Sequence record: PQ433349.1
From: Escherichia phage vB_Ec-G1
Direction: 5' to 3' (one strand)
Length of the DNA: 64,000 bases
Part shown: positions 1 to 64,000 of the stretch, in pieces
Layout: every line of letters begins with the position of its first letter
Position numbering within the stretch: the first letter of the stretch is position 1
Translations under genes and position numbers: made by a program
The notes under the pieces: generated by a model
Told to the model about the DNA's origin: nothing
The model's input: only the letters and a program-made list of their open reading frames with translations
Database searches by the model: none

Positions 1-447
1 GAATACGACGCTTAAAACCAACCAATTCTTTACCGATAGTAGTTGGATATAAACAACTTTCTACTACCATCTGATCCCCTTCCTGACGGTATTCATAACG
101 AACACCATAGAAAGATGAAACTTTTTCTTTAATGCCTCGATAACCACGTGGGTTGGTTGATGTTTCTTGAACAATTTTACGATGAATCTGTTTATTAAAT
201 TCCGAACCCACAATCTCCTCCTCTTCTTCTAAAACTTCACCATTTTCTCGTAACCATTCTACGCTAGGAATAGTGTATTCACACGCAAAGCACTTAGCAC
301 CTTTATGCTCTCCATTAGAATCTAATCCATAAACCATCAGGTTATTACGAGAGCGATCCTTGCCATTTTTCATGCAGCGCGGACAACCTGTATGCCCTTC
401 CTTGCTAAGATCAACATCAAATCCATATTTAGTTATAATGTGCGACA
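1..447 (-). CDS. DNA primase-like protein, N-terminal zinc-ribbon part (gene continues beyond window start)
   Basis: Minus-strand ORF running off the window edge; AGGAG RBS before a GTG start near 447; N-terminus has CPRC...CFAC zinc ribbon and an RGI motif resembling T7 gp4/DnaG-type primase zinc-binding domains. Confidence 0.5.
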
Positions 448-460
448 CTTTGTTCTCCTG

Positions 461-739
461 TTAAAATGGTTCGTTAGTCTCCATCATATATTCTGCTTCT
501 AGTTCTTCCATGTGCTTTCTAAATTGGAAAGCAATTTCTGCTACAGTTACATTTAAATCTTTTTCAAAAACTTCTGTAGAGCCTTCATAAAAACGAATAC
601 CGTCAATTAAAAGCCCTCCGTGGTAATCCCAATCACTTTCACGAGAAAGCGGGTTAGGCTCTTCATAATAGTAATCCACCTCCACGACTAAGGCTTTCCC
701 GTTACGAGTGGTGTATTCAAAATCAAAAGTGTTAATCAT
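461..739 (-). CDS. hypothetical protein (92 aa)
   Basis: Track ORF in operon orientation, tightly spaced with neighbours. Confidence 0.55.
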   Translation of the reverse strand: MINTFDFEYTTRNGKALVVEVDYYYEEPNPLSRESDWDYHGGLLIDGIRFYEGSTEVFEKDLNVTVAEIAFQFRKHMEELEAEYMMETNEPF

Positions 740-1683
740 TATAGCTCCTCAAATAAAAGTCTACGACGCTCATTCAACACATCAATGTGATAATGAGTCC
801 TGACATACTTAGCTAATGCTAATCCTTTCTCCATGCAAACATCGGGAGCACTTAATAAGTATTCCGTAATATCTTTCCACTCGGAAGGTGTTTCAGCAAA
901 GAATAACAGATCTTTAAACTCTTGTGTATGATAATTCTCACGAGGAGAACAGATCAAAGGTAAACCCTTAGCACCTGCCTCAAGAATTTTAAGATTGCTT
1001 TTTGCATTATTAAACACGTTATCAATCAATGGCGCAAGACTGATTTGATGACCATCGTAAGATTCCATGTAGTTGGCATATGGTCTTACACCTTCATAAA
1101 CACAAGTTGGTGCTACATTTTCCCTGATTACAGACCATTCACGACTACTTAAAACTTCAGAATCCCTACGAAAACCACATATTGTAAGATCTTTACCAAA
1201 ATCGGGCAAGATAGCCAAATCTTGTTTATGTGTTTCACTTCCAGCCCAGACTAATGGAGTTTTGGAGTAGCGATCACGGGTCAACACAAATTGACCTTCA
1301 TCGTAAGGAAGTCCATTAGGGATTATGTGCACATTATCATTGTATTGTGAAAGTTCAACTTGCAAGGCAGGTGTCGTAGTTGTAACAAGGTCACTGTGCT
1401 CTAAAAACCATTTTAAATGTTCACGAATACCTGATTCAAAAATACCTTCTAACATGTGTCCTTTTGGAATAACTAAAGAGTCATCCAAATCCATAACCAT
1501 TTTAAAGCCTAGGTTTTTAAGGGCTAAAAAGCCCTCTTTACCTTTTGTTGGCACCCCGTTAAAAACGAAAACGTTGTGTTTAGGTTGTGAAGAGAACTGC
1601 CTTGAGTAAGGCAGCACTACCCTATGGAAATCGCAGACACTATAATTGATTCCGTTACGATTGTCAAGAATTATTTGTCCCAT
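739..1683 (-). CDS. GT-B-fold glycosyltransferase-like protein, paralog 1
   Basis: 314 aa; C-terminal motif KSNLKILEAGAKGLPLICS resembles the GT-B (GT4-like) nucleotide-sugar binding region; paralog of the adjacent gene. Confidence 0.5.
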   Translation of the reverse strand: MGQIILDNRNGINYSVCDFHRVVLPYSRQFSSQPKHNVFVFNGVPTKGKEGFLALKNLGFKMVMDLDDSLVIPKGHMLEGIFESGIREHLKWFLEHSDLVTTTTPALQVELSQYNDNVHIIPNGLPYDEGQFVLTRDRYSKTPLVWAGSETHKQDLAILPDFGKDLTICGFRRDSEVLSSREWSVIRENVAPTCVYEGVRPYANYMESYDGHQISLAPLIDNVFNNAKSNLKILEAGAKGLPLICSPRENYHTQEFKDLLFFAETPSEWKDITEYLLSAPDVCMEKGLALAKYVRTHYHIDVLNERRRLLFEEL

Positions 1684-1690
1684 ACATCAC

Positions 1691-2638
1691 CTACAAACTT
1701 TCAATAACCTGGCGTCGCAATTCGTTTGCATCTGCCAGATTGTAGTGTGTTCGAACATGTTCAGCCAAGAACAAGCCACGATCTTCCCGATAGTTTGGAT
1801 TGCGAAGAAGCTTAACAATTTCGTAATGCCATTCTGCTTTATTCTCTGCGTAAGCAACAGCACGAGCATCTACAGGGTTAAAATAAGGTAACACCTTAGA
1901 ACAAACAATCGGAATACCTTTTGCCCCAGCTTCCAGGATTTTGAGATTACTTTTGCAATTATTAAAATCATTATCTACCAAAGGAGCTATAGCAATAGCA
2001 TGACTTTCGTAAACATTCATGTAATTATCTAAATCTTTTACAGCAGCTTTATATTTGGCATTTGGTAAATTTCTGCGAATCTTAATCCACTCTTGTCCCG
2101 TGATGCTCTGCGATGCTTCATATCCCGCAATAGTAAGAAGTTCATCATCGAAAGTATTAGAGACTAGTCGTAAATCGGGTTCGTGACTAGCACCGCCAGC
2201 CCATACAACAGGGGTACCGGATGAACGATCATTTGACAAAGTGAATTGTCCACTATCAAAAGGAAGTGCATTTCGGATCACAACAACATTCCTATTTAAG
2301 TGACGGATCTTATATGCCAAGTATTCCGTAGTCACAATAACCACATCAGCAAGCTTAACCATAGCCACAATAGCATGAGTGTTTGACTCGTATAAACTTG
2401 CCAAATAATGCTCTGGATTAAGTTGGTAAAAATCATCTAAGTCTACAACAATCTTAACACCTTGGCGTTTCAAAGATAAAACGTATTCTGCACCTTTAGA
2501 GTGGATACGGTTAAACACAACAACATCTTTCTTAGGTTGAATATTATTGTTGTTAAATGGTATAACAATACGATGATAGTCACAACCGCTGTGAGGTTTT
2601 GCATCAATTTTTAGTTTAGACCATTTTTTATTTGACAT
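1691..2638 (-). CDS. GT-B-fold glycosyltransferase-like protein, paralog 2
   Basis: 315 aa; shares CD(F/Y)HR, VDLDD and KSNLKILEAGAKG(L/I)P motifs with 739..1683 (tandem duplication). Confidence 0.5.
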   Translation of the reverse strand: MSNKKWSKLKIDAKPHSGCDYHRIVIPFNNNNIQPKKDVVVFNRIHSKGAEYVLSLKRQGVKIVVDLDDFYQLNPEHYLASLYESNTHAIVAMVKLADVVIVTTEYLAYKIRHLNRNVVVIRNALPFDSGQFTLSNDRSSGTPVVWAGGASHEPDLRLVSNTFDDELLTIAGYEASQSITGQEWIKIRRNLPNAKYKAAVKDLDNYMNVYESHAIAIAPLVDNDFNNCKSNLKILEAGAKGIPIVCSKVLPYFNPVDARAVAYAENKAEWHYEIVKLLRNPNYREDRGLFLAEHVRTHYNLADANELRRQVIESL

Positions 2639-3311
2639 GTGCTAGTGCCTCCTCATAAGAAAGTCGGATTTTCCCATTTTTAATATCCTCTAAAGATGCT
2701 TTGTATTCTTCCCAGTTAATACCAATAGCAGCTTCTTTCTCTTCTTTTGTCAGATTAGCAAAAGGCATAGGATTGTTTCCAAAAACATCGTCTGGGTGGA
2801 TATAAGCCATGATACGAAGTGGACAAGGTGTTGCCTGAATACCATGATTCAAACCAGCAGCTTTCAAACGGTGTCCCCATTCAGCATCTTCAAAACCATA
2901 ACCGTGAGTGTAAGGGCGGAAATAACCCATCTTCTCAACAACGGCACGAGAATACATTGCAAATTGACACATTGCAAGTTCCCAGAGAATAACTTCTCCT
3001 TTGCTTCCAACAACTTTATCTTTGAAATACTCCGGCATACCAAAGAAATCCCATCCTCCAGAAACAGCCTGATCTACAAAGTATGTTTCCCATCCTTCCA
3101 TGACTGGGTAGCAATCATCGTCAAAAATAAACCAATAATCATAACCTTCTTCATAAAACTGGTGCATAAGTTCATTCCTGGCATAAGCTACACCTTTACG
3201 ATCTGGATCGTTGAATACTCGAAAATCTGCACGTGGATCTGTTACAAGGTAGTCTTTAAGTGGACGGACGCCTACAGTGATAACACCCACTCCGATTTTA
3301 ATATTTTCCAT
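2628..3311 (-). CDS. putative GT-A-like glycosyltransferase (DxD-type)
   Basis: 227 aa; acidic FIFDDDCYP motif typical of DxD glycosyltransferases; sits in the glycosyltransferase cluster. Confidence 0.35.
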   Translation of the reverse strand: MENIKIGVGVITVGVRPLKDYLVTDPRADFRVFNDPDRKGVAYARNELMHQFYEEGYDYWFIFDDDCYPVMEGWETYFVDQAVSGGWDFFGMPEYFKDKVVGSKGEVILWELAMCQFAMYSRAVVEKMGYFRPYTHGYGFEDAEWGHRLKAAGLNHGIQATPCPLRIMAYIHPDDVFGNNPMPFANLTKEEKEAAIGINWEEYKASLEDIKNGKIRLSYEEALAHVK

Positions 3312-3319
3312 TATCTCTC

Positions 3320-3883
3320 CTAAATAGTTTTACTGTGATCGTGACAGTGTAATAAATGATGTATAGACCGTTGAGGATTTGTTTGACCTAATCTGTAAAT
3401 GTGAAACAGATACATTCCCCGCATCAATCCTAACCTCTTTCCTTTTTCATGTAAAGTGCGAGAGAAAATTAAGTCGAATTGGATAGATTTTTCTTCGAAA
3501 GGAATTTCATTCCACAACGATTTTCTAAAAAGCAAAAAGAAACCTGCCAGAGGTGTTCCGAAAGGAACTTCTTCAACACTCACTTTATGATATTCTCTTG
3601 CAATCTTAGCATATTCTATATGGTTTAGAATATCTGGATCATCGTTAATTTGGTTAGAGAAAAGCTGATAACCACTACCTAACCTGTTACAAGTTGCACC
3701 TATTACATCAAAAGGTGGGTTTGAAATAACAAGCTCTTCAAGCATAGATGGTTGATCAGGCAGGAGGAACATTGTATCGGTATCTCTTAAGCACACCCAA
3801 CTATCATCTGGAAGAACGGCAATAGCTTCATTGATAGCCTTGCCGATATTTCCTGTCAGATAGGGAGTAATATAATAAATCAT
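3320..3883 (-). CDS. putative GT-A-like glycosyltransferase
   Basis: 187 aa; N-terminal ITPY...AIAVLPDDSWVCLRDTDTMFL resembles the GT2 Rossmann region with DxD. Confidence 0.35.
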   Translation of the reverse strand: MIYYITPYLTGNIGKAINEAIAVLPDDSWVCLRDTDTMFLLPDQPSMLEELVISNPPFDVIGATCNRLGSGYQLFSNQINDDPDILNHIEYAKIAREYHKVSVEEVPFGTPLAGFFLLFRKSLWNEIPFEEKSIQFDLIFSRTLHEKGKRLGLMRGMYLFHIYRLGQTNPQRSIHHLLHCHDHSKTI

Positions 3884-3899
3884 TCTCCCCTCCGTTATA

Positions 3900-4091
3900 T
3901 TAACTGTCAGCTACAATCCCACGTTTAATCATTTCTTGTTGGATTTGGATGACACGATCTCGTGCTTCCATATATTCTTTAAAAGATTCTTGGAGATGGT
4001 CACGAGCTACATCCCGTAGTTTAATCAGTTTGTCGTTTGTCACTTCTTGAAGAGAGATCTCGCCAGTTTCATTGGTCCCAAGCGTTTTCAT
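3900..4091 (-). CDS. hypothetical protein (63 aa)
   Basis: Track ORF, operon orientation. Confidence 0.45.
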   Translation of the reverse strand: MKTLGTNETGEISLQEVTNDKLIKLRDVARDHLQESFKEYMEARDRVIQIQQEMIKRGIVADS

Positions 4092-4299
4092 TTACAACCT
4101 CCTTAATAGCTACTGCACAGTTCTTACAAATACATTGACCTTTGTTCTTAGAAATTTCAATGTAAGGTTCATTTTCGTTTTCTCCGCGTCGTGAATCGTA
4201 TATTACAGTATTGAAGCAGACAACGCAAATGTTTTTAATAACGACATATTTTTGCACTTTCTGTTTAGTGCGGAAATTGACTTCAATGACTTCTCCCAT
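4069..4299 (-). CDS. small Cys-rich zinc-finger-like protein
   Basis: Track ORF trimmed to internal ATG preceded by AGGGGAG RBS; CVVC...CICKNC cysteine pairs. Confidence 0.45.
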   Translation of the reverse strand: MGEVIEVNFRTKQKVQKYVVIKNICVVCFNTVIYDSRRGENENEPYIEISKNKGQCICKNCAVAIKEVVNENAWDQ

Positions 4300-4583
4300 C
4301 AGTGAATCTCCCCTAAAATGTTGTTTTGAGACATTACTGCGGAGCATTCTACAGCATCATGAGTCCTTGCAAAACGCTCCCACAGCACAGCATCTACTTT
4401 AAGAACCATACAAGGATAAATACTGTCGTTGATCATATCAATGCTATATTTATCTACATCCTTTTCATCTTCCATAAACAAAGTAGCGTATGCTTCCAAA
4501 TGTTTACGGGTGTAGTATACGTCCTCTTCGGTAAGACCGACAACCAGGTAACTTGCTACAACAACAGTATTATCTTCTTGCAT
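4299..4583 (-). CDS. hypothetical protein
   Basis: Track ORF trimmed to ATG preceded by AGGGGAG RBS; start overlaps stop of upstream gene. Confidence 0.5.
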   Translation of the reverse strand: MQEDNTVVVASYLVVGLTEEDVYYTRKHLEAYATLFMEDEKDVDKYSIDMINDSIYPCMVLKVDAVLWERFARTHDAVECSAVMSQNNILGEIH

Positions 4584-4584
4584 T

Positions 4585-5106
4585 TTAACTCCCCTTTGGT
4601 AGATAGAAACCATGCACTTTATCTCGATAAACAAGACGCATATCACGCTCCCAGTGTGTCCTTATATTCCGTTTCTTGAAGTATAGAGCACCTTTAGTAA
4701 CATCTAAAACAGACCGCAATTCAGGAAAATGTTTCTCTAAATAAAGTAAACGCTCCGCTATTGCTTTTGCTTCCTGCCACTTATCTTTCTCTGTTACGTT
4801 AAAAGTTTTCGCATATGAGAATTGCCCTTTCTGGAACAAGACTCCTCTGACTGTGTTAGGAAAGTAGGCATCATTTCTTCTATTGATTACCACATTCCCA
4901 ACGGCATTCATTCCTTTTTTACCCAGACCGCGACCTTCTGCGTAAATTGCACAAGCTAATAGAATTTTATCATTATATTGCTTTGTACATTTGTGAACTA
5001 CTTTAGCGGTTTTTACGTTTGCAGCTTCGGCTTTCGCCACAACAGGTGTAAATGTAAAAGCAGTTAAGGATAGTAACGCAACTGTTACAAAGTTTTTTAT
5101 CAGCAA
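4585..5106 (-). CDS. secreted cell-wall hydrolase (SleB/Hydrolase_2-like)
   Basis: 173 aa; N-terminal signal peptide; AIYAEGRG...GMNAVGNVVINRRN...GVLFQKGQFS resembles the cell wall hydrolase SleB family. Confidence 0.55.
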   Translation of the reverse strand: MLIKNFVTVALLSLTAFTFTPVVAKAEAANVKTAKVVHKCTKQYNDKILLACAIYAEGRGLGKKGMNAVGNVVINRRNDAYFPNTVRGVLFQKGQFSYAKTFNVTEKDKWQEAKAIAERLLYLEKHFPELRSVLDVTKGALYFKKRNIRTHWERDMRLVYRDKVHGFYLPKGS

Positions 5107-5167
5107 ATTTTGCCTCCTTTTTAAGTTAACGAATTTCTAGTATAACACGATAGAGGCTTTATTGCAA

Positions 5168-5187
5168 GAGGGGGATTTCTCCCCCTC
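5168..5187 (-). terminator. strong GC hairpin downstream of the TerD-like gene (possible terminator/attenuator)
   Basis: GAGGGGGA-ttt-TCCCCCTC perfect stem; flanking T-run is weak. Confidence 0.3.
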
Positions 5188-5205
5188 AAAATCATTTGTT
5201 AATTA

Positions 5206-5808
5206 TTATGGACATTCATACCATTCTTTTTTACCACCGAAGGCCATCACCACATCACAAATATCCAGACCAGCTTTGCCTACACCATATGCTTTCAGCT
5301 TCCATTCCCCATCTTCACGAACCAAGGAAGCCACGTGGCAGATTGTGTTGCCAGCTACTTCAGGAGCCAGGAAGTCAAAATCCAGAATTTCCACATTGCG
5401 CTCGGAGTCGAAGATTTTAAGCATACCTTCAGAAGCATGACCAAAACGTTTCAGACCTGTATCATCATCAATGGTCAGAACAAAGGCAATCTCTTGTGCA
5501 TCAGGGGAGATTTTAGCCAGAGTAATATCAATCTGCTCCATGCTGCCAGTTCCATCACGAACATCGTCACCAGCGAAGGTAGAACGTTCAGGATCAAACT
5601 TGTTAGCATAGCAAACCAGATGACGTGCAGACAGCATTTCAGGATTGCCAGCGGCATTGTGACGACAAACCAGTGCACTTACATCCAGATCCAGTTTAGA
5701 ATCAGATTTCCAAGAGAATTCCAGGCGCAGTTCTTTCAGAGCCGGAGCAACTTTCTTCAGGGAAATTTTTTCGCTAGAGCCTTTTTTCAGGGAAATTTTA
5801 TCAGTCAT
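5206..5808 (-). CDS. TerD-domain protein
   Basis: 200 aa; duplicated KISLKK N-terminal motif, DLD and GDDVRDGTGS motifs typical of TerD/TerZ family. Confidence 0.7.
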   Translation of the reverse strand: MTDKISLKKGSSEKISLKKVAPALKELRLEFSWKSDSKLDLDVSALVCRHNAAGNPEMLSARHLVCYANKFDPERSTFAGDDVRDGTGSMEQIDITLAKISPDAQEIAFVLTIDDDTGLKRFGHASEGMLKIFDSERNVEILDFDFLAPEVAGNTICHVASLVREDGEWKLKAYGVGKAGLDICDVVMAFGGKKEWYECP

Positions 5809-5823
5809 CTTTTGTCTCCTCTA

Positions 5824-6093
5824 TTATTTAAGTGTAATACCAGTTACAGTCAATTCTACTTCCAAAAGCTTAGATGTGTTTTGGATTGATACTAATTGTG
5901 CATGATGGTTTAGTTCTACAGCAGAATAATCATTTTCCCCATCGTCTACTTTTAAATAAACAATGATTTCACTAAGGTCTAAACCATTTTCGTCAAATGC
6001 ATTTTCATAGACGAAAGTATCTCCTACATCCAAATCTTTAATGGTAAGGCATCGTTTATTTACTTTTTGCTCATCAATTTCGAAGTTTAACAC
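5824..6093 (-). CDS. small hypothetical protein, paralog of 7115..7393
   Basis: 89 aa; shares DLDVG.TF and (L/V)TNITLK motifs with the ORF upstream of the vWA gene. Confidence 0.5.
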   Translation of the reverse strand: MLNFEIDEQKVNKRCLTIKDLDVGDTFVYENAFDENGLDLSEIIVYLKVDDGENDYSAVELNHHAQLVSIQNTSKLLEVELTVTGITLK

Positions 6094-6322
6094 TTCTTCC
6101 TCCTAATGTTATCTCCGGTTTGTATATACGAAGAATTATAGCGTTTTCATTTTCTTTGTCAACCCATTCTTCATAATCAGGCCATACATGAATCTCTACT
6201 CTACTTACAATATCTTCCATTCGCACAGTCCCAATGAAATACTCTTTGAGACTGCGCATAATGAAAGCTTCTCTCTCACGCCAATAATTTTCTATGACTT
6301 GAGAGGCAAGCTCGTCGATCAT
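6074..6322 (-). CDS. hypothetical protein (82 aa)
   Basis: Track ORF, operon orientation. Confidence 0.45.
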   Translation of the reverse strand: MIDELASQVIENYWREREAFIMRSLKEYFIGTVRMEDIVSRVEIHVWPDYEEWVDKENENAIILRIYKPEITLGGRSVKLRN

Positions 6323-7113
6323 TTTTTAGCACCTACTTTAACAACCCACTCTCCGAACTCTTCAGATAAGAGTTTGTCATAAAGCTCTGAATCTGTCAAG
6401 TCTAAATCTTTAATACCAATAAAACCAACATTATCATAAGCATTTGCCAGTTCTTTCAGGAAGCCAAACTTCTCATTACCAACGCCAACCATGAACCAAT
6501 AAATAGGTTTATTCTTATTCTCTTCGATAAGACGACGAACAGCACTAGGATCACCATTCTCACCATCCGTCTGGAAGAATACAACACCAGGGGTAACGTC
6601 AGCACCTGGTTCAGATACAGCTACAACTTTTTCACGCTCTACAGACACTGTTTCAGTTTTACCAAGCAGACGATTAAAGAAGCCTTTCTTTGGAGCCTCC
6701 TCTTGTACCACTTGTTTAGTGGTAATATATTTAGTAACAGTGCCAAAATACTCATCGTAGATATCCGCCATTACAGGGGCGTAATTTGTTCCACCTCCGA
6801 TACGAACATTACGCATACATTTACCAACATAGTCATCGTAAACATCTGCTGTTGCTGGAGTAAGCTCTTGGGAACTCGTATTGAAGGCCCACATATCAAT
6901 TTGTTGATTATCGTCGAACAGCATACCAAAAGGAAGCAGTTTACCTACAAAATCACTCACTACCCCACTAGAATATAGACCATGCATACTACCAGAAATA
7001 TCTAGAGCACATGCTACACGAAGAACAATCTTACCTTCATTCAGGTTCTTATTCTTTTTCAGAGAGAAAGCAAGGTTTTCTTGACGTTTTTTCAGGCTGA
7101 TTTTCTCGGACAT
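6319..7113 (-). CDS. von Willebrand factor A (vWA) domain protein, TerY-like
   Basis: 264 aa; MIDAS motif DISGSM plus downstream GGTNY and TDGENGD; N-terminus begins MSEKISLKK like the TerD gene. Confidence 0.6.
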   Translation of the reverse strand: MSEKISLKKRQENLAFSLKKNKNLNEGKIVLRVACALDISGSMHGLYSSGVVSDFVGKLLPFGMLFDDNQQIDMWAFNTSSQELTPATADVYDDYVGKCMRNVRIGGGTNYAPVMADIYDEYFGTVTKYITTKQVVQEEAPKKGFFNRLLGKTETVSVEREKVVAVSEPGADVTPGVVFFQTDGENGDPSAVRRLIEENKNKPIYWFMVGVGNEKFGFLKELANAYDNVGFIGIKDLDLTDSELYDKLLSEEFGEWVVKVGAKK

Positions 7114-7114
7114 A

Positions 7115-7393
7115 TTATTTCTCCTTCTTAAGTGTGATATTGGTAACTTCTAAATCTACTTCCACCATATTTGTATCTGGTGGGATGCAATGAGTATAGC
7201 CTCGTTGTGCTAGTGATCCATTAATACAGATCGCACTGTTTGTGGAATTTTTAATGAACACCAAGTTACGGTAGGTATCCAACCCTGCGTCTTCATAGGC
7301 ATCATAATACATGAATGTGGCCCCTACGTCAAGATCTTCGAAAGCAATAGGTAAATCCTGACTTTTTTCTTCTTGAATATTGAATCTAAACAC
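7115..7393 (-). CDS. small hypothetical protein, paralog of 5824..6093
   Basis: Track ORF trimmed to GTG preceded by GAGGAGG RBS; paralog alignment starts at this point. Confidence 0.45.
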   Translation of the reverse strand: MFRFNIQEEKSQDLPIAFEDLDVGATFMYYDAYEDAGLDTYRNLVFIKNSTNSAICINGSLAQRGYTHCIPPDTNMVEVDLEVTNITLKKEK

Positions 7394-7949
7394 GCATACC
7401 TCCTCTACCAATTTTGAAGCCCAAATCGTAAGCTTCCTTAGTGATCTTTTGTAACTCACTTATAGGAAGTGTTACAAGAGGATCATCTTCTTCAATTTCC
7501 ATCTTGTCATCTTCTGTTTCAATGAGAGTATTATGCACTTTGTGATAAGGGTTGTCAACACGTTTAAACTTATTCTTTTCTGTGCTGAAAAAACAGTCTG
7601 GATCTTCTTCACCATCACCCCAACCTTGGTTAGGATCTCCGTCAGATTGTTCTGTAGGGATTTCACCTGTAAAGTACTCTTCCAGCACCATAGCAATACC
7701 GTCCCTTGGATTTGAGGAATGCATTAAATCACAAACCTTACCCCAATCCATAGCCCATTCGAACCGTTCACGAATGCCATTTTCATCCTCCTTCCCAGAG
7801 AAAACACAACCATAACTATCATAGTTGCCATACATCTCTTCAATAACAACACCGTCCTTCAAAAGAAAGAGGTAGCAAGGTGATCCGTCGAAAGAAGTAG
7901 AAAGGGCAGCTTTGCCCGATTCTTTGCACAAAAAGCTAAAACAACCCAT
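7386..7949 (-). CDS. hypothetical acidic protein (187 aa)
   Basis: Track ORF, operon orientation. Confidence 0.5.
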   Translation of the reverse strand: MGCFSFLCKESGKAALSTSFDGSPCYLFLLKDGVVIEEMYGNYDSYGCVFSGKEDENGIRERFEWAMDWGKVCDLMHSSNPRDGIAMVLEEYFTGEIPTEQSDGDPNQGWGDGEEDPDCFFSTEKNKFKRVDNPYHKVHNTLIETEDDKMEIEEDDPLVTLPISELQKITKEAYDLGFKIGRGGMRV

Positions 7950-8347
7950 TACAAACCCTCCTTCAGATTATCAAGAGCTACAGTGGTTTCACAAAATTCT
8001 CCATAAGCTTTATGATGTTCCAGAAAAGCTTCGGGTCCACCCCAGTCATTATCTTGTGTATTCCAGCCATCAATAAAAGCATCTTCAATGATTGTGATCA
8101 GTTCCTGTCGAGTCAACGTAATGGTATCAGGTTTCTGCGTAGTTTCCACACGGAACCCTGGTTCTTCATAAAAACCTTTAGTTACAATGGATTCTAACTC
8201 TTCTGCATCACAGAGGAAGTAGCCACAAAGATAACACCAACCGTCATCATCTTTCATTACTTCATAAACTTCACCACTTGCTAACTTGGTGAAAAGAGTA
8301 GGGTCTGTTACTGTAAGTTTTAAAAGAATACCTGTTGGATTATACAT
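7949..8347 (-). CDS. hypothetical protein (132 aa)
   Basis: Track ORF, operon orientation. Confidence 0.5.
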   Translation of the reverse strand: MYNPTGILLKLTVTDPTLFTKLASGEVYEVMKDDDGWCYLCGYFLCDAEELESIVTKGFYEEPGFRVETTQKPDTITLTRQELITIIEDAFIDGWNTQDNDWGGPEAFLEHHKAYGEFCETTVALDNLKEGL

Positions 8348-8513
8348 CTTCTTCCTCCTCTAAAATATGGAACCCGTAATTACAATAATCCTGAAAGGTT
8401 TCGTGTGCAAGATCTTCTATATCCTCTTGAGACATATCATCTTCAATTTCGATATCCACAACCTCATTGCATCCACACCAAGCAGTTTCAATATTCACTC
8501 GTAATATTTTCAT
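8340..8513 (-). CDS. small acidic hypothetical protein (~57 aa)
   Basis: Below track cut-off; ATG overlaps upstream stop, GGAG RBS; fills an otherwise empty gap. Confidence 0.3.
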   Translation of the reverse strand: MKILRVNIETAWCGCNEVVDIEIEDDMSQEDIEDLAHETFQDYCNYGFHILEEEEDV

Positions 8514-8710
8514 TACTCCTCCTCCTCATTGAAGTCAATATCTGCAAGGAGTTCGAATTTACGGAAGTTACGACAACCTTCATAAATATAACAATCACGA
8601 CAAACTGCTAGAACACTTGGGGGATATATGCCTCCCATCGGTGCGAATCGTTTTTCGTCATCATAACGGACACCAATGTCTTCATCAATTATATAGATAC
8701 GGATTCTCAT
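8513..8710 (-). CDS. small hypothetical protein (65 aa)
   Basis: Track ORF, operon orientation. Confidence 0.4.
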   Translation of the reverse strand: MRIRIYIIDEDIGVRYDDEKRFAPMGGIYPPSVLAVCRDCYIYEGCRNFRKFELLADIDFNEEEE

Positions 8711-9819
8711 TTACCAAGCCCTCGTTTCACAGCAGCTACCATCCCGTCTTCCAGAGATTGAACTTCATTAATATAATCAACACGAGCAGCACGGGCTTCC
8801 GTATTGATGCGGTTAGTTTCTTCCAACATCTTAACCAAGTTTTCCTGATCGTGACGCAGAGTTTCAATATCCAACACTTGACGGTTAGCCAGTGCTGCTG
8901 CTTCGATCTGATTCTGTGTAGCAAGATCGCTACCCAGTTTAATTGCCAGGTTAAATTCATCAAGAACGTTATTCTGCGTCTCTGCTGCTTTCATTTGACG
9001 TAAGCTCTCGATATACATTGAGAAGTTAGCAGAGTAAGCAGGAATAACATTATTTACTATGTTACGCGCAGATCGCATTAAGCTTGCAGAAACTTTTTGC
9101 ATACCTTGTACACGCGGTCCCATTTGGACACACAGTAGGCGCAATGCTTTTAAATCTGCAATACGAATCTCCAGAAGATCCAAAGTATCTCGGATCACTT
9201 GTCGCTGTTCTACTGCATCTTCTGGAAGAGCAGCCAAAGCTTGTTCTTCTTTTTCATAGGTTGCTGTTAGAAGCTGCATATCTCGGTTCAAACTTGCAGC
9301 ATATTGTCCAATAGCTTGATGTAGCTTTTCAAGATATACCAAGGAATCTTCTTCTTTGCGAATATCCATTTGAAGGTTCTTTACCAACTCTTCAATACGG
9401 TTATTAACATTATCAAACTCCCCAAACAGGTCTTCTTTCATACCCATAACTTTTTTAATGAGTTTAGTAATACCCTTGCTTTGTTTAATAGAGTTTGGAT
9501 CAAGTTGTTTTGCCTGTTTAATCAAAGCTGTGAGTCGTTCACTCATCTGATCGCCTTGATTACTACGTTGATGTTTTAATACCTCGGCATTCAAGGAACG
9601 CAAGGTTGTTCCTGCCTCTGCCCCAATCTCTTCGATCTCTTGTCGGGTCATAGAAGGCAAAACTGGAACTTCTTGCGGTGCCGCTGGTGCATAAACAGGA
9701 CTGGCATCTAACACGCTTGGAGCGAATACAGATTTACTTGCATCTGTTGTTGCAGCAAATACGCTCATTTCAGGCTTCTTCTGACCACCAGTAACTGCTT
9801 TTAAAAATGGACTTGTCAT
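8707..9819 (-). CDS. TelA-like (toxic anion resistance / KlaB family) protein
   Basis: 370 aa, predominantly coiled-coil; length and periodicity resemble TelA family; adjacent to TerD, vWA and TerC genes. Confidence 0.5.
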   Translation of the reverse strand: MTSPFLKAVTGGQKKPEMSVFAATTDASKSVFAPSVLDASPVYAPAAPQEVPVLPSMTRQEIEEIGAEAGTTLRSLNAEVLKHQRSNQGDQMSERLTALIKQAKQLDPNSIKQSKGITKLIKKVMGMKEDLFGEFDNVNNRIEELVKNLQMDIRKEEDSLVYLEKLHQAIGQYAASLNRDMQLLTATYEKEEQALAALPEDAVEQRQVIRDTLDLLEIRIADLKALRLLCVQMGPRVQGMQKVSASLMRSARNIVNNVIPAYSANFSMYIESLRQMKAAETQNNVLDEFNLAIKLGSDLATQNQIEAAALANRQVLDIETLRHDQENLVKMLEETNRINTEARAARVDYINEVQSLEDGMVAAVKRGLGK

Positions 9820-10406
9820 TCTTCATTCTCCTCTTCTGCATCTCTTATATATGGTGAAACACCGTACTCTTTAGCTACTTTAACCCAATCGTCCCATTTA
9901 TACAACCATAATTTTCCTTCGGTCCCTTCTTTATCTGATTTCAACCACATATTAGGTTGCTTACCTGGGTACATGCGATTAGGTTTACGATTATAACCTC
10001 TAACACATCTTGTCGCAAACCTATCTACCAGAACAAGAACATATTTATATTCGTGGTTCAACGGCTCTTTGGAAGTGGCTTTAGGATTAGCCCCTAATTC
10101 TGCTGCCAGTTTTTGCCAATGAGCACCGTGCCTACTAAACTTACCCATACAACCATCAATAGCATGAGCAATTTCGTGCTTCATTGTATCCACGATCATA
10201 TCTCTTGTAGAGTTCTTATGCAAGTGCCAATTTACAACAACAATTTTATCTCGGTAGTTGCACCAACCGAAAGAGTTATTCACTTTGTTTCTAACACAAG
10301 CTTTATATCCTGCTTCACGTAACATGTTGTAGTAAACAGGAAAATCTTCTTTTATTTCCTGCATCACTTCCCACCACAAGAGTTGCAAGTCTCTCTCGGT
10401 ATACAT
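9816..10406 (-). CDS. SprT-like zinc metallopeptidase domain protein
   Basis: 196 aa; HEIAHAIDG (HExxH) motif with downstream His. Confidence 0.45.
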   Translation of the reverse strand: MYTERDLQLLWWEVMQEIKEDFPVYYNMLREAGYKACVRNKVNNSFGWCNYRDKIVVVNWHLHKNSTRDMIVDTMKHEIAHAIDGCMGKFSRHGAHWQKLAAELGANPKATSKEPLNHEYKYVLVLVDRFATRCVRGYNRKPNRMYPGKQPNMWLKSDKEGTEGKLWLYKWDDWVKVAKEYGVSPYIRDAEEENEE

Positions 10407-10409
10407 AAC

Positions 10410-11003
10410 TTACACCTTAAAAGTGAAATGCGTGGTCGTGGTTTCAAAATCAGGACCAGATAAACGTGCACTGAAATCTGAAATATTTGTAATTAAAAAG
10501 CTTTTATGCATACCTAACACAGCTACGCTTTCAATATCTTCTACTAACATTTCAATCATGTTAGAAACATGGCTGAACGTAGAGTTTTGTTTTTTGATGG
10601 TGTAGAAAGAAAGATTACCACCTGCTGTATAAGATACCTCTTCAAAATCTTTAATCGTATATTGTGTGCCATCAGTAAAGAAAATGGTAGCTTTATTAGT
10701 AGCACGTTTCTTGTTTTTTGGTCCTTTTTTACGTTTACTGCGAGTAGGCAAACCGTTTGGGAACACCATAGCTACAAATTCTTCAGCAGAAACCTCCTTA
10801 CCGAAATCATAACCATAAGAAACAGCGTCTATAAACTCGTCATCTTCATTTTTAAAATAATGGAAATAGGGCCAATTTGAGAGATTATCGAGCATCTTAT
10901 GCTCGTCCACAGCAGAGAATGTATCCCTCAAAGCGCGTGTGATTTGCAAAGCATTAGGCAACCTTTTAACACCTACGATGGAAGTACGAATAGAAATTGT
11001 CAT
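10410..11003 (-). CDS. hypothetical protein (197 aa)
   Basis: Track ORF, operon orientation. Confidence 0.5.
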   Translation of the reverse strand: MTISIRTSIVGVKRLPNALQITRALRDTFSAVDEHKMLDNLSNWPYFHYFKNEDDEFIDAVSYGYDFGKEVSAEEFVAMVFPNGLPTRSKRKKGPKNKKRATNKATIFFTDGTQYTIKDFEEVSYTAGGNLSFYTIKKQNSTFSHVSNMIEMLVEDIESVAVLGMHKSFLITNISDFSARLSGPDFETTTTHFTFKV

Positions 11004-11017
11004 TGTTTTTCTCCTTA

Positions 11018-11455
11018 TTAACGTCGCTTGCTACGAGATGAACTCTTTTTACTTAAAGGGCTATTGTAAGATTTACGAGTTGTATAGCTACTATTTGTTT
11101 TAAAAGTTTGTCTCGGCTTTTCATAAGTTTTTATCTCTTGTTTAGGCTTACCATAAAAATTAGTTTTCGGTTTAGGTGTATTATAATGCTTATTAATAAT
11201 CGTTCTGTTATCGTTATAATCCCCACTGTTACGATTACTACCACCACTCATCATATGCCCTAACAACATACCTGTAGCAAACTCACCAACACCGCTACTA
11301 CTAGAACCGCCACCATTGTTGATAATAGTTGTATCTCCGTCAGATCCTTGTTGAGCGTATTGTTGAGGAGGTTGTTGGTATTGTGCAGGATTTGTTTCAT
11401 CCTCACAAGCTGTTAAAAAGATACAACCAATTAAAATCAGGGCTAGTTTTTTCAT
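11018..11455 (-). CDS. putative lipoprotein with low-complexity Q/G/S-rich region
   Basis: Trimmed to MKKLALILIGCIFLTAC start with AGGAAAG RBS; lipobox-like LTAC after hydrophobic stretch. Confidence 0.5.
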   Translation of the reverse strand: MKKLALILIGCIFLTACEDETNPAQYQQPPQQYAQQGSDGDTTIINNGGGSSSSGVGEFATGMLLGHMMSGGSNRNSGDYNDNRTIINKHYNTPKPKTNFYGKPKQEIKTYEKPRQTFKTNSSYTTRKSYNSPLSKKSSSRSKRR

Positions 11456-11642
11456 ATTTGCTTTCCTCATTTTGACTATTAATACATCTGTGTTTGAAAT
11501 CTCCAGAGAAGCAATAAAGTTGCTCTCCATCTCGGTATAAACTCACTTTACTGCCGTTGATTACGCTTGTCAATACAAAAATTACAACAAACAACCCTAT
11601 TGCAAAACAAATATTTTCAAACACAATCAACAAGTATTTCAT
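11403..11642 (-). CDS. small membrane protein (79 aa)
   Basis: Hydrophobic N-terminus; ATGA start/stop coupling with upstream gene; overlaps lipoprotein start by about 50 nt. Confidence 0.35.
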   Translation of the reverse strand: MKYLLIVFENICFAIGLFVVIFVLTSVINGSKVSLYRDGEQLYCFSGDFKHRCINSQNEESKYEKTSPDFNWLYLFNSL

Positions 11643-11989
11643 TTTAAAAATACCTCATCATCAGTTTCATTATCCCAGAAGAACAAATCCCAACCATTCG
11701 GATCATTCCATTTGGCTGCTGGAGAAGTCCATATTTGTTCGATATCAATATTCAAAACTTCACCGTTTCGTTTTGAAACAGCTTTAGTTAATTCCCAACG
11801 AGATACAGGCTCTACTTCCCCTGAACCACTCCCACAACAAGCTACCACGTTAGGAGGCAAATTAATTGGATCTTTGGTCACGATCATAACGCTTACCCCA
11901 GGGTAAACTTTTGAAAGATAATCTAAAACGTAATCCACATCACCAGATAAATCCCAAACAAGTTCTTGAATTTCATCAAAATTATTCAT
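11639..11989 (-). CDS. hypothetical protein (116 aa)
   Basis: Track ORF; AGGAG RBS. Confidence 0.5.
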   Translation of the reverse strand: MNNFDEIQELVWDLSGDVDYVLDYLSKVYPGVSVMIVTKDPINLPPNVVACCGSGSGEVEPVSRWELTKAVSKRNGEVLNIDIEQIWTSPAAKWNDPNGWDLFFWDNETDDEVFLK

Positions 11990-12000
11990 AAGTCTCTCCT

Positions 12001-12024
12001 ATAAAATAGCCTCCCGAAGGAGGC
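12001..12024 (-). terminator. rho-independent terminator after TerC-like gene
   Basis: GCCTCC-cgaa-GGAGGC hairpin followed on the minus strand by a T-rich tract. Confidence 0.5.
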
Positions 12025-12031
12025 TCATCTA

Positions 12032-13006
12032 TTAAACAGCAGCTTCTTCTTTTTCAGGGAAGATAAAGCTTGCAATAACACCAAGAGCTAATGTGCCTAG
12101 AACAATCATCAGACTTACGTTAGGGGAAATATCATGCGGGAGGAATGACCACTTGGCATGAAGTGTTTCACCGAACGGGTGATACATAAGTTTAGCACCG
12201 ACAAATACCAGAACCACAGCAACAGCTTTCTCTAAGTGAACCAGATATTTCACAGCCACACTTAACACAAAGAAAAGTGCACGTAAACCAAGAACAGCCA
12301 TCAGCATTGCAGAATAAACTAGCAGAGGTTCTTGTGTCACACCGATCACAGCCGGAACTGAATCAAAAGAGAAGACAATATCTGTAAGCTCAATAACAAA
12401 CACACAAAGAAGAGCAGGAGTTGCATATTTAATACCATTCTTAATGGTGATGAACTTTTCACCATCCAGTGCATTGTGCACAGGCAGAACTTTACCTACT
12501 AAACGAACAGCCCAATGCTTAGAGTAATCAATATCCTCTTCTTCGTCACCACCTTTGATGATAGCCACGGCAGACCAAGCTACAATCAAACCGAACAACA
12601 CTTGGACCGACCAATGAAGGTTAAACAAAGCGGTCCCTGCTGCAACAAAAATACCTCGGAAGACAATGGCTCCTGCAATCCCCCAAAGTAAAATCTTATG
12701 TTGGAGATGTGTGCTCTTAATTCCAAAGCTTGCAAAAATTGCCATGAACACCATCAGGTTATCTACAGAAAGACTCTTTTCCAACACATAGCCACTTAGG
12801 AAAAGCGCGGCAAACTCTTTACCATGTTCTACCCAAATGAATGCGTAATATCCTAAAGCTAAAGCAATCCAAAAAACAGACCAAAGCAAAGCAGATTTAA
12901 TTCCAATTTCTTTATTCTCTTTATGACCAAAGAAATCAATACCAATAGACAATGCTAAAATACCAACTAAAACAACTACATCAATAATGGGGAAACCAAG
13001 TTGCAT
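12032..13006 (-). CDS. TerC-family integral membrane protein
   Basis: 324 aa; multiple hydrophobic helices; conserved LSVDNLMVF and acidic DGEK features typical of TerC family. Confidence 0.6.
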   Translation of the reverse strand: MQLGFPIIDVVVLVGILALSIGIDFFGHKENKEIGIKSALLWSVFWIALALGYYAFIWVEHGKEFAALFLSGYVLEKSLSVDNLMVFMAIFASFGIKSTHLQHKILLWGIAGAIVFRGIFVAAGTALFNLHWSVQVLFGLIVAWSAVAIIKGGDEEEDIDYSKHWAVRLVGKVLPVHNALDGEKFITIKNGIKYATPALLCVFVIELTDIVFSFDSVPAVIGVTQEPLLVYSAMLMAVLGLRALFFVLSVAVKYLVHLEKAVAVVLVFVGAKLMYHPFGETLHAKWSFLPHDISPNVSLMIVLGTLALGVIASFIFPEKEEAAV

Positions 13007-13087
13007 TATTTTCTCCTTTCTCTTTGCGGGGAACCACTCCCCGCCTCATGTGATACATCTTACTCTATTCTAAAACTTTGTCAACAC

Positions 13088-13309
13088 TTATTTTGAAGAA
13101 CTTGAGGAAAAGATCCCACGTAGTACAGCCATGATAAATGCCACACACACCACAGTCCAGAAGGTGACAGGAACAGTGATATCTGTGTGACCCATCATTT
13201 CAACAACGTAGTTATAAGCCAGCAGCAGAAGCCATGCTGGAATCATACTAATCAGAAAAGCAATAACAAACACAATAATCACTGCAAGAATACCTGCTAA
13301 AACGCCCAT
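13088..13309 (-). CDS. small membrane protein (73 aa)
   Basis: Two hydrophobic helices; operon orientation. Confidence 0.45.
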   Translation of the reverse strand: MGVLAGILAVIIVFVIAFLISMIPAWLLLLAYNYVVEMMGHTDITVPVTFWTVVCVAFIMAVLRGIFSSSSSK

Positions 13310-13322
13310 AATATTTCTCCTC

Positions 13323-13796
13323 TTAAAGTTTATAAATAGTCACATCGTGACCTGTTTTTACTAAAGTTTCTTCAATCATCACTTCAATGATAGCCCAATT
13401 ACCTCCTGCCAACCCTGCTCCAATCATAGGTAAGCCGATCTTACATTTTTGGTCACGGAGAAGCAAATCATTAGCCATAGCTATTAGTGCATCGTACAAG
13501 GCATCATAGTCCAACTGACGACCTTTAGCATTGTATCCGTAACGGTATTGCCCGTACAGATTATATACCAAAGGGTCTGATTGTTCGTCTGGCACCCCTA
13601 AACTAAAACAACCCAGTTTACTTTGATCACCAGCCATTGTGTCTAAGTCTGCTGCATATGCGTAAGGAAATGCTCGTTTGATTTGTGGGGCAATACCTGC
13701 CCCCATATTACACATACAGTTGCAACAATGAGCAATAACAGTTACTTCACCTGCTTTAGCGGCATCAATAAGATTACCTGTTTTCATTTTAAGCAT
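13323..13796 (-). CDS. Macro domain (ADP-ribose binding/processing) protein
   Basis: Track ORF 13323..13901 trimmed to internal ATG after upstream stop; VIAHCCNCMCNMGAGIA and IGLPMIGAGLAGG resemble Macro-domain glycine-rich motifs. Confidence 0.5.
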   Translation of the reverse strand: MLKMKTGNLIDAAKAGEVTVIAHCCNCMCNMGAGIAPQIKRAFPYAYAADLDTMAGDQSKLGCFSLGVPDEQSDPLVYNLYGQYRYGYNAKGRQLDYDALYDALIAMANDLLLRDQKCKIGLPMIGAGLAGGNWAIIEVMIEETLVKTGHDVTIYKL

Positions 13797-13809
13797 TTTT
13801 AGCCCCTTA

Positions 13810-14637
13810 TTACAGAATGTGCTGTTTTGTGTAACGATCCAAGAATTCAAAGTTTTCAGCATACTTTGAAATTCGGTTGTAACCTTCTCCCAAGCATCCA
13901 AAGAAAAGTTGCTCTACATAGTAGTGTGGCAATTGACTAAGAATGATTTTGAAGTCTTCATGATTTTGGCCCATAAGATATTTAATAGGACGAACAAGAC
14001 ACTGTGCATCACGTTCTTCATTAATCATTTTAACAAACGCTTCTGGTGTATTAATGTAGTTAAAATTCAGTTTAGCTTCGGTATCTGCTTGATTACCTTC
14101 ATATTTTGCAAAATACAGGAAGTAAACATCATTTTTAACTTGATTTTCATCAAGAATCTCAATCAGTTTGTCTTCATGCGTTCCAGTGATATTTACATCA
14201 TCAATGAATACAAGCTTCTTATCACCCCAGAATTCTTTGTTGCAGTAGAATGTATCCCCATCAATAAGTTTCTTACGACTAGCTTTATCCAAGAAACCAT
14301 AATCGTTGATATAGCTAACTTTACGATGAATAATGTCCAGTTCTGCTGAACGACCTTGATCATATTGTGATTGCAACATGTTAAAGTAATTAATAAAATG
14401 ATCTGTCATCATTGTTGCAGCATTATGCACATGGTTGTAAGGAGAAGGAATGATAACAAATTGTTCCCCAATATGTTTCATTGCCACTTGAGCAAAAAAC
14501 TGAAGTGCCAATTCTTTACCCATACGACGCGCGGCTTGGTTACTACCAAATTTCAATTTTGAATAATCTTGGATATCAAAAGTAGCAGTTTCCAGGTCAT
14601 CAAATTTATTTGCAAAAATTTGAGTTTGATTACGCAT
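13810..14637 (-). CDS. phosphoribosyltransferase (PRTase)-like protein
   Basis: 275 aa; LVFIDDVNITGTHE matches the PRTase PRPP-binding signature. Confidence 0.5.
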   Translation of the reverse strand: MRNQTQIFANKFDDLETATFDIQDYSKLKFGSNQAARRMGKELALQFFAQVAMKHIGEQFVIIPSPYNHVHNAATMMTDHFINYFNMLQSQYDQGRSAELDIIHRKVSYINDYGFLDKASRKKLIDGDTFYCNKEFWGDKKLVFIDDVNITGTHEDKLIEILDENQVKNDVYFLYFAKYEGNQADTEAKLNFNYINTPEAFVKMINEERDAQCLVRPIKYLMGQNHEDFKIILSQLPHYYVEQLFFGCLGEGYNRISKYAENFEFLDRYTKQHIL

Positions 14638-15286
14638 TTACAATTTCTCCTCTTTTAAGTTTCTCTAGTAAGTCGTTAGGGTTCTTAATATGACAGAAGT
14701 TAAATCCTAAGTCAACACATTTTCCATCATATTCTTCACTATCGCCTACGTGCAATACTTCGTGCCCTAACAGAGGGATCGGAGAATACGTGAGCGTGCG
14801 AGCAAAGAATCGCGGATCTGGTTTACAAAGTAAAGCTTCATCCGAGAAATGGGTGAACTCAAAACAATTCCAACTATCAAACTTACAAGCACGACGCAGG
14901 ATATCCCCTGATATAAAGTTGGTATTGCTCTTAATACTCAAATCATAACGTCCCGAAAGATACAGCAAGTACATCGGCAGATCCACGGCTACGTGTGGTG
15001 GAAACTTAAGGAACCACTGTTCACACTCGAAACGAAGCTTTGCAGACTTCCAAGGTGTTATCCCAAGTTCAGAACCAAGTCTTTCCCAGGCGTATGCTGC
15101 ACACTCGGCTTTGCCTTGAAGTGCTGCATTATCCAGTTCCTTTTTGATCTTCTTATAAGCTGCTCTTGCTTCCACTTCCGTAATATCTCCATATTTTGCG
15201 ATAGTCCAGGCTCGCATGTCTGCGTAATTGGAGTTTGCTGTGATCAGTGTGTTCCATACATCAAAAGAGATATGTTTAATAGTCAT
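14630..15286 (-). CDS. HAD-superfamily hydrolase-like protein
   Basis: 218 aa; N-terminal FDVWNTL (motif I-like) and HVGDSEEYD (motif IV-like). Confidence 0.5.
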   Translation of the reverse strand: MTIKHISFDVWNTLITANSNYADMRAWTIAKYGDITEVEARAAYKKIKKELDNAALQGKAECAAYAWERLGSELGITPWKSAKLRFECEQWFLKFPPHVAVDLPMYLLYLSGRYDLSIKSNTNFISGDILRRACKFDSWNCFEFTHFSDEALLCKPDPRFFARTLTYSPIPLLGHEVLHVGDSEEYDGKCVDLGFNFCHIKNPNDLLEKLKRGEIVNA

Positions 15287-15287
15287 A

Positions 15288-15893
15288 TTAAGCCCACCAT
15301 GCGTCTAAGTTAAGATTACTGTCCACTACCACTTGTTCTATGTGGTAGCCTTTTATCTGTATCCCACTGTTCAAGAGCATATCATACGCTTCATTGAAAC
15401 GCAACTTATCTTCTGCGGAATATAAGCGAGCATTATAAAATCGGTAATCAATTTCTTCAGCATTAGAAGAAATACGGAAGAAGTTTGTTTCTACTTCGGG
15501 ATCACTTGCTGAAGTCTTAATGTGAACTTCTCCATAATTTTCTTTACTTAGATCCATGAAAAGAACACAGGCAACATGTTTAAACATTCGTTCCAGTTTG
15601 TAACGAACAACATTGAAACCTGCATTCTCAAGTTTTTCTACACACTGCAACATTAAAGTAGTGTCGAGATCGCTTTGATACTTTGTTAACATACGATCAC
15701 GTTGAGACTTTGTATCCCGATGTAAATCAATTGTTGTGCATTTGGCACCAATAATCTTAGCTGCTTTCATCAACTCTTCAGAACTAACGTTAGATAAAGT
15801 AAGATGAAAATGGGCTTTCCACACTTTTTTAGCAGGGACACCAAAAGATTTATCCCCACTATTCGGCATGTTGACTACTACACTATGTTGCAT
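15288..15893 (-). CDS. 2H phosphoesterase (LigT-like) superfamily protein
   Basis: 201 aa; two H-x-T/S-x motifs (HFHLTLS and VHIKTSAS). Confidence 0.45.
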   Translation of the reverse strand: MQHSVVVNMPNSGDKSFGVPAKKVWKAHFHLTLSNVSSEELMKAAKIIGAKCTTIDLHRDTKSQRDRMLTKYQSDLDTTLMLQCVEKLENAGFNVVRYKLERMFKHVACVLFMDLSKENYGEVHIKTSASDPEVETNFFRISSNAEEIDYRFYNARLYSAEDKLRFNEAYDMLLNSGIQIKGYHIEQVVVDSNLNLDAWWA

Positions 15894-15908
15894 TACTTAT
15901 CTCCTCAC

Positions 15909-16133
15909 TTAAAATGGAAGTCTTTGAAGTTCATCTCCTCCGATATCAAGTAATTTAGCAACATCTCGATCAGAAAGCAACTCTTTTCTTTGTAAAATAT
16001 CCACAAGGGTTGCAAGAATGTCCTTAACGTCCCGATCACTGTTCTTCAAAAGTTCTCCTGCCGTCCCTACTCTATCTCCTACAGCAAAATATGTAACCAT
16101 GAAACCTCCTAAGTTAATCTGATTGCCAACCAC
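15909..16133 (-). CDS. small hypothetical protein (74 aa)
   Basis: Track ORF, overlaps NrdG stop. Confidence 0.35.
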   Translation of the reverse strand: MVGNQINLGGFMVTYFAVGDRVGTAGELLKNSDRDVKDILATLVDILQRKELLSDRDVAKLLDIGGDELQRLPF

Positions 16134-16584
16134 TTGCCGTTTTGGTCCATAATCTTTGATTATCTGACCCTCTGAAAGGTTTTGTAGTTGGATTGTTTAT
16201 TTCATACTTTCCGTCTACAATAATGTCAACAAGATTTTTAATATACAAAGGCACTTCCTCAAAAGTATATCCTGTATACACCATTATATCTTTGCTTGAC
16301 CCATAAACATCTCTAACCTTTTCTATAAGGTTTTTAACATTGTAAATATTCTGCGGATCTAATGGCTCTCCTCCTAAAATTGTTAAACCTTTTACAAACG
16401 GTCTTGACAAATCTTTTAAAACTTGCTCTACATTTTCGTGAGTAAACGGTTTCCCATAAGAATAAGACCAGGCTTTTTGGTTAAAACAGCCACGACAACC
16501 GTGGCTACAACCACTAACCCAGAGGGAGCACCTAACTCCCTCGCCATTAATAAGATCTACAGGTTCATATCCTGCAAAATTCAA
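16114..16584 (-). CDS. nrdG: anaerobic ribonucleotide reductase activating protein (radical SAM)
   Basis: 156 aa; CSHGCRGCFN radical-SAM cysteine cluster; immediately downstream of NrdD. Confidence 0.85.
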   Translation of the reverse strand: MNFAGYEPVDLINGEGVRCSLWVSGCSHGCRGCFNQKAWSYSYGKPFTHENVEQVLKDLSRPFVKGLTILGGEPLDPQNIYNVKNLIEKVRDVYGSSKDIMVYTGYTFEEVPLYIKNLVDIIVDGKYEINNPTTKPFRGSDNQRLWTKTASGWQSD

Positions 16585-18395
16585 AGATGTTTCTCCCTTT
16601 GCAAAACTTCCTGCATTTTACCTTTGTTGTAAGGGCGTGAATTAGGGGCAGAAAGATACCCTGACACACGTCTAACTACAGAAATAGTTTCTTCTTCATG
16701 GTTGCCACAATCAGGACACTCAAACCCTTTAGCCGTTGCCTTAAATTCTCCATGAAAACCACACTTAAAGCATTGATCCACGGGCTGATTAATACCAAAA
16801 TAGTGAATATGTTCATAAGCGTAGTCTACTAAAGTCTCCAAAGCTTCTAAGTTATTCTTTAAGTTTGGTGTTTCGACATAACTTATGTTACCACCATTAC
16901 TAATCTGTGCAAAACCTGCTTCATAATCCCATTTTTCAAAAGGATTTGTTACCAACCATACAGGTTGATGAAAAGAGTTAGTAAGATAATCTCTTTCTAC
17001 CAAACCTGGGTATTTTTCATTTAAAGCTGTTGCAAACTTATAGCACAAGGATTCTGCTGGAGTTCCATAGAGACTAAACGCCAGCTTAGATCGTTCTTTA
17101 AACACAGCACACACATCTTTCATATGTTGCAGAATGCTTTTACCAAGTTCCTTTTTATCTTTTTCTTCTGGATAAAGGATTTCCAAAGCTTCGGCAAGAC
17201 CTACATAACCAATACTAATAGAAGCATAACCACCTTCAAACAAAACACCAATTTCATCATTGGCATTTAAACGCGCTAAAGCCCCTTCCATGAAAAGAAT
17301 AGGGTTTTCAGATGCTTTGGTATGTCTGATACGGTTTACACGTAGCATGTGAGCATCGTAGGCTATCTCCATATGTTTATTAAGAAGATCGGTGAAAGAT
17401 TCTCCTTTACTTCTTGCTTCCGCAGCAATCAGAGGCAAGTTGATAGAAACTACTCCAAGGTTGAATCGTCCATCATATTTTTCTCCTTGTTCGGTGGCAT
17501 AGTACGACAAAAAGGAACGACAACCCATACTCGTAACGGTACCATCTGCTGATCCCGTAACTTCTTTGTTCAAAGGAACAGAAATAAAATCTGGATAAAT
17601 ACGATCAGCACAACATGCCAAAGCTTGTTGCTTAAGGTCGTAGTTAGGATCACTAGGTTTCATGTTAACACCTTCTTGTAAAAAGAAAATAACTTTAGGG
17701 AATACAGGCGTTACATGATCTTTGCCTAGACCGTTACTATGCACTTTAAGATAGTTAGCTGTGATCATTCTGCCAAAAACAGAGGTATCCAGACCCATAC
17801 TGATTGTAATAAAAGGAGATTGTCCATTAACACTCATTAAAGTGTTAACCTGATACAAAAGAGTTTGCATAGCGTCATATACATCTTGTTCGGTCATTTC
17901 TAGGGCTTCTTTCCTTGCATAACAACCGTAGCGACGTTTGGTTATCTCCATGTTTTTAAGGAAACTGGCTTCAACATAAGGACTAAGACCTTTATCAATG
18001 TGCGCACACGTTTGACCTCCATACTGACTGGAGGCAACAGCTTGGATGATTTGAGTTAGCACTGTAGTAGCCACCCCAATAGATTTTGGTTTTTCTATCT
18101 GTGCGGCTCCGATCTTAAAACCATTCTCTAACATATCTTGATAATTAACAAGACAACAGTTTGTAAGAGGAGAGAGTAGATAATCCAAGTCGTGAATATG
18201 TCCAAAACCTTCTGTATGCCATTCTGACAAGTTTTTTGGCAGTATCTGTGTCATTGCCATATGTTTGCTTAAAATCCCCGCCAAGAGATCCCTATGCGTG
18301 TTAACGAGGTGGGAAGGTTTGTTTGCATTCTCTCTAGTGTATGTTTCTGAAGTGCGATCTAAAAAAGAAAAAACATCTTGGTACAAATCTTTCAT
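16581..18395 (-). CDS. nrdD: anaerobic ribonucleoside-triphosphate reductase (class III)
   Basis: 604 aa; C-terminal CPDCG zinc site and glycyl-radical motif RVSGYL; overall NrdD-like. Confidence 0.9.
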   Translation of the reverse strand: MKDLYQDVFSFLDRTSETYTRENANKPSHLVNTHRDLLAGILSKHMAMTQILPKNLSEWHTEGFGHIHDLDYLLSPLTNCCLVNYQDMLENGFKIGAAQIEKPKSIGVATTVLTQIIQAVASSQYGGQTCAHIDKGLSPYVEASFLKNMEITKRRYGCYARKEALEMTEQDVYDAMQTLLYQVNTLMSVNGQSPFITISMGLDTSVFGRMITANYLKVHSNGLGKDHVTPVFPKVIFFLQEGVNMKPSDPNYDLKQQALACCADRIYPDFISVPLNKEVTGSADGTVTSMGCRSFLSYYATEQGEKYDGRFNLGVVSINLPLIAAEARSKGESFTDLLNKHMEIAYDAHMLRVNRIRHTKASENPILFMEGALARLNANDEIGVLFEGGYASISIGYVGLAEALEILYPEEKDKKELGKSILQHMKDVCAVFKERSKLAFSLYGTPAESLCYKFATALNEKYPGLVERDYLTNSFHQPVWLVTNPFEKWDYEAGFAQISNGGNISYVETPNLKNNLEALETLVDYAYEHIHYFGINQPVDQCFKCGFHGEFKATAKGFECPDCGNHEEETISVVRRVSGYLSAPNSRPYNKGKMQEVLQREKHL

Positions 18396-18461
18396 TATTA
18401 ATCCTTATTTTGTGAGTAGAACTATTATTCTACCTCTTCCAACCGAAAAAAGCTTTGAGGG

Positions 18462-18490
18462 AAATCAAAAAAGGCGCAAAGTGCGCCTTT
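18462..18490 (-). terminator. rho-independent terminator
   Basis: AAAGGCGCA-ctt-TGCGCCTTT hairpin followed on minus strand by TTTTTTGATTT. Confidence 0.55.
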
Positions 18491-18498
18491 AAGTTTTA

Positions 18499-19845
18499 TC
18501 ATTTGGAGAGGAATTGTCTTCCCATGATCTTACCGTTCTTCACAGCGGTCCCATCGTGTCCATTGTAATCCCAGGTTCCATCGATATTACGCAAGAAGCT
18601 ATCACGAACAGTATAGGCTTTACCGTTCTCTACTTTACTTTCTTCCACAATGATTGCCATAACAAGCTTATTTTCAATTTCGGTAGTAACCGATTCTTTG
18701 ATACCCTCTGTAACTTCACGATCATATTGGATATAAACTCGCTCCTCGGTTACTTGCACGTCTACCACATTTTTAAATGTATAGGTCTGTTGTGTAGTGT
18801 AGAGGACACGAACGACACTCTTCTTACCTACTGGCGGCTTCTGACGACGCTTGCGGTAACGTGGAGACGGGTTAAGTTTAATATAACCTACAATATCTGA
18901 TCCATCTCCAGAGTGGCTCCAATACAACGTCTCTGCCAACAAACCTTTTCCTTGGTCCCCATTTCGAAAAAGAACATTAACAGGACCATCACAAGGGCGT
19001 CTACCTCCGATGTGGGCTTGGTATTTTGCTGTTCTTGGGAGAACAAAATATTCTTCAATCTGCCATTCACTATCGTATTTCTCCCATTCAAAGTGGTTGG
19101 CTTTACATACTTCTAAAACACCATTTTTGTAACGGACTTGAACAAAGTCTTCACAAGGTTGAATACCTGTATTAGGAATATAGGTAGGCTCTGTGTCTTC
19201 TGGTTCAAAAGTCTCTTTTTGTTGTTCCACATCTTCCACTTTTCTTACATGCTTAGTATAAAACATATCTTTAAACTCCTGTGCTTCAACCTCAACTGCA
19301 AATTCATGTTCTCTGACAACCGGAGGCACAAGGCTTCCACACTCAAGATGTAGAGCATCCAGACCTGCCATTTTATCGTAAAAGATAACTTTTCGATACT
19401 TCTTACCGTCTTCTGGAATAGCAGGGTCTACTCGTTTAAGACGGGAAGCATCGCTTTTAGTCCAAAAACTCTTCCCTGTTGTATTATTGAAAGTAGTAAT
19501 CATTTCTTCAATTTCTTCTTCGGAAAGGTTACTAGTGTCTGTGTAAACATCTTCAATTTTTAGCATTTTAGTTTTCTTAAGAATTAAATCTAGCATTGCA
19601 TCTCCTGTAAAACGCAGTTCATTATCTCCTACTGTCGGATCTCCAGTAAATTCATTGGTCCCGACTGTGTGACAGATGTATGGAAAATTTGTGCAACCGT
19701 GTAAAAGAGCATATTTTCCTGTAAGTTTAGGATCTGTCTCTTTGGTCCAACCATATGCAATCTCAATAGCTTTGCAAAGCCTGTCGAACAAGCCCCGATT
19801 GTTTGCCGCTGTTACCAAATCTTGCTTATGTGCATATACATTCAT
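18499..19845 (-). CDS. hypothetical protein (448 aa), possible RNase III-like signature at N-terminus
   Basis: Long ORF; NELRFTGDAMLDLIL weakly resembles the RNase III ERLEFLGDA signature. Confidence 0.5.
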   Translation of the reverse strand: MNVYAHKQDLVTAANNRGLFDRLCKAIEIAYGWTKETDPKLTGKYALLHGCTNFPYICHTVGTNEFTGDPTVGDNELRFTGDAMLDLILKKTKMLKIEDVYTDTSNLSEEEIEEMITTFNNTTGKSFWTKSDASRLKRVDPAIPEDGKKYRKVIFYDKMAGLDALHLECGSLVPPVVREHEFAVEVEAQEFKDMFYTKHVRKVEDVEQQKETFEPEDTEPTYIPNTGIQPCEDFVQVRYKNGVLEVCKANHFEWEKYDSEWQIEEYFVLPRTAKYQAHIGGRRPCDGPVNVLFRNGDQGKGLLAETLYWSHSGDGSDIVGYIKLNPSPRYRKRRQKPPVGKKSVVRVLYTTQQTYTFKNVVDVQVTEERVYIQYDREVTEGIKESVTTEIENKLVMAIIVEESKVENGKAYTVRDSFLRNIDGTWDYNGHDGTAVKNGKIMGRQFLSK

Positions 19846-20396
19846 AATAATCCTCCTCGTTTTATTGCAATAGATGCCCTAGGCTCTGCGATACCAGTGG
19901 CGTATAAATACGGATGACCTTGTGGAGAAGTTCTCATCCCAAACGAACCTAATTCTAACCCATACGTATCTTCCACGTCAAGACCAATATCTGTCTCTAT
20001 GATTTGAGTTTGAACTTTGTAATACGTCCAAAAGAAATAGCGCATAGTTTCGGCATACTCTTTGATGGACGCTCCTGGATAAAACTCAATAATTTCCAAC
20101 TTCAAGAAAATGTTAAAATGAACATCATCTAACTCTTCCTCTGTTCGGTAGCAAGGTGTTAGAGCCATATAAGGATGATCTGTTGAAAATTCAAAACCAT
20201 CTTTCTCCATCTGGAGGAAAGACTGCTCTGCACTGGCTACGTAGAACTTACCATTAGGATGCCCCAAGGGGCGATCCTCTTTACCTTCTGGTAATGTATA
20301 TGCAAGGATATCCGCATCTACAAGATAAGGGACTTCCAACATCTCCGCAAATCGTCCGTAGTAATCAATAGCTTGAGCAATAACAGCTACGTTCAT
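19842..20396 (-). CDS. hypothetical protein (184 aa)
   Basis: Track ORF, operon orientation. Confidence 0.5.
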   Translation of the reverse strand: MNVAVIAQAIDYYGRFAEMLEVPYLVDADILAYTLPEGKEDRPLGHPNGKFYVASAEQSFLQMEKDGFEFSTDHPYMALTPCYRTEEELDDVHFNIFLKLEIIEFYPGASIKEYAETMRYFFWTYYKVQTQIIETDIGLDVEDTYGLELGSFGMRTSPQGHPYLYATGIAEPRASIAIKRGGLL

Positions 20397-20644
20397 GATC
20401 TTCCTCCTGTGCGGAAAGCGCGTTTAGTAATGTTTGACATAATGATCAAATCTTGTAAAGTCATATCTGGGAACTGTTGTTCTAAAACTCCCTCTACAGC
20501 ACCTATAATATCTGATAATTCAACAAGTTGCATTATTTTGCAATCCTGTTCAACAGCATCAAAAAGTTCTTCTACTTCCTCTTTAATCTTTTCTATACTG
20601 CCATAAGGTTGCTTCTTAATATTTGTTATGTGATACCCTGCCAT
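20393..20644 (-). CDS. small protein, possibly MazG-like nucleotide pyrophosphohydrolase
   Basis: 83 aa; EKIKEEVEELFDAVE...LVELSDIIGAVEGV resembles the EExxE/D helix pattern of MazG-like domains. Confidence 0.3.
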   Translation of the reverse strand: MAGYHITNIKKQPYGSIEKIKEEVEELFDAVEQDCKIMQLVELSDIIGAVEGVLEQQFPDMTLQDLIIMSNITKRAFRTGGRS

Positions 20645-22237
20645 TTAACGATCCTCTCTGATTTGATTAATCTTACGAGCAAGGGCAGCTATGAGCTTAT
20701 CTTCTTCGGATACAGGAGCCGTGCTCTTACCTAAACGATGCATGTCTAAAATCTCTTGAACAGTCCGGTTCCATTGCAGACATTTAATACAACGTGTATG
20801 TGCAACATACAGAAGATTTCGTTCTGATTCTTCAAGACCTACCCACTCACCCTTCTTATCATAATTGGAAGGGAAGTCATTTGCAACAATAACCTGATCC
20901 CACTCCAAACCTTTTGATTTATGGGCTGTAGTTAAAGTAACTTTAGCCGTTGGAGAGTTACGGTGCATACGTAGAGTGTATGCAATATTATTAGCTTTAC
21001 CAGAAACAACAATGTTTAAAAGTCGTTTTGCATCAGGATCTGATTCTGCACACTCTACAAATTCTTCCCAGGAAGTATAAGGTAGAACTGTCTCATGCTT
21101 AACTTTGTCCAAATCACCTCTACGTAAAGCATTAACACTATCAACCATAGAAATGAAATCTTTGGTATCTACGTTAATAATAATTTCTTCTCCGTTAGCG
21201 ATTCGGTCCATAGCTTCGAGCAACAGAGTCAAATTCTTACGGAAAATAATAGTGTAAGGTTTACTATAATCTACCACATCAGAATGAAAACTTCCAGTGA
21301 CAGTATCATAACCTTTGCCTACCAGCGGATGCTTCAGAGGTGAGCGATCAGAAAGGATCGCATTAGCAATGTCCGCAACTTTAGGACCAAAACGAAAACA
21401 AGCTGTCAGAGGCAACTCAACTCCATATGTAGCTGTTTGCTTCATCATATTCTGGCTTCCACGGAACTGATAAATACTCTGAAATTCATCACCCACAACA
21501 ACAATACGTTTAGCCGATTTAGCATTACGAAGGATAGACAGGAATGCAGGGTTAACATCCTGGAACTCATCTCCGAAAATAATATCATACCCTAAATCTT
21601 CTTTACTCAATTCAAAGAGTTTCACATAAGTGTCATGAGTCATAATGGTTTCTGACTTAGGATCAATACGCTCACGCCAAAGTTGCTTCGCATATTTAAC
21701 AACTTCGTTAATAAGTTTTTGTTCGTTGATGTTTTTACGTTTAAGATCTGACATATGCACTTTAGGAAAATGTTTATGTCCAATATGTTCATCGTCAGAA
21801 AACTCATATTTAGCTAAAGTTTGTTTTACCATTAATCCAATCATTGCACGAGTCAGTAGCACTTTACCATTCTTATCAATCAAGTTCTGAATCTTGAATT
21901 TTTTGGCAATCTCACTACCAGTTCCAGCTACGTTAACATATTGACCTTCTGGACGAGATAATTTGTGTCGAAGGTTTTGTGGAAGACGCTGGTAACAGAT
22001 AGAATGTAGCGTTCGGCACATAACATTAGGTGGCATTTTACGTCGAGCTTCCTCTGCCATACTTTTGTTAAATGCCAAGTATAGAATACTATCATTTGTG
22101 CCATTAGCCAACATATATAGTGTTGACGTTTTACCTGATCCAGATTTAGCTTGAATTGTAACGAAACGATTTTCTTTATACCCACTTTCAATAGCATATT
22201 GTTCATCGGTAGGTGTAAAACTCAATTGTGTAGACAC
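20645..22237 (-). CDS. UvrD/Rep-type superfamily 1 DNA helicase
   Basis: 530 aa; Walker A GSGKTST, Walker B region VVVGDEFQSIYQFRGS, C-terminal helicase motifs. Confidence 0.65.
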   Translation of the reverse strand: MSTQLSFTPTDEQYAIESGYKENRFVTIQAKSGSGKTSTLYMLANGTNDSILYLAFNKSMAEEARRKMPPNVMCRTLHSICYQRLPQNLRHKLSRPEGQYVNVAGTGSEIAKKFKIQNLIDKNGKVLLTRAMIGLMVKQTLAKYEFSDDEHIGHKHFPKVHMSDLKRKNINEQKLINEVVKYAKQLWRERIDPKSETIMTHDTYVKLFELSKEDLGYDIIFGDEFQDVNPAFLSILRNAKSAKRIVVVGDEFQSIYQFRGSQNMMKQTATYGVELPLTACFRFGPKVADIANAILSDRSPLKHPLVGKGYDTVTGSFHSDVVDYSKPYTIIFRKNLTLLLEAMDRIANGEEIIINVDTKDFISMVDSVNALRRGDLDKVKHETVLPYTSWEEFVECAESDPDAKRLLNIVVSGKANNIAYTLRMHRNSPTAKVTLTTAHKSKGLEWDQVIVANDFPSNYDKKGEWVGLEESERNLLYVAHTRCIKCLQWNRTVQEILDMHRLGKSTAPVSEEDKLIAALARKINQIREDR

Positions 22238-22251
22238 GTATTTCTCCTCTC

Positions 22252-22761
22252 TTAATAAAAACTCTTGACAATCCTCATCATTTCCTTAGCTCTGCTGGCG
22301 TAAGGTTCTTTTAGATTAGGTGGCAAATGTGCATTAATGTATCCCATTTGTTTTTCCCATGTCCACTTATCTTTAAATCTTGGCATGGTATCTCCTGCTA
22401 AACTGTTTTCTTTTCGTGTTTGAATAATCCAATTACATGGAAAATGCACACCACCTTTACGGAAGGGAATATAATGTCCCAATGTGAATGCCTTATTGTT
22501 CTTTAAACGTCCAGCTAAATTAAGATTAACAATAAGACTACGAAACACATAGTATTGATAAAGATTGTCAACAGTATATACAGAGTAGTATGCTCTAAGT
22601 GCATTATCTCTACTAAGATTACCAACATCCAAACTGCACCAGTTTAAATTACTTGGATCATAGTTGTGATTATCAATCCATTCTTCTCTTTCCTCAAATT
22701 CTGCATTAACAGCAGATTGCCCTGCTGTAGATACAAAAAGAGAATTTGCATCAAAGAACAT
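22252..22761 (-). CDS. hypothetical protein (169 aa)
   Basis: Track ORF, operon orientation. Confidence 0.5.
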   Translation of the reverse strand: MFFDANSLFVSTAGQSAVNAEFEEREEWIDNHNYDPSNLNWCSLDVGNLSRDNALRAYYSVYTVDNLYQYYVFRSLIVNLNLAGRLKNNKAFTLGHYIPFRKGGVHFPCNWIIQTRKENSLAGDTMPRFKDKWTWEKQMGYINAHLPPNLKEPYASRAKEMMRIVKSFY

Positions 22762-22771
22762 ACTCCCTCCT

Positions 22772-23125
22772 TTAGTTTACATCGTTTAGAGCATTACCAA
22801 TCTTTAAGATAATAACATCGTTAAGGGCTTCTTCTCCATTAAGGCCAGAGAAAGCAGGAGTAACGAAAGTTACCATATAATAATGGTCTTCTTGTAGGAT
22901 TGCGATAACGCCGTCTAGTTTAACATCTCCTGTGAAACGAAAAACTTTCAACTTTTGTTCTAAAGGAAGATCTCCTTCAACATTTAAAACCATATCTCCA
23001 ACACCAAACTTTTCTGCCCCGATGTAGATGTAAGCTTGGTCCTCTTTTTTATGATAATATAGTGTTGCTTGTTTGTCTTGTAGTGTTGTGATACCAAACA
23101 CATCTACATCAATAATATTTTTCAA
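22772..23125 (-). CDS. hypothetical protein
   Basis: Track ORF trimmed to TTG preceded by GGAGGAG RBS, overlapping upstream stop. Confidence 0.4.
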   Translation of the reverse strand: MKNIIDVDVFGITTLQDKQATLYYHKKEDQAYIYIGAEKFGVGDMVLNVEGDLPLEQKLKVFRFTGDVKLDGVIAILQEDHYYMVTFVTPAFSGLNGEEALNDVIILKIGNALNDVN

Positions 23126-23490
23126 AAATTCTCCTCCCAAATCCAATAATTGTCTACATAAGTAGGATGCCTTTTGTCCCACTCTTTTCTAGCCCAAGCC
23201 ACGGCTGCTACCAATACATCTCCATGACAAGGTTGAGGGGAGCAGAAGCAAACTAAATCTTTCCCTTCTAGCTCTAATAAATCTTCAAGAGTGATCTTAC
23301 CACAACGAATTTGCTCCCACAACCACTCTTTATACCTTTGTATAGTTGATCCTCGTGGTTCATCATCTTTTAACTTAAAAGGGTTTGCAAACTTGGAGGC
23401 TTTTAGTCCCATATGTGGCATTGCTCTACCAATATAAACAGCACCCTCTGGGATTGTTTTGCCTAAATGGTAAAAGTTTAATACCTTCAT
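23122..23490 (-). CDS. DUF4326-like protein
   Basis: 122 aa; GRAMP...SKFANPF...Y..WL...GKDLVCFCSPQPCHGDVL matches my recollection of the DUF4326 pattern. Confidence 0.4.
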   Translation of the reverse strand: MKVLNFYHLGKTIPEGAVYIGRAMPHMGLKASKFANPFKLKDDEPRGSTIQRYKEWLWEQIRCGKITLEDLLELEGKDLVCFCSPQPCHGDVLVAAVAWARKEWDKRHPTYVDNYWIWEENF

Positions 23491-23491
23491 A

Positions 23492-23854
23492 TTAACCTAA
23501 ACACATACGTGCGATCAGACCTTGAATTAGTTTATCTGCTTCTTCACGATCATAGTCGGTATCTTCTATACCACCATCTTCGTCACGATAAACTTTACCT
23601 TCCAGGTACCCAGCATCGATCAAACCAATAATCAAATCGAACTGCCAACAAGAATTACCGAAAGGACGTTTTCCACTGAAACTGTCTTCTTCTTCCCAAA
23701 GTGTAGAGAGCAGTCGTCTGAAATATTCACGCACAGTAACAGTTCCAAGATCATCGTCTTCAAAAACAACATCTAAAGCGTCTGGTTCAGCTTTCTCTAC
23801 AACAGGCACATAACGTTGACCATTAATAACAACATCTACAATCGTTTCTCTCAT
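23492..23854 (-). CDS. hypothetical acidic protein (120 aa)
   Basis: Track ORF, operon orientation. Confidence 0.5.
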   Translation of the reverse strand: MRETIVDVVINGQRYVPVVEKAEPDALDVVFEDDDLGTVTVREYFRRLLSTLWEEEDSFSGKRPFGNSCWQFDLIIGLIDAGYLEGKVYRDEDGGIEDTDYDREEADKLIQGLIARMCLG

Positions 23855-24213
23855 TTTTCCTCCTTCTTGTATTCTAAGAACATGTCAACTTCATAAGCTG
23901 TCCGTTCATTAAATTTACTAGGGTCTACTAAAATAAAAAGTTGTTTATTTATATCTTGAAACTCTTTTACTACAATGTAAAGGTGTTTCTTACAAGAGAA
24001 GCCTGTTGCTTGATAAGCATCGCCCCAATCATCCACACCTTTTAATGTTTCTACATACTTACATTTTATTTTATCTTTACCGTCTTGGTAAAGTGCTTCA
24101 CCTCCGAACCATGTGAAGAATTTAGTGCGATCTGCCCCAACCTTAAAGCCGTCACGAGCAAAAACACCAGCAGAGGCTAATAACAGCAAGGCAAACAGCA
24201 CTTTTCTCATCAC
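23851..24213 (-). CDS. secreted hypothetical protein
   Basis: 120 aa; signal peptide MMRKVLFALLLLASAGVFA. Confidence 0.5.
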   Translation of the reverse strand: MMRKVLFALLLLASAGVFARDGFKVGADRTKFFTWFGGEALYQDGKDKIKCKYVETLKGVDDWGDAYQATGFSCKKHLYIVVKEFQDINKQLFILVDPSKFNERTAYEVDMFLEYKKEEK

Positions 24214-24521
24214 ATCTCCTCGTCGGACTTCAAGGCTTTAGAGAATACTACATTAAACATTTCACCGCAACCATTATTAACATAATACATGATGTAATTA
24301 TCATCTTCGTCTACAGGCGCACGATACTCCAATTCATAACTATACAGATTAGAATTACTTGTGCAACCTTGTGGATACCAAAAGTAAAGTTCACCACAAG
24401 ATTCTACCCATTTAAGACCAGTCCGATCTTCAAACACCAATGTAGAAGGGTTTTCTGAATCTTTCACAGCTTCTTCATATTGTTGATGTACCATAACTGC
24501 TAATGATAATGTACTCATCAC
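24210..24521 (-). CDS. hypothetical protein (103 aa)
   Basis: Track ORF, start/stop overlap with neighbour. Confidence 0.5.
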   Translation of the reverse strand: MMSTLSLAVMVHQQYEEAVKDSENPSTLVFEDRTGLKWVESCGELYFWYPQGCTSNSNLYSYELEYRAPVDEDDNYIMYYVNNGCGEMFNVVFSKALKSDEEM

Positions 24522-24734
24522 GCCTCCAAATAGTGTTTACAAATGACAAAACGCCATGTTTGTTTATAATAGTCTCTTTTTTCAAGAGCCTCTTTGTAAG
24601 AGGGTATACGTTGCGACAGAAGCATCCATTCACAATCTGCACCCATTCTTCCATAAAGCGCGTAACGGATGTTACTTTGTTTATCTCCCATAAATGCCTC
24701 CTTAATCTTGTTTACAAGTATACCCTCTAATTAG

Positions 24735-24932
24735 TTACACTTTTTCCCAAGTACCAAAAGCACAGGAAGGGTAGATTCCAACTTGAGGGTTTCCGTTATC
24801 ATCTTTGAAAGTAAAACTGTTGTTGTCTTTATCAAGAACTGTAGAATAAATCTTACCAACAGTAACGCAGTTGGAAGCTTGACCCAGTTCAGTAAGAGTA
24901 AGACATTTCATTTTCTGTTTCTTTGTAGCCAT
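24735..24932 (-). CDS. small hypothetical protein (65 aa)
   Basis: Track ORF. Confidence 0.4.
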   Translation of the reverse strand: MATKKQKMKCLTLTELGQASNCVTVGKIYSTVLDKDNNSFTFKDDNGNPQVGIYPSCAFGTWEKV

Positions 24933-25014
24933 TTATAAAATCTCCTTAGTAAGTGAATCTTTATTCTACACAAAGAGCTTTGCACATGTCAAGTAACTCT
25001 TTGTCAGATTAGTC

Positions 25015-25284
25015 TTAATGATTGGTGATGTTGATGACAATCTTAGTTTCAACCTTAGCCCAACAGGAATCTGCTTCATTAAAACGACTATTCACAATGT
25101 ATTCTCCTGCACGAGAGCCTGTTAAGCACACTGCACCTGTATCTGTAGCCAAATAGTATTCCCGTTCTTGTTCATCTACTTCTGCAATGTAGTAGTAGAA
25201 AACAGACATAGGTTCAATTTCAGCTAAACGGTATAATTTTGGAACAGGGGATTTCTCGATAAACTCAACAGAAGTTTTACTCAT
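25015..25284 (-). CDS. hypothetical protein (89 aa)
   Basis: Track ORF downstream of the promoter-like element A. Confidence 0.45.
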   Translation of the reverse strand: MSKTSVEFIEKSPVPKLYRLAEIEPMSVFYYYIAEVDEQEREYYLATDTGAVCLTGSRAGEYIVNSRFNEADSCWAKVETKIVINITNH

Positions 25285-25462
25285 TTGTTTTCTCCTAGAT
25301 CTAAACTAATTAAGAAGTCACGAAGGATGATCATTTGTTCTGTAGACAATGATAACACACTCTCCTATTATTGTTCTTGATCTTACGATCATCTACCGAT
25401 AAGAACAAGTACTTAAATCTCTGTTCTTCGAACATCTAACGATAGAGATTAATCTATTACAT

Positions 25463-25526
25463 AATCTATACTCGCTATCGCTCGACCCTTCGGGGTTAGG
25501 GTAGCATATTTTTTGAAAAAAGTCAA
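25463..25526 (-). promoter_or_regulatory. conserved promoter-like element A (TTGACT-N17-TACCCT) with adjacent palindrome
   Basis: Minus-strand -35 TTGACT and -10 TACCCT spaced 17 bp, followed by ACCCCGAAGGGT palindrome and conserved arm CGAGCGATAGCGAGT; near-identical copy near 59324-59388. Confidence 0.45.
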
Positions 25527-25846
25527 CATTTATTTTTGGTAAGCAGATAAATCAACTGTTCACCTGCTTCTGGTGCATATAGTGATTTAGTATCGAAGTC
25601 AAAGAAGTGAGTGACTCCTGTTACTTTGGATGCCTGAATAGATAATCGTGCAAGCTTAAGCAGATTATCCATTTCCGCAATCTTTGCACGAAATACTGCA
25701 CGTGTAGCGTCAAAAGCTGCATGTGGCATGTATTTACGATTTAGACTACTACGTTTAAATTTACGATAATCTGCAATGATCTTGTTACGTTCTTTGTTCA
25801 AGTGCTTTACCAGTGCAGTGTATACATGTGGTTCTTTGTTAGCCAT
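25523..25846 (-). CDS. hypothetical protein
   Basis: Track ORF trimmed to ATG (MANKEPH) preceded by GAGGAG RBS. Confidence 0.5.
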   Translation of the reverse strand: MANKEPHVYTALVKHLNKERNKIIADYRKFKRSSLNRKYMPHAAFDATRAVFRAKIAEMDNLLKLARLSIQASKVTGVTHFFDFDTKSLYAPEAGEQLIYLLTKNKC

Positions 25847-26051
25847 TGTTAATCTCCTCTTCATATGTTGGTAGTGCATGGTATGCGATCACAGGTGCCA
25901 AGTCAAAATAAAAATGACCATTGATAACAGCTATCGTGCCATTGCGTGTTTTGTTAACTTCACAGAATCCCTTCTTGCCGTTTGCCATGATTACAAGCCA
26001 CTCTCCGATAGGAACATCCTCGGTACCAGATACTTTAATCCATCCACTCAC
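25839..26051 (-). CDS. small hypothetical protein (70 aa)
   Basis: Track ORF. Confidence 0.45.
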   Translation of the reverse strand: MSGWIKVSGTEDVPIGEWLVIMANGKKGFCEVNKTRNGTIAVINGHFYFDLAPVIAYHALPTYEEEINNG

Positions 26052-26305
26052 TTTACTTCCCCTTTGTAATCGGACACTATACCAGGCCTTACTTTTGCCT
26101 TAAGATGTTTCAACTCTACCATAGGAGTTGCCACTTGTATAGGGCTAACTTCAACCTTGTAGATAGTATATTCATAAGTCGCATATTTACCTATGGAATG
26201 CAAATACTTAATTGCGTGTTCAGGGGAATCTGCTTCAACATACCCTAAATCTTTCGTAGTACGACCTTCGGTATCGCCTTCAGTGGTTACGTGATAAAGT
26301 GTCAT
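26048..26305 (-). CDS. hypothetical protein (85 aa)
   Basis: Track ORF. Confidence 0.5.
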   Translation of the reverse strand: MTLYHVTTEGDTEGRTTKDLGYVEADSPEHAIKYLHSIGKYATYEYTIYKVEVSPIQVATPMVELKHLKAKVRPGIVSDYKGEVK

Positions 26306-26625
26306 AAAACCTCCTTCTGGTTGGCTGCTTCAATCATAACGTTAAGAGTCTCCATACCGCTTTCAACTGCTTGAGCAATCTCTTGGAACACTGTTTTCTT
26401 AAAGATGTATAAAGATCCTGCCTGTAAGCGTTGCACACAGCATAAGAGGGTTTGGTGATCCATAACAAAGTCTCCATAAGCACAATCAATTTTCCCTGTG
26501 ATTGGGTTGTCTCGTGAGCGAGGATCGTATTCTAATGTGATATGCGTTACACCAGGTAAAGTAACAAACTGACAACGGATGTTGACACGTGGTGCAATTG
26601 ACACGCTAAACAAACTGTTTGACAT
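26302..26625 (-). CDS. hypothetical protein (107 aa)
   Basis: Track ORF. Confidence 0.5.
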   Translation of the reverse strand: MSNSLFSVSIAPRVNIRCQFVTLPGVTHITLEYDPRSRDNPITGKIDCAYGDFVMDHQTLLCCVQRLQAGSLYIFKKTVFQEIAQAVESGMETLNVMIEAANQKEVL

Positions 26626-26772
26626 TTAAACCTCCTCGTAGTAAGGCAAAGCTTTGATCAGCTGTTCTGAAGTGCCATTCTCTGTCCATGTAACCCCGTT
26701 GTCAAGAGAAACATACCCTTTCTTATCGATAAATTTACGGAGACAACCAGTGAACTTGTTTTTGTAGATCAT
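26626..26772 (-). CDS. small hypothetical protein (~48 aa)
   Basis: Below track cut-off; ATGA-type start/stop overlap with upstream gene and abuts downstream start. Confidence 0.3.
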   Translation of the reverse strand: MIYKNKFTGCLRKFIDKKGYVSLDNGVTWTENGTSEQLIKALPYYEEV

Positions 26773-27212
26773 TTCTTCTTTCCTTTCTTTAATTTGTTGT
26801 GACCTTTACCCTTATAAAGCTTGTGATTACGAGCAGATGGGTTATTTTGGTTCTCCAGTCGGCTAACAGGTGTATTCCAAAGATTTCCTGCTACAAAAGA
26901 TGCTGCCACAAGTTCTTCCAGGTATACAAAATCCAAAGCAGGTATCTTTGTTTCCCTCATCTTGCGTTCTACATTAGACAACACGCCTTCTTCCTTACTG
27001 TCTTCTTTTTCAATTACAGACCAACCCTCTTCCTGCCAAGCTTCCCCTCTGAACCAAGTTTCCATGTTATAACCTTGTTCGTCGAGAATAACACCATCTC
27101 GCATCTCAAACCATTCGCCACCACAAAAATGGCGGTGCTCAACACGTCTACCTTCCTTCATTGCTTCTTTAGCTTCGGGCCAAGTCAGTTTGATGTTTTG
27201 GATGTTTTGCAT
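26769..27212 (-). CDS. hypothetical protein (147 aa), first gene of the minus-strand block
   Basis: Track ORF; basic C-terminus. Confidence 0.5.
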   Translation of the reverse strand: MQNIQNIKLTWPEAKEAMKEGRRVEHRHFCGGEWFEMRDGVILDEQGYNMETWFRGEAWQEEGWSVIEKEDSKEEGVLSNVERKMRETKIPALDFVYLEELVAASFVAGNLWNTPVSRLENQNNPSARNHKLYKGKGHNKLKKGKKK

Positions 27213-27273
27213 TTGTTTTCTCCTTTTGTTTGGTAGGAGTTGATCTTAACAAGATTAAAAAGTATGTCAATAC

Positions 27274-27301
27274 TTGATCTGAAATTATTTTCAGGTATCA
27301 T
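27274..27301 (+). promoter_or_regulatory. sigma70-like promoter at the divergent switch region
   Basis: TTGATC -35 and TATCAT -10 about 16 bp apart, upstream of first plus-strand gene. Confidence 0.35.
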
Positions 27302-27326
27302 GTATGAACATTAACAAGAGAGGTAG

Positions 27327-27620
27327 ATGATGAACATTACTTTAGCAACTAAGAATATTTCTGAAACAATTAACGGTTTTGGTGTGATTGTAGCCTTGCA
27401 CGGTAACAATGAGAAATGGTTGGCTTCTTTTGAAGAGGATCGTCAACACAACATTATTTTAGATGCCCCTATAAAAGTTATGCATATCGTTGGTGAAAGC
27501 AAAGTGCTCACTTCCTCCCGTTCAAAAGAACAAATTACAAATGAATTAGTAAAACTGCTTGACAATGTTCTTAACATGTTTGATAATGCACCCATCGATA
27601 CAAAACGTGTCTTAATGTGA
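27327..27620 (+). CDS. hypothetical protein (97 aa)
   Basis: Track ORF, first plus-strand gene. Confidence 0.5.
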   Translation: MMNITLATKNISETINGFGVIVALHGNNEKWLASFEEDRQHNIILDAPIKVMHIVGESKVLTSSRSKEQITNELVKLLDNVLNMFDNAPIDTKRVLM

Positions 27621-27632
27621 GAGGAGAACAAA

Positions 27633-27920
27633 ATGTACTATTCACAAGACGAAGCAGCAAACATTAAACTGGCAGTTGGCGATCTTATTGTGTCACCTAA
27701 CTACCATTGGGATAACACAGATTTGGTTGAAGTAGTAACTCATGTTGGGTTTGAGGGTGTTGTGCTCTACACACTGGGTGGAGGTGTTGTTGGGGAAATG
27801 GAACGTTATACAACAACGAAGAAACTGGTAAGCTCTTATCGCATGTTTTTACACCAAGGTTCGGAAGAGTATACAGCTTTCTTGTTGAAATTAGATGCAG
27901 ATCGGGAGAAGGCACGATGA
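27633..27920 (+). CDS. hypothetical protein (95 aa)
   Basis: Track ORF with GAGGAG RBS. Confidence 0.5.
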   Translation: MYYSQDEAANIKLAVGDLIVSPNYHWDNTDLVEVVTHVGFEGVVLYTLGGGVVGEMERYTTTKKLVSSYRMFLHQGSEEYTAFLLKLDADREKAR

Positions 27921-28273
27921 AAATTGTACACGATGAAATTCAAATAGAAGAAAGTGACCTGATGGATTTGGATGCAGTTTTGGGGAAGGTAATCTATGCA
28001 GGAATTAAAGCCTTCCGTGAGAAGGCAAACAATAGCACGTTTGTCATGATCCCCACTAAACTGATGCGTGTTTTGTATCCAAATAGAAGTGCGTCGTATA
28101 CAGATGAAGAAGAGGAGACAGGTAGAAGAGAGTGGTTAAATATTTTAGAAAAGATGGAGAATGCTTTTATTGATAGTGGTAATCCAGAAATCGTGTATGC
28201 TGAAGATCAAAGGAAGGCACGGTTAGAGGGCCGTCTTTTATTCGCTAGTTATTTTGATAATCTTTGGAGCTAA
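27917..28273 (+). CDS. hypothetical protein (118 aa)
   Basis: Track ORF. Confidence 0.5.
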   Translation: MKIVHDEIQIEESDLMDLDAVLGKVIYAGIKAFREKANNSTFVMIPTKLMRVLYPNRSASYTDEEEETGRREWLNILEKMENAFIDSGNPEIVYAEDQRKARLEGRLLFASYFDNLWS

Positions 28274-28275
28274 AT

Positions 28276-28452
28276 ATGTCTGAATTCTTCATAATGGCTT
28301 TCTTAGGGATCTATCTGATTATTAGTGCTGTTGGCTTAATCATGTCTCTAATAGAGGAAATGGGAATTAAGTGGAATTGTGCATTCGGTATAGCTCTTAT
28401 GCTCACTCCAGTTTGGATCTACATTTGCAAATCGGTTGAACTAATTGGTTAA
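28276..28452 (+). CDS. small membrane protein
   Basis: Trimmed to ATG after GGAG RBS; two hydrophobic helices. Confidence 0.4.
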   Translation: MSEFFIMAFLGIYLIISAVGLIMSLIEEMGIKWNCAFGIALMLTPVWIYICKSVELIG

Positions 28453-28462
28453 TGGAGGTAAT

Positions 28463-28801
28463 ATGTTTAGTAAAGAAATGAGAGAGGTGATCGCTACTCT
28501 GGTAGTTGATCATGGTGTTGAAGTTGAGCGTCACGTTTGGAAAGACGAGCCTCCTTTCTTTGATTTGGCATCACGGGCTAAAAGTCACATGTATCTCCTT
28601 GAAGATGATAAGGATTTTATTCTGCGTATGCGTTATGATCGAGAGTTTAGAATTCCTCTTGACACAGATCCTGATGATGTAGTATTGTGGTTGGCAGAGC
28701 ATTTCGCATTTAACGCTCTACATGGAAGAAGTTTTGGTAATGAACGTTGGGATACCATTTGTCGTAAACATAATATTGAACCAGAATACGGGAGTATGTA
28801 G
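28463..28801 (+). CDS. hypothetical protein
   Basis: Trimmed to ATG after GGAGGT RBS. Confidence 0.5.
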   Translation: MFSKEMREVIATLVVDHGVEVERHVWKDEPPFFDLASRAKSHMYLLEDDKDFILRMRYDREFRIPLDTDPDDVVLWLAEHFAFNALHGRSFGNERWDTICRKHNIEPEYGSM

Positions 28802-29052
28802 TGTTAAGTATCAAACCTAAAATGATTACTGAAGATCAAAAAGATTACATTTATAAATGTGGTCGGGTGTGGAAAGAATACACTAAAGGTAATGAAGTTA
28901 TTGTAGTTACGGAACATGCTATTTCTTTATCAGATCTTTTTGGTGATTATTTGCAAGTCATTAAAATTGGTATTGACAGAGGTTTGGTGCAGGTGTTAAC
29001 ATTATCCCAAGTTGAAGCAGAACACTTAGACAAAATCATTGTCGAGTTCTAA
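28801..29052 (+). CDS. hypothetical protein (83 aa)
   Basis: Track ORF (GTG start). Confidence 0.4.
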   Translation: MLSIKPKMITEDQKDYIYKCGRVWKEYTKGNEVIVVTEHAISLSDLFGDYLQVIKIGIDRGLVQVLTLSQVEAEHLDKIIVEF

Positions 29053-29065
29053 AAGGAGAAAGAAT

Positions 29066-29230
29066 ATGATCTCTTTAGAATCAATAGCTTTTAAGAAAGG
29101 GTATACCGCAGGGTTCAAGTTTGGTATGTTTAATAAAGTAAATCCATATTGTCTAATGACACACAAAAAGGAATTCGAAGAATGGGAAGATGGATTTTCT
29201 AAAGGCTATCAGGCAAAGGGTTGGTTGTAA
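29066..29230 (+). CDS. small hypothetical protein
   Basis: Trimmed to ATG after AAGGAGA RBS. Confidence 0.4.
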   Translation: MISLESIAFKKGYTAGFKFGMFNKVNPYCLMTHKKEFEEWEDGFSKGYQAKGWL

Positions 29231-29239
29231 GGAGAGAAT

Positions 29240-29404
29240 ATGATTTTAAACTTCATCATCAACTTGTGTTTGACATTGGGACTACTTTGTGCAATAGTAT
29301 CCCCTTTGGTTGGTGAATATTGTTCTGAATTGGCGATGTTTATAGTTCTTGGTGCGGCTATTGCTAATATGTTTGTCGCTGCGATTTGTATGTTGTGGGA
29401 ATAG
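29240..29404 (+). CDS. small hydrophobic membrane peptide (~54 aa)
   Basis: Below track cut-off; GGAGAG RBS; almost entirely hydrophobic. Confidence 0.3.
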   Translation: MILNFIINLCLTLGLLCAIVSPLVGEYCSELAMFIVLGAAIANMFVAAICMLWE

Positions 29405-29415
29405 GAGGGAAGTTT

Positions 29416-29772
29416 ATGAAAAAATTAATCTTAGCCACATTGCTGGCTACCGTAAGCTTCACCACTTACGCTCAAAAATTTGTAGCAGTTAAAACGGATA
29501 TTGGTAAAGATGTTGTGATCACAGGCAACAAGTTTTACTATACACCTGGGAATGGTGTTCTAGAAGAGTGCAAAGATGTTGAGGCATATACAGGAAAAGA
29601 AGATAACACGGAACGTCCTTTTTATTCGATTATAGCTACTTGCAAAAATGAAATAGTAGCTATTAAACAATACAAAGATGCCCCTGGAGGAGAGTACTTA
29701 TTAATCAAGAATATTAAGAGTGAAAAAACTGCAAAGTTTACAGTAATTATTTTAAAAGGAGAAACGTTCTAA
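29416..29772 (+). CDS. secreted hypothetical protein
   Basis: Trimmed to MKKLILATLLATVSFTTYA signal peptide start after AGGAGGG RBS. Confidence 0.5.
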   Translation: MKKLILATLLATVSFTTYAQKFVAVKTDIGKDVVITGNKFYYTPGNGVLEECKDVEAYTGKEDNTERPFYSIIATCKNEIVAIKQYKDAPGGEYLLIKNIKSEKTAKFTVIILKGETF

Positions 29773-30911
29773 TGAAATACACTATTTTTGGAGATGTAGC
29801 TGTTGTAAATAAGGAATATGGCGTTGAAGCTAATAAACTTCCTGCTGGAGTTTGGGTTGTCAACTGCGATCCGCACGGTAACTACTCTTTAGTGCGTGGC
29901 GAAAGTTTCTCTCTTCCGAACACTCTTTATGGGGAAACTAAAGACCGCGCCGCACATGTTATTAAAACATTTGCTCGTCGTAGTAAAGAAGGTAAAAATA
30001 CTGGGGTGTTACTGACAGGGACAAAGGGCAGTGGTAAGACGATGTTAGCTAAACTGATTAGCATGTCCCTAATGTCCACAGAAGGTTTAGGTATTCCAAC
30101 CATTTTGGTGACACAGCCTTACACAGATGCTGGATTCTTAGAATTTATGAGTAAAATTACAGATCGTGCTGTTGTTTTATTTGACGAGTTTGATAAAGTG
30201 TACGCTAAGAAAGAAGATCAGGAAGCACTGTTGACCTTGTTGGATGGAACAGGAAGTGGAAATAAACTTTACATCCTCACTAAAAATAGTGGCTATATCT
30301 CGGAATATTTTGTAAACCGTCCTAGTCGTATCTACTACAGTTTCAATTACGATAAACTGTCTAGTGAAACTATGTTAGATTACTTGGATAAGAACTTGGT
30401 AAATAAAAAGCACGTAGATAACTTCCAACGTTTATGGGATGTTAGCACAGAGTTGTCTTTCGATGTTATTCAAGGCATTGTAGAAGAATTGAATTTCTAT
30501 CCAAAAATGACTTTTAAAGAATGTCTTGAAATGATGGGTATTTCTTTAGGGAACGATGCTAAATGGAATGTGGCTTCTATCGTAGCTAATGGCAAAACCT
30601 TGAAGGTGAATTGGATCAATAACTGGCACGACTTCACCCCTACTAAGTTTTTGTCGGGTGCTTGTTCCCTGAACATCTATCTACAAAGTTTGAAAGATGA
30701 TGAAGTGGAAGCAATGGAAACCAACAGTTATGTTATCCTGGATGAAGATGGTGATCCACATATTGATCTATGTGCAACGGCTGATGGTCTAACTTGTGAT
30801 CTGATTGAAGGTGGTAAGATTCTGGTTATGAGCACTACACCAGGAAACACTCTGCGAGTGGTGCTGGAGCCTGTAACACAACGTTCCACTACTTTGGGTA
30901 GCGTATTCTAA
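29772..30911 (+). CDS. AAA+ family ATPase
   Basis: 379 aa; Walker A GTKGSGKT and Walker B VVLFDEFD. Confidence 0.6.
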   Translation: MKYTIFGDVAVVNKEYGVEANKLPAGVWVVNCDPHGNYSLVRGESFSLPNTLYGETKDRAAHVIKTFARRSKEGKNTGVLLTGTKGSGKTMLAKLISMSLMSTEGLGIPTILVTQPYTDAGFLEFMSKITDRAVVLFDEFDKVYAKKEDQEALLTLLDGTGSGNKLYILTKNSGYISEYFVNRPSRIYYSFNYDKLSSETMLDYLDKNLVNKKHVDNFQRLWDVSTELSFDVIQGIVEELNFYPKMTFKECLEMMGISLGNDAKWNVASIVANGKTLKVNWINNWHDFTPTKFLSGACSLNIYLQSLKDDEVEAMETNSYVILDEDGDPHIDLCATADGLTCDLIEGGKILVMSTTPGNTLRVVLEPVTQRSTTLGSVF

Positions 30912-30927
30912 TAAGGCTCCCTTATTA

Positions 30928-30952
30928 AACCCGCTTCGGCGGGTTTTGTTAT
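30928..30952 (+). terminator. rho-independent terminator
   Basis: AAACCCGC-ttcg-GCGGGTTT hairpin followed by TTGTT; identical hairpin recurs near 62387. Confidence 0.7.
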
Positions 30953-30988
30953 ATTGATTTCAGTTTAATAGGAAGAGAATTGTTAGAT

Positions 30989-31981
30989 ATGCCAGTAAAG
31001 AAGAGTATTGAAACATATATGGAAGAATGTAAGCCGATAGCTGAGGCTAAAGGGATTACCATTCTCGGCACGTATGGAGAAGATAAAGGTGTGCATACGA
31101 AGATGATCAATCGTTGTGAACATGGTCATGAATGGAACACTACAACCTTTAATAAATTTAAGTCTGGTCGTGGTTGCCCTGTTTGTAGGTATGAGAGAGC
31201 AGGACAAGCTAAAACTATTCCAGATGATCAGCACATACAAGATTTTATGAATACAGGCAAGTTTAAACCTGGGACTATCTTCACTAATACAGGAAAACGA
31301 GCTAAAGGAGGGCGCAATATTTTATGGTGTGTAGAGTGTCCTGTTTGTAGTGTTGATGAATATGTTCAAGCGGGTGTCTGCAATGGTAAATTTTACTCTA
31401 CAGGGAGTAGCCTTAAAAAAGGGCAAACCCCTTGCCGTTGTGCAACTAACTATCACCACACAGAAGAACAGATCACCTACAGAACAAAGAAGGAAGTAGA
31501 GAGTAAAGGATACATTTGGATAGGATGGATCGGGAAACCTTTTGCACATGGTAAGTTTAAATATGGATGTAAGGAGCACGGAGAGCAGATAGGACGTGCA
31601 AGGGATTTATTACACCAGGGTAGTGGTTGTCCTGGTTGCGCTGGCAAGAATCAACAACAGGCATACATTAACAACGTCTATGATGAACAAGGTGTTCTTT
31701 GTGCATTGAAGTTTGGCATTGCCAATAATAGCGATCAGCGTATTAAGATCCAGAACTACAACAATGTGTTTACGATGAAACAAACCCAAGTGTGGCGCTT
31801 CCCTACTGTGAAGCAATGCAAAGATGCAGAGAAGCGTTGTAAGCGTGTCCTTCACACGGAAGCAGTGAGCAAATATTCTATGCCAGATGGCTACACAGAG
31901 ACAGTGGAGTTATCTTGCATGGCATCAATACAAAATATTTATAAACTTTATGGTGGAACATTACAGGAGGAAACATGTTAG
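30989..31981 (+). CDS. Cys-rich protein with repeated zinc-ribbon motifs and a C-terminal T5orf172/GIY-YIG-like region
   Basis: Repeated C..H..W...G.GCP.C units; C-terminal LCALKFGIANNSDQRIKIQ resembles T5orf172-type domains. Confidence 0.4.
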   Translation: MPVKKSIETYMEECKPIAEAKGITILGTYGEDKGVHTKMINRCEHGHEWNTTTFNKFKSGRGCPVCRYERAGQAKTIPDDQHIQDFMNTGKFKPGTIFTNTGKRAKGGRNILWCVECPVCSVDEYVQAGVCNGKFYSTGSSLKKGQTPCRCATNYHHTEEQITYRTKKEVESKGYIWIGWIGKPFAHGKFKYGCKEHGEQIGRARDLLHQGSGCPGCAGKNQQQAYINNVYDEQGVLCALKFGIANNSDQRIKIQNYNNVFTMKQTQVWRFPTVKQCKDAEKRCKRVLHTEAVSKYSMPDGYTETVELSCMASIQNIYKLYGGTLQEETC

Positions 31982-32340
31982 TTGACGTTCAAATTATGCG
32001 CAACGAAAGAATGGACTTCTTTGAAGCAGTAGAGAAACATCTGATCCGATGGGACTATGAATTTGTTCCTGCTGGATGTGGACCAGTAGAGCATTTAGCG
32101 GAAGACGACGATGTATACATGATCATTCGTCAAGTGTACCAGACAGACCAGTGTGAAGAAACTCCCGAACTGATTTTGTTTGAGTGTAAAGATCTTGCAA
32201 AATATTTTGACTATGGCGGAAAAGAGGGTCATAATCTCTCCAGATACAATAAACGTCTACTTATCTTAGACTACATGCGGAACAACAAACACAAACTCAT
32301 CGACGCAGACGCAGTTTATGGCTACTGGTGGATGGACTAA
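31975..32340 (+). CDS. hypothetical protein (121 aa)
   Basis: Track ORF. Confidence 0.5.
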   Translation: MLVDVQIMRNERMDFFEAVEKHLIRWDYEFVPAGCGPVEHLAEDDDVYMIIRQVYQTDQCEETPELILFECKDLAKYFDYGGKEGHNLSRYNKRLLILDYMRNNKHKLIDADAVYGYWWMD

Positions 32341-32353
32341 CAAAGGAGAAACT

Positions 32354-32533
32354 ATGGCACGTTTAGCAGATCATGAAATCTTTAAACCTATTCTGAACCA
32401 CTATGATGAACTTAAAGCAGTGTTGGATTGTTATAGAGAGGATGAAGAACGTTTGGAAGTCAATCTTAAGATAGTTCTGATGAAAGCTTTTCAAGACGGG
32501 CAAGCTAAAGTTTTAGAAGGCATGAAAAAATGA
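32354..32533 (+). CDS. small hypothetical protein
   Basis: Trimmed to ATG after AAAGGAGA RBS. Confidence 0.45.
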   Translation: MARLADHEIFKPILNHYDELKAVLDCYREDEERLEVNLKIVLMKAFQDGQAKVLEGMKK

Positions 32534-33072
32534 GAATAACTGATGAATATGTATTCTTCTTTTCACATAAAGATGTGTTTAGTAATTGGTATATTGCACC
32601 CTTTACAGAAACTGAACCAGGTTACAATGAGACTTTCTGTTGTGTTGAGCAATATATGATGTGGCGTAAGGCTTTGCTGTTCAAGGATCATGCGATTGCA
32701 GCAGCTATCCTTGATCACTCAACTATACGTGACAACGAGAGGAAACAAGCATACTACAAACGTATGGGTCGAGCGGTATCTGGTTTTAATAATGATATGT
32801 GGGAAGAGAACCGTGAGCGTATTGTTATGCGAGGCTTATGCTTGAAATATGTACAGAATCCAGATTTGTATGCAGACTTACACCTTTACCAATACAAAAC
32901 GTTTGTTGAAGCAAGCCCCTACGATAAGGTTTACGGAATTGGAATGGGGATGTATGAACCAGGGGTGCTAAACCCTGCTACCTGGAAAGGGCAGAATCTT
33001 TTAGGCAAATATCATAATAAACTGATCGAAATACTTTTCCCAGACAAAATACCGCAAAGACGATATTTGTGA
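32530..33072 (+). CDS. NADAR (YbiA-like, DUF1768) domain protein
   Basis: 180 aa; F.F...SNWY..PF...F..VEQYMMWRKALLF...MGRAV..F...W...R...M...KY.QNP.L...L.....FVEASPYD..YGIG pattern matches NADAR. Confidence 0.6.
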   Translation: MRITDEYVFFFSHKDVFSNWYIAPFTETEPGYNETFCCVEQYMMWRKALLFKDHAIAAAILDHSTIRDNERKQAYYKRMGRAVSGFNNDMWEENRERIVMRGLCLKYVQNPDLYADLHLYQYKTFVEASPYDKVYGIGMGMYEPGVLNPATWKGQNLLGKYHNKLIEILFPDKIPQRRYL

Positions 33073-33127
33073 TATTTTAACTTTTTTCATTTTTAGAACA
33101 AAGGTGTCACTTTGTAGCACAGAAATA

Positions 33128-33163
33128 AGGCTCCTACAGCACCGTAGAGAGCCTGTTATTTTG
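33128..33163 (+). terminator. rho-independent terminator after NADAR gene
   Basis: GGCTCCTAC-agcacc-GTAGAGAGCC hairpin followed by TGTTATTTTGT. Confidence 0.55.
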
Positions 33164-33169
33164 TCCTAT

Positions 33170-33520
33170 ACAAACCCTTATCTTTTTCAGTTTGCATCAC
33201 TAGGATTCGATCTAAGTGGGTTCCTGAAGGTCTGCCAATAAGATTAAAGGTTATCTCAAATTCCCACTACCTATTATCTCAAAAATCCCTCAAATTATTT
33301 AAACTTTTTAAGAATTTACAAAAGTGAAAGTTGAAAACCAAAATTTAAAGTTTAGGAAAATTATCTTAAAATGTTAGATACAAAACAAAACTCAAAAATC
33401 AAGGAAAATTTTAAAAATTTTGCGCGCCCACAGTATTTAAAGTTTTTTTGCTTTTACAAAAATGAAAGTACAAAAGCAAAATTTAAAGTTTACAAAAATT
33501 TATGCAGATGGGAATGAGAA
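33170..33520. repeat. AT-rich intergenic region with short direct repeats
   Basis: Repeated TTATCTCAAA, AAATTTAAAGTTTA and TTTACAAAARTGAAAGT units; no ORF. Confidence 0.45.
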
Positions 33521-33620
33521 GAGTTCTCATATGGAAATGCAAATGATAATGATTCGCATTTAGGTTTATAAATGAGATTGATTCTTATTCAATAAGGTAA
33601 ATGATAATCATTCTCATTTA
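33512..33620. promoter_or_regulatory. three tandem palindromic operator-like sites (Fur-box-like)
   Basis: ATGAGAAgagTTCTCAT, AAATGATAATgATTCGCATTT and AAATGATAATcATTCTCATTT; resemble the TGATAATnATTATCA Fur-box core. Confidence 0.45.
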
Positions 33621-33878
33621 AAGAATGACGCGCAGGGGCGGTGTTTGTCTCGCGCTCCCGTGTCCCCTCGCCATGTAATAAGAATAACAGATCCAGCCAG
33701 GAAAGCAAGCGATTATTTTATCTTTACATTTCTTTACAAATATATAGCGCCCAGCCTACCGGCGATCAACCTTCCAACCAGTGCCCCCTGGTATGTTAGC
33801 CCCGCCTTTACGCCGTGGGGTGGCGCTTCCTCTTCTGTATGTAAAACAGTATAAGCCCGATCCCTGGGCTTGTCAAGA

Positions 33879-34145
33879 TTATTTTTTGTTTTCTTGCCAG
33901 GATAGGACACCTAACCAAAAATATATATCGCCCCGCGCCCCTGGTGGTATCTTGCTTTCCCCGCCGCCACTGCAAGCCCATAGATAACCATTTGCGAACG
34001 TATCAAAATGATCTATCTCTTCCACCTTATGATCGCCCAGGTTGAGAACGGTTTCAACCTTTAAGCCCGTTGCGCTTGCTACCTGGTGCACCGTGCCGCC
34101 TTGCCAGCCCAATGAGTGCATAAGGTGTAATGTAGTATTTGTCAT
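33879..34145 (-). CDS. hypothetical protein (88 aa) on opposite strand in a GC-rich island
   Basis: Only minus-strand ORF inside the plus block; GC-rich codons; plausible RBS; function unknown. Confidence 0.3.
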   Translation of the reverse strand: MTNTTLHLMHSLGWQGGTVHQVASATGLKVETVLNLGDHKVEEIDHFDTFANGYLWACSGGGESKIPPGARGDIYFWLGVLSWQENKK

Positions 34146-34254
34146 GGTATCGCCCTTTCTTTGATGTGCGCCCTGGTTGGCGCGGTAGAAAGATGATAGC
34201 CCTTTCTTTTATATATAGCAAGCAAAAAGAAAATAAAAAAGATTGAAAAAGTGA

Positions 34255-34313
34255 TTGACGTTCGCCAGGTGGCGGCATAATATTTACCACGTAGGGCGGC
34301 AATGGTGCCGCTC
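34255..34313 (+). promoter_or_regulatory. cassette 1: promoter + stem-loop
   Basis: TTGACG-N17-TAATAT then GGGCGGCaatggtGCCGCTC. Confidence 0.55.
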
Positions 34314-34332
34314 ATTATTTGGAGTTAAAATC

Positions 34333-34530
34333 ATGGCAACATTGCACATTGTGGCGAAAGCTGGACAAATAAACGTGGTAGTAAACGGTTTTACTGAGTT
34401 CAGTCATCCCCAGGATGATCATGAAACGGTTTTATCTTTCATTGATTCACTGTTAGAAATGGGAGTAATTACAGAAGACCAGCACGCTACAAAATGCAAG
34501 CGCGTTAATCAAATTGCAGGGATAGAATAA
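34333..34530 (+). CDS. small hypothetical protein
   Basis: Track ORF 34255..34530 trimmed to ATG downstream of cassette 1 hairpin with GGAG RBS. Confidence 0.5.
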   Translation: MATLHIVAKAGQINVVVNGFTEFSHPQDDHETVLSFIDSLLEMGVITEDQHATKCKRVNQIAGIE

Positions 34531-34536
34531 AAAGTA

Positions 34537-34599
34537 TTGACAACAAACAACAACCTGATAAGATGTATCACATAGGGCGGCGGAATGGTCCAGCCGCTC
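34537..34599 (+). promoter_or_regulatory. cassette 2: promoter + stem-loop
   Basis: TTGACA-N16-TAAGAT then GGGCGGCGGaatggtCCAGCCGCTC. Confidence 0.55.
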
Positions 34600-34622
34600 A
34601 CAACAGAAGAGAGATTATAATC

Positions 34623-34895
34623 ATGGCATCATATAGCGCAACAATGATCGTAGCTGGCACCACTGGTAAACCTATGCGCGGTGGCGGATCTTTCGCTAAT
34701 ATCAATATTGACGGGCGTTTATCCCTGGACGCAGCGATCACCGTGGCGCGGGAAACATTTAAGAAAGAATGTAAATTCAATAAACAAGATTATCTCGGTT
34801 TCGCTATTGAAAAAACCGCGCGTTTTGTTGATTATAAAAGCCCAAAAATGGTTGATACTACACTAAAAGCGCAAGATGTAGCGTTTTTGCTTTAA
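34623..34895 (+). CDS. hypothetical protein
   Basis: Track ORF 34563..34895 trimmed to ATG after cassette 2 leader. Confidence 0.5.
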   Translation: MASYSATMIVAGTTGKPMRGGGSFANINIDGRLSLDAAITVARETFKKECKFNKQDYLGFAIEKTARFVDYKSPKMVDTTLKAQDVAFLL

Positions 34896-34898
34896 GGC

Positions 34899-34954
34899 TT
34901 GACATTAACGAATAATTTGTTAATATGTTACATAAAGCGGGAATAGTTCCCGCT
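34899..34954 (+). promoter_or_regulatory. cassette 3: promoter + stem-loop
   Basis: TTGACA then GCGGGAAtagTTCCCGC hairpin. Confidence 0.5.
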
Positions 34955-34971
34955 ATTTGTAAGGTGGTAGA

Positions 34972-35229
34972 ATGTTTTACATCAAATTAAAAGGTCACGT
35001 GATCGCGTTCAAAGATAACGCTTTTTACAGATTAGCAAAATATGCGTTAATACATCCCCACTATGTTTATATAAGGGGGCGTGATGAAATAAATATCTTT
35101 GATCAAACAACATGCGAGAACATCGAGATCCGCAAGGTTGGCGTACGTGATTATCGTACATCTTTCTACCCTTGCAAGGATTCAGCAAGTCTTTTTAAAG
35201 TATGCCAATTGTTGAAAAAAGGTGGTTAA
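34972..35229 (+). CDS. hypothetical protein (85 aa)
   Basis: Track ORF after cassette 3. Confidence 0.5.
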   Translation: MFYIKLKGHVIAFKDNAFYRLAKYALIHPHYVYIRGRDEINIFDQTTCENIEIRKVGVRDYRTSFYPCKDSASLFKVCQLLKKGG

Positions 35230-35230
35230 T

Positions 35231-35788
35231 ATGGGCCGCGAATATGTGATCCAGTCTTGGGTAAAACATGAAGCAGATGATCCGCGCATCATTCCCGATC
35301 ATCTTATCGATGAATCCACGGGATATAGCGGTGAGCAAATAGGTAACAGATTAGCACGTAGTAACGGCAACGTAAAAGCGCGTTATGTGCGCCCTGGTTG
35401 GCTGGCAAATGGTAACGCTGATTTATCCAGTGCGGAAGATGCGAGCGACGGCGCGAAAGATAATCCTTTGTACAAAGTTGATCCGGCTTTTCGTGTCCTG
35501 GATGAATACCCCAGCAAGATAGCGGCGCTCGATCAGGCCCTGGAAAGTAAGCGCATCACCTGGACCGCTTACAACATGGCAAAAAACGTACTTGATGGTA
35601 AATTGATTCAAGCTGAAAGAAAATTAGCCAAAATTGCAGCCATAGCCCAGGAGGAAGACGAGGAGACAACGGAAGAGGAAGAGTACGAAGAGATCCCGCC
35701 GTTGTTGTGTGTTGATGCTTTTCCTGATTATCAGCCGACAGAGGAAGAAAAAAGGATCGCACTAGAAAACTTTGAAAATAGTCTTTGA
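35231..35788 (+). CDS. hypothetical protein with acidic C-terminus
   Basis: Track ORF trimmed to ATG after AAGGTGG RBS. Confidence 0.5.
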   Translation: MGREYVIQSWVKHEADDPRIIPDHLIDESTGYSGEQIGNRLARSNGNVKARYVRPGWLANGNADLSSAEDASDGAKDNPLYKVDPAFRVLDEYPSKIAALDQALESKRITWTAYNMAKNVLDGKLIQAERKLAKIAAIAQEEDEETTEEEEYEEIPPLLCVDAFPDYQPTEEEKRIALENFENSL

Positions 35789-35843
35789 CATATCGCCGCC
35801 ACTGGCATAATATTTACCACGTAGGGCGGCAATGGTGCCGCTC
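35785..35843 (+). promoter_or_regulatory. cassette 5: promoter + stem-loop
   Basis: TTGACA-N17-TAATAT then GGGCGGCaatggtGCCGCTC (near-identical to cassette 1). Confidence 0.55.
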
Positions 35844-35870
35844 ATAGTGAAATTATGCAAGAGGCTTACA

Positions 35871-35966
35871 ATGATTAATAAAGAAAATAGCTTGACGGTT
35901 GGAACGATTAACGCTATCATTCTAGCCGTTCCATTTTGGATTGTAGTAGCGGCTATTATTTTCTAA
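35871..35966 (+). CDS. small hydrophobic peptide (~31 aa)
   Basis: Below track cut-off; single predicted transmembrane helix; downstream of cassette 5. Confidence 0.3.
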   Translation: MINKENSLTVGTINAIILAVPFWIVVAAIIF

Positions 35967-35974
35967 AAATATTC

Positions 35975-36036
35975 TTGACAACGTTTTTTAATCTGATAAG
36001 ATGTATCACATAGGGCGGCGGAATACTTCCCCGCCA
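35975..36036 (+). promoter_or_regulatory. cassette 6: promoter + stem-loop
   Basis: TTGACA-N16-TAAGAT then GGCGGCGGAAtacTTCCCCGCC hairpin. Confidence 0.5.
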
Positions 36037-36056
36037 AAACAAAAAAGGGTAACACA

Positions 36057-36419
36057 ATGAGCAAGCAAATCAATACTATCATGTTTAATCTGGTATCTTT
36101 CCGCGATGATATGAAAAATTTACCACGTGAAACGGTTGATATTCATGTTTCAGCTTATCGCGCCCTTATTGACATGTTACCGCTAAAACGTGATCAACAT
36201 GCCGCTAATATGATGCTTAATGCTATGCTTAAAAAGATGATTCAAACGGATCTTACTCTGGCGTATGAGTATCAAGGGCGCTTATATGCGACTTACAACA
36301 AAGCGGTACCTGGTCTGGGAAGTACCGAAGAGTTGCACGGCTTAAACCTGGATCAAAACACTTGGGATAGTATGCGCCGCGTTATGGTATGGGCCGAAAG
36401 CGGTAAAATTTACGAATAA
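36057..36419 (+). CDS. hypothetical protein (120 aa)
   Basis: Track ORF after cassette 6. Confidence 0.55.
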   Translation: MSKQINTIMFNLVSFRDDMKNLPRETVDIHVSAYRALIDMLPLKRDQHAANMMLNAMLKKMIQTDLTLAYEYQGRLYATYNKAVPGLGSTEELHGLNLDQNTWDSMRRVMVWAESGKIYE

Positions 36420-36425
36420 AAACGG

Positions 36426-36482
36426 TTGACACTGTTTAAACTTCTGGTATAGTTTATCACGTAGGGCGGCAATGGTGCCGCC
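36426..36482 (+). promoter_or_regulatory. cassette 7: promoter + stem-loop
   Basis: TTGACA-N17-TATAGT then GGGCGGCaatggtGCCGCC. Confidence 0.55.
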
Positions 36483-36502
36483 AACAATAAAAGGTTAACA
36501 TC

Positions 36503-36682
36503 ATGGCTATCATTGCAAAAACTGAGATTATAGGTTTAGATTCGATCCTCCTGGCTTATGAGGAAACTTTAAAAATGTATGTAGTGACCTATGGTGATTA
36601 TGTGCGTGAATACGAATACATTGATCTTGCTTTCGAATGTTACATTCGCCAGGTCAATAAAGCCTATAATGATTATCGTTAA
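36503..36682 (+). CDS. small hypothetical protein (~59 aa)
   Basis: Below track cut-off; follows cassette 7 with RBS. Confidence 0.4.
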   Translation: MAIIAKTEIIGLDSILLAYEETLKMYVVTYGDYVREYEYIDLAFECYIRQVNKAYNDYR

Positions 36683-36701
36683 AAGTTTTAGTCTTATACT
36701 A

Positions 36702-36753
36702 TTGACAATGAGTGATAGTATAAGCATAATAACTTTTATCGGGAATACTTCCC
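36702..36753 (+). promoter_or_regulatory. cassette 8: promoter flanked by palindrome, short stem-loop
   Basis: CTTATACTAtTGACAATGAGTGATAGTATAAG inverted repeat spanning -35; CATAAT -10; GGGAAtacTTCCC hairpin. Confidence 0.45.
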
Positions 36754-36779
36754 ACTAACCAAAAAGAGAGAGTGACACC

Positions 36780-37145
36780 ATGGCTATTAATATCAATGTT
36801 TCCGCTTATGCTACCCTGGCTAACACGGCTAAAATTGAATTATCCAGCATTGAGGCGGTGCATATTAGCGCCCGTCGCTGGTTTCAACGGTCCTACGGTA
36901 ATACATATTTTTCTTTAATGGTTGACGTTGAGATCGGCGGTAAACTGATCGAGGTGGTTAACGTTCCGTTTCAATATGGCTATGGTGATCATTTTGATAC
37001 CGTCGCCCTGGAAGAATTTAGCAAGGTTATTAATATGGAAGGTAAAGAGTTTTCACGTGGCGCGTATCTTTCCCGTTTTTGCCGTGATAATGGGATCACT
37101 GTATACAGTCATGCAAGCGATGTAAAACGTAAAAAAGATTTATAA
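36780..37145 (+). CDS. hypothetical protein (121 aa)
   Basis: Track ORF after cassette 8. Confidence 0.55.
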   Translation: MAININVSAYATLANTAKIELSSIEAVHISARRWFQRSYGNTYFSLMVDVEIGGKLIEVVNVPFQYGYGDHFDTVALEEFSKVINMEGKEFSRGAYLSRFCRDNGITVYSHASDVKRKKDL

Positions 37146-37151
37146 AAAGCA

Positions 37152-37210
37152 TTGACAGCACGAATAAAAAGAGTAAACTGTATTACATAGAGAGCGGGAA
37201 TAGTTCCCGC
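37152..37210 (+). promoter_or_regulatory. cassette 9: promoter + stem-loop
   Basis: TTGACA then GCGGGAAtagTTCCCGC. Confidence 0.5.
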
Positions 37211-37234
37211 CTCACTGAAAAAGAGAGAAAAATC

Positions 37235-37474
37235 ATGGCTAAATCTAAAATGTACAACGGTCACAAAAACAAAACTCATTGGAATGTAAGCCTGTGGATT
37301 AATAACGATGAGGGATTGTATCGGTTTGCATTGGGATTGATCAATGAGTGCGGTAATAAAGATCAGGCGGCTGATTTAATGTGCTACCGTTTGAAACAGG
37401 ATGGAATCACTACAACGCCAGACGGCTTTAAGTATAGTAAAACTGCAATCCGCGCCGCTATGGTTGGAATGTAA
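37235..37474 (+). CDS. hypothetical protein (79 aa)
   Basis: Track ORF after cassette 9. Confidence 0.5.
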   Translation: MAKSKMYNGHKNKTHWNVSLWINNDEGLYRFALGLINECGNKDQAADLMCYRLKQDGITTTPDGFKYSKTAIRAAMVGM

Positions 37475-37483
37475 TAAAAACAG

Positions 37484-37544
37484 TTGACAACGTTTAAAAT
37501 TAGTGTAAGATGTATCACATAGGGCGGGAAATGGTTTCCCGCTC
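37484..37544 (+). promoter_or_regulatory. cassette 10: promoter + stem-loop
   Basis: TTGACA-N16-TAAGAT then GGGCGGGAAatggtTTCCCGCTC. Confidence 0.55.
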
Positions 37545-37568
37545 ACAACAGAAGAGAGATTAAAGATT

Positions 37569-37796
37569 ATGGCTATCAATATTGTTCGCGTATCCGGTAC
37601 CGTTGGTAACTCCCAGGTTGTAGCAGTTATCACAGAGAAGAAAGGGGATGATCTTCACTCTTCCTTGAATAGCTGGGCGGTCGCTAACTTCGGGCAATGG
37701 TCGAGCGTTGAGTACATCGAATCCTACCAGGTGCCGACGATTAGCCTAACCGATCTCAACGTTGATCGCTTGTTGTGCCTGGATGAATTAATCTGA
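37569..37796 (+). CDS. hypothetical protein (75 aa)
   Basis: Track ORF after cassette 10. Confidence 0.5.
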   Translation: MAINIVRVSGTVGNSQVVAVITEKKGDDLHSSLNSWAVANFGQWSSVEYIESYQVPTISLTDLNVDRLLCLDELI

Positions 37797-37806
37797 AAAA
37801 AGATTA

Positions 37807-37868
37807 TTGACACCGGAAAGAAAAAGAGTAGAATATATTACATAGGGCGGCGGAATGGTCCACCGCTC
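37807..37868 (+). promoter_or_regulatory. cassette 11: promoter + stem-loop
   Basis: TTGACA then GGGCGGCGGaatggtCCACCGCTC. Confidence 0.55.
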
Positions 37869-37891
37869 ACAACAGAAGAGAGATTATCACG

Positions 37892-38107
37892 ATGGCTAAT
37901 ATCCGCACTTTACTGAAAAATGCAAGTCAAGTTTTATTTTCAGATGACGAGTATTTCAATAAAGACATTACAGGCGTGAAAAATTTAAAAGACGTGAAGG
38001 ATGTTATCGGTATCCGTGGATCTTTACGTAAGGGCGATTACTACGGTAACAAGGTGCAATATAAACTGTCAAAGGATTACAATTTTACTTTGACAATTAT
38101 TTCATAA
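37892..38107 (+). CDS. hypothetical protein (71 aa)
   Basis: Track ORF after cassette 11. Confidence 0.5.
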   Translation: MANIRTLLKNASQVLFSDDEYFNKDITGVKNLKDVKDVIGIRGSLRKGDYYGNKVQYKLSKDYNFTLTIIS

Positions 38108-38113
38108 AACCGC

Positions 38114-38173
38114 TTGCAATACTGCAAAAATAAAGTAAACTATATTCATCAAGGCGGGGAATGGTCCGCCGCC
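38114..38173 (+). promoter_or_regulatory. cassette 12: promoter + stem-loop
   Basis: TTGCAA-like -35 then GGCGGGGaatggtCCGCCGCC hairpin. Confidence 0.45.
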
Positions 38174-38197
38174 TAACAAAGAGAAGAGGAAAACATC

Positions 38198-38365
38198 ATG
38201 ATCACTTTCGCTACCCGTGAAGCCGCTCGCAACGTTGCACGTAAAGTTAACGCCGCCAACCTGGGCGCTACGCTTAAAGCCCCGGTGAAAGATGAATCAG
38301 GCAAATGGATCTTCCCTGGTCTGCGTCATGCTGACAAGTTAGGTACTTTAAGCCTTAAAAAATAA
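38198..38365 (+). CDS. small basic protein (~55 aa) starting MITFA
   Basis: Below track cut-off; shares MITFA N-terminus with next ORF. Confidence 0.4.
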   Translation: MITFATREAARNVARKVNAANLGATLKAPVKDESGKWIFPGLRHADKLGTLSLKK

Positions 38366-38368
38366 TCG

Positions 38369-38403
38369 TTGACTTTTCGTTATAGCGCCTTACAATGGGC
38401 GCT
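38369..38403 (+). promoter_or_regulatory. cassette 13 variant: promoter with palindrome overlapping -10
   Basis: TTGACT-N16-TACAAT; TATAGCGCC...GGCGCTATA inverted repeat spans the -10. Confidence 0.45.
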
Positions 38404-38439
38404 ATAGAGAAGAGAAACCACTGCTAACAAGGAAACATC

Positions 38440-38661
38440 ATGATCACTTTCGCTATTGTCGCCGTTGTCGCTGGTCAGGTTTACGTAAACGATACATTCA
38501 CCACAGAAGACAAGGCCGCAGGAGACATAACCGCCGTTTACAATGAGTGCAAGGCAGTAGAAAGGATGTTAGCGCCTTGTATGCTAATGAGTGAACGCCA
38601 GGACGGGATAACAGTATTTACTAACATTGAAACAGGGTACCAAATGGTAGTAACAAAATAA
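38440..38661 (+). CDS. hypothetical protein (73 aa) starting MITFA
   Basis: Track ORF. Confidence 0.5.
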   Translation: MITFAIVAVVAGQVYVNDTFTTEDKAAGDITAVYNECKAVERMLAPCMLMSERQDGITVFTNIETGYQMVVTK

Positions 38662-38664
38662 AGC

Positions 38665-38723
38665 TTGACACGGATTTAATTTTTAGTAAACTGTTACACG
38701 TAGGGCGGGAATAGTTCCCGCTC
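38665..38723 (+). promoter_or_regulatory. cassette 14: promoter + stem-loop
   Basis: TTGACA then GGGCGGGAAtagTTCCCGCTC. Confidence 0.55.
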
Positions 38724-38740
38724 AAAAAGAGAGAAAGACC

Positions 38741-39094
38741 ATGAAAGCACAAAATGCAATTAAAGAGTACATCCTTGCCGCTATCGATTTTAATGATTAC
38801 GGTATTACAACCGAAAAAGAGAAGATCGCGGAATTGATGCGCCGTTTTAATTCCGAGTACTGGTACCCTGATAACCAATCACGTTTTAATTATAGTATTG
38901 TTAAAGCACTTGCATCATGGTTACAAGGCTTGCCATCAGATATCAATATCGCTTTCGAATATTGGGAAATTGATCGCCTGTTAACATCCTGGGGATACAT
39001 TAAAGAGAATAGCAGCGATGATAAAATCCAACGAGAAAGGGAAAATTATTGGCTTTATATTGCAGGCGTGATCCTTGCTTGCTCTTATGAATGA
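38741..39094 (+). CDS. hypothetical protein (117 aa)
   Basis: Track ORF after cassette 14. Confidence 0.55.
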   Translation: MKAQNAIKEYILAAIDFNDYGITTEKEKIAELMRRFNSEYWYPDNQSRFNYSIVKALASWLQGLPSDINIAFEYWEIDRLLTSWGYIKENSSDDKIQRERENYWLYIAGVILACSYE

Positions 39095-39100
39095 TAAACC

Positions 39101-39154
39101 TTGACAATTTTACAAAACAGTTTAAATTAACAATATAGCGGCAATGGTGCCGCT
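39101..39154 (+). promoter_or_regulatory. cassette 15: promoter + stem-loop
   Basis: TTGACA then AGCGGCaatggtGCCGCT. Confidence 0.5.
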
Positions 39155-39173
39155 CATATGAAGAGGAAACAAA

Positions 39174-39320
39174 ATGAATACATCTAATCGCGCAGAAAAA
39201 ATTCAATCTTCCAAGATCCGCAAGGCCTGGAACGAGGAAGTGATCCGCAAAGGCGACAAGCGCAATAAAACAAAGCGCGGGAAGAGTGACAAATATAATT
39301 GGATGGATTTAGAGGATTAA
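39174..39320 (+). CDS. small basic protein (~48 aa)
   Basis: Below track cut-off; RBS AGAGGAAA; followed by terminator. Confidence 0.4.
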   Translation: MNTSNRAEKIQSSKIRKAWNEEVIRKGDKRNKTKRGKSDKYNWMDLED

Positions 39321-39327
39321 CATAACA

Positions 39328-39355
39328 AGGGCGCACCAAGCGCCCTTTCTTTTTA
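39328..39355 (+). terminator. rho-independent terminator
   Basis: AGGGCGC-acca-AGCGCCCT hairpin followed by TTCTTTTTAT. Confidence 0.65.
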
Positions 39356-39375
39356 TATACAGAGGATAAACAAAG

Positions 39376-39561
39376 ATGACTTTAAACGAGCTTAAAACAG
39401 CCTACAACGCAACATTAAAAATAGCCGTGCGTTACCGTGATGCGTATGGTTTTATCGCGCAGGGCGTGATCCTGGGCTTTTCTGACGATGGTTTGATCTA
39501 TGTTGATGCACATCACAACAAGGTTAAACCTGAAAACGTCATTAACATAAAATATCTTTAA
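39376..39561 (+). CDS. small hypothetical protein (61 aa)
   Basis: Track ORF. Confidence 0.45.
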   Translation: MTLNELKTAYNATLKIAVRYRDAYGFIAQGVILGFSDDGLIYVDAHHNKVKPENVINIKYL

Positions 39562-39567
39562 AAACGG

Positions 39568-39627
39568 TTGACACCATAACCGGACCTGTTAAACTGTATT
39601 ACATCAGGCGGGGGAATAGTTCCCCAC
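39568..39627 (+). promoter_or_regulatory. cassette 16: promoter + stem-loop
   Basis: TTGACA then GGCGGGGGAAtagTTCCCC. Confidence 0.5.
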
Positions 39628-39647
39628 CATACAAAAAGGTAAATATT

Positions 39648-39854
39648 ATGATCACCGCAAAACAAGAAAAAATTATTATCGACGTTGCAGCCGTTGCCGC
39701 TATTGCTATTATTGGATCTTATTATGATACCCGTTTCCCGTCGGCTATGCATGAGATCGCCGCCGTTGCATCAGTTGGCGTGCTGTTTTACGTTGGTAAA
39801 CGCTATTTATCACCAATGATTAACAAGCTAACACCGTGGAAAAATAAAGGTTGA
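39648..39854 (+). CDS. small membrane protein (68 aa)
   Basis: Track ORF; hydrophobic segments. Confidence 0.5.
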   Translation: MITAKQEKIIIDVAAVAAIAIIGSYYDTRFPSAMHEIAAVASVGVLFYVGKRYLSPMINKLTPWKNKG

Positions 39855-39905
39855 TCCTGCTTTATATTGTGTTATAGTTATCGTGTAGGGCGGCAATGGT
39901 GCCGC
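39851..39905 (+). promoter_or_regulatory. cassette 17: promoter + stem-loop
   Basis: TTGATC -35 then GCGGCAatggTGCCGC hairpin. Confidence 0.45.
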
Positions 39906-39926
39906 GCCCCCTTTGAGGATGAAATC

Positions 39927-40211
39927 ATGAGTAAAGCTAACACCGTGCTAATGTTTTCCTTGGTTAATGATGCCGCTTACTTGTCCAACATGACGCAGGA
40001 GGGTAACACATTAACGGCAACATTCACCAATAAGCTTAATCGAGTGATCATCATCTCACTGAAAACAATTAGTAAAGGCGTTTACTCGTTAGCTTATCAT
40101 TGGATCACTGATACCAACGAGACAAGCCAGGACTATAGCGCCCCTTTCCCTGAATCAATGGCACGGGAGATCATCGCCGCCGTTGTAAATGATGGTTTGT
40201 TTACTGCATAA
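39927..40211 (+). CDS. hypothetical protein
   Basis: Track ORF 39867..40211 trimmed to ATG after hairpin/RBS. Confidence 0.5.
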   Translation: MSKANTVLMFSLVNDAAYLSNMTQEGNTLTATFTNKLNRVIIISLKTISKGVYSLAYHWITDTNETSQDYSAPFPESMAREIIAAVVNDGLFTA

Positions 40212-40229
40212 AATAATTTAGAAAAAGGC

Positions 40230-40286
40230 TTGCAATCATTTTGAGATAGTGTATATTTAATTCATAGGGCGGCGGGAATAGTTCCC
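40230..40286 (+). promoter_or_regulatory. cassette 18: promoter + stem-loop
   Basis: TTGCAA-like -35 then GGCGGGAAtagTTCCC. Confidence 0.45.
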
Positions 40287-40309
40287 AAGGCAAACGAGAG
40301 GATTACACG

Positions 40310-40429
40310 ATGAGCAAGTACACAGTAGAATACACGGTACAAAATCCGGCAGTATCCGAAGGTAAAAAGATGACATTTGCCATCAGTATAATCGCTTTCG
40401 TTGTCACTATCTTATTAATCATCTTATAA
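40310..40429 (+). CDS. small hydrophobic peptide (~39 aa)
   Basis: Below track cut-off; C-terminal transmembrane helix; RBS GAGAGGA. Confidence 0.3.
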   Translation: MSKYTVEYTVQNPAVSEGKKMTFAISIIAFVVTILLIIL

Positions 40430-40439
40430 GGTGCGTACC

Positions 40440-40601
40440 ATGAAAACAACAGACATTATCAAAGAGATCGCCCTTGCCGCTGACGTTGAGATCGAGGAAG
40501 TGATCGCGCTCAATCTTACAGAAGAAGACTTGCGCAATTATGAAGCGGAAAGCGTGAAAGCAAGCGGCGCGGTCCTGGCATATAATCCGGCTAACAAGTA
40601 A
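40440..40601 (+). CDS. small acidic protein (~53 aa)
   Basis: Below track cut-off; same direction, short spacing. Confidence 0.3.
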   Translation: MKTTDIIKEIALAADVEIEEVIALNLTEEDLRNYEAESVKASGAVLAYNPANK

Positions 40602-40610
40602 GGGGATAAC

Positions 40611-40760
40611 ATGAATCCGAAAGATATGCAAGCATGGAAAGGGTACGACGATCTAAGCGCCTTGCGCAATAAGTCAAGCCGTAACCTTAGACGGTTAGAA
40701 GCAAAGAAAAAGAAAAACAGTTTGACAAGTCCGCTTAATCTGGTAAAGTGTATCTCGTAG
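40611..40760 (+). CDS. small basic protein (~49 aa)
   Basis: Below track cut-off; GGGGA RBS; 3' end overlaps next cassette. Confidence 0.25.
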   Translation: MNPKDMQAWKGYDDLSALRNKSSRNLRRLEAKKKKNSLTSPLNLVKCIS

Positions 40761-40778
40761 GGCGGCAATGATGCCGCT
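40722..40778 (+). promoter_or_regulatory. cassette 19: promoter + stem-loop
   Basis: TTGACA then GGGCGGCaatgatGCCGCTC. Confidence 0.55.
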
Positions 40779-40798
40779 CACAAGAAGAGAGAAAAATC

Positions 40799-41083
40799 AT
40801 GAAGATCACAAAAAGCCTAACTAATTATGCAGCACGTCGCGGATTATGCTTAACCGTTGAAAACTTAGGGAAAGAAGATTTTTTGTGTTTTTGGGAGCTT
40901 GAAAATGATTGCGAGTGGATGTTTTCTTATTCTATCTGCGAAGATCAAAACGGTTGTTTGTTAACCTGGCGCGGTAATATCTATTTACCGCAAGAAATTA
41001 AAGAGGAATTACCAGGTACGATCATGACAGAGAGACAGCTTAAGGAAGTGATCAATTTTGTAGGGCAAAACATTAAAAAATAA
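40799..41083 (+). CDS. hypothetical protein (94 aa)
   Basis: Track ORF after cassette 19. Confidence 0.55.
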   Translation: MKITKSLTNYAARRGLCLTVENLGKEDFLCFWELENDCEWMFSYSICEDQNGCLLTWRGNIYLPQEIKEELPGTIMTERQLKEVINFVGQNIKK

Positions 41084-41084
41084 T

Positions 41085-41146
41085 TTGACAGCAGGCAAAC
41101 AACGTAGTAAAGTTTATCACATAGGGCGGGAAATGGTTTCCCGCTC
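41085..41146 (+). promoter_or_regulatory. cassette 20: promoter + stem-loop
   Basis: TTGACA then GGGCGGGAAatggtTTCCCGCTC. Confidence 0.55.
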
Positions 41147-41167
41147 ACAGCAGAAGAGAGACACATC

Positions 41168-41338
41168 ATGATCCCGACTATGTTTTATGTATCGCGCAAA
41201 GGTCACAATATTTTTTGGTCTGAAGATTTAAATGAAGCTATGACGTTTGCCCGTGATCGTGTTGCTATCGGTGGCGTTAATATCACCGTAACCGATGAAA
41301 ACGGCATTGAATACTATAACGGCGACGATGAAGAGTAA
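41168..41338 (+). CDS. small hypothetical protein (~56 aa)
   Basis: Below track cut-off; follows cassette 20; followed by AAGCTGTATT...AATACAGCTT hairpin. Confidence 0.4.
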   Translation: MIPTMFYVSRKGHNIFWSEDLNEAMTFARDRVAIGGVNITVTDENGIEYYNGDDEE

Positions 41339-41397
41339 TTAACAACCTGGAAGCTGTATTTTTACAATACAGCTTAAAAGGTGTAGTAAAATAATTC

Positions 41398-41467
41398 TTG
41401 ACAATAGTTTGTTACTTGATAGAATGTATCACGTAGGGCGGGGCAATAAGGCAACGCCCATTAATGA
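41398..41467 (+). promoter_or_regulatory. cassette 21: promoter + stem-loop
   Basis: TTGACA then GGGCG...CGCCC hairpin with larger loop. Confidence 0.45.
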
Positions 41468-41477
41468 GGGTAGAATC

Positions 41478-41582
41478 ATGTTAGAGAAAATTTTCACGGT
41501 TGTAATAGTAGGCCTGGCGTTATCGGTTGGAGTGGTTGCAACTATGGCTAACATGATCCTATCTTCCCACGGTATCGATTAA
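41478..41582 (+). CDS. small hydrophobic peptide (~34 aa)
   Basis: Below track cut-off; single transmembrane helix. Confidence 0.3.
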   Translation: MLEKIFTVVIVGLALSVGVVATMANMILSSHGID

Positions 41583-41592
41583 GGTGAAACAG

Positions 41593-41808
41593 ATGATCAC
41601 GAACAAAACAGGCAAAACAGAATTTTTACGCGGCTTACAAGTCGGTAAGCCTGAGATCTGGCATTGCAGCAAGTCGGCGCATAACGAAATGAAAGACTTT
41701 ACCGCTACTTTACAACGTGTTAAAATATCTATCACACAGAAAAAAGCCTTGTTAGTAGTAGAAAACGAGATCCCGCAAACTATTATTATTGTCGAGCGTA
41801 CAGCATGA
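41593..41808 (+). CDS. hypothetical protein
   Basis: Track ORF 41584..41808 trimmed to ATG after AAGGTG RBS. Confidence 0.5.
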   Translation: MITNKTGKTEFLRGLQVGKPEIWHCSKSAHNEMKDFTATLQRVKISITQKKALLVVENEIPQTIIIVERTA

Positions 41809-42191
41809 AAACAGAAATCATTATTGAAATCATCAACGGTTATAAAGAAGCCTTTATTTTTGCTGAATCAGCCAGGGATCACGAAGGTAATTTTATTGAT
41901 AACTTAGACGATTATGATTTTTCAGATCAAGCCCATCAGCGGATCGCCCAGGATGTAACAGCCTTTATTAATGCTAATCTTGCCGCTATCTCTGAGGCAA
42001 TGAGCGACGGCGCAACAGCCAACCAGATCGGGAATGATTTACATTTTACCCGTAACGGTCACGGCGTAGGATTTTGGGATCGCCCTGAAATATACACCAC
42101 TAACACGGCGAACCGCCTAACCAATGCAGCTAAGTTTATGCCGAATGTGTCGGCTTACATTGGTGAAGATAATTTGATTTATATTGAATAA
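41805..42191 (+). CDS. hypothetical acidic protein (128 aa)
   Basis: Track ORF, overlapping start/stop with upstream gene. Confidence 0.55.
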   Translation: MKTEIIIEIINGYKEAFIFAESARDHEGNFIDNLDDYDFSDQAHQRIAQDVTAFINANLAAISEAMSDGATANQIGNDLHFTRNGHGVGFWDRPEIYTTNTANRLTNAAKFMPNVSAYIGEDNLIYIE

Positions 42192-42197
42192 AAAGTA

Positions 42198-42254
42198 TTG
42201 ACACAGATCGCCAGTGTGCTAATATTTACCACGTAGGGCGGCAATGGTGCCGCC
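42198..42254 (+). promoter_or_regulatory. cassette 23: promoter + stem-loop
   Basis: TTGACA-N17-TAATAT then GGGCGGCaatggtGCCGCC. Confidence 0.55.
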
Positions 42255-42272
42255 GATAACGAGGAAAGTAAA

Positions 42273-42572
42273 ATGGAAACTATCGCTATTGTTACCGTAG
42301 AAAAACTGGTTGTTGGTGATGTATTCGCGTTAATGGTGCCTAACAGCAGCAAGCTGGGCGCTTATGAAGTGATGGACCATAAAAATGAATCATTTGGCGA
42401 CGGTTGCACAATGGCGGTAAGATCCTTAAAGGATGGAATCATCCGCCAGGCTAACTGGCACAAAGGGAATCAAGTCGGTTTAATATCAGCTAATTTCTTG
42501 CCAGAAGAGCAAACATTAGACCAACTATCAGGCGGTAAGACGTTAGCCGAACTACTGGAAACAGCGATCTAA
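42273..42572 (+). CDS. hypothetical protein (99 aa)
   Basis: Track ORF after cassette 23; followed by GGGGCGgcaaCGCCCC hairpin. Confidence 0.55.
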   Translation: METIAIVTVEKLVVGDVFALMVPNSSKLGAYEVMDHKNESFGDGCTMAVRSLKDGIIRQANWHKGNQVGLISANFLPEEQTLDQLSGGKTLAELLETAI

Positions 42573-42625
42573 TCAACAAAGGGGCGGCAACGCCCCATTA
42601 AACGCAATAGGAAGAGGATAGACAC

Positions 42626-42916
42626 ATGAAAAAGATGATCGCAGTAGTTGCCCTGGTTGTTGGTATTAACGCGCCTGTACTGGCTAATGAGTTGCCAGAA
42701 TCCATCACGCTAACCGATATCCACGCAATAAACCGGATCGGCGTTAATTATCGCCTATGCCTTGCCGCTAAAACTTTTAAGGACGGCGAAACAGAATATC
42801 ACGGATTCGAGGGCATCCGCTGCGGTGAGCTTGCACGCGACCTTAAGGAAGATCCAGACCTTGAGGCCATACCGATGACCGTAAACGGTAAAGCCTACGT
42901 AAGCCGCCAACAATGA
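42626..42916 (+). CDS. secreted hypothetical protein
   Basis: 96 aa; signal peptide MKKMIAVVALVVGINAPVLA. Confidence 0.55.
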   Translation: MKKMIAVVALVVGINAPVLANELPESITLTDIHAINRIGVNYRLCLAAKTFKDGETEYHGFEGIRCGELARDLKEDPDLEAIPMTVNGKAYVSRQQ

Positions 42917-43047
42917 GAAAGGTAATCATCACAATGGGGATCATAGTAGCGACGCTGGCGCTTATCCCCTTTATAGTTGAATATGTGCTGATAAGTGTTG
43001 TCCTGGTAGTCAGTGACCTATTGGAAACGGTTGGCAACTGGTTTTAA
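42913..43047 (+). CDS. small hydrophobic peptide (~44 aa)
   Basis: Below track cut-off; ATGA overlap with upstream stop; hydrophobic throughout. Confidence 0.3.
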   Translation: MRKVIITMGIIVATLALIPFIVEYVLISVVLVVSDLLETVGNWF

Positions 43048-43225
43048 AAATAAGAAAAACAGGACTTGTTTTTGTTCTGTTTTTTGTTATACTTATTGAA
43101 CGGGCGGCACCTGGAAGCAGGGGGAAGATAATCACCGGAAGACCCCGCTATATATTGATAACTAACGCCTATCAAACAACAAAACATCAAAGGAATAAAC
43201 TATCAAATCTTTACAATTCTACCTA

Positions 43226-43286
43226 TTGACACCGGATCACGCTTACATTATTATTTATCACGTAGGGCGAGCAATACAGCAAGCCC
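43226..43286 (+). promoter_or_regulatory. cassette 24: promoter + stem-loop
   Basis: TTGACA then GGGC...GCCC hairpin. Confidence 0.45.
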
Positions 43287-43304
43287 ACAAAGAGGAAAAT
43301 AAAA

Positions 43305-43672
43305 TGAGCAAATCAGCAATTAAAGCACTTGAAAAAGCACAAGAAGTGATCGCAACGTCAACCACTGGCGCAAAGGTTAATCTTGTTGGTTATCTGACAG
43401 ATGAAACTATCCGTAAAAATTGGCGTAATGCTGATTTACTGGCTTGCTTATTGATTAATAGTGTCGCTAATGCTTTCCAGTGTGAAACAGTCGAGAGCCT
43501 GGAAGAAAACTTGTTCGACAATATGGATCAAGCCATTGAAATATATATTCAATCCAACTTAGATAGCTGGAACAGTAAAACATGGCCTGACAGCTTACGC
43601 AATACAACTGATCAACTGATCCGCCTTGCGGTGATGGTTGAACGCGATAACGTTTACAACAGCACAAAGTAA
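43305..43672 (+). CDS. hypothetical protein
   Basis: Track ORF 43226..43672 trimmed to ATG after RBS GAGGAAA. Confidence 0.55.
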
Positions 43673-43692
43673 GATTATACAAGGGGCGCACT

Positions 43693-43720
43693 AAGCGCCC
43701 TTTATTTTTGCCCGAACAAT
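43693..43720 (+). terminator. rho-independent terminator closing the cassette array
   Basis: AGGGGCGC-acta-AGCGCCCT hairpin followed by TTATTTTTG. Confidence 0.65.
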
Positions 43721-44688
43721 GTTGATAGCTTAAACCTATGAAAAACCGACACAGAACAAAATTGCATAATTTGCGCTATCGAGCTAATCAACCATTAAAC
43801 GAATAACCATACATCCCAGGGAAACAGGTTGTTAGAGAGCTATTTAGAGCGGTTAAAATCGATCTACAACCAACAACAAACCATCAAAAACACCCTTTTA
43901 CCTCCTTTCTAGTGCAATGATAACCATTATCATCTACCTATGATTATCTATTCAATATAAGTGCATAACTATAATGTTGATAATAGTTCGCAACAACTAA
44001 CCCACCAACAACCTAAAACAATAAGCAAACTAATCATAATCAAAGGAATAATAGCAAGATGATTGATAACGACAAACAATCAAACCATGATGAATATTAA
44101 GCAAGATAACGATAACACGACAAAACAACCAACTAACGAACAATAACAAACGAAACCATTAAAAGATCAACTATTAGCAAAATAGTGCCTATTGCCATAA
44201 TAGTGACTTAATGAAATCATTACAAAATGAATCATTCCAAGGATCATCATTAGCACGCTACGCCGGACACGTAGCGAGCTAATAATAAGCCAACTACACC
44301 CCAACAATCATAACCATCGGTGACGGTTATTTCTTGTTACTGCGTAGCTTGCAATAATTGCAAGCGTAATGACGCTTACACTTATTGCGCTGGCTTATTA
44401 TTAGCATTATATGTAATTACCAAGATCATAACATTAGCGCAATAACAATAATCATTGTGGTAATTACAAGATGAAATCATTAGCAAGATGAATAATTGCA
44501 CGTAGCAACATGAGCGAATAGCGACAGGTTGCATAGTGTGCACATAGTGTATAAACATACAAGAAAATAAAGGCTAATCTTTTGGGGGCGAATACTATCG
44601 CGTAGCGATATGTTGAGCACCTTCTCTTAAACGTAAATAAAATCAGAAAATTCTTGATTTATTTTAGTTTTTATGTTAATAAACGTTT

Positions 44689-44709
44689 AAATAATAATCA
44701 TTCTCATAT
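44689..44709. promoter_or_regulatory. Fur-box-like operator site
   Basis: AAATAATAATCATTCTCATAT resembles the sites at 33541-33620. Confidence 0.35.
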
Positions 44710-44867
44710 AAATAATAGTCTGCTTGTCATGAGCGGGATTAGTTGACATTGTTCCGTCATATGATGAAGTTGCCAAACCATTGATAAATAAGTGTTTGTG
44801 TGATTTATAATCAAGTGGCCCACCTTGTCGCTATGTTGGCATGAGCCTTGCATAAGTCATTGAATAC

Positions 44868-44888
44868 GAATGATAATTATTCTCATTC
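44868..44888. promoter_or_regulatory. Fur-box-like near-perfect palindrome
   Basis: GAATGATAAT-T-ATTCTCATTC, 10-1-10 inverted repeat with one mismatch. Confidence 0.45.
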
Positions 44889-45228
44889 GCATGATATTTG
44901 GGAATTGTCGCTGCGTGGACCTGACGGCCCGAAAATTCGCGTTAAGCACTTCTTACGTATGCGCCATGATTTTTGCCATATGATATTGATTCTATTAGAT
45001 ATTCTTGCCATGATTGCCATGAAACAGGGTGTCCCGAAATAATCTCTCCCCGTAGATATTTTGGGTTACTTTTTATACAAGAGTGGGGTGTCAAAAATAA
45101 TCGGTATATATGGGATAATTGATAGGAATCCCCTATGATAATTCGATTGTAATTCCCTAAGATTGATCGTATGATGTTGGTGATTGATGATTGCCATGAA
45201 AGATGGCTAACGATGAGAGGAGATTGTC

Positions 45229-45603
45229 ATGCAAGAGAGTAAAAATGTTCCGTTGAGTAGTGCAACATTGCTTCGCTTCTATAAAGCATGGATTGCCAAC
45301 TATCCTGCAATGAATCGCACAACGAGTGGCTTATGTGGTTGTCTGGTAGATTATGTAAATGATTTTGTTGGTGAGACAACCAGAGAAGAAGATAGAAGAT
45401 GGCGGGATAGTTTGTTGGACCGTTTGAAATATGAAATGAGGAAACAATTTACATGTGCAGGGCTGGACTATAATCTTCCGTTCAATGCAGATTGCATGGA
45501 TTACCTTTCAGAGTGTATAAACTTGGCGTGTCATACCAACACGTTACGTCTTCAGTGGGTGAAAGACAGAATTGAAGATGCAAATAATGCTTGCATTGAA
45601 TAA
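45229..45603 (+). CDS. hypothetical protein, member of 5-copy paralog family
   Basis: 124 aa; shares FY..W...GLC, LPF and R..WVKDR pattern with four other ORFs. Confidence 0.55.
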   Translation: MQESKNVPLSSATLLRFYKAWIANYPAMNRTTSGLCGCLVDYVNDFVGETTREEDRRWRDSLLDRLKYEMRKQFTCAGLDYNLPFNADCMDYLSECINLACHTNTLRLQWVKDRIEDANNACIE

Positions 45604-45652
45604 AGATGTTTGTATAATGGATGACATAACAGATAGCCAATGAGGAGATGAA

Positions 45653-45862
45653 ATGAAGAATTTGAAAACTGTCACAATGTTCTTGACTGATCCTACACGT
45701 GTGCAAGCACTGGCTAAAGCCAGCCGTGTAGCTGTAGAATTCCAAAACTTTAAGCCGTCCGTTGTGACAGGCAGTGAAACGTGTGTTATCGATTTCATTA
45801 ACGAATACTTCCGAGGGAATCCGGTTGGTCGTTACTTCATTAAGGGTCTAAAGGATGCATAA
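45653..45862 (+). CDS. hypothetical protein (69 aa)
   Basis: Track ORF with GAGGAG RBS. Confidence 0.5.
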   Translation: MKNLKTVTMFLTDPTRVQALAKASRVAVEFQNFKPSVVTGSETCVIDFINEYFRGNPVGRYFIKGLKDA

Positions 45863-45863
45863 C

Positions 45864-46085
45864 ATGAAACGCATGAAAATTCGTATTGAGAATGATGGTG
45901 GTTATAAAGGATTGGCACATGCAAAATTTCCACTTGTGCTGGAAGCTACGGTGGAATACAGTGGGCTTGCTCATGTGCGATTCTCGAAGATGATGGAAGT
46001 GCAGGAATGGTTTTGGGACGAGATAGATGCACGAGAAGGGGAAGATTATGTTTTCCTTCCTCACGAATATGAAATTGTTTATTAA
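45864..46085 (+). CDS. hypothetical protein, paralog of 50474..50695
   Basis: Track ORF trimmed to ATG; shares MKIR..., EWF(W/E), EG.DYVF motifs. Confidence 0.5.
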   Translation: MKRMKIRIENDGGYKGLAHAKFPLVLEATVEYSGLAHVRFSKMMEVQEWFWDEIDAREGEDYVFLPHEYEIVY

Positions 46086-46097
46086 AGGTTGTGTGCA

Positions 46098-46337
46098 ATG
46101 ATCACACCACAACAGAATGAAGCAGCAATGGATCTTCTTGATAGTTTGTATTTCGATAATTGGTACTCTGAATGTGAATGGATGAATATGCAAACTCTGA
46201 AAGAGAAGACAAAAGCGTTGATTACAGTAGATCAATTTCTTGCAGAGACGGAAAGAATGAATTATGATATGGTATCTCGCGCACGACGCGTTTCCATTTT
46301 CAATAAAATGTTAGCATTATGGGGAGGTAGAAAATGA
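46098..46337 (+). CDS. hypothetical protein
   Basis: Track ORF 46089..46337 trimmed to first ATG. Confidence 0.5.
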   Translation: MITPQQNEAAMDLLDSLYFDNWYSECEWMNMQTLKEKTKALITVDQFLAETERMNYDMVSRARRVSIFNKMLALWGGRK

Positions 46338-46795
46338 GACAACCATCTATACTGGAAGCGCATGTGCAATGTGTTGTAGATTATGTCAAAGAACACTCAA
46401 GTTTGTTGAATGTAACCTGTGCAGTGCAAAACGATGTAGGTATTGTCTGTGTGCAACATATCTTATCTGAAACTCGTTATGAAGTATTTCGTGCCACGTT
46501 GTTTGGATGTGATCGAGTGCATGTAAACTTCCTGGACTCCAATTATCGTTATGCTTTAGAAAATATTGATGATTATCTTCCTTGCTCTCCGACAGGATAT
46601 GTAATGGTAACAGCAAACGAAGTAACACCGAGCAACAGTGAACAGGAAGCTTTGTTACGGAAGAAAATACGCCAACTGCAAGTGTTGAATGAACTGAAAG
46701 AAGAGATTGAAAAAGAACTAAAAGAAGATTTTGGTATGCTTCCAAAAGACGCTTTGAAATGGTATGATGAGTTAGGAGGAGAGAACAATGTTTAA
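46334..46795 (+). CDS. hypothetical protein (153 aa)
   Basis: Track ORF. Confidence 0.55.
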   Translation: MRQPSILEAHVQCVVDYVKEHSSLLNVTCAVQNDVGIVCVQHILSETRYEVFRATLFGCDRVHVNFLDSNYRYALENIDDYLPCSPTGYVMVTANEVTPSNSEQEALLRKKIRQLQVLNELKEEIEKELKEDFGMLPKDALKWYDELGGENNV

Positions 46796-47246
46796 AGAAG
46801 GTCATGTCTACCGTTTCCAGGATGAGGATTATATGCGATTATATTCTACCTTTGATAACAGTATTGCTGCTATCATTGGAGAGAATTTTTTCGAGGTGTT
46901 GAGCACTGATGCAAATGGTAATATCTTGTCAATGGTTGTGATAGGTATGAGAGATGGTATTATCACTGCTAGTGATGGGGATCGTTACATAATCAATTCT
47001 GCTCATATAGATTATTTTGTTGACGGCGGTGTTCGTGGTGGTCGTGGAAAACCACAAGAAGAACCTATTGATAAAACAAAAGAAGAGTGGTATGTTGTAA
47101 TGACTGGTGACACGTGTATTTCTGGATCTCAAAGTTATGAAGAAGCTTTGAAAGAGGCAGCAGAGCATAAAATGTCTAATCCTACCGAAGAGGTTGAAGT
47201 TTATAAACGTTTGGTTGTTGCTACCATCGGCGTATCTTTTGTTTAA
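46788..47246 (+). CDS. hypothetical protein, tandem MFK-family paralog 1
   Basis: 152 aa; N-terminal MFKEGHVYRF and C-terminal EEALKEA...VEVYKRLVVATIG shared with next gene. Confidence 0.55.
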   Translation: MFKEGHVYRFQDEDYMRLYSTFDNSIAAIIGENFFEVLSTDANGNILSMVVIGMRDGIITASDGDRYIINSAHIDYFVDGGVRGGRGKPQEEPIDKTKEEWYVVMTGDTCISGSQSYEEALKEAAEHKMSNPTEEVEVYKRLVVATIGVSFV

Positions 47247-47258
47247 AAGGGGAATGTT

Positions 47259-48044
47259 ATGTTTAAAGTAGGTTTTGTTTATAATTTCAAATCGGAAGAT
47301 ACCAAAAATAATTTTGGTAAAGCTAGTATTCGTAACGCTTTCTTTGTAGGTTGCATTCAAGACAGTAAATTTAAAGTTTTGGATGTTGATTTTCTTGGTT
47401 CTGTGTCCAAGGTGAAGGTATTAGACACAAATAAAATCATCGAAGGTGGTTCTGGGCTTTTCCCTGAAGGTTATAAGCTTGTAAGTTGTATGGATTATGC
47501 TCGTTTTGAAGAACATACCCCTGAAGATTATGAAGATTCTCCTACAGGGGGCTGTGTCTTTGTAGAAGGTGGTGTCTATAAGTTTGCAAGTGAACAAGAT
47601 CGTAAGCTTTTCGCCAATTATATTGACGGCGGACAAACGACAAACAATGTAAACCGAAAAATTTCCGATCTTATTGGCGATGATCCTTTCGTGATCACAA
47701 AGATGGTTGGACAAGATGTAACAGCAATCCGTAGGCTTGTATGTAATACAAATCATGTAGCAGGTGAAGGCTGGTTCAAGGAAGCTTGTGCACTGCTAAT
47801 CAAAAGTGATAACCCTTATTTTAAAAATATTAAAGATGCTGTTGAGCCTAAACAAGAGGAACCCGCAGCGAATTTTAAACACTATGCTATTGTTAAAGGT
47901 ATGAATGTCCAACTGGTGTCACATTCTTACGAAGAGATCGCCACAGAAGCAAAAAAGATGAAGGAAGAATACCCAATTTCTACTGTTGAGATCTATGAGC
48001 GTATTGGTGTTGTTACTATTGAGCCTACTGCGGTAATAAAATAA
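47259..48044 (+). CDS. hypothetical protein, tandem MFK-family paralog 2
   Basis: 261 aa; MFKVGFVYNF start and YEEIATEA...VEIYERIGVVTIEP C-terminus. Confidence 0.55.
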   Translation: MFKVGFVYNFKSEDTKNNFGKASIRNAFFVGCIQDSKFKVLDVDFLGSVSKVKVLDTNKIIEGGSGLFPEGYKLVSCMDYARFEEHTPEDYEDSPTGGCVFVEGGVYKFASEQDRKLFANYIDGGQTTNNVNRKISDLIGDDPFVITKMVGQDVTAIRRLVCNTNHVAGEGWFKEACALLIKSDNPYFKNIKDAVEPKQEEPAANFKHYAIVKGMNVQLVSHSYEEIATEAKKMKEEYPISTVEIYERIGVVTIEPTAVIK

Positions 48045-48053
48045 GGAGTTATT

Positions 48054-48491
48054 ATGTTCAAAGTTAATGCTGTTTACTGTTTCAAAAGTAAAGCTGCCTG
48101 TGAAGCTTTCTCTATGATCTCTGATGAAAATTTCAAAATGGCAGCTTTGATTGAAGGGTCTTGTTTCCGCGTCGAGGATGTTAGTGAATCAGGGTCTGTT
48201 TGCTCATTGACTTTATTGGACAGCGGGGATATTATTGAAGCTGGACAGTATCCGTTCAGAAGTTGGGAGATATTGTTAGCTCGCGGAGAGCGTAACTTTT
48301 TTATGTGCGTGTCTGCGGGGGAAGTTGTGAAAGAAACTAAGGATGTTTCTGTTTACAATTCTGAATTTATAAGTTATAGTGAGTATCAACATCTGGAAGG
48401 CATTGTTGGTCACTTGTTATCTCTGATTGACATTGAATGTGACCTGCCTGAATCATTGAAAGAAGAGTTGAAAGCATTAGATCTGTTATAA
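48054..48491 (+). CDS. hypothetical protein, tandem MFK-family paralog 3
   Basis: 145 aa; MFKVNAVYCF start. Confidence 0.55.
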   Translation: MFKVNAVYCFKSKAACEAFSMISDENFKMAALIEGSCFRVEDVSESGSVCSLTLLDSGDIIEAGQYPFRSWEILLARGERNFFMCVSAGEVVKETKDVSVYNSEFISYSEYQHLEGIVGHLLSLIDIECDLPESLKEELKALDLL

Positions 48492-48518
48492 TGTTTCGCA
48501 CAACGAAAGGAGAATAAG

Positions 48519-48818
48519 ATGAATCTGACCGAACAGTTACGCCGTATTGCAAAAGAAGCTTCCTTCAACTTCCCTGTTGAAGAAGTGATTGAGACATGTT
48601 TTGCTGAAGCACGAGCGGGAAACTCTTCAAGAAATTTCACGCCATCTGATTTTGGTCTGGATAATTCCCCTACCCACCCAGGGGAGATCTACAATCAGGT
48701 GAAGTGGATGGATGAAGCAGTAGCAATTCTTCGTGAGCGTGGGCTTATTGTTTATAAAGAAATGGATCTGAACGGGGCATACGAGTGGATCACTATTGAT
48801 TGGTCGGAGGTGAAATAA
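48519..48818 (+). CDS. hypothetical protein (99 aa)
   Basis: Track ORF with AAGGAGA RBS. Confidence 0.55.
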   Translation: MNLTEQLRRIAKEASFNFPVEEVIETCFAEARAGNSSRNFTPSDFGLDNSPTHPGEIYNQVKWMDEAVAILRERGLIVYKEMDLNGAYEWITIDWSEVK

Positions 48819-49027
48819 TGGTTACTATCACGTTGACAGTTACACAAGAGCAAGCAGAAGAATTACGTGATGCACTGGCATATATGGGACGCTGTTATTA
48901 TATGCCTCACAAATCTCAAGATGTTTTTGCTACAGCCGTTGAGAAAGCTTTAAACAAATACCGAGAAACTCATGCCGTTCCTAAAGTATCAGCAGAAGAG
49001 TTTGGCACTTGGCACGAAGTTCACTGA
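48818..49027 (+). CDS. hypothetical protein
   Basis: Track ORF 48800..49027 trimmed to ATG after GGAGGTG RBS. Confidence 0.5.
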   Translation: MVTITLTVTQEQAEELRDALAYMGRCYYMPHKSQDVFATAVEKALNKYRETHAVPKVSAEEFGTWHEVH

Positions 49028-49037
49028 GGAGGTTTCG

Positions 49038-49271
49038 ATGAAAGGTAACAAGATGAAAGTTAATCAAGTGCCGAGCGCATACACTTTGTGGCTTGCGCGA
49101 GCGTTACACCAGACGATCAAAGACCCTAAGAAGCCAATGAAGAGTGGGAAGAAGTTTATGTCTAAGGGCAAAACAACCTTTGGCTTCACTCGTATGTCTG
49201 TTAAGATGAAAAGGCTGGGGTATAAGCCAAACTACGCTCGTTACCCTTCCGAATACAACTGGTTTGATTAA
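49038..49271 (+). CDS. basic hypothetical protein
   Basis: Track ORF 48972..49271 trimmed to ATG after GAGGAGG RBS. Confidence 0.5.
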   Translation: MKGNKMKVNQVPSAYTLWLARALHQTIKDPKKPMKSGKKFMSKGKTTFGFTRMSVKMKRLGYKPNYARYPSEYNWFD

Positions 49272-49286
49272 AGAGGAGAACAAAAC

Positions 49287-49571
49287 ATGAAAACATCTAT
49301 TCGCGTAAAACATGATCCAAACAGCAGTTACCCATATGTGTATGTTGAACGTCATGAAGGGGACTATTACACCATAAAACGTAAAGTCCCAACTGATACA
49401 GGGTTTAACTTTGATGTTATTGCACTGGATGATCAAGGTGTTGATAATCTGGTAAATGCATTACTCGCATTGAAGGAAGTACGACATGAAAATCAGACTA
49501 AAGGTAAAGTGGCTTTCGATTCTTGTGATCGTTTAGCCGAAGAGATTGCCGAATGGCGTGATACTCACTAA
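49287..49571 (+). CDS. hypothetical protein (94 aa)
   Basis: Track ORF with AGAGGAGA RBS. Confidence 0.55.
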   Translation: MKTSIRVKHDPNSSYPYVYVERHEGDYYTIKRKVPTDTGFNFDVIALDDQGVDNLVNALLALKEVRHENQTKGKVAFDSCDRLAEEIAEWRDTH

Positions 49572-49586
49572 AACAGGAGAAAGATT

Positions 49587-49763
49587 ATGGCTACTTTTCA
49601 ACAACTGAAAGATGTTTCACGTTTAGTAAGAAAAATCCGAGAAGCAGACGCTGCTGTGCGGAATGCATTAACGCCAGCAGAGCGTGAAGATCTTGAAGAG
49701 GAGGTGAAAACAGCCGAGAATGCTTTTGCTGCGTATCTTTCAACACTGTATACAGGAGGTTAA
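49587..49763 (+). CDS. small hypothetical protein (~58 aa)
   Basis: Below track cut-off; CAGGAGA RBS; fills gap. Confidence 0.4.
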   Translation: MATFQQLKDVSRLVRKIREADAAVRNALTPAEREDLEEEVKTAENAFAAYLSTLYTGG

Positions 49764-50078
49764 ATGTCAGAAGAACTTAAAGAATTTTATCAGGCATATC
49801 ATAACTGGCTGTTAGCTGGTGCTCCAGATAATAATCCTTTCTGGCATGATAAAGGATTATGTAGTTGCCTCTACCTTTGGACTGGAGGTTATGATGATCT
49901 AAATTATGAAATGCAAATGCAATTCCGTGAGGCAGGATTGTCTGAAGAATACCCGTTTGATGACGGAGACTGGTTTAAATATGATTTTGCACAAAGAAAC
50001 GGGCTGCTACATTTAAATGCTGCCCGTATAAAATGGGTAAAAGATCATGCTACACAGGAGGATGTGCAATGCCTATAG
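49764..50078 (+). CDS. hypothetical protein, member of 5-copy paralog family
   Basis: 104 aa; FYQAYHNWL...GLCSCL...R..WVKD pattern. Confidence 0.55.
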   Translation: MSEELKEFYQAYHNWLLAGAPDNNPFWHDKGLCSCLYLWTGGYDDLNYEMQMQFREAGLSEEYPFDDGDWFKYDFAQRNGLLHLNAARIKWVKDHATQEDVQCL

Positions 50079-50269
50079 TGTTTGTTTTCTTGGCAATTGT
50101 TATGGTTGTTCTTTTCGCCGCATGGCTTTGGGATTTTGACCCAGGAGCCGCGCAGCAAAGAGCTACAGACTTGAAAGAACAATGTATTGTGCTCAAACAT
50201 GAACGAAATGCGGAGAAATTTCTTGACCTGGAGTGTGATCGCCTTGTAAGATACAAGCAAGATAAATAA
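50069..50269 (+). CDS. small membrane protein
   Basis: Track ORF 50033..50269 trimmed to ATG after AGGAGGA RBS; N-terminal transmembrane helix. Confidence 0.5.
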   Translation: MPIVFVFLAIVMVVLFAAWLWDFDPGAAQQRATDLKEQCIVLKHERNAEKFLDLECDRLVRYKQDK

Positions 50270-50283
50270 CTTTGAGGTGCAAA

Positions 50284-50472
50284 ATGGTAATTGAGATTAA
50301 ACTTGAATATGCTGGGGCTGTTGCCTTGATCGCACAAATGCTTGGAGCAAAGATTGAAGAAGTGTATATCAACGCCTGGAGCGTAGAGATTGATGTTCCT
50401 ATGGACAACATTGCTAATCGCTTGCTGGTGGCAGAGTGTGAACGCACCAACATAATCTACAAAGGAGCATAA
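50284..50472 (+). CDS. small hypothetical protein
   Basis: Track ORF 50272..50472 trimmed to ATG after GAGGTG RBS. Confidence 0.45.
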   Translation: MVIEIKLEYAGAVALIAQMLGAKIEEVYINAWSVEIDVPMDNIANRLLVAECERTNIIYKGA

Positions 50473-50473
50473 T

Positions 50474-50695
50474 ATGAAAATTAGAGTTTGTGATGTATTG
50501 GGTTATGTTGGTTTTGAGAATGTTCAGATTCCTTTTGTTGTTGAAGCACATCTTGTTAGTGAGGATATGACAACATTCTTTGTTACGATAGAAGAAATGT
50601 CTAAAGTTGAGGGATGGGAGTGGTTTGAAGAAGATGTTTGGGAAGGTTGTGATTACGTATTTTTCTCTGACGAAGTGAATGTTCTTGCGGAGTAG
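50474..50695 (+). CDS. hypothetical protein, paralog of 45864..46085
   Basis: Track ORF; shared motifs. Confidence 0.5.
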   Translation: MKIRVCDVLGYVGFENVQIPFVVEAHLVSEDMTTFFVTIEEMSKVEGWEWFEEDVWEGCDYVFFSDEVNVLAE

Positions 50696-50697
50696 GT

Positions 50698-50904
50698 ATG
50701 TCTTGTTTTACAAAAGCAGTGTCCATATGTAAGAAACAGTATGAAAGTGATTACGGAATATTTAATATTCCAGTAGATCATACAGTGTATTGTTCATGTG
50801 GTGGCAGAATGAAGAAAACAGTGATTTATGCGGATAATGGAGATGAACTTGTTCCAGTTATGGTTTGCAAAGCTTGTCATTCTGTTAAAACATTAAAAGC
50901 GTAA
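50698..50904 (+). CDS. small zinc-ribbon-like protein
   Basis: 68 aa; CSCGG...CKACH cysteine pairs. Confidence 0.45.
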   Translation: MSCFTKAVSICKKQYESDYGIFNIPVDHTVYCSCGGRMKKTVIYADNGDELVPVMVCKACHSVKTLKA

Positions 50905-51000
50905 GGAGTCGGGACACCCGACGATTGGAGCTAAAAATTTTGCGTACAACCCTTTCCGCCCAACAGGGGGCGCATCGGGTAAACAAAGAGGAGAGTTTAT

Positions 51001-51399
51001 ATGAAAAAGATTATCGTAGGTTTATTGTTACTCATTGCATCTCTTGGAACAGCGAATGCATCTCAAGTTTATGAGTGTGTATCAGACGTAGTTGTTAAAA
51101 ATCTGAAAGGTGAAGTGATTTCTGGTCCTAAGAAAATGGCTTCTGTTGTCATTAATAAAGACAACTCCTTTATCCTTAAAAATTCGGGTGGTGCTTTGAT
51201 GAGCGGTATTCTTCAAAACACAGGAGGAAAGAGTAAAGATGGAAGTTCTATGTACGGTTCACAGCAGTTTATTGGCACTACCGAAGTTGTGATGATGCGC
51301 ACAGAGTATCGAGATACTTTAGCTTGGTTTGCATTTCTAAAAAATGATAAAACAATAACGAATGTTCTTACTCTAGAAGCTGATTGTACGCAACGATAA
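51001..51399 (+). CDS. secreted hypothetical protein
   Basis: 132 aa; signal peptide MKKIIVGLLLLIASLGTANA. Confidence 0.55.
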   Translation: MKKIIVGLLLLIASLGTANASQVYECVSDVVVKNLKGEVISGPKKMASVVINKDNSFILKNSGGALMSGILQNTGGKSKDGSSMYGSQQFIGTTEVVMMRTEYRDTLAWFAFLKNDKTITNVLTLEADCTQR

Positions 51400-51409
51400 G
51401 GGGGGATTT

Positions 51410-51856
51410 ATGACTAAAGTGAGGCATTACGCTGTAAACTGCAACGATGCTTGGCGTTTGTGTCCTGATGATCCGACAGAAGGCACATTTGTAAGATATG
51501 AGGATTATAAAGAGTTATCGGATGCTGTGATCGCATTGTTAACTGATATCCGTTCACGTTATCCAGGACAAGATTTCACTTGCCCTCACATCAAACTTCT
51601 TGCTTGTCTGGTAGAAGGTGAGAAAGAAGTGGAAGATGGCTTCAAGTGTGTAGAGTATCAAGGTGAAACTTTAGATGTTCCTGAATTTGTTAATTATATT
51701 GCAACAGATTCGAGTGGCGAGCGTTATGGCTACAGCCATAAGCCAGAGATTCCTGATTGGATTCCCGCTTGGAGATATTCCGTTAGTACCGGAGACTATA
51801 TCTTCCTTGGTGTAGGTAGTAGTAAGGATTGGCGTTTCTCTTTGACAGAGGTTTAA
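51410..51856 (+). CDS. hypothetical protein (148 aa)
   Basis: Track ORF. Confidence 0.55.
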   Translation: MTKVRHYAVNCNDAWRLCPDDPTEGTFVRYEDYKELSDAVIALLTDIRSRYPGQDFTCPHIKLLACLVEGEKEVEDGFKCVEYQGETLDVPEFVNYIATDSSGERYGYSHKPEIPDWIPAWRYSVSTGDYIFLGVGSSKDWRFSLTEV

Positions 51857-51860
51857 TAAT

Positions 51861-52124
51861 ATGGAAGAAACATTACCAGCAGCATATCGTTTGAATGATG
51901 AGCGTATTTGGGAGTGGACCGACGTTTCTTGTTTTTACCCTGAAATAGTTCAGTATTGGCGAGCGAAAGGGTGTGTTGTAGTTATCAACCCTTGTGGACC
52001 AGTGGATGAAGATTGCTTGTATCTCGATGGAAAGTGGCACAGTTATTGTCGCTGGCCTTTTGAGTGGATGTGTAAAGAAGATCTCCCAGAGGGTTGGGAG
52101 TATCCAAAAGCAAATAGGAGATAA
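51861..52124 (+). CDS. hypothetical protein (87 aa)
   Basis: Track ORF. Confidence 0.5.
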   Translation: MEETLPAAYRLNDERIWEWTDVSCFYPEIVQYWRAKGCVVVINPCGPVDEDCLYLDGKWHSYCRWPFEWMCKEDLPEGWEYPKANRR

Positions 52125-52125
52125 T

Positions 52126-52488
52126 ATGTCTAAAGATTTTGTTGAAGTGTTTGTCAAAGATGAAGAAACTGGTTTAGGCACGGGTTTCATTTGTGAAGAA
52201 ACTTTTAAACGTGAACAAGAAAAAGCTATCCTTATGCGAAACTATGATCATGCATTAGAACAATGGAAAAATGCAGAACAAAAATGCAAAAACCTTTATG
52301 CAGAAAATAGAAAACTACAAGATCAAATGGAGTTGTTAGCTATCAGTTTACGATCTCTCATTTTGGCTGTAGAAGATGGTTTTAAAAATCCAGATGGTTT
52401 TCCTGTGAGCGATATTGAACATGATTTGTATCTTGCTCGTGGTGCTTACTTTTATGTTAAACAGAAGTCTGTAGAAGGAGAGAAGTGA
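52126..52488 (+). CDS. hypothetical coiled-coil protein
   Basis: Track ORF 51994..52488 trimmed to ATG after AGGAGA RBS, avoiding overlap with upstream gene. Confidence 0.5.
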   Translation: MSKDFVEVFVKDEETGLGTGFICEETFKREQEKAILMRNYDHALEQWKNAEQKCKNLYAENRKLQDQMELLAISLRSLILAVEDGFKNPDGFPVSDIEHDLYLARGAYFYVKQKSVEGEK

Positions 52489-52685
52489 TGGAAGAAAAAC
52501 TGGAACGTATTATCGAGTTAGCCATGTCTATTGGCTACGACGATTGTTTTCTCCAAACTATCGGAGAAACACAGAACGATTACGACTCTTGGGTGAAAGA
52601 GTTGGAAGAACTCAAAACTTCCTTGATTGCTGACTTTGCTGAAGCAGAGGATAAAGCGGATCGTTACAACTATCTGTGTCGATAA
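52485..52685 (+). CDS. small hypothetical protein (66 aa)
   Basis: Track ORF. Confidence 0.5.
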   Translation: MMEEKLERIIELAMSIGYDDCFLQTIGETQNDYDSWVKELEELKTSLIADFAEAEDKADRYNYLCR

Positions 52686-52687
52686 AC

Positions 52688-52715
52688 CTTGACATTTCTT
52701 TTATGTATGGTATAC
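52688..52715 (+). promoter_or_regulatory. sigma70-like promoter
   Basis: TTGACA with TATACA about 16 bp downstream, upstream of 52747 gene. Confidence 0.4.
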
Positions 52716-52746
52716 ATACATTATCAACACAGATAAGGAGAGAAAA

Positions 52747-53091
52747 ATGATTAAACTTTTATGTGCAGAGTCTTCTGTCGAGTTCCTTAAGGAGGGTAAG
52801 CAGTATCTAGCTTCCCAAGTTATAGATAATCCAGGCTTGTTTTATATTACAGACGAAGAAGGGGATACCCTGTGTATCTCTTTGATTATGGATTGTGGTC
52901 GGTTCCATGTAATTGAGGATGACACTATTCGTCTCTTTGAGGTTTCCTATACAAAAGACAATGGTCCTGTCCGTAAATATCAAATTCCTGCAAAATCCGC
53001 CTTTAATGCATGTGTACGATTAGGTCAAATCTACGGGGACGATAAAGATTGTCGTGAAGACGTGTTTATCAATGTGATCGAGGTGGTGTAA
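52747..53091 (+). CDS. hypothetical protein (114 aa)
   Basis: Track ORF with AAGGAGAGA RBS. Confidence 0.55.
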   Translation: MIKLLCAESSVEFLKEGKQYLASQVIDNPGLFYITDEEGDTLCISLIMDCGRFHVIEDDTIRLFEVSYTKDNGPVRKYQIPAKSAFNACVRLGQIYGDDKDCREDVFINVIEVV

Positions 53092-53092
53092 C

Positions 53093-53365
53093 ATGAATAA
53101 AGATCGGTTTCTTTCTTTAGTCGCGGAAGCGCCTTTTGATGTTCTTGGGGTGAGATTATGGAAAGACAGAAACTATGGGTTAGATGTTCAAACATATTCT
53201 CTTTGGTTGGTTGGGGAGCACAGCTTAGATGAAAGCTTGTGCATGGGTAGGGATTCTCGTTCCCTCTGTTTAAAATTTAGAAGCTTAGAACGCGCAAACA
53301 AAGAGCAAGAAAAACTAACGAGGTGGCTAAATGAAAACAAGCGCAGGGTTGATGGAGTTTTATAA
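53093..53365 (+). CDS. hypothetical protein (90 aa)
   Basis: Track ORF. Confidence 0.5.
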   Translation: MNKDRFLSLVAEAPFDVLGVRLWKDRNYGLDVQTYSLWLVGEHSLDESLCMGRDSRSLCLKFRSLERANKEQEKLTRWLNENKRRVDGVL

Positions 53366-53657
53366 AATTTATCTAGCATGGATTGATGTTGGTGCTCCTG
53401 ATGGTAAACCTTTTCGGCGGGATTGTGGTTTGTGTGCCAACTTGTTCGATTATGTGCACAGAGGTAATTACAACCCCATTATAACAACCTTGTCAGATGA
53501 AATGCACGCACAGTTTTACCACAAAGGGTTGAGTCAAGGACTCCCTTTCAATGAGAACTACGATGCATATGTCTTAGAATCAGATGCAGAGGTATGTCAC
53601 CTGAACGTGGACAGGATTAATTGGGTAAGAGATCGTATTGCAGAGGAGGATGAATAA
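53331..53657 (+). CDS. hypothetical protein, member of 5-copy paralog family
   Basis: 108 aa; FYKIYLAWI...GLCANL...LPF...R..WVRDR pattern. Confidence 0.55.
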   Translation: MKTSAGLMEFYKIYLAWIDVGAPDGKPFRRDCGLCANLFDYVHRGNYNPIITTLSDEMHAQFYHKGLSQGLPFNENYDAYVLESDAEVCHLNVDRINWVRDRIAEEDE

Positions 53658-53884
53658 TGTCGGATTATAACTGGTATGAACTTGAGGCTGTTTGTCAGTT
53701 TTATGACTCAATAGTTCTGCGTGATCCAATCTGTCAAGAATTGAGTCGCCGTGCAAGTGCATTGGCAATCCGTGTTAAAATAAACGGTTGGAACGCAGAT
53801 TTGGAAAAAGAGTTGGAATTTCTCTTAGAAACAACACGTGTCTTCCACAAAGTGTTCCCTGAATGGTTCGAGATGGAAGAATGA
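53657..53884 (+). CDS. hypothetical protein (75 aa)
   Basis: Track ORF. Confidence 0.5.
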   Translation: MSDYNWYELEAVCQFYDSIVLRDPICQELSRRASALAIRVKINGWNADLEKELEFLLETTRVFHKVFPEWFEMEE

Positions 53885-54102
53885 TCATGTGGATTGTACG
53901 TCTTAAATATGATGGCCCTGATTCTTGGGTGCATAACGTTTGCGGTTGTGATTCCGAAGAAGCAGCACATAAAGCAGGAAGAGCAGTAAGTGCCTTCTAT
54001 AATGACAAACCTCTTTGTTTAGAAATGGCAGGTGTGGTTTGTATGAGCATGTTCGAATACTACTCTTACGAGATCAAAGAACATCAAGGCGAGTGGAAAT
54101 AA
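53881..54102 (+). CDS. hypothetical protein
   Basis: Track ORF 53863..54102 trimmed to ATG overlapping upstream stop. Confidence 0.45.
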   Translation: MIMWIVRLKYDGPDSWVHNVCGCDSEEAAHKAGRAVSAFYNDKPLCLEMAGVVCMSMFEYYSYEIKEHQGEWK

Positions 54103-54106
54103 ATCG

Positions 54107-54135
54107 TTGACAGAAGGATCTGTCTTTGTCATACT
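54107..54135 (+). promoter_or_regulatory. sigma70-like promoter
   Basis: TTGACA-N17-CATACT upstream of 54165 gene. Confidence 0.4.
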
Positions 54136-54164
54136 CATCTCATCAAAACAAAGAGGAGAAAATC

Positions 54165-54578
54165 ATGAAAAAGTTTATCTGCACCCGTTCTACTAACAGT
54201 GATATCCTTGTAGGCAAGGTTATCAAAGGAGAACTCTTCCACGCAAACGGTAAGAAATATATCTTGTTGAAAGATTCTTTCAACGGGGAGTATCCGCGCT
54301 GCACTTTCTTCAATTACAACACTCCATTTGCTTTAGAAGGAGATGCTTGGGAATGGGCTGAACTCAATCCTTGTTGTGAGGAAGAAGAATCTATGTTCTT
54401 AGGTTTAAACGTTTACCGTGTAGATTACACGATGTGTGGAGCGGAACATTCTATTCGCGTAGAAGCCGAGTCCAAACTACAAGCACCTTTCAAGGCAGGA
54501 TTGACTTTGGGTCATTGTTTGGCAAACATTGAAGATGTTGTGATCCAAAGAGTTGTTTTAGAGAAAGAGGCTATTTGA
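54165..54578 (+). CDS. hypothetical protein
   Basis: Track ORF 54126..54578 trimmed to ATG after AAGAGGAGAA RBS. Confidence 0.55.
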   Translation: MKKFICTRSTNSDILVGKVIKGELFHANGKKYILLKDSFNGEYPRCTFFNYNTPFALEGDAWEWAELNPCCEEEESMFLGLNVYRVDYTMCGAEHSIRVEAESKLQAPFKAGLTLGHCLANIEDVVIQRVVLEKEAI

Positions 54579-54631
54579 TAGAAGACGGTACAATATTTAA
54601 AATATAAAGATTAACCACAAAGGAGATAGAT

Positions 54632-54931
54632 ATGCAAGTTGAAGACCTGATCAAAATTTTGAATGAAGCCAAAGAGAAAGGTGCTATCAAGGACTGGAAA
54701 CGTGAAACAAGTGAAGACCTATCTCACTGTTGCCGAGAATTTTACATCGAAGGTATTGCTGACGATCACTATATTATCGAATGGTATATCAACTTAATGA
54801 CTCTTAAGCACGGTTCGTTTGAGGTTTGGTTTGATGACATTGATGTAAATGGTTTTCATCCTGGCTATAAAATTGCTATGCAGTTATCTTATCGTAGAGA
54901 AGTTGTAGCACATTTGGGTTTACATAACTAA
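54632..54931 (+). CDS. hypothetical protein (99 aa)
   Basis: Track ORF with AAGGAGA RBS. Confidence 0.55.
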   Translation: MQVEDLIKILNEAKEKGAIKDWKRETSEDLSHCCREFYIEGIADDHYIIEWYINLMTLKHGSFEVWFDDIDVNGFHPGYKIAMQLSYRREVVAHLGLHN

Positions 54932-54941
54932 GGAGAAAAGA

Positions 54942-55265
54942 ATGCAAGCAGTTGTTAACGAAGCTATTATGAACTTATCTTTCTTGTTAGCTGGTTTAGG
55001 AGGTGTTCTCATAGGTTTGGCTCTTATCTGGTGTATTCGTCGATTAATCGGGTACCGACAAAAAGGTGTTTCATGTTTTGTATCTTACAATTTTACAACT
55101 GCTTACAGCAATGAGGTTGGATCTGGTAATGCTCAAGCATTTTTACCAACATATCCTCCTACAGTAGAAGATATTCGAAACTTGGAAGTAGAACTTATGG
55201 GACTAAGTGATAACTATACATCTCTAGTTATTCAAAATATTTTTCGACTAAAACAGGAGGCGTGA
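54942..55265 (+). CDS. membrane-anchored hypothetical protein
   Basis: 107 aa; N-terminal transmembrane helix. Confidence 0.55.
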   Translation: MQAVVNEAIMNLSFLLAGLGGVLIGLALIWCIRRLIGYRQKGVSCFVSYNFTTAYSNEVGSGNAQAFLPTYPPTVEDIRNLEVELMGLSDNYTSLVIQNIFRLKQEA

Positions 55266-55478
55266 ATGAAGGTACATTATCCTCATCCCTTTGATCCTAA
55301 AAACAAAGCCGTAATTCTTCGTCAATGGCAACGGGTTTGTCGTACTAAATGTCCAATCAATAGCCCACACAATGTAGACAAGGACTATCTTGGCACATTT
55401 GTTGAATACACCTACATAGATAAAAACAAGCGTAAACAACATGTCGAGGAATACTGCTTAAAAGTAGAATGGCTGTAA
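55266..55478 (+). CDS. small basic protein (70 aa)
   Basis: Track ORF. Confidence 0.5.
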   Translation: MKVHYPHPFDPKNKAVILRQWQRVCRTKCPINSPHNVDKDYLGTFVEYTYIDKNKRKQHVEEYCLKVEWL

Positions 55479-55490
55479 ATAATAAATACC

Positions 55491-55519
55491 TTGACAAGTG
55501 TTTATTCGTTTTGTAAAGT
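55491..55519 (+). promoter_or_regulatory. sigma70-like promoter upstream of recombinase gene
   Basis: TTGACA-N17-TAAAGT. Confidence 0.45.
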
Positions 55520-55548
55520 GAGAATACAGCAATGGTTTAGGAGTGGTT

Positions 55549-56220
55549 ATGAAAAAGTTTGTTGTTTACAGTCGTCTTTCTAAACAGAAAAAAGGTGAGG
55601 CACAATATGGTATGGAGAGCCAAGAGAACGATATCCGTTACTTCTTAGACTCTGTGCCTGATGCTGAAGTTATTGGTCAATTTTCTGAATACTATTCGGG
55701 TAAGGGCGATTGGAAGCAACGTAAGGAACTGGTTAAAGCGGTTGAAATGTGTAAAGCTACCGGAGCAACTTTATTGGTAGCTAAAGTTGACCGCTTGGGT
55801 CGTAACAACGCCTCCGTAGCAACTCTTCTAGAAATGATCGATGTTAAGATAGCCATCATGCCAGACGCAGATAAAATGGTTATACAGCTTCTGTCTGTTC
55901 TGGCTGAACAAGAAGTTAGAGGTATTGCTGATCGTATTAAAAAGGGTCTTGCTGTAGCAAAAAGCAAAGGTGTTTTATTAGGCAGTGCTAATCCTAAAAC
56001 TGCTGCTGCACGTAGAAAAGGAAAAATGGAATACAATTCTGTTAAAGCAGACGCTTTTGCAGAGACATTCCGTGAACGCTTAGAAATCCTTAGAGATTTA
56101 AATACACCTTACAAAACTATTGCTGAAAAATTCAATAGTAAGAAAATCGCAACAGCACGTGGTGGTAAGTGGGATGCTAAAACTGTTTCTCGCTTGTGTG
56201 CTAGATTGAACATTAAATAG
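55549..56220 (+). CDS. serine recombinase (resolvase/invertase family)
   Basis: Y-S-R-L-S-K-Q catalytic serine motif, LLVAKVDRLGRN and ADRIKKGLAVAKSKG resolvase motifs, C-terminal DNA-binding-like region; ATG after AGGAG RBS. Confidence 0.7.
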   Translation: MKKFVVYSRLSKQKKGEAQYGMESQENDIRYFLDSVPDAEVIGQFSEYYSGKGDWKQRKELVKAVEMCKATGATLLVAKVDRLGRNNASVATLLEMIDVKIAIMPDADKMVIQLLSVLAEQEVRGIADRIKKGLAVAKSKGVLLGSANPKTAAARRKGKMEYNSVKADAFAETFRERLEILRDLNTPYKTIAEKFNSKKIATARGGKWDAKTVSRLCARLNIK

Positions 56221-56228
56221 GAGAGGAT

Positions 56229-56639
56229 ATGAAACAAGAAAATGAATCTGTAGATCACTTAATCATGCTGTCAGCCCTTTTTGCCGGATGGGACGTATTT
56301 TTTGAAAATTTGTTCAATTCTGCTACAGATGGTTCCGATTTTATGCGGCAGTTTAAACGACGAACTGTTGAGGACTATGCTTTCTATTCAGGTCGGATTG
56401 AAAAAGGTTACGAAGATACAAATACAACACTCACCATTAAAGTTTTAGATGTGATGTTTAGTGTTATAGATGCTATCGACGAAAGTCTTCCGATCCTGGA
56501 CAATTGTAATACGAAAGCCTATGTTTACAAAATAGCTCGTGCTTATGTGTCTGCAAACAGTTGTCTTCTTTCCACGCAGATTGCCGTGAACAATCTTGCC
56601 AACTTGTTCGACGAAGGAGAAACTTTTTATGACAATTGA
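56229..56639 (+). CDS. hypothetical protein (136 aa)
   Basis: Track ORF with GGAGAGGA RBS. Confidence 0.55.
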   Translation: MKQENESVDHLIMLSALFAGWDVFFENLFNSATDGSDFMRQFKRRTVEDYAFYSGRIEKGYEDTNTTLTIKVLDVMFSVIDAIDESLPILDNCNTKAYVYKIARAYVSANSCLLSTQIAVNNLANLFDEGETFYDN

Positions 56640-56994
56640 TTTGAAGTGTAAAAGGATTCTTTTAGATTTCTATAATAATTGGTTAGAACACCTCCGTCTC
56701 TTTCCAAGAGAAAGTGGTTACGCTGATGTTGGCTTATGCCGAGGTCTACGTATGTATATAAGTGATGAATTTCGGGCCGAGCATTCTTTAGCATATTCTG
56801 TTTATGGTATGCAATTAGCCAGTTTTGAAAACGCTGGCTTAGATACAACTTTCCCATTTAACACAGCAAAATCTTTTGAGCAAGAGTGTAAGGAAAAACG
56901 TTGCATGTTTAATGAAAAACGTGTACAGTGGGTTAAGGATCGAGTTAAACAACTGGAACAAGAGTTGGATTTCTTCTATGATGAGGCAGAATAA
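56629..56994 (+). CDS. hypothetical protein, member of 5-copy paralog family
   Basis: Track ORF 56596..56994 trimmed to ATG after AAGGAGA RBS; FYNNWL...GLCRGL...FPF...R..WVKDR pattern. Confidence 0.55.
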   Translation: MTIDLKCKRILLDFYNNWLEHLRLFPRESGYADVGLCRGLRMYISDEFRAEHSLAYSVYGMQLASFENAGLDTTFPFNTAKSFEQECKEKRCMFNEKRVQWVKDRVKQLEQELDFFYDEAE

Positions 56995-57266
56995 TGGATA
57001 GACAAACCTTAAAAACAATGGCAGATGCCACTAATTCCCCGTACTTTGAAAAAGTAAGTAAATTGGTAGCTCAAGCCGCAGAGGAAGGATATTATAACAT
57101 AAACATCCACAACCCAAGTCTTATACTAGAAATGCCAAGTGATAAGAAGATACAAGAAAGTATCTGTGAAGGTATTGTTAGTTACTGGCGCGAGCGTGGG
57201 TGTGGTGCAAACATGGCTTTAGACAGTGCAAACATTGTAAGATATATAAATATTTCTTGGGGGTGA
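56994..57266 (+). CDS. hypothetical protein (90 aa)
   Basis: Track ORF. Confidence 0.5.
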   Translation: MDRQTLKTMADATNSPYFEKVSKLVAQAAEEGYYNINIHNPSLILEMPSDKKIQESICEGIVSYWRERGCGANMALDSANIVRYINISWG

Positions 57267-57270
57267 TTTT

Positions 57271-57882
57271 ATGATTCAATGCACTCATATCCAAATTACT
57301 TGGAGAGATGAACTTTACCATTTGGGACAATTTACTGTAGGGGAAACATACCCTATCATTAAACATAATCCTAACATCGCAAACTTTGACAGGATGGTTC
57401 TTGTTGAGGACGATCTAGGTCAAACTTATTCTTTAGATCTAAAATATCCGTTTTCTTACGGCTACGATTGGATCGTTACTTTTGAAGACGTGGAGGAAAA
57501 TAAAACAATGAACGAAAAAAATTCTTGGTATTATCGTTGTGAACTGCCGCCAGTAGGTGAAAAGGTTATCTTTGTTCCTGATTTGGAAAGATATTCTTGG
57601 GACAGTTCTTATTCTGTTCCTAAAGAAGGCACCGAAGTTGAAGTTATTGCACATCGCACAACTTCACATGGTAACGATGTAGCAGTTGTTTTCTGGGATG
57701 ATGAAGGCGCTGCTTGTGCAGGTGGCTTTGTTGCAGGTAATTTTGAACCCCTGCCAGATCCTTTGAAGGAGGCAATTTTAGGCGTAGCTTCTTTTGGACT
57801 CTCTTACACATCTGCACAGGAGATCGTAGAAGGTATTTTAAACGGTACCGTTCCAAACGAAATTTTCAAACAGATTAAATAA
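57271..57882 (+). CDS. hypothetical protein (203 aa)
   Basis: Track ORF. Confidence 0.55.
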   Translation: MIQCTHIQITWRDELYHLGQFTVGETYPIIKHNPNIANFDRMVLVEDDLGQTYSLDLKYPFSYGYDWIVTFEDVEENKTMNEKNSWYYRCELPPVGEKVIFVPDLERYSWDSSYSVPKEGTEVEVIAHRTTSHGNDVAVVFWDDEGAACAGGFVAGNFEPLPDPLKEAILGVASFGLSYTSAQEIVEGILNGTVPNEIFKQIK

Positions 57883-57887
57883 CAGTT

Positions 57888-57915
57888 GCACCCCGTTCTT
57901 CGGGGTGTTATTGTA
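57888..57915 (+). terminator. rho-independent terminator (partial read-through likely)
   Basis: GCACCCCG-ttct-TCGGGGTG hairpin followed by TTATTGTAT. Confidence 0.55.
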
Positions 57916-57933
57916 TACGTAAAGGAGGAGATA

Positions 57934-58272
57934 ATGTATTACACTGAAGACTACATACTGTATAACTTTTTTAAAGGCTGGTTGAAATGGGCTGAACAAG
58001 CTCCTGTCGGAGATTGTGTTTTTCCTTGGGATTCTCGTCAAGGTTTGTGTCGTTGTTTGGAAGATTGGCTTATAACCACAAACTACAACTCAGAAACTAA
58101 GAAATCTACATCACAGAGACTAAAAATGTTATTTGAAGAAGATGGTTTAGATCCGATTTATCCTTTCGGTGAGGAAAGTTTCCACAATGGTCTTTTCCTT
58201 GGCACTCAACATTATGATAAAGATCGTGTAGATTGGGTAAAAGAAAAGGTAGCACAGTATGAATGGGGTTAA
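57934..58272 (+). CDS. hypothetical protein, member of 5-copy paralog family
   Basis: Track ORF 57886..58272 trimmed to ATG after AAGGAGGAGA RBS; NFFKGWL...GLCRCL...YPF...R..WVKEK pattern. Confidence 0.55.
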   Translation: MYYTEDYILYNFFKGWLKWAEQAPVGDCVFPWDSRQGLCRCLEDWLITTNYNSETKKSTSQRLKMLFEEDGLDPIYPFGEESFHNGLFLGTQHYDKDRVDWVKEKVAQYEWG

Positions 58273-58462
58273 GAATTATCACCGCTGGTTAGAAAGCTAT
58301 CTTAAGAAATGTGAACTTGGTGTTCCAGGTTATACTTACGACACGGACGAGATTCTTGATGAAATGGAAGTTTGGTTTAAAGAGCCTCGTGAACTATTGG
58401 CAAACATTCTAATGTCTTGGGACGGTACGGCACAAAGCATTGAAGGAGGTAGTAATGAGTAA
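58259..58462 (+). CDS. hypothetical protein (67 aa)
   Basis: Track ORF. Confidence 0.5.
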   Translation: MNGVKNYHRWLESYLKKCELGVPGYTYDTDEILDEMEVWFKEPRELLANILMSWDGTAQSIEGGSNE

Positions 58463-58589
58463 GAAGTTGTTTAATATTCGTGAGAATCGTGATGGATCGT
58501 TCTCTGTAGTCAATGAGTTTAATGTTTCTGTTGGAACTTTTATTACTAAACGTCAAGCAGAACAAGTAAGAGATACTTTAAACAAGTAA
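58455..58589 (+). CDS. small hypothetical protein (~44 aa)
   Basis: Below track cut-off; GGAGGT RBS. Confidence 0.3.
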   Translation: MSKKLFNIRENRDGSFSVVNEFNVSVGTFITKRQAEQVRDTLNK

Positions 58590-58606
58590 GTTTTTAAGGG
58601 GGACTT

Positions 58607-59026
58607 ATGTTAGGTAAGATCAAAGCTTTTTTCAAACGTATTATTGAAGGAAGTCCAACAGAAGGTGCATTAGGAAGATCTCTAACAGGAGAACCACTTT
58701 CCATAATTTCTATCAGTCGGTATGGTGGATATTCAATTCGACAAACACCTTTAGGTATAGAAGGTAGTATGCTTTCTTGGACAATATCTCAAGTGGGTGA
58801 TAACAGACTTGCAGCTATAGCGTTACTTCGTGGGGAGTATGACTATTGTTTATCAGCATCTTGTAAAAAGCACCTCATAGAGCACATTAGAGACAGAGTA
58901 GAAAGAGAAGGCGGATACTTCTTCGAAACTAAGAGAAACGAACAAGGAACTCTTGACTTCACTAAGGTTTACTGGGACAATCATACTCGTCAAACTGTTG
59001 AACAACTTCTGGAGGAAAGATGTTAA
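58607..59026 (+). CDS. hypothetical protein (139 aa)
   Basis: Track ORF with AAGGGGGA RBS. Confidence 0.55.
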   Translation: MLGKIKAFFKRIIEGSPTEGALGRSLTGEPLSIISISRYGGYSIRQTPLGIEGSMLSWTISQVGDNRLAAIALLRGEYDYCLSASCKKHLIEHIRDRVEREGGYFFETKRNEQGTLDFTKVYWDNHTRQTVEQLLEERC

Positions 59027-59229
59027 AAGCTTTTGCTGTATACTCTACTGTAGGATTCTTTTATTGGATTATAGTTATTGTCGGATGTTGGTTGGGTTCT
59101 TCTGTTGTGATGGGAGAATGGTTAACATACAATGTATTTGAATGGGATGTAGTTTGTAGATCATTACTTGTTATATGGACTGCTATTGTTTGTTGGATAA
59201 CTGTTAGTCTAACATTAGATCTATATTGA
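59020..59229 (+). CDS. small membrane protein (69 aa)
   Basis: Two hydrophobic helices. Confidence 0.5.
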   Translation: MLKAFAVYSTVGFFYWIIVIVGCWLGSSVVMGEWLTYNVFEWDVVCRSLLVIWTAIVCWITVSLTLDLY

Positions 59230-59323
59230 TTAATAGATGGTAGATAGATGATCATAGTTTATCTACCTTCACTTACGTTTCATACCTCACTATCGTGAGT
59301 AACATGAAACATTATTATATAGA

Positions 59324-59388
59324 AATCTACTACTCGCTATCGCTCGTAAACATATGTTTAGGGTACCATATTTTTTTGAAAAAGTCAA
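59324..59388 (-). promoter_or_regulatory. conserved promoter-like element B (TTGACT-N17-TACCCT) with adjacent palindrome, antisense to plus block
   Basis: Same conserved arms as element A; central palindrome is AAACATATGTTT instead of ACCCTTCGGGGT. Confidence 0.45.
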
Positions 59389-59522
59389 TGCTGACTCACC
59401 TATCAATTATCTGTTTAAGATAAGTCTTACCTATCAATCTAACTCTTAACTAGTATTGCACCTATAGTAAGACTATTCCTATAGTTATTAACCCTCTTCT
59501 TCTGTAGAATGTAATTAGATCC

Positions 59523-59552
59523 TTGACAAACTCACAAAGCTTGTGTTACATT
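59523..59552 (+). promoter_or_regulatory. sigma70-like promoter
   Basis: TTGACA with TACATT about 18 bp downstream, upstream of 59590 gene. Confidence 0.4.
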
Positions 59553-59589
59553 GTGTCTCACAGGTGAATAATACCGAACAGGAGGAAGA

Positions 59590-59805
59590 ATGAGTTCCAA
59601 TTTTCTATACAAAGCAAAAGATTCACGAGATGGAGAGAACCATTGGTGGTTGATCACAGAAGATGGTGTTATCATCCTACCGTGGGACGGAGAGACGAAA
59701 GTTCAAATACTAGAGAAAGTAAAAGGTGTTAGTTTTAATGTTAGTCATGACATAACAACTTTCAAAGCTTTTGCTATGAATCCTAGTCTTGTTGCTGAAT
59801 GGTAA
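59590..59805 (+). CDS. hypothetical protein (71 aa)
   Basis: Track ORF with AGGAGGAAGA RBS. Confidence 0.55.
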   Translation: MSSNFLYKAKDSRDGENHWWLITEDGVIILPWDGETKVQILEKVKGVSFNVSHDITTFKAFAMNPSLVAEW

Positions 59806-59818
59806 TCCAGGAGAAAAT

Positions 59819-60037
59819 ATGACTAAAATGTATGCAGCCGTTGATAAGCTGGATGGGTCTGATTCTGTTTTTATTTTGAATAAAATGGGCGTCTTAGTTT
59901 ATGCCCGAACTTCTCAAAACATAGAACACCAAGTGGAAGCAGCACAAATTTTAGAGCAAATAACCCCTCCATATCTATACTCAAATGTTGAGCGTTTTAA
60001 CGATGCACTTGGTTTGACGTTAATAGCGGAATGGTAG
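59819..60037 (+). CDS. hypothetical protein
   Basis: Track ORF 59789..60037 trimmed to ATG after CAGGAGAAAA RBS. Confidence 0.5.
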   Translation: MTKMYAAVDKLDGSDSVFILNKMGVLVYARTSQNIEHQVEAAQILEQITPPYLYSNVERFNDALGLTLIAEW

Positions 60038-60039
60038 TA

Positions 60040-60237
60040 ATGGCGAAAATGTTGGAAATTGATAATGTCGTAACAATCACTACGTCCATACCTTGTCCTC
60101 CTATGCCTTGCCCCTATTGTGGTGGTGCAGGATATGTTATGGCGGACGTAGGTCAAATTTACGAGTGTAACCCGTGCAAAACCACAGGTTATATCCAAAT
60201 AGAATCAGAGGAGAAACACTATGAGCCAAAACGCTAA
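60040..60237 (+). CDS. small zinc-ribbon protein
   Basis: Trimmed track ORF; CPYCGG...CNPCK cysteine pairs. Confidence 0.5.
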   Translation: MAKMLEIDNVVTITTSIPCPPMPCPYCGGAGYVMADVGQIYECNPCKTTGYIQIESEEKHYEPKR

Positions 60238-60670
60238 AGAAAAAGAAGTAATCACGGTAATCCGTCAGATGGAAGGTGCCGAAAACAATGCTTTTGTTAC
60301 TAAGATTCTTCTTAATATTTTTGAAGATGTTATTTTAAACAACCCTGGTCATAAAGATTATCAGTATGATGTTATGATGGGTGCTTTGCTTGAGATTAAC
60401 AAAAACACTTTTGCTGAATATGAGCAACACATGCTTTTACCAGAGGAAGATCAGGATTATTTGTTATCTGGTGCTTTAAGTGCACAAGAAAATTTCTACC
60501 ACGTTCTTAATATGGCTTATGCAGATGAACTTGCTGTTTCCCTTGAAGAGCGTATTCAAATGGTTCGAGATGTGATGAATGAACAAATCCAAGAAGTTGA
60601 AGACTTGGTAGCAGAACCTTTAGCAGAAATTCGTGCAGCTATTGAAAAACAAAAAGGAACTCAATCATGA
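60221..60670 (+). CDS. hypothetical acidic protein (149 aa)
   Basis: Track ORF. Confidence 0.55.
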   Translation: MSQNAKEKEVITVIRQMEGAENNAFVTKILLNIFEDVILNNPGHKDYQYDVMMGALLEINKNTFAEYEQHMLLPEEDQDYLLSGALSAQENFYHVLNMAYADELAVSLEERIQMVRDVMNEQIQEVEDLVAEPLAEIRAAIEKQKGTQS

Positions 60671-60834
60671 TGCAAGTAGGTGATGTGGTTTGCCTTAAAG
60701 GTGCAAACAAACAAATGACAGTAATAGAAAGTTATGGTGAATCTTGTAAAGTAACTTGGTTCGATGAAAACGGGGAATTGCAACACGCCATATTCGATCA
60801 AAAAGCTTTGAGGAAGGTTGAAGAAAAAGAATGA
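60667..60834 (+). CDS. small protein, DUF2158-like (~55 aa)
   Basis: Below track cut-off; VGDVVCLKGANKQMTV resembles the DUF2158 GD.V.LKSGGP.MTV signature. Confidence 0.4.
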   Translation: MMQVGDVVCLKGANKQMTVIESYGESCKVTWFDENGELQHAIFDQKALRKVEEKE

Positions 60835-61094
60835 GCCATCCGTCAATATTTTTCTGTTTTGTAGATCTTGAAAACGAGTCTTTAATCGTTGATAGTGAGG
60901 GTTACTTCACTTATTGGGAATCCGAGCACGAAACTATAAGTGTAGTGAAAGAAATTATGCAAACCAATCCAAGCCTACCAGCGCATAAGTACGGTATTGC
61001 AAAAGTGTTTGTTACTAAAACAGAGTACACAAAAGAGCGAAGCACTTTGTACCATAATATTGAAGTGATTCACTATTTCAAAGATGTTATTTAG
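60831..61094 (+). CDS. hypothetical protein (87 aa)
   Basis: Track ORF. Confidence 0.5.
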   Translation: MSHPSIFFCFVDLENESLIVDSEGYFTYWESEHETISVVKEIMQTNPSLPAHKYGIAKVFVTKTEYTKERSTLYHNIEVIHYFKDVI

Positions 61095-61102
61095 GAGGTT
61101 AT

Positions 61103-61711
61103 ATGGAAGAGAAGATTTGGGATGGTAAAGATCCTTTAGAAGTTGGACACGTAGCGCGTGTCAAAAAATCTACTACGGGTCCTGGTTTTTCTGGTTTGTA
61201 TCATATACCAGAAGAAGGTCAGCACGTTACAATTTTGGCTCGTGACAAACAAAACGGAGCAACGCCTGTGTGGATTGTTCGTTGGTATGACAAAGATCTT
61301 AACATTTGCTTGTCACCTATTATGGCTCATTTGCTGGAAGCCCCTTGCTCTGAAGAAGCTCTAATTTTTGTTTCGGCTTTTCAGAAAGCCACAGGTTTAA
61401 CATTAGATGCAAAAGATGTGCAAAAAGCATTTGACATTATTCAGGAAGACAACGATACTACATCTAACGACGAACTGGTTGAAGTTACAATCTTATCTTC
61501 AGCAGATATTCGAGAGATTGATAATTGTGATTTTCCAATCACGTTTAAAATGTCACAGAAAGACGTGCAGTCATCTGGAAGTTGTTTTGGTATACCTCGT
61601 TGGTTTTTTGATTCTATCAAAAATTCTACTACAGAGGGATCAGATTATGATCAAGATGACATGCTTTGGTTCTTAAAAAACCGAGAGATTGTTCTCTCAC
61701 CACTTAAGTAA
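61103..61711 (+). CDS. hypothetical protein (202 aa)
   Basis: Track ORF with AGGAGG RBS. Confidence 0.55.
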   Translation: MEEKIWDGKDPLEVGHVARVKKSTTGPGFSGLYHIPEEGQHVTILARDKQNGATPVWIVRWYDKDLNICLSPIMAHLLEAPCSEEALIFVSAFQKATGLTLDAKDVQKAFDIIQEDNDTTSNDELVEVTILSSADIREIDNCDFPITFKMSQKDVQSSGSCFGIPRWFFDSIKNSTTEGSDYDQDDMLWFLKNREIVLSPLK

Positions 61712-61720
61712 GGAGAAATA

Positions 61721-61813
61721 ATGGTTTCATTTATCGTAGGCGTAGTTGTAGGCTATCTTATTAACAAATATCAAGACGTTATCACGGCAAAAGTAAAAGA
61801 CATTTTAGACTAA
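61721..61813 (+). CDS. small hydrophobic peptide (~30 aa)
   Basis: Below track cut-off; AAGGAGAAA RBS; single transmembrane helix. Confidence 0.3.
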   Translation: MVSFIVGVVVGYLINKYQDVITAKVKDILD

Positions 61814-61874
61814 TCTAAATAATCTATCAAAGCTGCATCTTCAATAGGTGCAGTCTTTTAAAAGGAGATACGAC

Positions 61875-62048
61875 ATGACTAAACGCACTGATTTTAAATG
61901 TATGCATTGTGGGAAATCTTTTGGGGATCATCAAGCTCGCACATTCAATTGTCCACGTAAAGGTCGTGGAAATTTTAAAGGTTTTAATCCTGCACATGTT
62001 TATTCTCCAGATTACGATAAGCCAGAAGAAGAAAAATTTGTTATTTAA
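61875..62048 (+). CDS. small zinc-ribbon-like protein
   Basis: Track ORF 61848..62048 trimmed to ATG after AAAGGAGA RBS; CMHCG...CPRKGRG. Confidence 0.5.
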   Translation: MTKRTDFKCMHCGKSFGDHQARTFNCPRKGRGNFKGFNPAHVYSPDYDKPEEEKFVI

Positions 62049-62060
62049 TAAGGAGGTCGT

Positions 62061-62342
62061 ATGGAACTCGTTCAAGAATTGTATAACGCTTTAGGAGCAA
62101 AAGGAAAGGATTGGCCCGAACATGCGCTTATCGCTATAAGAGACTCCGATGGTGAGATTAAGTTCTCTAGTGTAAGTAAAGAACACATCGTAGAAACAAA
62201 GTTTGGTATTTACATGCGTGGAACTTATTGCTTATTCAACACCAGAATGGTAGAAGCCCCTGTTATTGAGTGTGGAACAAAAGGTTGCCCCACAATCGTA
62301 ACAAAATCTGAATATGAGAAGTTTTTCTACGCTAAAGCTTGA
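62061..62342 (+). CDS. hypothetical protein (93 aa)
   Basis: Track ORF with AAGGAGG RBS. Confidence 0.55.
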   Translation: MELVQELYNALGAKGKDWPEHALIAIRDSDGEIKFSSVSKEHIVETKFGIYMRGTYCLFNTRMVEAPVIECGTKGCPTIVTKSEYEKFFYAKA

Positions 62343-62385
62343 CACAGAAACAATACTGTAGGATAGTGATCCTATCGTAGCAATA

Positions 62386-62409
62386 GAACCCGCTTCGGCG
62401 GGTTTTTTC
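62386..62409 (+). terminator. rho-independent terminator
   Basis: AACCCGC-ttcg-GCGGGTT hairpin followed by TTTTTC; same hairpin as at 30928. Confidence 0.7.
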
Positions 62410-62433
62410 ATATCTGTAGCAATAGGAGGTCGT

Positions 62434-62664
62434 GTGTTAAATAAAATCGAAGAAGGTTGTATGGCATTTTTGGTAGATAACCCGTTTCCGTTTATGGTTA
62501 AGATTCATGTAGGAGAGTATTTAGGTAATGACGAATGGGATTGTAGTATCAATAGTGAAATGCACCACTACCAACCAACAATCCTTAAGACGGATCAAAT
62601 GGCGCGTATTACAGTAGAGGATGAATTGATTATTGAGTTATACGAGAGAACACTACACAAGTAA
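62434..62664 (+). CDS. hypothetical protein (76 aa)
   Basis: Track ORF, last plus-strand gene. Confidence 0.45.
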   Translation: MLNKIEEGCMAFLVDNPFPFMVKIHVGEYLGNDEWDCSINSEMHHYQPTILKTDQMARITVEDELIIELYERTLHK

Positions 62665-62706
62665 GCTAGAACCCACCTAAATCAAACAGAGACGCTCTAA
62701 AATAGA

Positions 62707-62730
62707 AAAGGCACCCACTTGGGTGCCTTT
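62707..62730. terminator. bidirectional rho-independent terminator between convergent genes
   Basis: AAAGGCACCCA-ctt-GGGTGCCTTT hairpin with T-runs on both strands. Confidence 0.65.
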
Positions 62731-62733
62731 ATT

Positions 62734-63006
62734 TTATTCTTCGTTAGATTGCGTTTCAGACGCGTTAAATTCGGTTTCAGTACAACTTGCTAGGTAACTT
62801 ATGTTTTGCATCACTACAACTACAGGTGTTTGAAGTTTATCTTCTAGCCCAGCAGCCACTTGAGCCAAGGCATTATCAATATTTGATTTCCTAACACCTG
62901 TTCCATGCCCTGTTGCCAAGTAAAGATTACCTTCCCCTTTTTGTGTAGCATTAGCAAAGTAGTAAACGTAATGTGCAAGGTAGTAATCACGGATTTCTTC
63001 AGTCAT
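62734..63006 (-). CDS. hypothetical protein (90 aa)
   Basis: Track ORF with AGGAGAA RBS. Confidence 0.5.
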   Translation of the reverse strand: MTEEIRDYYLAHYVYYFANATQKGEGNLYLATGHGTGVRKSNIDNALAQVAAGLEDKLQTPVVVVMQNISYLASCTETEFNASETQSNEE

Positions 63007-63021
63007 TTTATTCTCCTAATA

Positions 63022-63045
63022 AGAAAGGGGCCGAAGCCCCTTGAG
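63022..63045 (-). terminator. hairpin terminator/attenuator downstream of Sir2-like gene
   Basis: AGGGGCC-gaag-CCCCT stem with T-rich tail on minus strand. Confidence 0.4.
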
Positions 63046-63049
63046 TGGT

Positions 63050-63850
63050 TTATTTGTTTAAATGGTCTTCAACCATTTTGATAAAGCCTTCATCACTGAA
63101 GACTGTTCCTGCTTTCTCTCGGTAGACAAGCACTCCACGTTCTTCGTAGAGAGTTTGTTCTACAAAATTCAAACCTGGGTTAACTACAACCATCTTAACC
63201 CCAATATTCAGGGCAGGGAAGAGTTCCCAGTTGAAGTTGATTACTTGGTTAGAGCAGCCTACAACGATAACCATATCTTGTGATGTTAGTTGATCCAGTT
63301 TGTGATACATGTCTGTGTAGAGTGGTGCATTCTCACCAAAAAACACCACATTAGGCTTCACATATTTGTAATCGTCTACATCAATAGCTGCGTAACCCAC
63401 ATCTTTGATAATTTTGTTATCAACAACAACTTCTGGCAAGAAACCATGAACGTGCAATATTTCTTCTCTATCGATTCCAGCGCGTTCTAATAGATCGTCA
63501 ACGTTAGTAGTGATGTTAATAATCCTTTCTGCACCGTATTTTTCGAACCATTCTCCAATCTGAAGATGTGCTGGATTCGGGTCAACTTTCTCTAATTCCA
63601 CGCGACGTTTATTGTAGAAGTCGTGAGTTTTACGGTAGAGGTTATATCCTTCCACATCTAAGCCACCCATAGCATCAGGAATACCCTGTTCTTGCTGATA
63701 ACCGTCACGGAAGTTGAAAATGTCACAGACTTCTGTTAAATCATATTCATCCCATAATGCCTTTCCAGAATCTGTTTCTGTGCGAAATGTTTGGATTCCG
63801 CTGTCAGCACTTAGTCCCGCACCACTAATAAAATATACACGTCTTGGCAT
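63050..63850 (-). CDS. Sir2-family (sirtuin-like) NAD-dependent protein
   Basis: 266 aa; GAGLSADSGIQTFR (sirtuin GAGISxxSGIPxFR), HVHG, VVFFGE and VIVVGCSNQV motifs; no obvious CxxC zinc site. Confidence 0.6.
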   Translation of the reverse strand: MPRRVYFISGAGLSADSGIQTFRTETDSGKALWDEYDLTEVCDIFNFRDGYQQEQGIPDAMGGLDVEGYNLYRKTHDFYNKRRVELEKVDPNPAHLQIGEWFEKYGAERIINITTNVDDLLERAGIDREEILHVHGFLPEVVVDNKIIKDVGYAAIDVDDYKYVKPNVVFFGENAPLYTDMYHKLDQLTSQDMVIVVGCSNQVINFNWELFPALNIGVKMVVVNPGLNFVEQTLYEERGVLVYREKAGTVFSDEGFIKMVEDHLNK

Positions 63851-63962
63851 TATTCGTCCTCCTCAAATGGATCATAAGAATCATATTCGTAAGTATCATC
63901 TTCTGAAAATTCTACTTCGAAATAAATATCAAACTCTGCAAATAGACGGAGGATGTTAGACA
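63850..63962 (-). CDS. small acidic protein (~37 aa), start uncertain
   Basis: Short ORF whose stop overlaps the Sir2 start; may extend from a longer upstream frame. Confidence 0.2.
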
Positions 63963-64000
63963 TGCTATAATAATTATCGTAGGCAGATTCAGCTTCATAA

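Follow-up and report, generated by a model that had tools for sequence, protein, structure and literature searches.

Conserved membrane microproteins in the early accessory region of a Phapecoctavirus-like Escherichia coli myophage

The 64,000-nt window analyzed here originates from a Phapecoctavirus-like E. coli myophage (phAPEC8 group) and carries six tiny ORFs with ATG starts, which a first-pass annotation had described as essentially single transmembrane (TM) helices. Five of the six are genuine conserved genes for membrane proteins of 31-54 residues, located in an early accessory-gene region. Using the maximum Kyte-Doolittle (KD) value in a 17-residue window as the measure of hydrophobicity, the single-helix description held for the ORFs at 35871, 40310, 41478 and 42913, but not for those at 29240, which is a two-helix hairpin, and 61721, which is not a TM peptide.

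The 31-aa microprotein at 35871..35966 (+; maximum KD 2.89) is predicted to be tail-anchored, with MINKENSLTVGTIN ahead of a TM helix that reaches the C-terminus. It is the only ORF of its own cassette, which has a sigma-70-type promoter (35785..35813, +; TTGACA-17-TAATAT, 10/12 matches) and a GC-rich 5' leader hairpin, GGGCGGCAATGGTGCCGCTC (35824..35843, +; 8-bp stem), an element common to most cassettes; the whole 54-nt leader has a folding energy of -14.7 kcal/mol, and the next promoter begins at 35975, 9 nt past the stop codon. Present in 111 phage records and annotated as a CDS in related loci L001-L004 and L047, the peptide is kept behind three different, unrelated upstream leaders and in different gene order. 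In Klebsiella phage 05F01 the gene directly before its homologue encodes a protein whose signal sequence, MKKLIIALTLVSC, is lipoprotein-like.

A similar tail-anchored arrangement is predicted for the 39-aa microprotein at 40310..40429 (+; maximum KD 3.21), in which a 20-residue N-terminal motif, Y.V.Y....A..EG.K, usually with NPA, precedes a C-terminal TM helix. It matches phrog_10979 ('membrane protein') over its full length (E 2.5e-20) and is present in 72 phage records, with only 2 representatives among 1.84 billion proteins. Its promoter and hairpin are degenerate (9/12 matches; -7.8 kcal/mol, z = -0.4), so its expression may depend on read-through. A 53-aa soluble acidic protein (40440..40601, +; phrog_35944) begins 10 nt downstream and adjoins the closer 40310 variants (L001-L005, L045, L047 and L050); same-length 40310 homologues of about 40% identity occur in L006, L007 and L046, and no 40440 homologue was detected beside these divergent variants.

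The 34-aa microprotein at 41478..41582 (+; maximum KD 2.70; phrog_14631, E 5e-22) has the opposite layout, its TM helix lying at the N-terminus ahead of the conserved tail ATMAN.ILSS.GI(G/D), and is present in 227 phage records, Vequintavirus among them. Its operon has a sigma-70-type promoter with an extended -10 TG (41398..41425, +; TTGACA-16-TAGAAT, 11/12 matches) and a leader hairpin (41436..41459, +), the 49-nt leader folding at -16.8 kcal/mol (z = -3.8). After a 10-nt spacer follows a 71-aa soluble protein (41593..41808, +; phrog_5988); of the 11 loci with 41478, 10 have this gene next to it, Vequintavirus Bas51 among them, and L007 retains 41478 and lacks the 71-aa gene.

The fourth microprotein, of 44 aa (42913..43047, +; maximum KD 2.69; phrog_16005, E 7.5e-28), begins with MRK and continues as a long hydrophobic stretch broken by E22, after which comes a conserved acidic tail, VLVVSDLLETVG..F. 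It is present in 63 phage records and forms 24 protein clusters, all of at least 77% identity. Its upstream partner (42626..42916, +; phrog_9845), adjoining it in 10 of 11 loci, is a 96-aa protein with two conserved Cys and a predicted Sec-type signal peptide, MKKMIAVVALVVGINAPVLA followed by NE; the AlphaFold model of this partner (pLDDT 46) is too poor for comparison. The ATG of 42913 shares bases with the upstream gene's stop codon (ATGA), making translational coupling likely, and its upstream sequence, gtaagccgccaaca, has no Shine-Dalgarno (SD) match. Directly after 42913 lies a weak terminator-like hairpin with a T-run (43054..43085, +; 12 pairs, only 3 of them G-C). Both pairs, the 34-aa with the 71-aa gene and the secreted protein (94/96 aa) with the 44-aa gene, are found with unchanged order and spacing in Bas51, which belongs to another subfamily, the Vequintavirinae.

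The remaining ORFs differ in architecture. At 29240..29404 (+), in a separate operon upstream of an AAA ATPase gene, lies a 54-aa membrane protein with 4 Cys, whose two hydrophobic helices flank a conserved GEYCSE loop (phrog_27459, E 1.4e-38); a phiWec188 homologue of about 45% identity is almost equally long (annotated at 53 aa), and a 5.8-billion database holds one cluster, named 'TMhelix containing protein'. The 30-aa ORF at 61721..61813 (+; phrog_11666, E 5e-11) is a real conserved gene, annotated at 33 aa in L003 and L004 and matching a PHROG profile 49 positions long. We rejected it as a TM peptide: only about 14 N-terminal residues are hydrophobic (maximum KD 1.58), and the tail is amphipathic and charged. 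A further 58-aa two-helix membrane protein, absent from the first-pass list, lies at 28276..28452 (+) and matches phrog_22639 over its full length.

The five membrane-protein ORFs are located in or beside cassettes of a sigma-70 promoter and a stem-loop, the four core ORFs (35871, 40310, 41478 and 42913) in early-type cassettes. About 21 TTGACA promoters with the common leader hairpin occur on the plus strand, and 64 promoter-like sites were found compared to 34.7 +/- 6.3 in shuffled sequences. In the T4-type phages RB49 and phi1, PeSL (promoter-early stem-loop) elements form cassettes with ORFans (Arbiol et al. 2010, PMC2839356; Comeau et al. 2014, PMC4122927). The array resembles PeSLs in its repeated strong sigma-70 promoters and GC stem-loops flanking small ORFans in a hyperplastic region, and in gain, loss and reordering cassette by cassette among close relatives. 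It differs in lineage (Stephanstirmvirinae and Vequintavirinae rather than T4-type), in motif sequence (CACGTAGGGCGGC...GCCGC) and in the position of the hairpin downstream of the -10 box, which makes it part of the 5' end of the transcript.

Several lines of evidence support the earlier proposal that the membrane microproteins are genuine genes. In plus-strand gaps between ORFs of at least 60 aa (28-62.7 kb), we observed 5 TM-like ORFs of at least 25 aa where 500 shuffles gave an expected 0.12 +/- 0.35 and a maximum of 2, and only 7 plus-strand ORFs of 25-59 aa in the whole 35-kb region exceed the hydrophobicity threshold, including these five. With approximate counts, 5/15 gap ORFs with an SD were TM-like versus 0/26 without (Fisher p about 0.005). 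Good ribosome-binding sites had been claimed throughout, and five of the six ORFs do have SD matches of 4-5 nt, with 42913 the exception. ORF, ATG and length are intact in all relatives with a detected homologue, apart from one frameshift in a T-run. Though rough, being drawn from just 4-11 unique and mutually related sequences for each ORF, pN/pS values of 0.20-0.55 in frame versus 0.6-3.9 in shifted frames (0.20 for 35871, 0.25 for 41478 and 0.35 for 42913) and an excess of third-position changes (5/5/20 variable sites by codon position in 35871) indicate purifying selection, in line with the constancy of length and start codon and with the recurrence of one peptide behind different leaders.

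Conservation is strongest outside the helices. Distant same-length homologues keep their hydrophobic character with only 4-7 identical helix residues, and also keep a short extramembrane motif: for 35871, 40310, 41478 and 42913, identity is 10/14, 10/20, 11/14 and 16/20 in the motif segment and 5/17, 4/19, 7/20 and 12/24 in the remainder, the values for 41478 (tail against helix) and for the 42913 tail being those with the Bas51 orthologues. The anatomy that these alignments show is a predicted hydrophobic anchor joined to a segment of 12-20 residues far more conserved than the anchor, a split that is less clean in 42913 because its conserved 'tail' is itself largely hydrophobic.

The ORFs are already catalogued in related phAPEC8-like and rV5-like genomes, and their obscurity had been overstated: although they lie below the threshold of the ORF track, each has a CDS annotation in some related GenBank records, labelled 'hypothetical protein' or 'membrane protein', and 5/6 (4/5 of the genuine membrane-protein ORFs, 35871 having no PHROG family) gave full-length HMM matches to PHROG families, namely phrog_10979, phrog_14631, phrog_16005, phrog_27459 and phrog_11666. 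GenBank annotation is inconsistent, 41478 and 42913 being left unannotated in many records. The ORFs are carried by 63-227 phage genomes, a second subfamily included, and the peptides are 82-100% identical among Phapecoctavirus genomes and about 55-64% in Bas51. Searches of databases including PHROGs, Pfam and NCBIfam found no homology to characterized proteins, with none of the five matching a holin, exclusion, toxin or defense family, and a literature search found no expression, localization or phenotype data for these genes.

We consider it reasonably probable that these are early accessory inner-membrane microproteins acting by binding partner or host envelope proteins. As 35871, 40310 and 41478 are each the first or only ORF after a host-type sigma-70 promoter, a 5' GC hairpin and an unpaired purine-rich ribosome-binding site, host RNA polymerase should transcribe them immediately postinfection; 42913 would be translated via coupling to the preceding gene. 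The anchors would insert in the host inner membrane, with 40310, 41478 and 42913 predicted to be N-in, and 35871 and 40310 tail-anchored, from hydropathy and the positive-inside rule. Because the extramembrane motifs outconserve the rest of the peptide, we favor specific binding over nonspecific membrane damage: each peptide may tether or modulate a conserved phage partner (the 71-aa protein for 41478, the secreted 96-aa protein for 42913), a host envelope protein, or both. The anatomy, with 42913 paired with a predicted secreted protein, would fit such an envelope-directed role; superinfection exclusion and inhibition of host membrane complexes, both raised in the first-pass annotation, may be among such roles. 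Given how tightly genes are packed in this phage region, their adjacency argues only weakly for physical interaction. MgrB, AcrZ and UgtS are examples of small membrane proteins of bacteria that work by specific binding. The phage peptides share with MgrB, AcrZ, KdpF, SafA and UgtS (with UgtL) a size of 30-50 aa, a single TM helix and short extramembrane segments that are conserved, but differ in being phage-encoded under early phage promoters, with no sequence similarity. Small membrane proteins are known to bind larger ones, UgtS/UgtL being a bicistronic pair of a small and a larger protein (review PMC12648545).

A specific sub-case of partner binding is that the peptides are dedicated superinfection-exclusion proteins, blocking DNA entry or receptor function of incoming phages by analogy to T4 Imm/Sp, T5 Llp and HK97 gp15, all of them small envelope proteins that virulent or temperate coliphages express early. 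T4 Imm/Sp combines a membrane protein and a partner facing the periplasm, as 42913/42626 would; that conserved pairing, the predicted early expression and inner-membrane location, and the lipoprotein-like neighbor in 05F01 point the same way. However, the peptides are smaller than Imm (83 aa, two TM helices) and Sp (97 aa) and bear no sequence relation to known exclusion families, and none of their sequence features separates exclusion from other envelope-directed roles; we regard this sub-case as unlikely.

A little less probable still are generic toxins that depolarize the host membrane and shut down its physiology. Size (<60 aa) and single-helix architecture are those of the type I toxins Hok/Gef, Ibs, TisB, DinQ and Ldr (review PMC12648545), and early expression would suit host shut-off, but no toxin family was matched in NCBIfam or Pfam, strong constitutive promoters and an open ribosome-binding site contrast with the SD sequestration and antisense RNA control of type I systems, and conservation in the motifs rather than the helix is the reverse of the pattern that generic membrane insertion would demand. 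It is improbable that the ORFs are functionless leaders whose translation opens or couples the downstream gene (41478 to 41593; 40310 to 40440), or, in the extreme, chance ORFs. 41478 and 40310 each lie 10 nt ahead of the next gene on the same transcript, but selection acts at the amino acid level, hydrophobicity and motifs persist at 40-55% identity, the next promoter follows 35871 with no gene in between, L007 keeps 41478 without its partner, no Rfam family matched and the shuffles exclude chance.

Holins normally have a charged C-terminal tail, late expression and linkage to an endolysin. The suggestion that these small, hydrophobic peptides are holin-like, whether as holins, antiholins or lysis-timing peptides whose membrane accumulation triggers or delays lysis, is very unlikely. 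In its favor, 29240 and 28276 form hairpins of two helices (54-58 aa), and in the related phage rV5, where the holin is uncertain, the candidate gp129 (78 aa, two TMDs) falls by gene number in the transcription unit of the small-ORF array (genes 82-163). Against it, no holin family matched in PHROGs, Pfam or NCBIfam (best E = 0.19, for 61721 only), none has a charged, basic C-terminus (35871 and 40310 end inside the helix, and the 41478 and 42913 tails range from neutral to acidic), sigma-70 early-type promoters precede the four core ORFs, and no endolysin was present among roughly 30 scanned plus-strand proteins of the window.

Under the partner-binding explanation, which we hold to be the probable one overall, the hyperplastic early region of this Phapecoctavirus-type genome carries the four core ORFs and 29240 as lineage-restricted ORFan cargo. 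Their roles in host takeover would be accessory and dispensable, and we speculate that they may include envelope remodeling, exclusion of superinfecting phages and the countering of membrane-associated defense.

The tiny hydrophobic ORFs of Escherichia phage vB_Ec-G1 are genuine genes that encode proteins and evolve under purifying selection. Each combines a hydrophobic anchor with a short conserved motif and lies in a cassette with an early-type promoter, and two of the microprotein genes have conserved neighbors. All six ORFs listed in the first-pass annotation are present and open with ATG. The four core ORFs, on the + strand at 35871 (31 amino acids [aa]), 40310 (39 aa), 41478 (34 aa), and 42913 (44 aa), each encode one strongly hydrophobic stretch, with a maximum Kyte-Doolittle hydropathy over a 17-residue window (KD17) of 2.7 to 3.2, and for these the initial reading as membrane microproteins is borne out. 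The remaining two differ from their description: 29240, taken for a single-helix peptide, encodes 54 aa that form two helices on either side of a GEYCSE loop, and 61721, proposed as a transmembrane (TM) peptide, has only ~14 hydrophobic residues followed by a charged amphipathic tail. Small membrane proteins as a generic class are about 60 aa or less, contain at least one TM helix and are translated; by size and bilayer-spanning hydrophobicity the core ORFs and 29240 belong here (KD17 of 2.4 to 3.2), and 61721 does not (KD17 of 1.58). The good ribosome-binding sites (RBS) credited to the whole set were found for five ORFs, with Shine-Dalgarno (SD) matches of 4 to 5 nt, but not for 42913, which lacks one and whose ATG runs into the stop codon of the gene before it (ATGA); in relatives this ATG sits 5 nt past that stop. 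Purifying selection on the peptides is indirect evidence that they are translated and membrane-located.

Such ORFs are far more frequent than expected by chance. In the 29 gaps (7.7 kb in total) that separate nonoverlapping + strand ORFs of at least 60 aa, we found five ORFs of at least 25 aa with KD17 of at least 2.4, compared to 0.12 ± 0.35 in 500 shuffles (maximum, 2). TM-like ORFs made up 5 of the 15 gap ORFs that have an SD versus 0 of the 26 that lack one (Fisher P ~0.005), a test for which a separate tally used slightly different counts. Bases 35000 to 44000 align to about 260 phage records, the top ones ~95% identical across 99% of the query. All of them belong to E. coli myophages with genomes of ~150 kb in the genus Phapecoctavirus (Stephanstirmvirinae), among them vB_EcoM-P3322, Mt1B1_P17, tuntematon, and Ro121c4YLVW. 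Small genes are densely packed on the + strand from ~27.9 to 62.7 kb, and the GC skew becomes positive at 28 kb; the same layout is reported for the related phage rV5, with its “88 mainly small ORFs” and an ORF-free “non-coding” box (PMC3606486). Directly after the cassette array, a 1.18-kb stretch (43672 to 44848) contains no credible ORF, tRNA, or Rfam match, holds short imperfect tandem repeats (44171 to 44240) and has unannotated equivalents in two related loci (L003, 29231 to 30853; L004, 28361 to 29917), alongside the “non-coding” box of rV5; it could be an origin, a packaging site, or a genome end.

Several further genes of the array, all on the + strand, encode small membrane or exported proteins. 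Small membrane proteins absent from the initial list are found at 28276 to 28452 (58 aa, two helices, phrog_22639), 39648 to 39854 (68 aa, phrog_30003), and 59020 to 59229 (69 aa, phrog_24123). Two small proteins carry clear Sec-type signal peptides, at 42626 to 42916 (MKKMIAVVALVVGINAPVLA|NE) and 51001 to 51399 (MKKIIVGLLLLIASLGTANA|SQ), which suggests that the phage exports proteins to the periplasm. No signal peptides were reported in a published study of its relatives (PMC10698182). The region of small genes in this virulent phage also includes, at 55543 to 56220 (+), a 225-aa protein that matches the DNA invertase/serine recombinase families (phrog_125, E = 1e-32).

One composite regulatory element recurs in ~21 near-identical copies on the + strand between 34255 and 43260, in the order TTGACA, 16 to 17 nt, TAnnnT; a CAC(G/A)TAGGGCGGC-loop-GCCGC hairpin at the transcript's predicted 5′ end; a purine-rich RBS; and ATG. 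Promoter-like sites in 33000 to 45500 number 64, against 34.7 ± 6.3 in shuffles, and the leader hairpin is predicted to fold at -14 to -17 kcal/mol, leaving the RBS unpaired. The 35871 ORF is the sole ORF of its cassette, with the next promoter starting 9 nt past its stop codon; 40310 and 41478 each come first in their cassettes, the promoter and hairpin of 40310 being degenerate, and 42913 is the second gene after a hairpin and RBS at 42581 to 42625. Scanning the whole window for Rfam families and tRNAs returned nothing, leaving a reading of the cassettes as RNA genes unsupported. The arrangement resembles the promoter-early stem-loop (PeSL) cassettes of T4-type phages in that a repeated sigma-70 promoter and stem-loop flank ORFans. 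In T4-type phages such PeSL and ORFan cassettes mediate modular shuffling (PMC2839356; PMC4122927), whereas the cassettes described here occur in Phapecoctavirus and also differ in motif. Relatives differ in cassette content and gene order, with 35871, 36057, and 35222 rearranged in the related loci L006 and L007.

The ORFs are all intact across 11 to 13 related loci, with the ATG unchanged and the length the same or nearly so, apart from a single case. In the 41478 orthologue of Serratia phage KKP_3264 (about 6292 to 6400), an additional T within a T-run at codons 5 to 6 shifts the frame, which is probably a sequencing error, otherwise a pseudogene. In the proposed frame, pN/pS pooled over sequence pairs is 0.20 for 35871, 0.25 for 41478, 0.35 for 42913, and 0.43 for 29240, as well as 0.55 for 40310, a value saturated by distant alleles; both shifted frames gave 0.6 to 3.9. 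Variable sites collect at third codon positions (e.g., 5/5/20 by position in 35871). Three unrelated upstream sequences are found in front of the 35871 peptide, which also stands in the altered gene order of L006 and L007, and the conserved unit at this locus is therefore the coding sequence. In two further loci (L005, about 752 to 835; L045, about 11985 to 12068) the 35871 homologue is preceded by a tiny hydrophobic ORF (MSTTSLFFAINFIPGFRAALEIILWTL in L005, with one residue different in L045) without a promoter cassette, and another gene starts 10 nt after the homologue. Distant relatives include same-length alleles of 40310 at ~40% identity (MKIIPVQYSVINPAYEEGRK plus a hydrophobic tail), orthologues of identical length in the Vequintavirus Bas51/WalterGehring (41478 at 55% and 42913 at 64% identity), and a 52% identical relative of 35871 in Klebsiella phage 05F01. 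In distant pairs, the segment outside the helix is identical at 10 of 14, 10 of 20, 11 of 14, and 16 of 20 positions for 35871, 40310, 41478, and 42913, respectively, compared to 5 of 17, 4 of 19, 7 of 20, and 12 of 24 in the rest of the peptide, where hydrophobicity is retained.

These patterns bear directly on what kind of genes the ORFs are. A purely regulatory role as leader ORFs is disfavored, given that selection acts at the amino-acid level and that 35871 stands alone in its cassette. Generic membrane action of the type I toxin kind is disfavored by the conservation pattern, in which the motif outside the helix is better conserved than the helix, and by the open RBS. Type I toxins are held silent at translation by SD sequestration, antisense RNA, or both; the leaders here are predicted to leave the RBS unpaired, strong promoters lie directly upstream in the promoter scan, and no match to the Hok/Gef, Ibs, Ldr, TisB, ShoB, or DinQ families was found in Pfam or NCBIfam. 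Beyond their last TM helix, holins normally end in a hydrophilic C-terminal tail that is charged and usually basic; they are expressed late and linked to an endolysin gene. That the core ORFs are holins is unlikely, and the earlier label “holin-like” is wrong or unsupported: 35871 and 40310 end in ...VVAAIIF and ...TILLIIL, the tails of 41478 (SSHGID) and 42913 (SDLLETVGNWF, acidic) are not of holin type, all four lie in cassettes with sigma-70 early-type promoters, from which their timing is inferred, no endolysin was found among ~30 + strand window proteins scanned, and no holin family of PHROG, Pfam, or NCBIfam matched, the best hit (phrog_24402, holin, E = 0.19) concerning only 61721.

These genes are ordinary, catalogued, lineage-restricted phage ORFans without an assigned function. 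In tblastn searches of 50,697 phage records, 35871 was found in 111, 40310 in 72, 41478 in 227, and 42913 in 63, nearly all Stephanstirmvirinae or Vequintavirinae, and GenBank labels at the matches vary between “hypothetical protein,” “membrane protein,” and no annotation. Near-identical copies also occur in records labeled as Campylobacter, Acinetobacter, Pseudomonas, and Serratia phages, some of whose host labels look doubtful. Five of the six ORFs match PHROG profiles over their full length, one family being labeled “membrane protein”: 40310 (phrog_10979, E = 2.5e-20), 41478 (phrog_14631, E = 5.3e-22), 42913 (phrog_16005, E = 7.5e-28), 29240 (phrog_27459, E = 1.4e-38), and 61721 (phrog_11666, E = 5.1e-11, the 30-aa peptide covering profile positions 1 to 45 of 49); 35871 matched no PHROG family. 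A search of 5.8 billion proteins returned 24 clusters for 42913, all at identities of at least 77% and from close relatives only, and a single cluster for 29240, named “TMhelix containing protein.” With 40310 as the query, exhaustive HMMER searching across 1.84 billion representatives matched two proteins, so no remote homologues lend it a function; one of the two, P0067, is a 1558-aa predicted protein and probably a gene-calling artifact spanning many small phage genes. Through the neighboring 128-aa protein, IMG/VR yielded three syntenic relatives, the other 36 loci being unrelated phages without the microproteins. Pfam, NCBIfam, and PADLOC searches of the ORFs returned nothing significant, a PDB sequence search with three of the peptides returned nothing even at E = 10, and the superinfection-exclusion families Imm, Sp, Cor, Llp, and SieA/B had no match in Pfam, PHROG, NCBIfam, or PADLOC. 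A likeness of the 41478 N terminus (MLEK...) to that of AcrZ (MLEL...) was dropped, having no statistical support. Neighboring proteins scanned against PHROG and Pfam fall into families of “unknown function” except for an AAA ATPase, an endonuclease, and the DNA invertase. A literature search for Phapecoctavirus and rV5 early genes found no transcriptomic, Ribo-seq, or proteomic data, the “proteomics” of one study being in silico (PMC10698182).

The only mildly novel lead is that two modules, each made of a peptide and its partner, are conserved in more than one phage subfamily, both gene pairs being common to Stephanstirmvirinae and Vequintavirinae. A gene for a 71-aa soluble protein (41593 to 41808 in vB_Ec-G1) lies 10 nt downstream of 41478 in 10 of 11 loci, Bas51 included; L007 keeps 41478 although the 71-aa gene is missing. 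Similarly, a 94- to 96-aa protein, with the Sec-type signal peptide of 42626 to 42916 (MKKMIAVVALVVGINAPVLA|NE) and two nearly invariant cysteines, precedes 42913, with probable translational coupling, in 10 of 11 loci, again including Bas51. At the 42913 locus of Escherichia phage NHEP1 (19148 to 19635) no homologue of 42626 was detected; the annotation there gives the 42913 homologue 62 aa, as a coding sequence (CDS) with an upstream start, and the annotated upstream CDS (19148 to 19453) reads like a wrong-frame call. In Bas51 (1501 to 2343), a tractable phage of the BASEL collection, both modules stand side by side with identical peptide lengths, as a 34-aa TM plus 71-aa pair and a 94-aa secreted plus 44-aa TM pair. 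In Klebsiella phage 05F01, a protein with a lipoprotein-like signal sequence lies directly upstream of the 35871 relative. An AlphaFold2 model of the 96-aa partner, built on a shallow 15-sequence alignment, was too poor to use (pLDDT, 46; pTM, 0.33).

We propose that host RNA polymerase would transcribe the ORFs immediately after infection and that the peptides would insert into the inner membrane, in a predicted N-in topology for 40310, 41478, and 42913 by the positive-inside rule and tail-anchored in the case of 35871 and 40310. They would probably act by specific binding to a phage partner and/or a host envelope protein, in the manner of MgrB, AcrZ, or UgtS/UgtL (PMC12648545). Phage exclusion, envelope remodeling, or counter-defense are speculative biological roles. 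A rather doubtful extension, in our estimate, is that each conserved pair is an envelope module of two components expressed early, with the microprotein serving its partner as membrane anchor or regulator, and that the pairs form an uncharacterized class of phage exclusion or anti-defense device; if true, the target would be a host inner-membrane or periplasmic component. The existence of such genes is unsurprising, with families already catalogued, confined to one phage group, and offering no sequence pointer to a new mechanism. Gene callers often miss small phage membrane proteins, and 41478 and 42913 are unannotated in several GenBank relatives. It is plausible that such proteins supply factors targeting the host envelope, and with the ORFs established as real and two of them in conserved partner modules, they become concrete candidates for functional screens.

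Follow-up and report, generated by a model that had tools for sequence, protein, structure and literature searches.

Why does a phage genome otherwise packed with genes leave some 1.5 kb free of them, and what could such an interval be doing? We considered this question in a 64,000-nt stretch (hereafter the window) of Escherichia phage vB_Ec-G1 (PQ433349.1), a phage of the Phapecoctavirus (phAPEC8-like) group. The initial annotation had treated 43721-45228 as a single ORF-poor entity with a strand skew, palindromes and iteron-like repeats, and had offered a replication origin, a packaging or recombination site or a structured non-coding RNA as its possible function. At an ORF cut-off of at least 80 aa, 43673-45228 (1556 nt) is indeed the longest ORF-free stretch in the 64 kb, the runner-up measuring 987 nt; the biggest ORF within it has 64 aa and a TTG start. 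The features listed at the outset are real, but they do not form one entity, being spread over three different functional parts: the hairpins lie in a right-end module, GATTGCCATGAAA and the GGGTGTC repeats lie in a left-end promoter leader, and a terminal repeat separates the two.

The terminal repeat and its two flanks

The middle part, 44616-44944 (329 bp), was identified as a direct terminal repeat (DTR) by homology to the record ends of relatives. The record of Schickermooser begins and ends with exactly the same 329 bp, which map to 44616-44944, and that of BI-EHEC with the same 328 bp, which map to 44616-44943; the published terminal repeat of Schickermooser is 328 bp (Korf et al.). The 118_SA_NWU record is broken exactly between 44615 and 44616, and records of further relatives end inside the gap. 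In phi92, 343-bp left and right repeats are annotated at the homologous place; prefix and suffix match exactly, and the junctions are identical to those here (GTTG/AGC and CGTTA/AGC, the slash marking the cut). BME3 (342 bp) and LL12 (459 bp) have published terminal repeats based on PhageTerm; the BME3 record has internal duplications, and we used its annotated repeat, not its record ends. In all four of these phages the repeat, a homolog of 44616-44944 (328-343 bp, and 459 bp in LL12), lies in the same large gene-free region, and in the three from Stephanstirmvirinae (phi92, Schickermooser and BME3) it is bounded by the same conserved motifs as here. The repeat occurs only once in the window because assemblies collapse its two copies into one.

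Both genome ends are cut just 5' of AGC. The left cut site, GTTG/AGCACCT (44612-44622, plus strand), is cut between 44615 and 44616, and the right, GTTA/AGCACTT (44941-44951, plus strand), which is preceded by a conserved GAAAATTCGCGTTA, between 44944 and 44945. Both motifs are present in every genus of Stephanstirmvirinae, phi92 included, where they predict repeats of 321-344 bp; the GTTR/AGC motif was not found at rV5-like cut sites. Identity of the repeat itself is 98% to close relatives and about 65% to the phiWec group. We are highly confident that 44616-44944 is the DTR with a cut site at either boundary, the ends of this particular genome being placed by homology. The terminal repeat is an ordinary one, already known for relatives, and the packaging-site option is borne out in that the physical genome ends and the terminal repeat fall inside the interval. 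Taken as a whole, the gap is probably a phAPEC8-type concatemer junction, at which the linear chromosome of the virion has its start and its end.

The cut-site motifs have a practical use. With a consensus of TGTTG/AGCnnnTTCTCTTAAA for the left cut and AAAAT(T)CGCGTTA/AGCAC for the right, the true ends and the repeat can be placed from sequence alone in such genomes. Phages related to rV5, phi92 and phAPEC8 are isolated constantly and used in therapy cocktails, and most records of this group start arbitrarily and leave a region of 1.5-2.5 kb blank.

To the right of the repeat lies the plus-strand leader of the first left-end gene (44945-45228; ATG at 45229), with promoter matches and repeats. 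Two sigma-70-like sites in tandem, one at 45014-45043 (TTGCCA-18-AATAAT) and one at 45072-45101 (TTTATA-18-AATAAT), share the GGGTGTC..AATAATC repeat, whose copies at 45027-45044 and 45086-45102 have spacers of 4 and 3 nt. There are exactly two copies of GATTGCCATGAAA, at 45012 and 45189, and a direct repeat ATGATTGCCATGAAA at 45010 and 45187. Both direct repeats reported initially are thus present, but the label 'iteron-like' does not suit them, as they sit in the left-end leader and overlap the promoter matches. The part of the leader at 45053-45142 is conserved in Justusliebigvirus, and in three records 613 nt separate the left end from the first gene. The leader would carry tandem host-type early promoters for the left-end genes; early promoters at this end suggest that the left end is the first to enter the cell and the right end the first to be packaged.

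On the other side, the last right-end gene (43305-43672) is followed on the plus strand by an intrinsic terminator at 43681-43710, a GC-rich hairpin (9-bp stem, 6 GC pairs) and then TTTATTTTT. The records of phAPEC8, ASO2A and Schickermooser also annotate it as a terminator, and its hairpin stands between the right-end gene and a convergent minus-strand module.

The right-end module

This module, 43711-44615, is conserved and non-coding. It consists of a cluster of ATTAGC repeats, a minus-strand element of ~170 nt, and a block of 350-500 nt that on the minus strand is G>C and almost free of C. Of its parts and the cut-site motifs, none is described in the papers or records that we found; the rV5 paper draws the region as a box labelled 'non-coding' and says nothing further, and the folded element to the left of the repeat appears to be undescribed so far. 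In a comparison with homologous phages, which had been proposed as a check, folded element, ATTAGC cluster and skewed block are all conserved across Stephanstirmvirinae.

The block (43711-44235) is stop-rich and non-coding, depleted of G on the plus strand, and depleted of C with G>C on the minus strand. In its core, 43860-44200, the plus strand is 46% A, 22% C, 22% T and 9.4% G. The A/C excess noticed at first is confirmed, A+C (0.69) being the highest of any 340-nt span (window mean 0.50, sd 0.042); the G fraction is the lowest of any such span and the GC skew (-0.40) ties for the lowest. GC content is 32% both in the core and at 43850-44150, an AT-rich stretch beside the ATTAGC repeats. A skew of -0.4 to -0.7 over 200-500 nt adjoins the folded element in every genus, even where no sequence can be aligned, and its side and polarity are constant in all genera. 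The identity of 89-100% between 43720-44400 and the phiWec group is weakened as proof of selection by the neighbouring gene, which is also about 93% identical, and may in part reflect a mosaic block.

The helices of the folded element (44236-44412, minus strand) are all read on the minus strand: P1 pairs 44392-44405 with 44278-44291, P2 pairs 44373-44388 with 44351-44366, P3 pairs 44342-44349 with 44292-44299, P3a pairs 44322-44328 with 44312-44318, and P4 pairs 44269-44276 with 44256-44263. P4 is the hairpin that had been picked out by eye, its arms CGCTACG (44256-44262) and CGTAGCG (44270-44276) being present as reported. The element also contains the 17-bp palindrome CTTGCAATAATTGCAAG (44348-44364), which occurs once in the window and in fact extends to a perfect 19-bp palindrome at 44347-44365; its stem GCTTGCAA/TTGCAAGC is invariant, with a variable centre. 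Another motif from the initial annotation, GGGTGTCnnnAATAATC, does not recur elsewhere in the window. When IMG/VR was scanned with CGCGACTCCGTCGCG, a GC-rich palindrome, nearly all the contigs obtained were unrelated, and one hit of the first scan, L026, was likewise a chance match.

Evidence for the fold comes from an alignment of 14 distinct homologs in at least four lineages. The 51 conserved pairs are paired in 99.9% of cells, and 12 of them show double (compensatory) changes; this covariation was reached in none of 500 shuffles, and slid controls were 24-52% paired. Four covarying versions exist of a long-range stem that spans about 100 nt. In P1, the outer 10 bp never vary and overlap an ATTAGC repeat, so that only the inner P1 pairs have covariation support. 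Counted over all pair cells, the minus-strand reading contains 73 G.U wobbles and 1 mismatch, whereas the same cells read on the plus strand contain 0 wobbles and 74 mismatches; these counts are biased towards the minus strand, on which the structure was predicted with G.U allowed. As a counter-check on this bias, a structure predicted on the plus strand gave 9 A.C breaks vs 3 wobbles. Against shuffled controls, the hairpin/palindrome block folds with z = -6.1 on the plus and -8.0 on the minus strand, and the covariance model matches the minus strand only, at 193.7 bits. In all genera, three positions are invariably G.U(T). From these data, it is very likely that what functions in the module is the minus strand in single-stranded form.

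The rV5-like phage LL12 has an element with this architecture (z = -9.4) at a distance of 207 nt from its published repeat; the relative orientation is as here, and a G>C skew again follows. This LL12-type element is about 97% identical in five rV5-like genomes, with flanks of 79-85%, and the UCCG loop of P4 is conserved in both subfamilies. Across genera the element lies 181-336 nt from the repeat, and a fixed spacing was rejected on this range. Rfam 15 gave no matches at E<=1 in the window interval 42500-46500; at permissive thresholds, phi92, a Klebsiella phage, a Citrobacter phage and LL12 gave one chance-level suhB match elsewhere. Compared with 5,426 E. coli genomes, the element showed no similarity.

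The ATTAGC cluster (44162-44484, plus strand) has copies at 44173, 44249, 44400, 44433 and 44479 and an inverted copy at 44278. Five copies thus fall in 350 nt, vs 19 in the whole 64 kb; no 350-nt span elsewhere has more than 2. Four copies lie within a repeat of ~17 nt, AAGATSAnnnCATTAGC, and on the minus strand the motif reads GCTAATRAT, as at the start of the P1 5' arm. The clustering is also seen in Klebsiella and Citrobacter phages; the spacing is irregular (76, 184, 46 nt). Between the folded element and the DTR, the spacer at 44406-44615 holds an inverted repeat with 18-nt arms (44412-44429 with 44451-44468) and a hypervariable, indel-rich zone at 44473-44615; rV5-like phages have a repeated motif of their own, TGACAYAAT, in the equivalent spacer. 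A Fur-box-like palindrome of the 7-1-7 type, TGATAACCATTATCA, lies at 43916-43933 and differs from TGATAATnATTATCA by one mismatch, and two more Fur-box-like copies lie in the DTR at 44692-44706 and 44871-44885. There are 7 such matches vs 0.72 expected, a number reached in 0 of 100 shuffles, and phi92-like phages carry perfect copies inside their repeats at the same offset.

What the minus strand may be, and alternatives

We lean towards RNA as the strand-active form of the module. Of the initial suggestion of a structured non-coding RNA, the structured single-stranded element stands on its strand-specific covariation, and its RNA nature is putative. G.T wobbles are tolerated in single-stranded DNA too, and the strand asymmetry fits either RNA or single-stranded DNA. 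A leftward non-coding transcript is the most likely form, with a single-stranded DNA signal as its main rival.

Such a transcript would start just inside the right end and run leftward through the module, converging on the right-end gene cluster; the terminator hairpin between the two supports this layout. It would yield a non-coding RNA whose 5' domain (P1-P4) is structured and whose C-poor tail would be a poor substrate for Rho. At the genome end, this RNA would act in cis. The likeliest role of this putative RNA would be that of a primer or R-loop-forming origin transcript for a T7-type replisome (family A polymerase and gp4-like primase-helicase), such as the rV5 paper describes for this phage group, while the ATTAGC repeats may mark the right end for terminase; a large terminase subunit is annotated in LL12. 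We put forward the primer or origin role of the RNA tentatively. The predicted RNA tail is 46% U, and the weakness of rU:dA hybrids counts against a stable R-loop.

Directly 5' of P1 on the minus strand, the window has a perfect TATAAT, replaced by TACAAT or TAGAAT in some relatives. A promoter search across genera found no convincing -35 element 5' of P1, and phi92-like and Citrobacter phages do not retain the -10-like hexamer. Nor did the minus strand show a clear terminator, and our literature search returned nothing on transcriptomes or RNAs of these phages.

In its broadest form, the proposal is that Vequintavirinae and Stephanstirmvirinae (rV5, phi92, phAPEC8) share an undescribed non-coding RNA family just inside one genome end, with a multi-helix 5' domain of ~170-230 nt and a C-free tail of several hundred nt, acting in cis in the start of replication (primer/R-loop) or in coupling replication to repeat processing and packaging. 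We regard this as a possibility to be entertained, not as the expected outcome. The folded element, polar block and repeat array beside the DTR offer a mutable target for studying the start of replication or repeat duplication in large myoviruses with short DTRs. Should the element prove to be RNA, it would found a phage RNA family so far undescribed, acting in cis at the ends of the genome; in the proposed role in replication or packaging, it would amount to an RNA-dependent genome-end mechanism in a terminase-packaging myovirus.

The folded element could instead be a single-stranded DNA signal in concatemer processing or repeat duplication. A nick at the right cut would allow strand displacement to peel the minus strand through the repeat into the element, whose hairpins would then serve as a priming or primosome-loading signal (G4-type or ssi-like) or as a fold-back primer, making the displaced repeat double-stranded. 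This reading agrees with selection on one strand only, with an element whose side of the repeat and strand polarity never change in two subfamilies and whose distance from the repeat is 181-336 nt, with a T7-type primase-helicase in these phages, and with a search that found no conserved promoter. There is also a precedent in T7, where duplication of the repeat is believed to depend on strand displacement or on synthesis started by primase, and where a hairpin intermediate has been observed (PMC4281155, citing Chung & Hinkle 1990). But the three invariant G.U(T) positions and the 73 wobble cells look more like RNA, since DNA hairpins are destabilised by G.T, the conserved C-free block of 350-500 nt beyond the element is left unexplained, and the distance between element and repeat is not fixed. 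Overall we find the DNA version somewhat doubtful.

A further alternative separates the folded element from the skewed block and assigns the latter to plus-sense RNA. Transcripts from the right-end gene cluster that read through the intrinsic terminator would there become unstructured, Rho-loading RNA, and the block would act as an insulator that keeps transcription off the packaging and cut sites. RNA that is C-rich, G-poor and untranslated is a substrate for Rho, and the block, with C > G and 9.4% G on the plus strand, lies directly downstream of a plus-strand terminator; the same arrangement recurs in all genera and also in LL12, with genes converging on the repeat. Nevertheless, the block is far longer than Rho loading needs, the opposite-strand selection on the adjoining element goes unexplained, and one minus-sense transcript accounts for both features more simply, so that we hold the insulator to be rather unlikely as the explanation of the block. 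A Rho-loading zone for plus-sense read-through is another way to read the skew, and the insulator is compatible with a leftward transcript.

The ATTAGC motif, the 19-bp palindrome and the Fur-box-like palindromes might also be putative protein sites (for an initiator, the small terminase subunit or a host factor) beside an AT-rich unwinding block, in a classical double-stranded origin or pac site of which the hairpins would be by-products. The significant clustering of ATTAGC, the invariant stem GCTTGCAA/TTGCAAGC with its variable centre (the pattern of a dimer-binding site), the enrichment of TGATAATnATTATCA palindromes, the 32% GC of the block and the TGACAYAAT repeats in the equivalent spacer of rV5-like phages all speak for such sites. 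However, binding sites in duplex DNA yield neither compensatory changes nor a 73:0 wobble asymmetry, the stem spanning ~100 nt covaries in four versions, and the repeats are irregularly spaced (76, 184, 46 nt). DnaA boxes are not enriched in the window (25 vs 21.7 expected), with one 1-mismatch site and no cluster in the region, and there is no initiator gene adjacent to it, the neighbours being small hypothetical genes. A duplex origin or pac site is therefore unlikely to explain the locus as a whole; the binding-site reading probably holds for the repeats themselves and not for the folded element. A replication origin of some kind in the region is possible.

Less probable still is a regulatory or decoy small RNA that acts in trans, for example as a sponge for a host RNA-binding protein or nuclease, and lies at the genome end by chance. 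Its structure and loops are conserved (UCCG in P4 in both subfamilies), it has no host homolog, and its G/U/A-rich tail could perhaps bind Hfq-like proteins; yet the conserved position and polarity beside the repeat in two subfamilies favour a role in cis, and no terminator follows P4 to define a small RNA.

Decayed genes or unannotated small proteins, in a region without special function, are highly improbable: automated annotation does place ORFs of 30-80 aa here in ETEC-TG, PsgM04F and BI-EHEC, but these are not conserved and have no PHROG match, the minus strand is dense in stop codons, and the covariation, conserved cut motifs and conserved skew point to a function at the level of the nucleic acid. 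In phAPEC8, ASO2A, Schickermooser, ZCKP1 and the phiWec phages, the gap is left unannotated. None of the 9 small ORFs of the gap matches a PHROG family, and the window has no tRNA or tmRNA. A Shine-Dalgarno-like AAGGAGGT with an ORF of 6-9 aa on the minus strand (~43870-43908) was discarded, as it is not retained in phiWec phages.

Resemblance to known systems

One close parallel to the layout is the concatemer junction of T7 and T3. Arrays of flanking short repeats, a right-end promoter/origin and pac sequences accompany the terminal repeat there. Shared with the present locus are a short non-permuted repeat that is duplicated in processing, early promoters of host type (predicted here) close inside the left end, a stretch close inside the right end that is non-coding and rich in repeats, and a T7-type replisome. 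In contrast to T7 and T3, the phage studied here has no phage RNA polymerase, its module is much larger (~900 nt), and the proposed transcription leaves the repeat behind instead of crossing it; the sequences showed no similarity. We know of no multi-helix element with strand-specific covariation described for T7.

A proposed untranslated transcript of ~700 nt, with a structured 5' domain and then G>C in the RNA sense, resembles RNA II of ColE1 in layout only. Extension would likewise fall to a family A polymerase, and the displaced strand would have the right polarity for a 5'-3' helicase. Unlike RNA II, the tail here is U-rich/AT-rich and not G-clustered, there is no sequence or Rfam similarity, and an antisense regulator was not identified. 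In architecture the element is also like the G4-type complementary-strand origins and plasmid ssi signals, strand-specific multi-hairpin structures of 100-200 nt that are active on an exposed single strand; those signals, however, act on single-stranded phage or plasmid replication intermediates, whereas the wobbles here fit RNA better.

Among packaging systems, the pRNA of phi29 is a structured RNA of 120-174 nt that is likewise encoded within a few hundred bases of a linear genome end, but its helix plan is different and no Rfam pRNA match was obtained here. Phages like phi29 also replicate by protein priming and have no terminase-type cut, in contrast to the terminal repeats and large terminase subunit (LL12) of the present group. 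Finally, as at lambda cosB and SPP1 pac, where binding sites for small terminase form arrays next to the cut, short motifs (ATTAGC here, TGACAYAAT in rV5-like phages) are clustered 130-440 bp to one side of the cut; the ends here differ in being terminal repeats, neither cohesive nor headful, and one copy of the repeated motif forms part of a covarying stem.

Genome ends in the ORF-poor gap

The stretch that the initial annotation described as lacking a convincing ORF belongs to the longest span in the 64 kb that has no ORF of 80 aa or more, 43673-45228 (1,556 nt; the second-longest such span is 987 nt). Its largest ORF has 64 aa and a TTG start, none of its nine candidate ORFs matched a PHROG family, and the gap is left blank in phAPEC8, ASO2A, Schickermooser, ZCKP1 and the phiWec phages, all of them carefully annotated. 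The phAPEC8-like phages (genus Phapecoctavirus, subfamily Stephanstirmvirinae) are 92-97% identical to the window across the region's whole length. Other features noted earlier were also found: the A/C excess at 43860-44200 (A 46%, C 22%, T 22%, G 9.4%) marks the window's most A+C-rich and G-poor span, the CGCTACG/CGTAGCG hairpin is located at 44256-44276, and the perfect palindrome, reported as 17 bp, is in fact 19 bp long (44347-44365).

A sensitive search revealed that the records of several relatives terminate within this gap. Schickermooser, with a published 328-bp terminal repeat (Korf et al. 2019), has identical 329 bp at the start and end of its record, mapping to 44616-44944; BI-EHEC has identical 328 bp at both ends, mapping to 44616-44943; and the 118_SA_NWU record breaks at exactly 44615|44616. 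In all three records the left end lies 613 nt from the first gene, as in the window (45229 - 613 = 44616). Identical 343-bp left and right repeats are annotated at the homologous place in phi92, of a different genus, and a 342-bp repeat was determined for BME3 with PhageTerm. The junction motifs, TGTTG|AGCnnnTTCTCTTAAA at the left boundary and AAAAT(T)CGCGTTA|AGCAC at the right, occur as a pair in every genus examined, with predicted repeats of 321-344 bp. The window holds one copy of the repeat, as expected if the assembly collapses two. Given the shared record ends, the conserved junction motifs and the single collapsed repeat, we conclude that the gap is a concatemer junction, in the order right-end unique DNA, repeat, left-end unique DNA. 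We assign 44616-44944 as the terminal repeat, with cuts at 44615|44616 and 44944|44945, with high confidence. A short terminal repeat, which the initial annotation did not name, is a kind of genome end already known from relatives; we found no description of the cut motifs in the literature.

Bases 5 and 6 after the left cut (44620-44621) are hypervariable among otherwise near-identical repeats: AGCA is followed by CC, AG, CG or TC, and then by TTCTCTT. The ~140 nt immediately left of this cut are rich in indels, and a second motif of the TGTTG|AGCA type lies upstream of the predicted left boundary, by 67 nt in KP2025 (locus L024) and Citrobacter phage Tr1 (L023) and by 24 nt in muut (L005). 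The deposited BME3 record (PP239276; loci L017 and L018) has internal duplications near its ends (789-bp and ~415-bp repeats) and an annotated repeat away from the record end, and thus gives no clean picture of the virion ends. In most relatives the last gene and the gap are separated by a ~566-nt insertion that holds an extra 420-nt gene (3211-3630 of locus L001). Carriers include phAPEC8 (phAPEC8_0017), Schickermooser (gp131), the phiWec phages and DE16; the gene is absent from the window (~43672-43711) and likewise from ASO2A.

A folded element inside the right end

Among twelve Phapecoctavirus-group genomes, identity to the divergent phiWec/PsgM04F lineage drops to ~65-68% over the terminal repeat and leader, and remains 89-100% over 43720-44400. 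Because the adjoining gene is also ~93% identical, this high identity could partly reflect a mosaic block, and the comparison was therefore widened to other genera. There the best-conserved piece is 44241-44405 (74-78% identity), which consistently lies a few hundred bases in from the repeat and has homologs in Justusliebigvirus, in Klebsiella phages phi1_175008, KP2025 and FKP3, and in Citrobacter phage Tr1.

This block folds much more stably than its shuffled counterparts (z = -6.1 for the plus strand and -8.0 for the minus strand). In an alignment of 14 distinct homologs, the minus-strand consensus (44236-44412) has five helices with 51 pairs in all, comprising a closing stem of 14-15 bp (P1), two arms (P2 and P3/P3a) and a separate hairpin (P4). 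Double-sided changes are present in 12 of the 51 pairs. P1 occurs in four perfectly complementary versions (AAGCCA/TGGCTT, AACGCA/TGCGTT, AACACA/TGTGTT and ACCGCA/TGCGGT), its invariant outer part being a weak point, and P3a of KP2025 has a wholly different sequence with pairing retained. Standard pairs fill 99.9% of cells; none of 500 shuffles matched the observed values, and pairing fell to 24-52% in a control with slid partners. The stem of the 19-bp palindrome is invariant and its centre variable; since its halves form part of the covarying P2 on the minus strand, the palindrome may have an additional role as a protein site or alternative hairpin.

The two strands differ in how they tolerate these changes. 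Of the 709 cells, 635 are Watson-Crick pairs on either strand. Read as the minus strand, the other 74 comprise 73 wobbles and 1 mismatch; read as the plus strand, all 74 are mismatches, almost always C.A or A.C, and none is a wobble. Even structure prediction on the plus strand itself yields 9 A.C breaks versus 3 wobbles, with two helices lost. From this asymmetry, selection on the element very likely acts on the minus strand in single-stranded form, whether RNA or DNA. The window has a single covariance-model match, confined to the minus strand (193.7 bits). The element matched no Rfam family, a tRNA search found none, and no E. coli counterpart was found.

Directly beyond P4, every genus has a skewed block with a G-depleted plus strand and an almost C-free minus strand (over 200-500 nt, GC skew is -0.4 to -0.7), including where the sequence is unalignable. 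Around the element, 350 nt contain five copies of ATTAGC; the whole 64 kb has 19, and no 350-nt span elsewhere has more than two. Of the five, four sit in a 17-nt repeat. Read on the minus strand, ATTAGC opens the 5' arm of P1, and it recurs 5' of P1 in the other genera. The polarity of fold, block and array relative to the terminal repeat is conserved. These three features, common to a large and much-used coliphage group, appear to be undescribed. Within the C-free block, the minus strand at ~43870-43908 also has a strong Shine-Dalgarno-like AAGGAGGT followed by an ORF of 6-9 codons (GTG or ATG to TAG); phiWec190 keeps its AGGAGG without the ORF.

A similar arrangement is found in the rV5-like phages. 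The published 459-bp repeat of LL12 sits in a 2.5-kb gene-free region, and the YN3 record begins precisely at the base where this repeat does. The covariance model gave a weak match in LL12 (21.9 bits), 207 nt from the repeat, and the matched stretch folds at -98.8 kcal/mol (z = -9.4) with the same layout: the closing stem is long and A/U-rich, two arms follow, and a short hairpin with a UCCG loop comes last. With the record flipped, side and strand are as in the window, and G>C skew then follows in the element's own sense. Across five genomes the element is ~97% identical (flanks 79-85%), its single stem difference being U.G to C.G on the predicted sense strand, and the spacer holds TGACAYAAT repeats matching the start of its own closing stem. 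It is probably a homolog of the window element; if so, the module is ancestral to two subfamilies. A run of (G)TGACAYAAT-like repeats lies between the repeat and the folded element (loci L031, 3426-3640, and L082, 459-520), and a consensus TTGACA lies ~20 nt before the repeat boundary on the element side.

Possible roles of the right-end module

We propose that leftward transcription of the minus strand would begin a short way inside the right end. Of the two single-stranded forms, RNA agrees best with the invariant wobble pairs and is slightly favoured. Leftward transcription would agree with three features: an untranslated C-free RNA would be a poor Rho substrate, the module and the right-end gene cluster point towards each other across a terminator hairpin, and a perfect TATAAT abuts P1 in the window. 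We found no promoter conserved across genera and no transcript data in the literature. Such a transcript would have a folded 5' domain followed by G>C sequence, as in primer or R-loop origins, and on this analogy a primer or origin role is conceivable, if tentative. The polarity of the displaced minus DNA strand would suit loading of a helicase on a leftward fork; this phage group has a family A polymerase and a gp4-like primase-helicase (rV5 paper). The predicted tail is U-rich and its hybrids would thus be weak, a weak point of the transcript model. Provided that packaging begins at the right end, the position of the ATTAGC array to that side of the cut would suit a terminase recognition region.

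The main rival, which we consider unlikely though worth retaining, is that the fold is a single-stranded DNA signal exposed on repeat duplication by strand displacement, analogous to the T7 primase-initiated or hairpin models (PMC4281155); this accounts for the position of the element but leaves the skewed block unexplained. The skew by itself could be accounted for by a Rho-based insulator against plus-sense read-through, a rather improbable role that is compatible with the other readings. Duplex-DNA binding sites or cruciforms as the cause of the fold are incompatible with the 73:0 wobble asymmetry.

Left-end leader and minor features

The two direct repeats of the initial annotation, GATTGCCATGAAA and GGGTGTC..AATAATC, were found where reported and fall within the left-end leader (44945-45228), which is conserved in part in Justusliebigvirus. 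The latter repeats fall on the -10 regions of a tandem pair of sigma-70-like matches, TTGCCA-18-AATAAT (45014-45043) and TTTATA-18-AATAAT (45072-45101). Putative early host-type promoters a short way in from the left end, with many small same-strand genes after them, recall T7-like layouts and suggest that this end enters the cell first and that the right end is packaged first.

Three other spans of 770-990 nt (37634-38620, 33073-33878 and 39095-39866) likewise have no ORF reaching 80 aa and may contain tiny genes or additional non-coding elements. Campylobacter phage records (e.g. B15 and A145) and Pseudomonas phage PsgM04F match coliphage groups over the queried regions (B15 is 95% identical to the window, A112b and A147 95% to LL12), and their host labels look doubtful.

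The window is enriched in palindromes that resemble the Fur-box 7-1-7 consensus TGATAATnATTATCA (7, versus 0.72 expected), with three in the junction region (43916-43933, 44692-44706 and 44871-44885) and two in another ORF-poor stretch (33544-33558 and 33602-33616). They could be candidate sites for host Fur or a phage DNA-binding protein. The terminal repeat of phi92-like phages has a perfect copy at the same offset (79-93 in phi92, 77-91 in the window repeat).

What the first reader, a model, noticed from the sequence alone, without database searches (positions are those of the whole stretch)
45229..58272. Five dispersed members of one small-protein family in the plus-strand block
ORFs at 45229, 49764, 53331, 56629 and 57934 (104-124 aa) share an ordered motif set: aromatic FY..W near the N-terminus, a GLC(x)CL cysteine pair, a central (L/Y)PF, and a C-terminal R..WV(K/R)D(R/K). 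Five diverged copies spread over 13 kb imply repeated duplication with retention, typical of families under diversifying selection such as anti-defence or host-targeting factors.
Basis: seen in the sequence. Interest (0 to 1): 0.55.

Follow-up and report, generated by a model that had tools for sequence, protein, structure and literature searches.

The report
Five-copy early phage protein family
Five small genes in the early-gene block of this E. coli phage are true but very old relatives of one phage-only protein family (it includes phage N4 gp3) whose predicted fold matches no solved structure and whose function nobody has tested.

Summary
The window is a Phapecoctavirus-type E. coli myophage. 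It holds exactly five members of one family, at 45229, 49764, 53331, 56629 and 57934 on the + strand. They share 22-40% amino-acid identity and no detectable DNA similarity. All five match PHROG 2510 (unknown function) at E 1e-25 to 1e-31. The public annotation of phage ukendt already tags all five as pVOG VOG7392.

The family is large: 1531 clusters at 50% identity. It is essentially phage-only and includes the N4 gp3 homologue. It has no Pfam, NCBIfam or PDB relative.

Cys35, Pro72, Phe73 and Arg95 are invariant. Copies 4 and 5 have lost part of a conserved polar set.

"Diversifying selection" is only partly right:
- Orthologues show dN/dS of 0.02-0.45.
- Copies 2, 4 and 5 are 97-100% identical even in a Klebsiella phage.
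- The first locus is hypervariable and mosaic, and copy number varies from 5 to 7.

The most likely role is early host-directed accessory proteins (takeover or counter-defence). The mechanism is unproven.

The parts
45229..45603 (+). Copy c1 (124 aa). It is the first gene after the ORF-poor stretch. It is a canonical member with the full conserved polar set. This locus is hypervariable among relatives, and the window's gene is a chimera of the N-terminus of c1a with the body of c1b.
49764..50078 (+). Copy c2 (104 aa). Canonical at most of the polar set but has Ala in place of Glu83 (read from the alignment). It is the most constrained copy: dN/dS 0.024, 99-100% identical in relatives including Klebsiella phage ZCKP1.
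53331..53657 (+). Copy c3 (108 aa), the closest of the five to the family consensus. AlphaFold predicts a five-helix bundle at pLDDT 91.9. It has the highest dN/dS of the region (0.45), with changes clustered in loops. Relatives replace it with, or add to it, a c3b cassette.
56629..56994 (+). Copy c4 (121 aa). The ATG start has an upstream GGAG. It is degenerate at the conserved polar positions (Glu57 to Gly, Gln61 to Ser, His90 to Met). It is 97.5-100% conserved in relatives.
57934..58272 (+). Copy c5 (112 aa). The ATG start follows a terminator-like hairpin. It is degenerate at the polar positions (Glu57 to Arg, Gln61 to Leu, Asn92 to Asp). AlphaFold predicts the same five helices at pLDDT 95.2.
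53657..53884 (+). 75-aa gene (PHROG 25020, unknown function). Its ATG overlaps the c3 stop codon (ATGA). In phage phi92 its homologue is fused to a c3-like domain in one protein, gp010. This suggests the two act together.
57888..57908 (+). Terminator-like GC hairpin with a T-rich tail, just upstream of the c5 start. It matches the terminator annotated at the same place in phage Schickermooser.
43704..45228 (.). ORF-poor, AT-rich stretch upstream of c1, following a strong terminator at 43681-43703. Several related GenBank records begin inside it. It is probably the genome terminus plus the early control region (inferred).

Best explanation
The five genes are anciently diverged paralogues of a widespread, essentially phage-only domain family: PHROG 2510 / pVOG VOG7392, the family of phage N4 gp3. 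Each encodes a soluble, acidic protein of about 110 aa, predicted to be a compact five-helix bundle with a conserved core and variable loops.

I infer that they are made early in infection from the left-end block of small genes. I infer that they act on host components as accessory takeover or counter-defence factors, each copy having its own partner or specificity.

The copies fall into two groups:
- A conserved set (c2, c4, c5) that is kept nearly unchanged even across host genera.
- A variable set (the c1 locus and c3/c3b) that is remodelled by cassette exchange and by recombination between tandem paralogues.

Shown here: homology, predicted fold, purifying selection, copy-number and allele variation, and gene position. 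Inferred: early expression, a host-directed role, and binding as the mode of action.
For: The family is real:
- establish the homology.
- It has 1531 clusters at 50% identity with E<=1e-3, including proteins with 2-3 tandem domains.
- It appears in 253 phage records at 630 places, against one record among 72,556 plasmids, and that one is a P1-like phage-plasmid.

The fold:
- The c3 and c5 models have pLDDT 91.9 and 95.2, with the same five helices.
- The same fold is found in uncharacterised proteins of phages of Rhizobium, Achromobacter, Burkholderia, Delftia, Klebsiella and Pectobacterium.

The proteins are acidic and soluble, pI 4.5-5.3.

Position:
- In the listed N4-like and T7-like records the hit lies within about 5 kb of a record end.
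- The N4 gp3 homologue lies between gp2 and RNAPII. PMC4496689 names gp1, gp2, gp15 and gp16 as early products.
- phi92 gp006 and gp010 lie just after the left direct terminal repeat.
- Stephanstirmvirinae genomes end in direct terminal repeats (PMC12695924).
- Neighbours everywhere are arrays of small co-oriented ORFs without annotation.

The genes are functional: dN/dS is 0.02-0.45.

Accessory-type dynamics:
- Copy number is 5, 6 or 7 among genomes that are 95-98% identical.
- The centre of c1 cannot be aligned while its flanks are 90-98% identical.
- The c1 alleles are mosaic, and two independent c1a/c1b chimeras exist.
- Amino-acid changes in c3 cluster in loops.

The fusion of a c3-like domain with the homologue of the downstream gene in phi92 points to a protein partnership.
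Against: - No experiment or paper on any member was found.
- No similarity to any known anti-defence or takeover protein was found by sequence or fold.
- Early timing is inferred from position only. The promoter scan was not enriched.
- Copies 2, 4 and 5 are extremely conserved across E. coli and Klebsiella phages. That fits a conserved target or a phage-internal role better than an arms race.
- The many invariant polar residues (Cys35, Gln61, Asn92, Arg95) would be unusual for a pure protein-binding scaffold.
Confidence: 0.45

Rival explanations
1. The domain is a small enzyme or small-molecule binder built around an invariant Cys/Arg polar centre. On this reading it might modify a host molecule or sequester a signalling or metabolic one. 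Copies c1-c3 would be active, and c4 and c5 would be degenerate variants that only bind or regulate.
For: In 127 representatives that are each under 50% identical, these residues are conserved: Cys35 100%, Arg95 100%, Gln61 94%, Asn92 92%, Glu57 88%, Glu83 78%, His90 75%, Asn74 73% and Asn37 69%. Cys35 sits at the N-terminus of helix 2, and His90/Asn92/Arg95 at the N-terminus of helix 5. All of these are kept in every hypervariable c1 allele. Both c4 and c5 have lost Glu57 and Gln61; c4 has also lost His90, and c5 has Asp in place of Asn92. That looks like loss of one site rather than random drift.
Confidence: 0.25
2. The proteins serve the phage's own machinery, for example as cofactors of early or middle transcription, of replication, or of protection of the genome ends, rather than attacking host functions.
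For: In N4-type phages the member lies directly after gp1 and gp2, the RNAPII cofactors (PMC4496689). It recurs near the left end of N4-like phages of Achromobacter, Erwinia, Delftia and Klebsiella. Copies c2, c4 and c5 are 97-100% conserved between E. coli and Klebsiella phages.
Against: The family occurs in phages with quite different transcription and replication strategies: T7-like, N4-like, rV5/phi92-like, T4-like, T1-like and a P1-like phage-plasmid. Copy number varies between 2 (found in the first 30 kb of phi92; the rest of that genome was not scanned) and 7, and whole copies come and go among near-identical genomes. That is typical of accessory genes, not core ones.
Confidence: 0.15
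3. The shared motifs are chance resemblances among unrelated short ORFs, or the ORFs are not real genes.
For: None beyond the weak c1-c5 pairwise score (E 0.05).
Against: Profile matches at E 1e-25 to 1e-47. The same predicted fold for the two most distant copies tested. Ribosome-binding sites upstream of each start. dN/dS well below 1. Conservation in more than 100 genomes.
Confidence: 0.01

Closest known systems
PHROG 2510 / pVOG VOG7392, including the phage N4 gp3 homologue, phi92 gp006 and gp010, and uncharacterised proteins of JG068, PhiW-14 and BcepSaruman
   Same: Direct membership. The HMM E-values are 1e-25 to 1e-31. The phage ukendt annotation tags all five orthologues VOG7392. The N4 gp3 homologue scores E 3.8e-22 against the family profile. 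BFVD models of the other phages' proteins match with TM 0.7-0.85.
   Different: Nothing structural. Phapecoctavirus carries 5-7 separate copies where most phages carry 1-3 or fused tandem domains. The family itself has no assigned function.
Left-end early anti-restriction and takeover genes of T7-type phages (for example T7 gp0.3 Ocr); comparison from general knowledge
   Same: Small acidic proteins encoded among the first genes to enter and be expressed. They are dispensable and variable between related phages.
   Different: No sequence or fold similarity was found. The proteins are only moderately acidic (net charge -3.5 to -10). Whether that rules out DNA mimicry was not tested. No inhibition of any defence system has been shown.
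Small phage 'sponge' proteins that bind immune signalling nucleotides (the Acb2 and Tad1/Tad2 type); comparison from general knowledge
   Same: About 100-aa early accessory proteins with a conserved polar site. Some are helical and oligomeric. Tandem-domain versions of this family could play the part of an oligomer.
   Different: No fold hit to any solved structure, although the PDB copy runs to 2026. No Pfam match. Ligand binding is untested.
Multi-copy small-ORF families in plastic regions of large lytic phages, such as the T4 hyperplastic regions and other paralogue sets in this same window
   Same: Several paralogue sets coexist in the + strand block. Members in a T4-like phage lie between DNA ligase and the baseplate genes, among unnamed ORFs.
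   Different: This family is far more widely distributed, across podo-, myo- and siphovirus-type genomes of alpha-, beta- and gamma-proteobacterial hosts. It also has an unusually strict invariant residue set.

Membership tests
PHROG 2510 / pVOG VOG7392 (N4 gp3-like, function unknown) | Significant full-length match to the family profile | tested here: met
   E 1.9e-25 to 1.8e-31 over about 105 residues for all five copies. VOG7392 labels on all five orthologues in phage ukendt.
PHROG 2510 / pVOG VOG7392 (N4 gp3-like, function unknown) | Ordered conserved residues: L..FY, W, GLC, E...QF..AGL, PFN, Y..E, H.N..R..WV | tested here: met
   c1 and c3 carry the full set; c2 carries it except Glu83, which is Ala. 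c4 and c5 keep the hydrophobic, Gly and Pro residues plus Cys35 and Arg95, but lack Glu57 and Gln61. c4 also lacks His90, and c5 has Asn92 replaced by Asp.
PHROG 2510 / pVOG VOG7392 (N4 gp3-like, function unknown) | Five-helix bundle fold shared with other members | tested here: met
   c3 pLDDT 91.9 and c5 pLDDT 95.2, with the same helix order. 17 BFVD matches at E<1e-3, TM up to 0.85.
Known anti-defence protein families | Sequence or fold similarity to a characterised anti-defence protein | tested here: not met
Known anti-defence protein families | Demonstrated inhibition of a defence system | not testable with these tools
   Needs experiments. No paper on any member was found.
Genes under diversifying (positive) selection | dN/dS above 1, or clearly above neighbours, among orthologues | tested here: not met
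   dN/dS 0.083, 0.024, 0.449, 0.061 and 0.083, against about 0.05-0.25 for most neighbours. Within c1 allele classes it is mostly 0.04-0.5, with one pair at 0.75 on 8 substitutions. Only c3 stands out, and it is still below 1. No site-model test was run.
Hypervariable or mosaic accessory locus | Divergent alleles between conserved flanks, recombinant alleles, and presence/absence variation | tested here: met
   Met for the c1 locus and for c3/c3b. Not met for c2, c4 and c5.
HEPN-type helical RNases (considered because of the H.N..R motif in an all-helical domain) | R-x4-6-H motif and the HEPN fold | tested here: not met
Papain-like or other Cys-His hydrolases | Alpha+beta fold with a Cys-His dyad | tested here: not met
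   The predicted fold is all-helical. His90 is replaced in 25% of members. There are no structural matches.

The most novel reading that the evidence does not exclude
The family is a so far unrecognised protein fold with an invariant Cys/Arg-centred site. Virulent phages of Proteobacteria (N4, T7-like, phi92/rV5-like and T4-like) would deploy it as a first-minute effector: an enzyme acting on, or a binder of, a host molecule or immune signal. Phapecoctaviruses would keep a fixed trio (c2, c4, c5) plus a recombining, hypervariable first-locus copy that tracks or evades variable host factors.
Probability: 0.2. Interest if true: 0.75.

Novelty: new member of a known kind. Interest (0 to 1): 0.45.

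Why it matters
The family reaches from N4 to T7-like, phi92-like and T4-like phages. It sits where phages keep their first-strike genes. It has a confident predicted fold that matches no solved structure, and a strict set of invariant residues. No function has been assigned to it.

This genome gives a natural experiment:
- Three near-canonical copies (c2 lacks Glu83) and two degenerate ones.
- Three copies frozen across host genera.
- One locus that is being reshuffled.

That makes it a practical entry point for finding what N4 gp3-like proteins do. It also offers a ready set of mutants (Cys35, Arg95) and natural chimeras for mapping specificity. If the role turns out to be ordinary, such as a structural helper, the finding is just one more catalogued phage family of unknown function.

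Tried and rejected
- Pfam, NCBIfam and PADLOC scans of the five proteins gave nothing meaningful. Pfam on ten longer relatives showed only one real extra domain, DUF551 in P0139.
- PDB sequence searches with a 5-sequence and a 115-sequence profile found nothing.
Distribution in chromosomal prophages was therefore not measured.
- A second word-index protein search with a broad alignment returned only 17 hits and no names.
- Literature searches for PHROG 2510, VOG7392, N4 gp3 and Phapecoctavirus early genes found no functional statement.
- The sigma-70 promoter scan of 43-59.5 kb was not above the shuffled expectation: 53 found against 47.8 expected.
- Rfam and tRNA scans of the window were empty.
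- Fur-box-like words upstream of c1 did not reach significance.
- The downstream neighbours of the five copies are not homologous to each other.
Full report
What the window is. The 13.5-kb stretch holding the finding is 95-98% identical to more than 50 Phapecoctavirus genomes (subfamily Stephanstirmvirinae; phAPEC8, ESCO5, Schickermooser, REC and ukendt types). In all of them nearly every gene here is labelled 'hypothetical protein'. The minus-strand half of the window encodes nucleotide-metabolism and auxiliary functions: anaerobic ribonucleotide reductase, a helicase, a glycosyltransferase and a tellurite-resistance homologue. The plus-strand block from about 28 to 62 kb is a dense array of small unannotated ORFs.

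The observation. The five ORFs are at the stated coordinates, and each has a GGAG-type ribosome-binding site before its ATG. They align over their whole length with 16 invariant columns. Pairwise BLASTP E-values are 1e-4 to 1e-19 for nine of ten pairs. All five hit PHROG 2510 at E 1e-25 to 1e-31. Profile searches of every six-frame ORF of the window find exactly these five. At the DNA level the copies are not detectably similar. The 'cysteine pair' is not a family trait. Only the first Cys is conserved; the second position is Asn in 69% of the family. The paralogy is already recorded in a public annotation: phage ukendt tags all five orthologues as pVOG VOG7392.

The family. An exhaustive HMM search of 1.84 billion representatives found 1531 clusters at E<=1e-3 and 530 at E<=1e-10. 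Most are single domains of 100-125 aa. Some carry two or three tandem domains. Two have an N-terminal membrane anchor, and one has an N-terminal DUF551 domain.

tblastn found it in 253 phage records at 630 places. The hosts are Escherichia, Klebsiella, Salmonella, Erwinia, Yersinia, Rhizobium, Achromobacter, Ralstonia and Delftia. Among 72,556 plasmids it appears only once, in a P1-like phage-plasmid.

One member is the homologue of phage N4 gp3, which lies directly after gp2 at the left end. Others are phi92 gp006 and gp010, just after the left terminal repeat. In the N4-like and T7-like records listed, the hit is within about 5 kb of a record end. No Pfam, NCBIfam or PADLOC model and no PDB sequence matches. 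No paper mentioning a function was found.

Across 127 representatives that are under 50% identical to each other, conservation is as follows:
- Cys35, Pro72, Phe73 and Arg95 are 100% conserved.
- Leu7, Phe10, Tyr11, Trp17, Gly33, Leu34, Gln61, Phe62, Leu67, Asn92, Trp98 and Val99 are above 90%.
- Glu57 is 88%, Glu83 78%, His90 75%, Asn74 73% and Asn37 69%.

Cys35 is at the N-terminus of helix 2. His90, Asn92 and Arg95 are at the N-terminus of helix 5. Copies c1 and c3 keep the whole polar set, and c2 keeps it except Glu83 (Ala). c4 has Gly, Ser and Met at positions 57, 61 and 90. c5 has Arg and Leu at 57 and 61, and Asp at 92. The proteins are acidic, pI 4.5-5.3, with no signal peptide or membrane segment evident in the sequences (no predictor was run). 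I could not obtain coordinates, so whether the polar residues form one pocket is untested.

Evolution among close relatives. Nei-Gojobori dN/dS over eight genomes is 0.083 (c1), 0.024 (c2), 0.449 (c3), 0.061 (c4) and 0.083 (c5). Most neighbouring genes lie between 0.05 and 0.25. All five are therefore real genes under purifying selection. Only c3 stands out, and its replacements cluster at positions 5-6, 44-50, 60-70 and 86-88, mostly in the loops.

Copies c2, c4 and c5 are 95-100% identical in all relatives sampled. They are 99%, 100% and 97% identical in Klebsiella phage ZCKP1.

The first locus behaves differently:
- Relatives carry one or two tandem genes (c1a, c1b), giving 5, 6 or 7 family members per genome.
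- The protein database holds more than 20 c1-type clusters, from 97% down to 48% identity. They share the ends MQESKNVPLSS... and ...QWVKDRIEDANNACIE.
- In metagenomic relatives the flanks are 90-98% identical, while the centre of c1 (45352-45528) cannot be aligned.
- The window's own c1 is the first 11 residues of c1a joined to the body of c1b.
- Phage ECML-183-2 carries a different chimera that switches at the PFN motif.

A c3b cassette, 50% identical to c3, is added in three genomes and replaces c3 in ZCKP1.

The five copies are no closer to each other (22-40%) than to members of a T4-like or an N4-like phage (21-43%). Ancient duplication and separate acquisition therefore cannot be told apart.

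Context clues:
- c1 is the first ORF after a 1.5-kb ORF-poor, AT-rich stretch that follows a strong terminator. Several related records start inside that stretch. Stephanstirmvirinae genomes end in direct terminal repeats (PMC12695924; phi92 annotation). The block is therefore probably the left-end early region. This is an inference.
- The stop codon of c3 overlaps the start of a 75-aa gene (53657-53884). In phi92 the homologues of these two genes are one protein, gp010. Residues 7-112 match c3 at E 9e-14, and residues 120-193 match the 75-aa product at E 7e-7. That suggests the two act together.
- The genes next to the other copies are unrelated to one another and have no annotation.

Interpretation. 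The best-supported reading is that these are accessory, early, host-directed proteins built on one conserved scaffold. There is a fixed trio and a variable, recombining subset. I put this at 0.45. The main rival, not exclusive with it, is that the invariant Cys/Arg-centred polar set marks an enzymatic or ligand-binding site, with c4 and c5 as degenerate variants (0.25). A phage-internal role such as a transcription or replication cofactor is possible (0.15). It fits poorly with the spread across phages of different strategies and with the copy-number variation. Chance similarity is excluded.

Verdict. The claim of diversifying selection holds only for the first locus, and there in the form of recombination and allele exchange. 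It holds weakly for c3. The function remains unknown. The family is a good, tractable target: a predicted fold unlike any solved structure, a strict residue set, an N4 gp3 homologue, and natural chimeras. Nothing here yet lifts it above the many uncharacterised early phage families.

Noticed in passing
window 46788-47246, 47259-48044, 48054-48491: A second paralogue set of three adjacent genes with similar N-termini (MFK.G.VY.F). The middle one is about double length. Two of them are labelled 'goF / RNA metabolism modulator' in one GenBank record. BLASTP between them gives E 1e-5 to 1e-8.
   Followed up: partly
window 45855-46085 and 50474-50695: A pair of 35%-identical small genes (pVOG VOG6032 in phage ukendt). 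Each lies two genes downstream of a family copy (c1 and c2). This hints at an old segmental duplication of a three-gene module.
   Followed up: partly
window 55543-56220 (and 55266-55478): A serine recombinase / DNA invertase gene sits inside the block of small genes and is truncated in phage Schickermooser. The adjacent 70-aa ORF is labelled 'ABC transporter ATP-binding protein' in many records, which looks like a propagated misannotation.
   Followed up: partly
window 43704-45228: An ORF-poor, AT-rich stretch full of short ATGAT/ATCAT-type direct and inverted repeats, after a strong terminator at 43681-43703. Several related records begin inside it, so it is probably the genome terminus and early control region. 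Fur-box-like words occur there, but the consensus search was not significant.
   Followed up: partly
L009 (phage phi92) 3307-3891: phi92 gp010 fuses a c3-like domain to the homologue of the window's 75-aa gene at 53657-53884. Its family domain also has the GLC motif changed to NIC.
   Followed up: yes
window 739-1683 and 1691-2638; 5824-6093 and 7115-7459; 34255-34530 and 39867-40211: Further paralogue pairs elsewhere in the window. They include two adjacent glycosyltransferase genes that are 41% identical.
   Followed up: no
search results for window 45000-58500: Five records named 'Campylobacter phage' (for example B15, host Campylobacter jejuni) are about 97% identical to these E. coli phages. 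The host label is odd and may reflect contamination or mislabelling.
   Followed up: no
L013 (E. coli plasmid pZ1323HEC0010-2) 5968-6447: The only plasmid hit is a 159-aa member on a 93-kb phage-plasmid that carries phd/doc and a DUF2829 gene. The family therefore also occurs in a temperate element.
   Followed up: partly
window 50069-50269: A small predicted membrane protein (PHROG 15662) overlaps the 3' end of c2. Two distant family members carry their own N-terminal membrane anchors (P0039, P0133).
   Followed up: no
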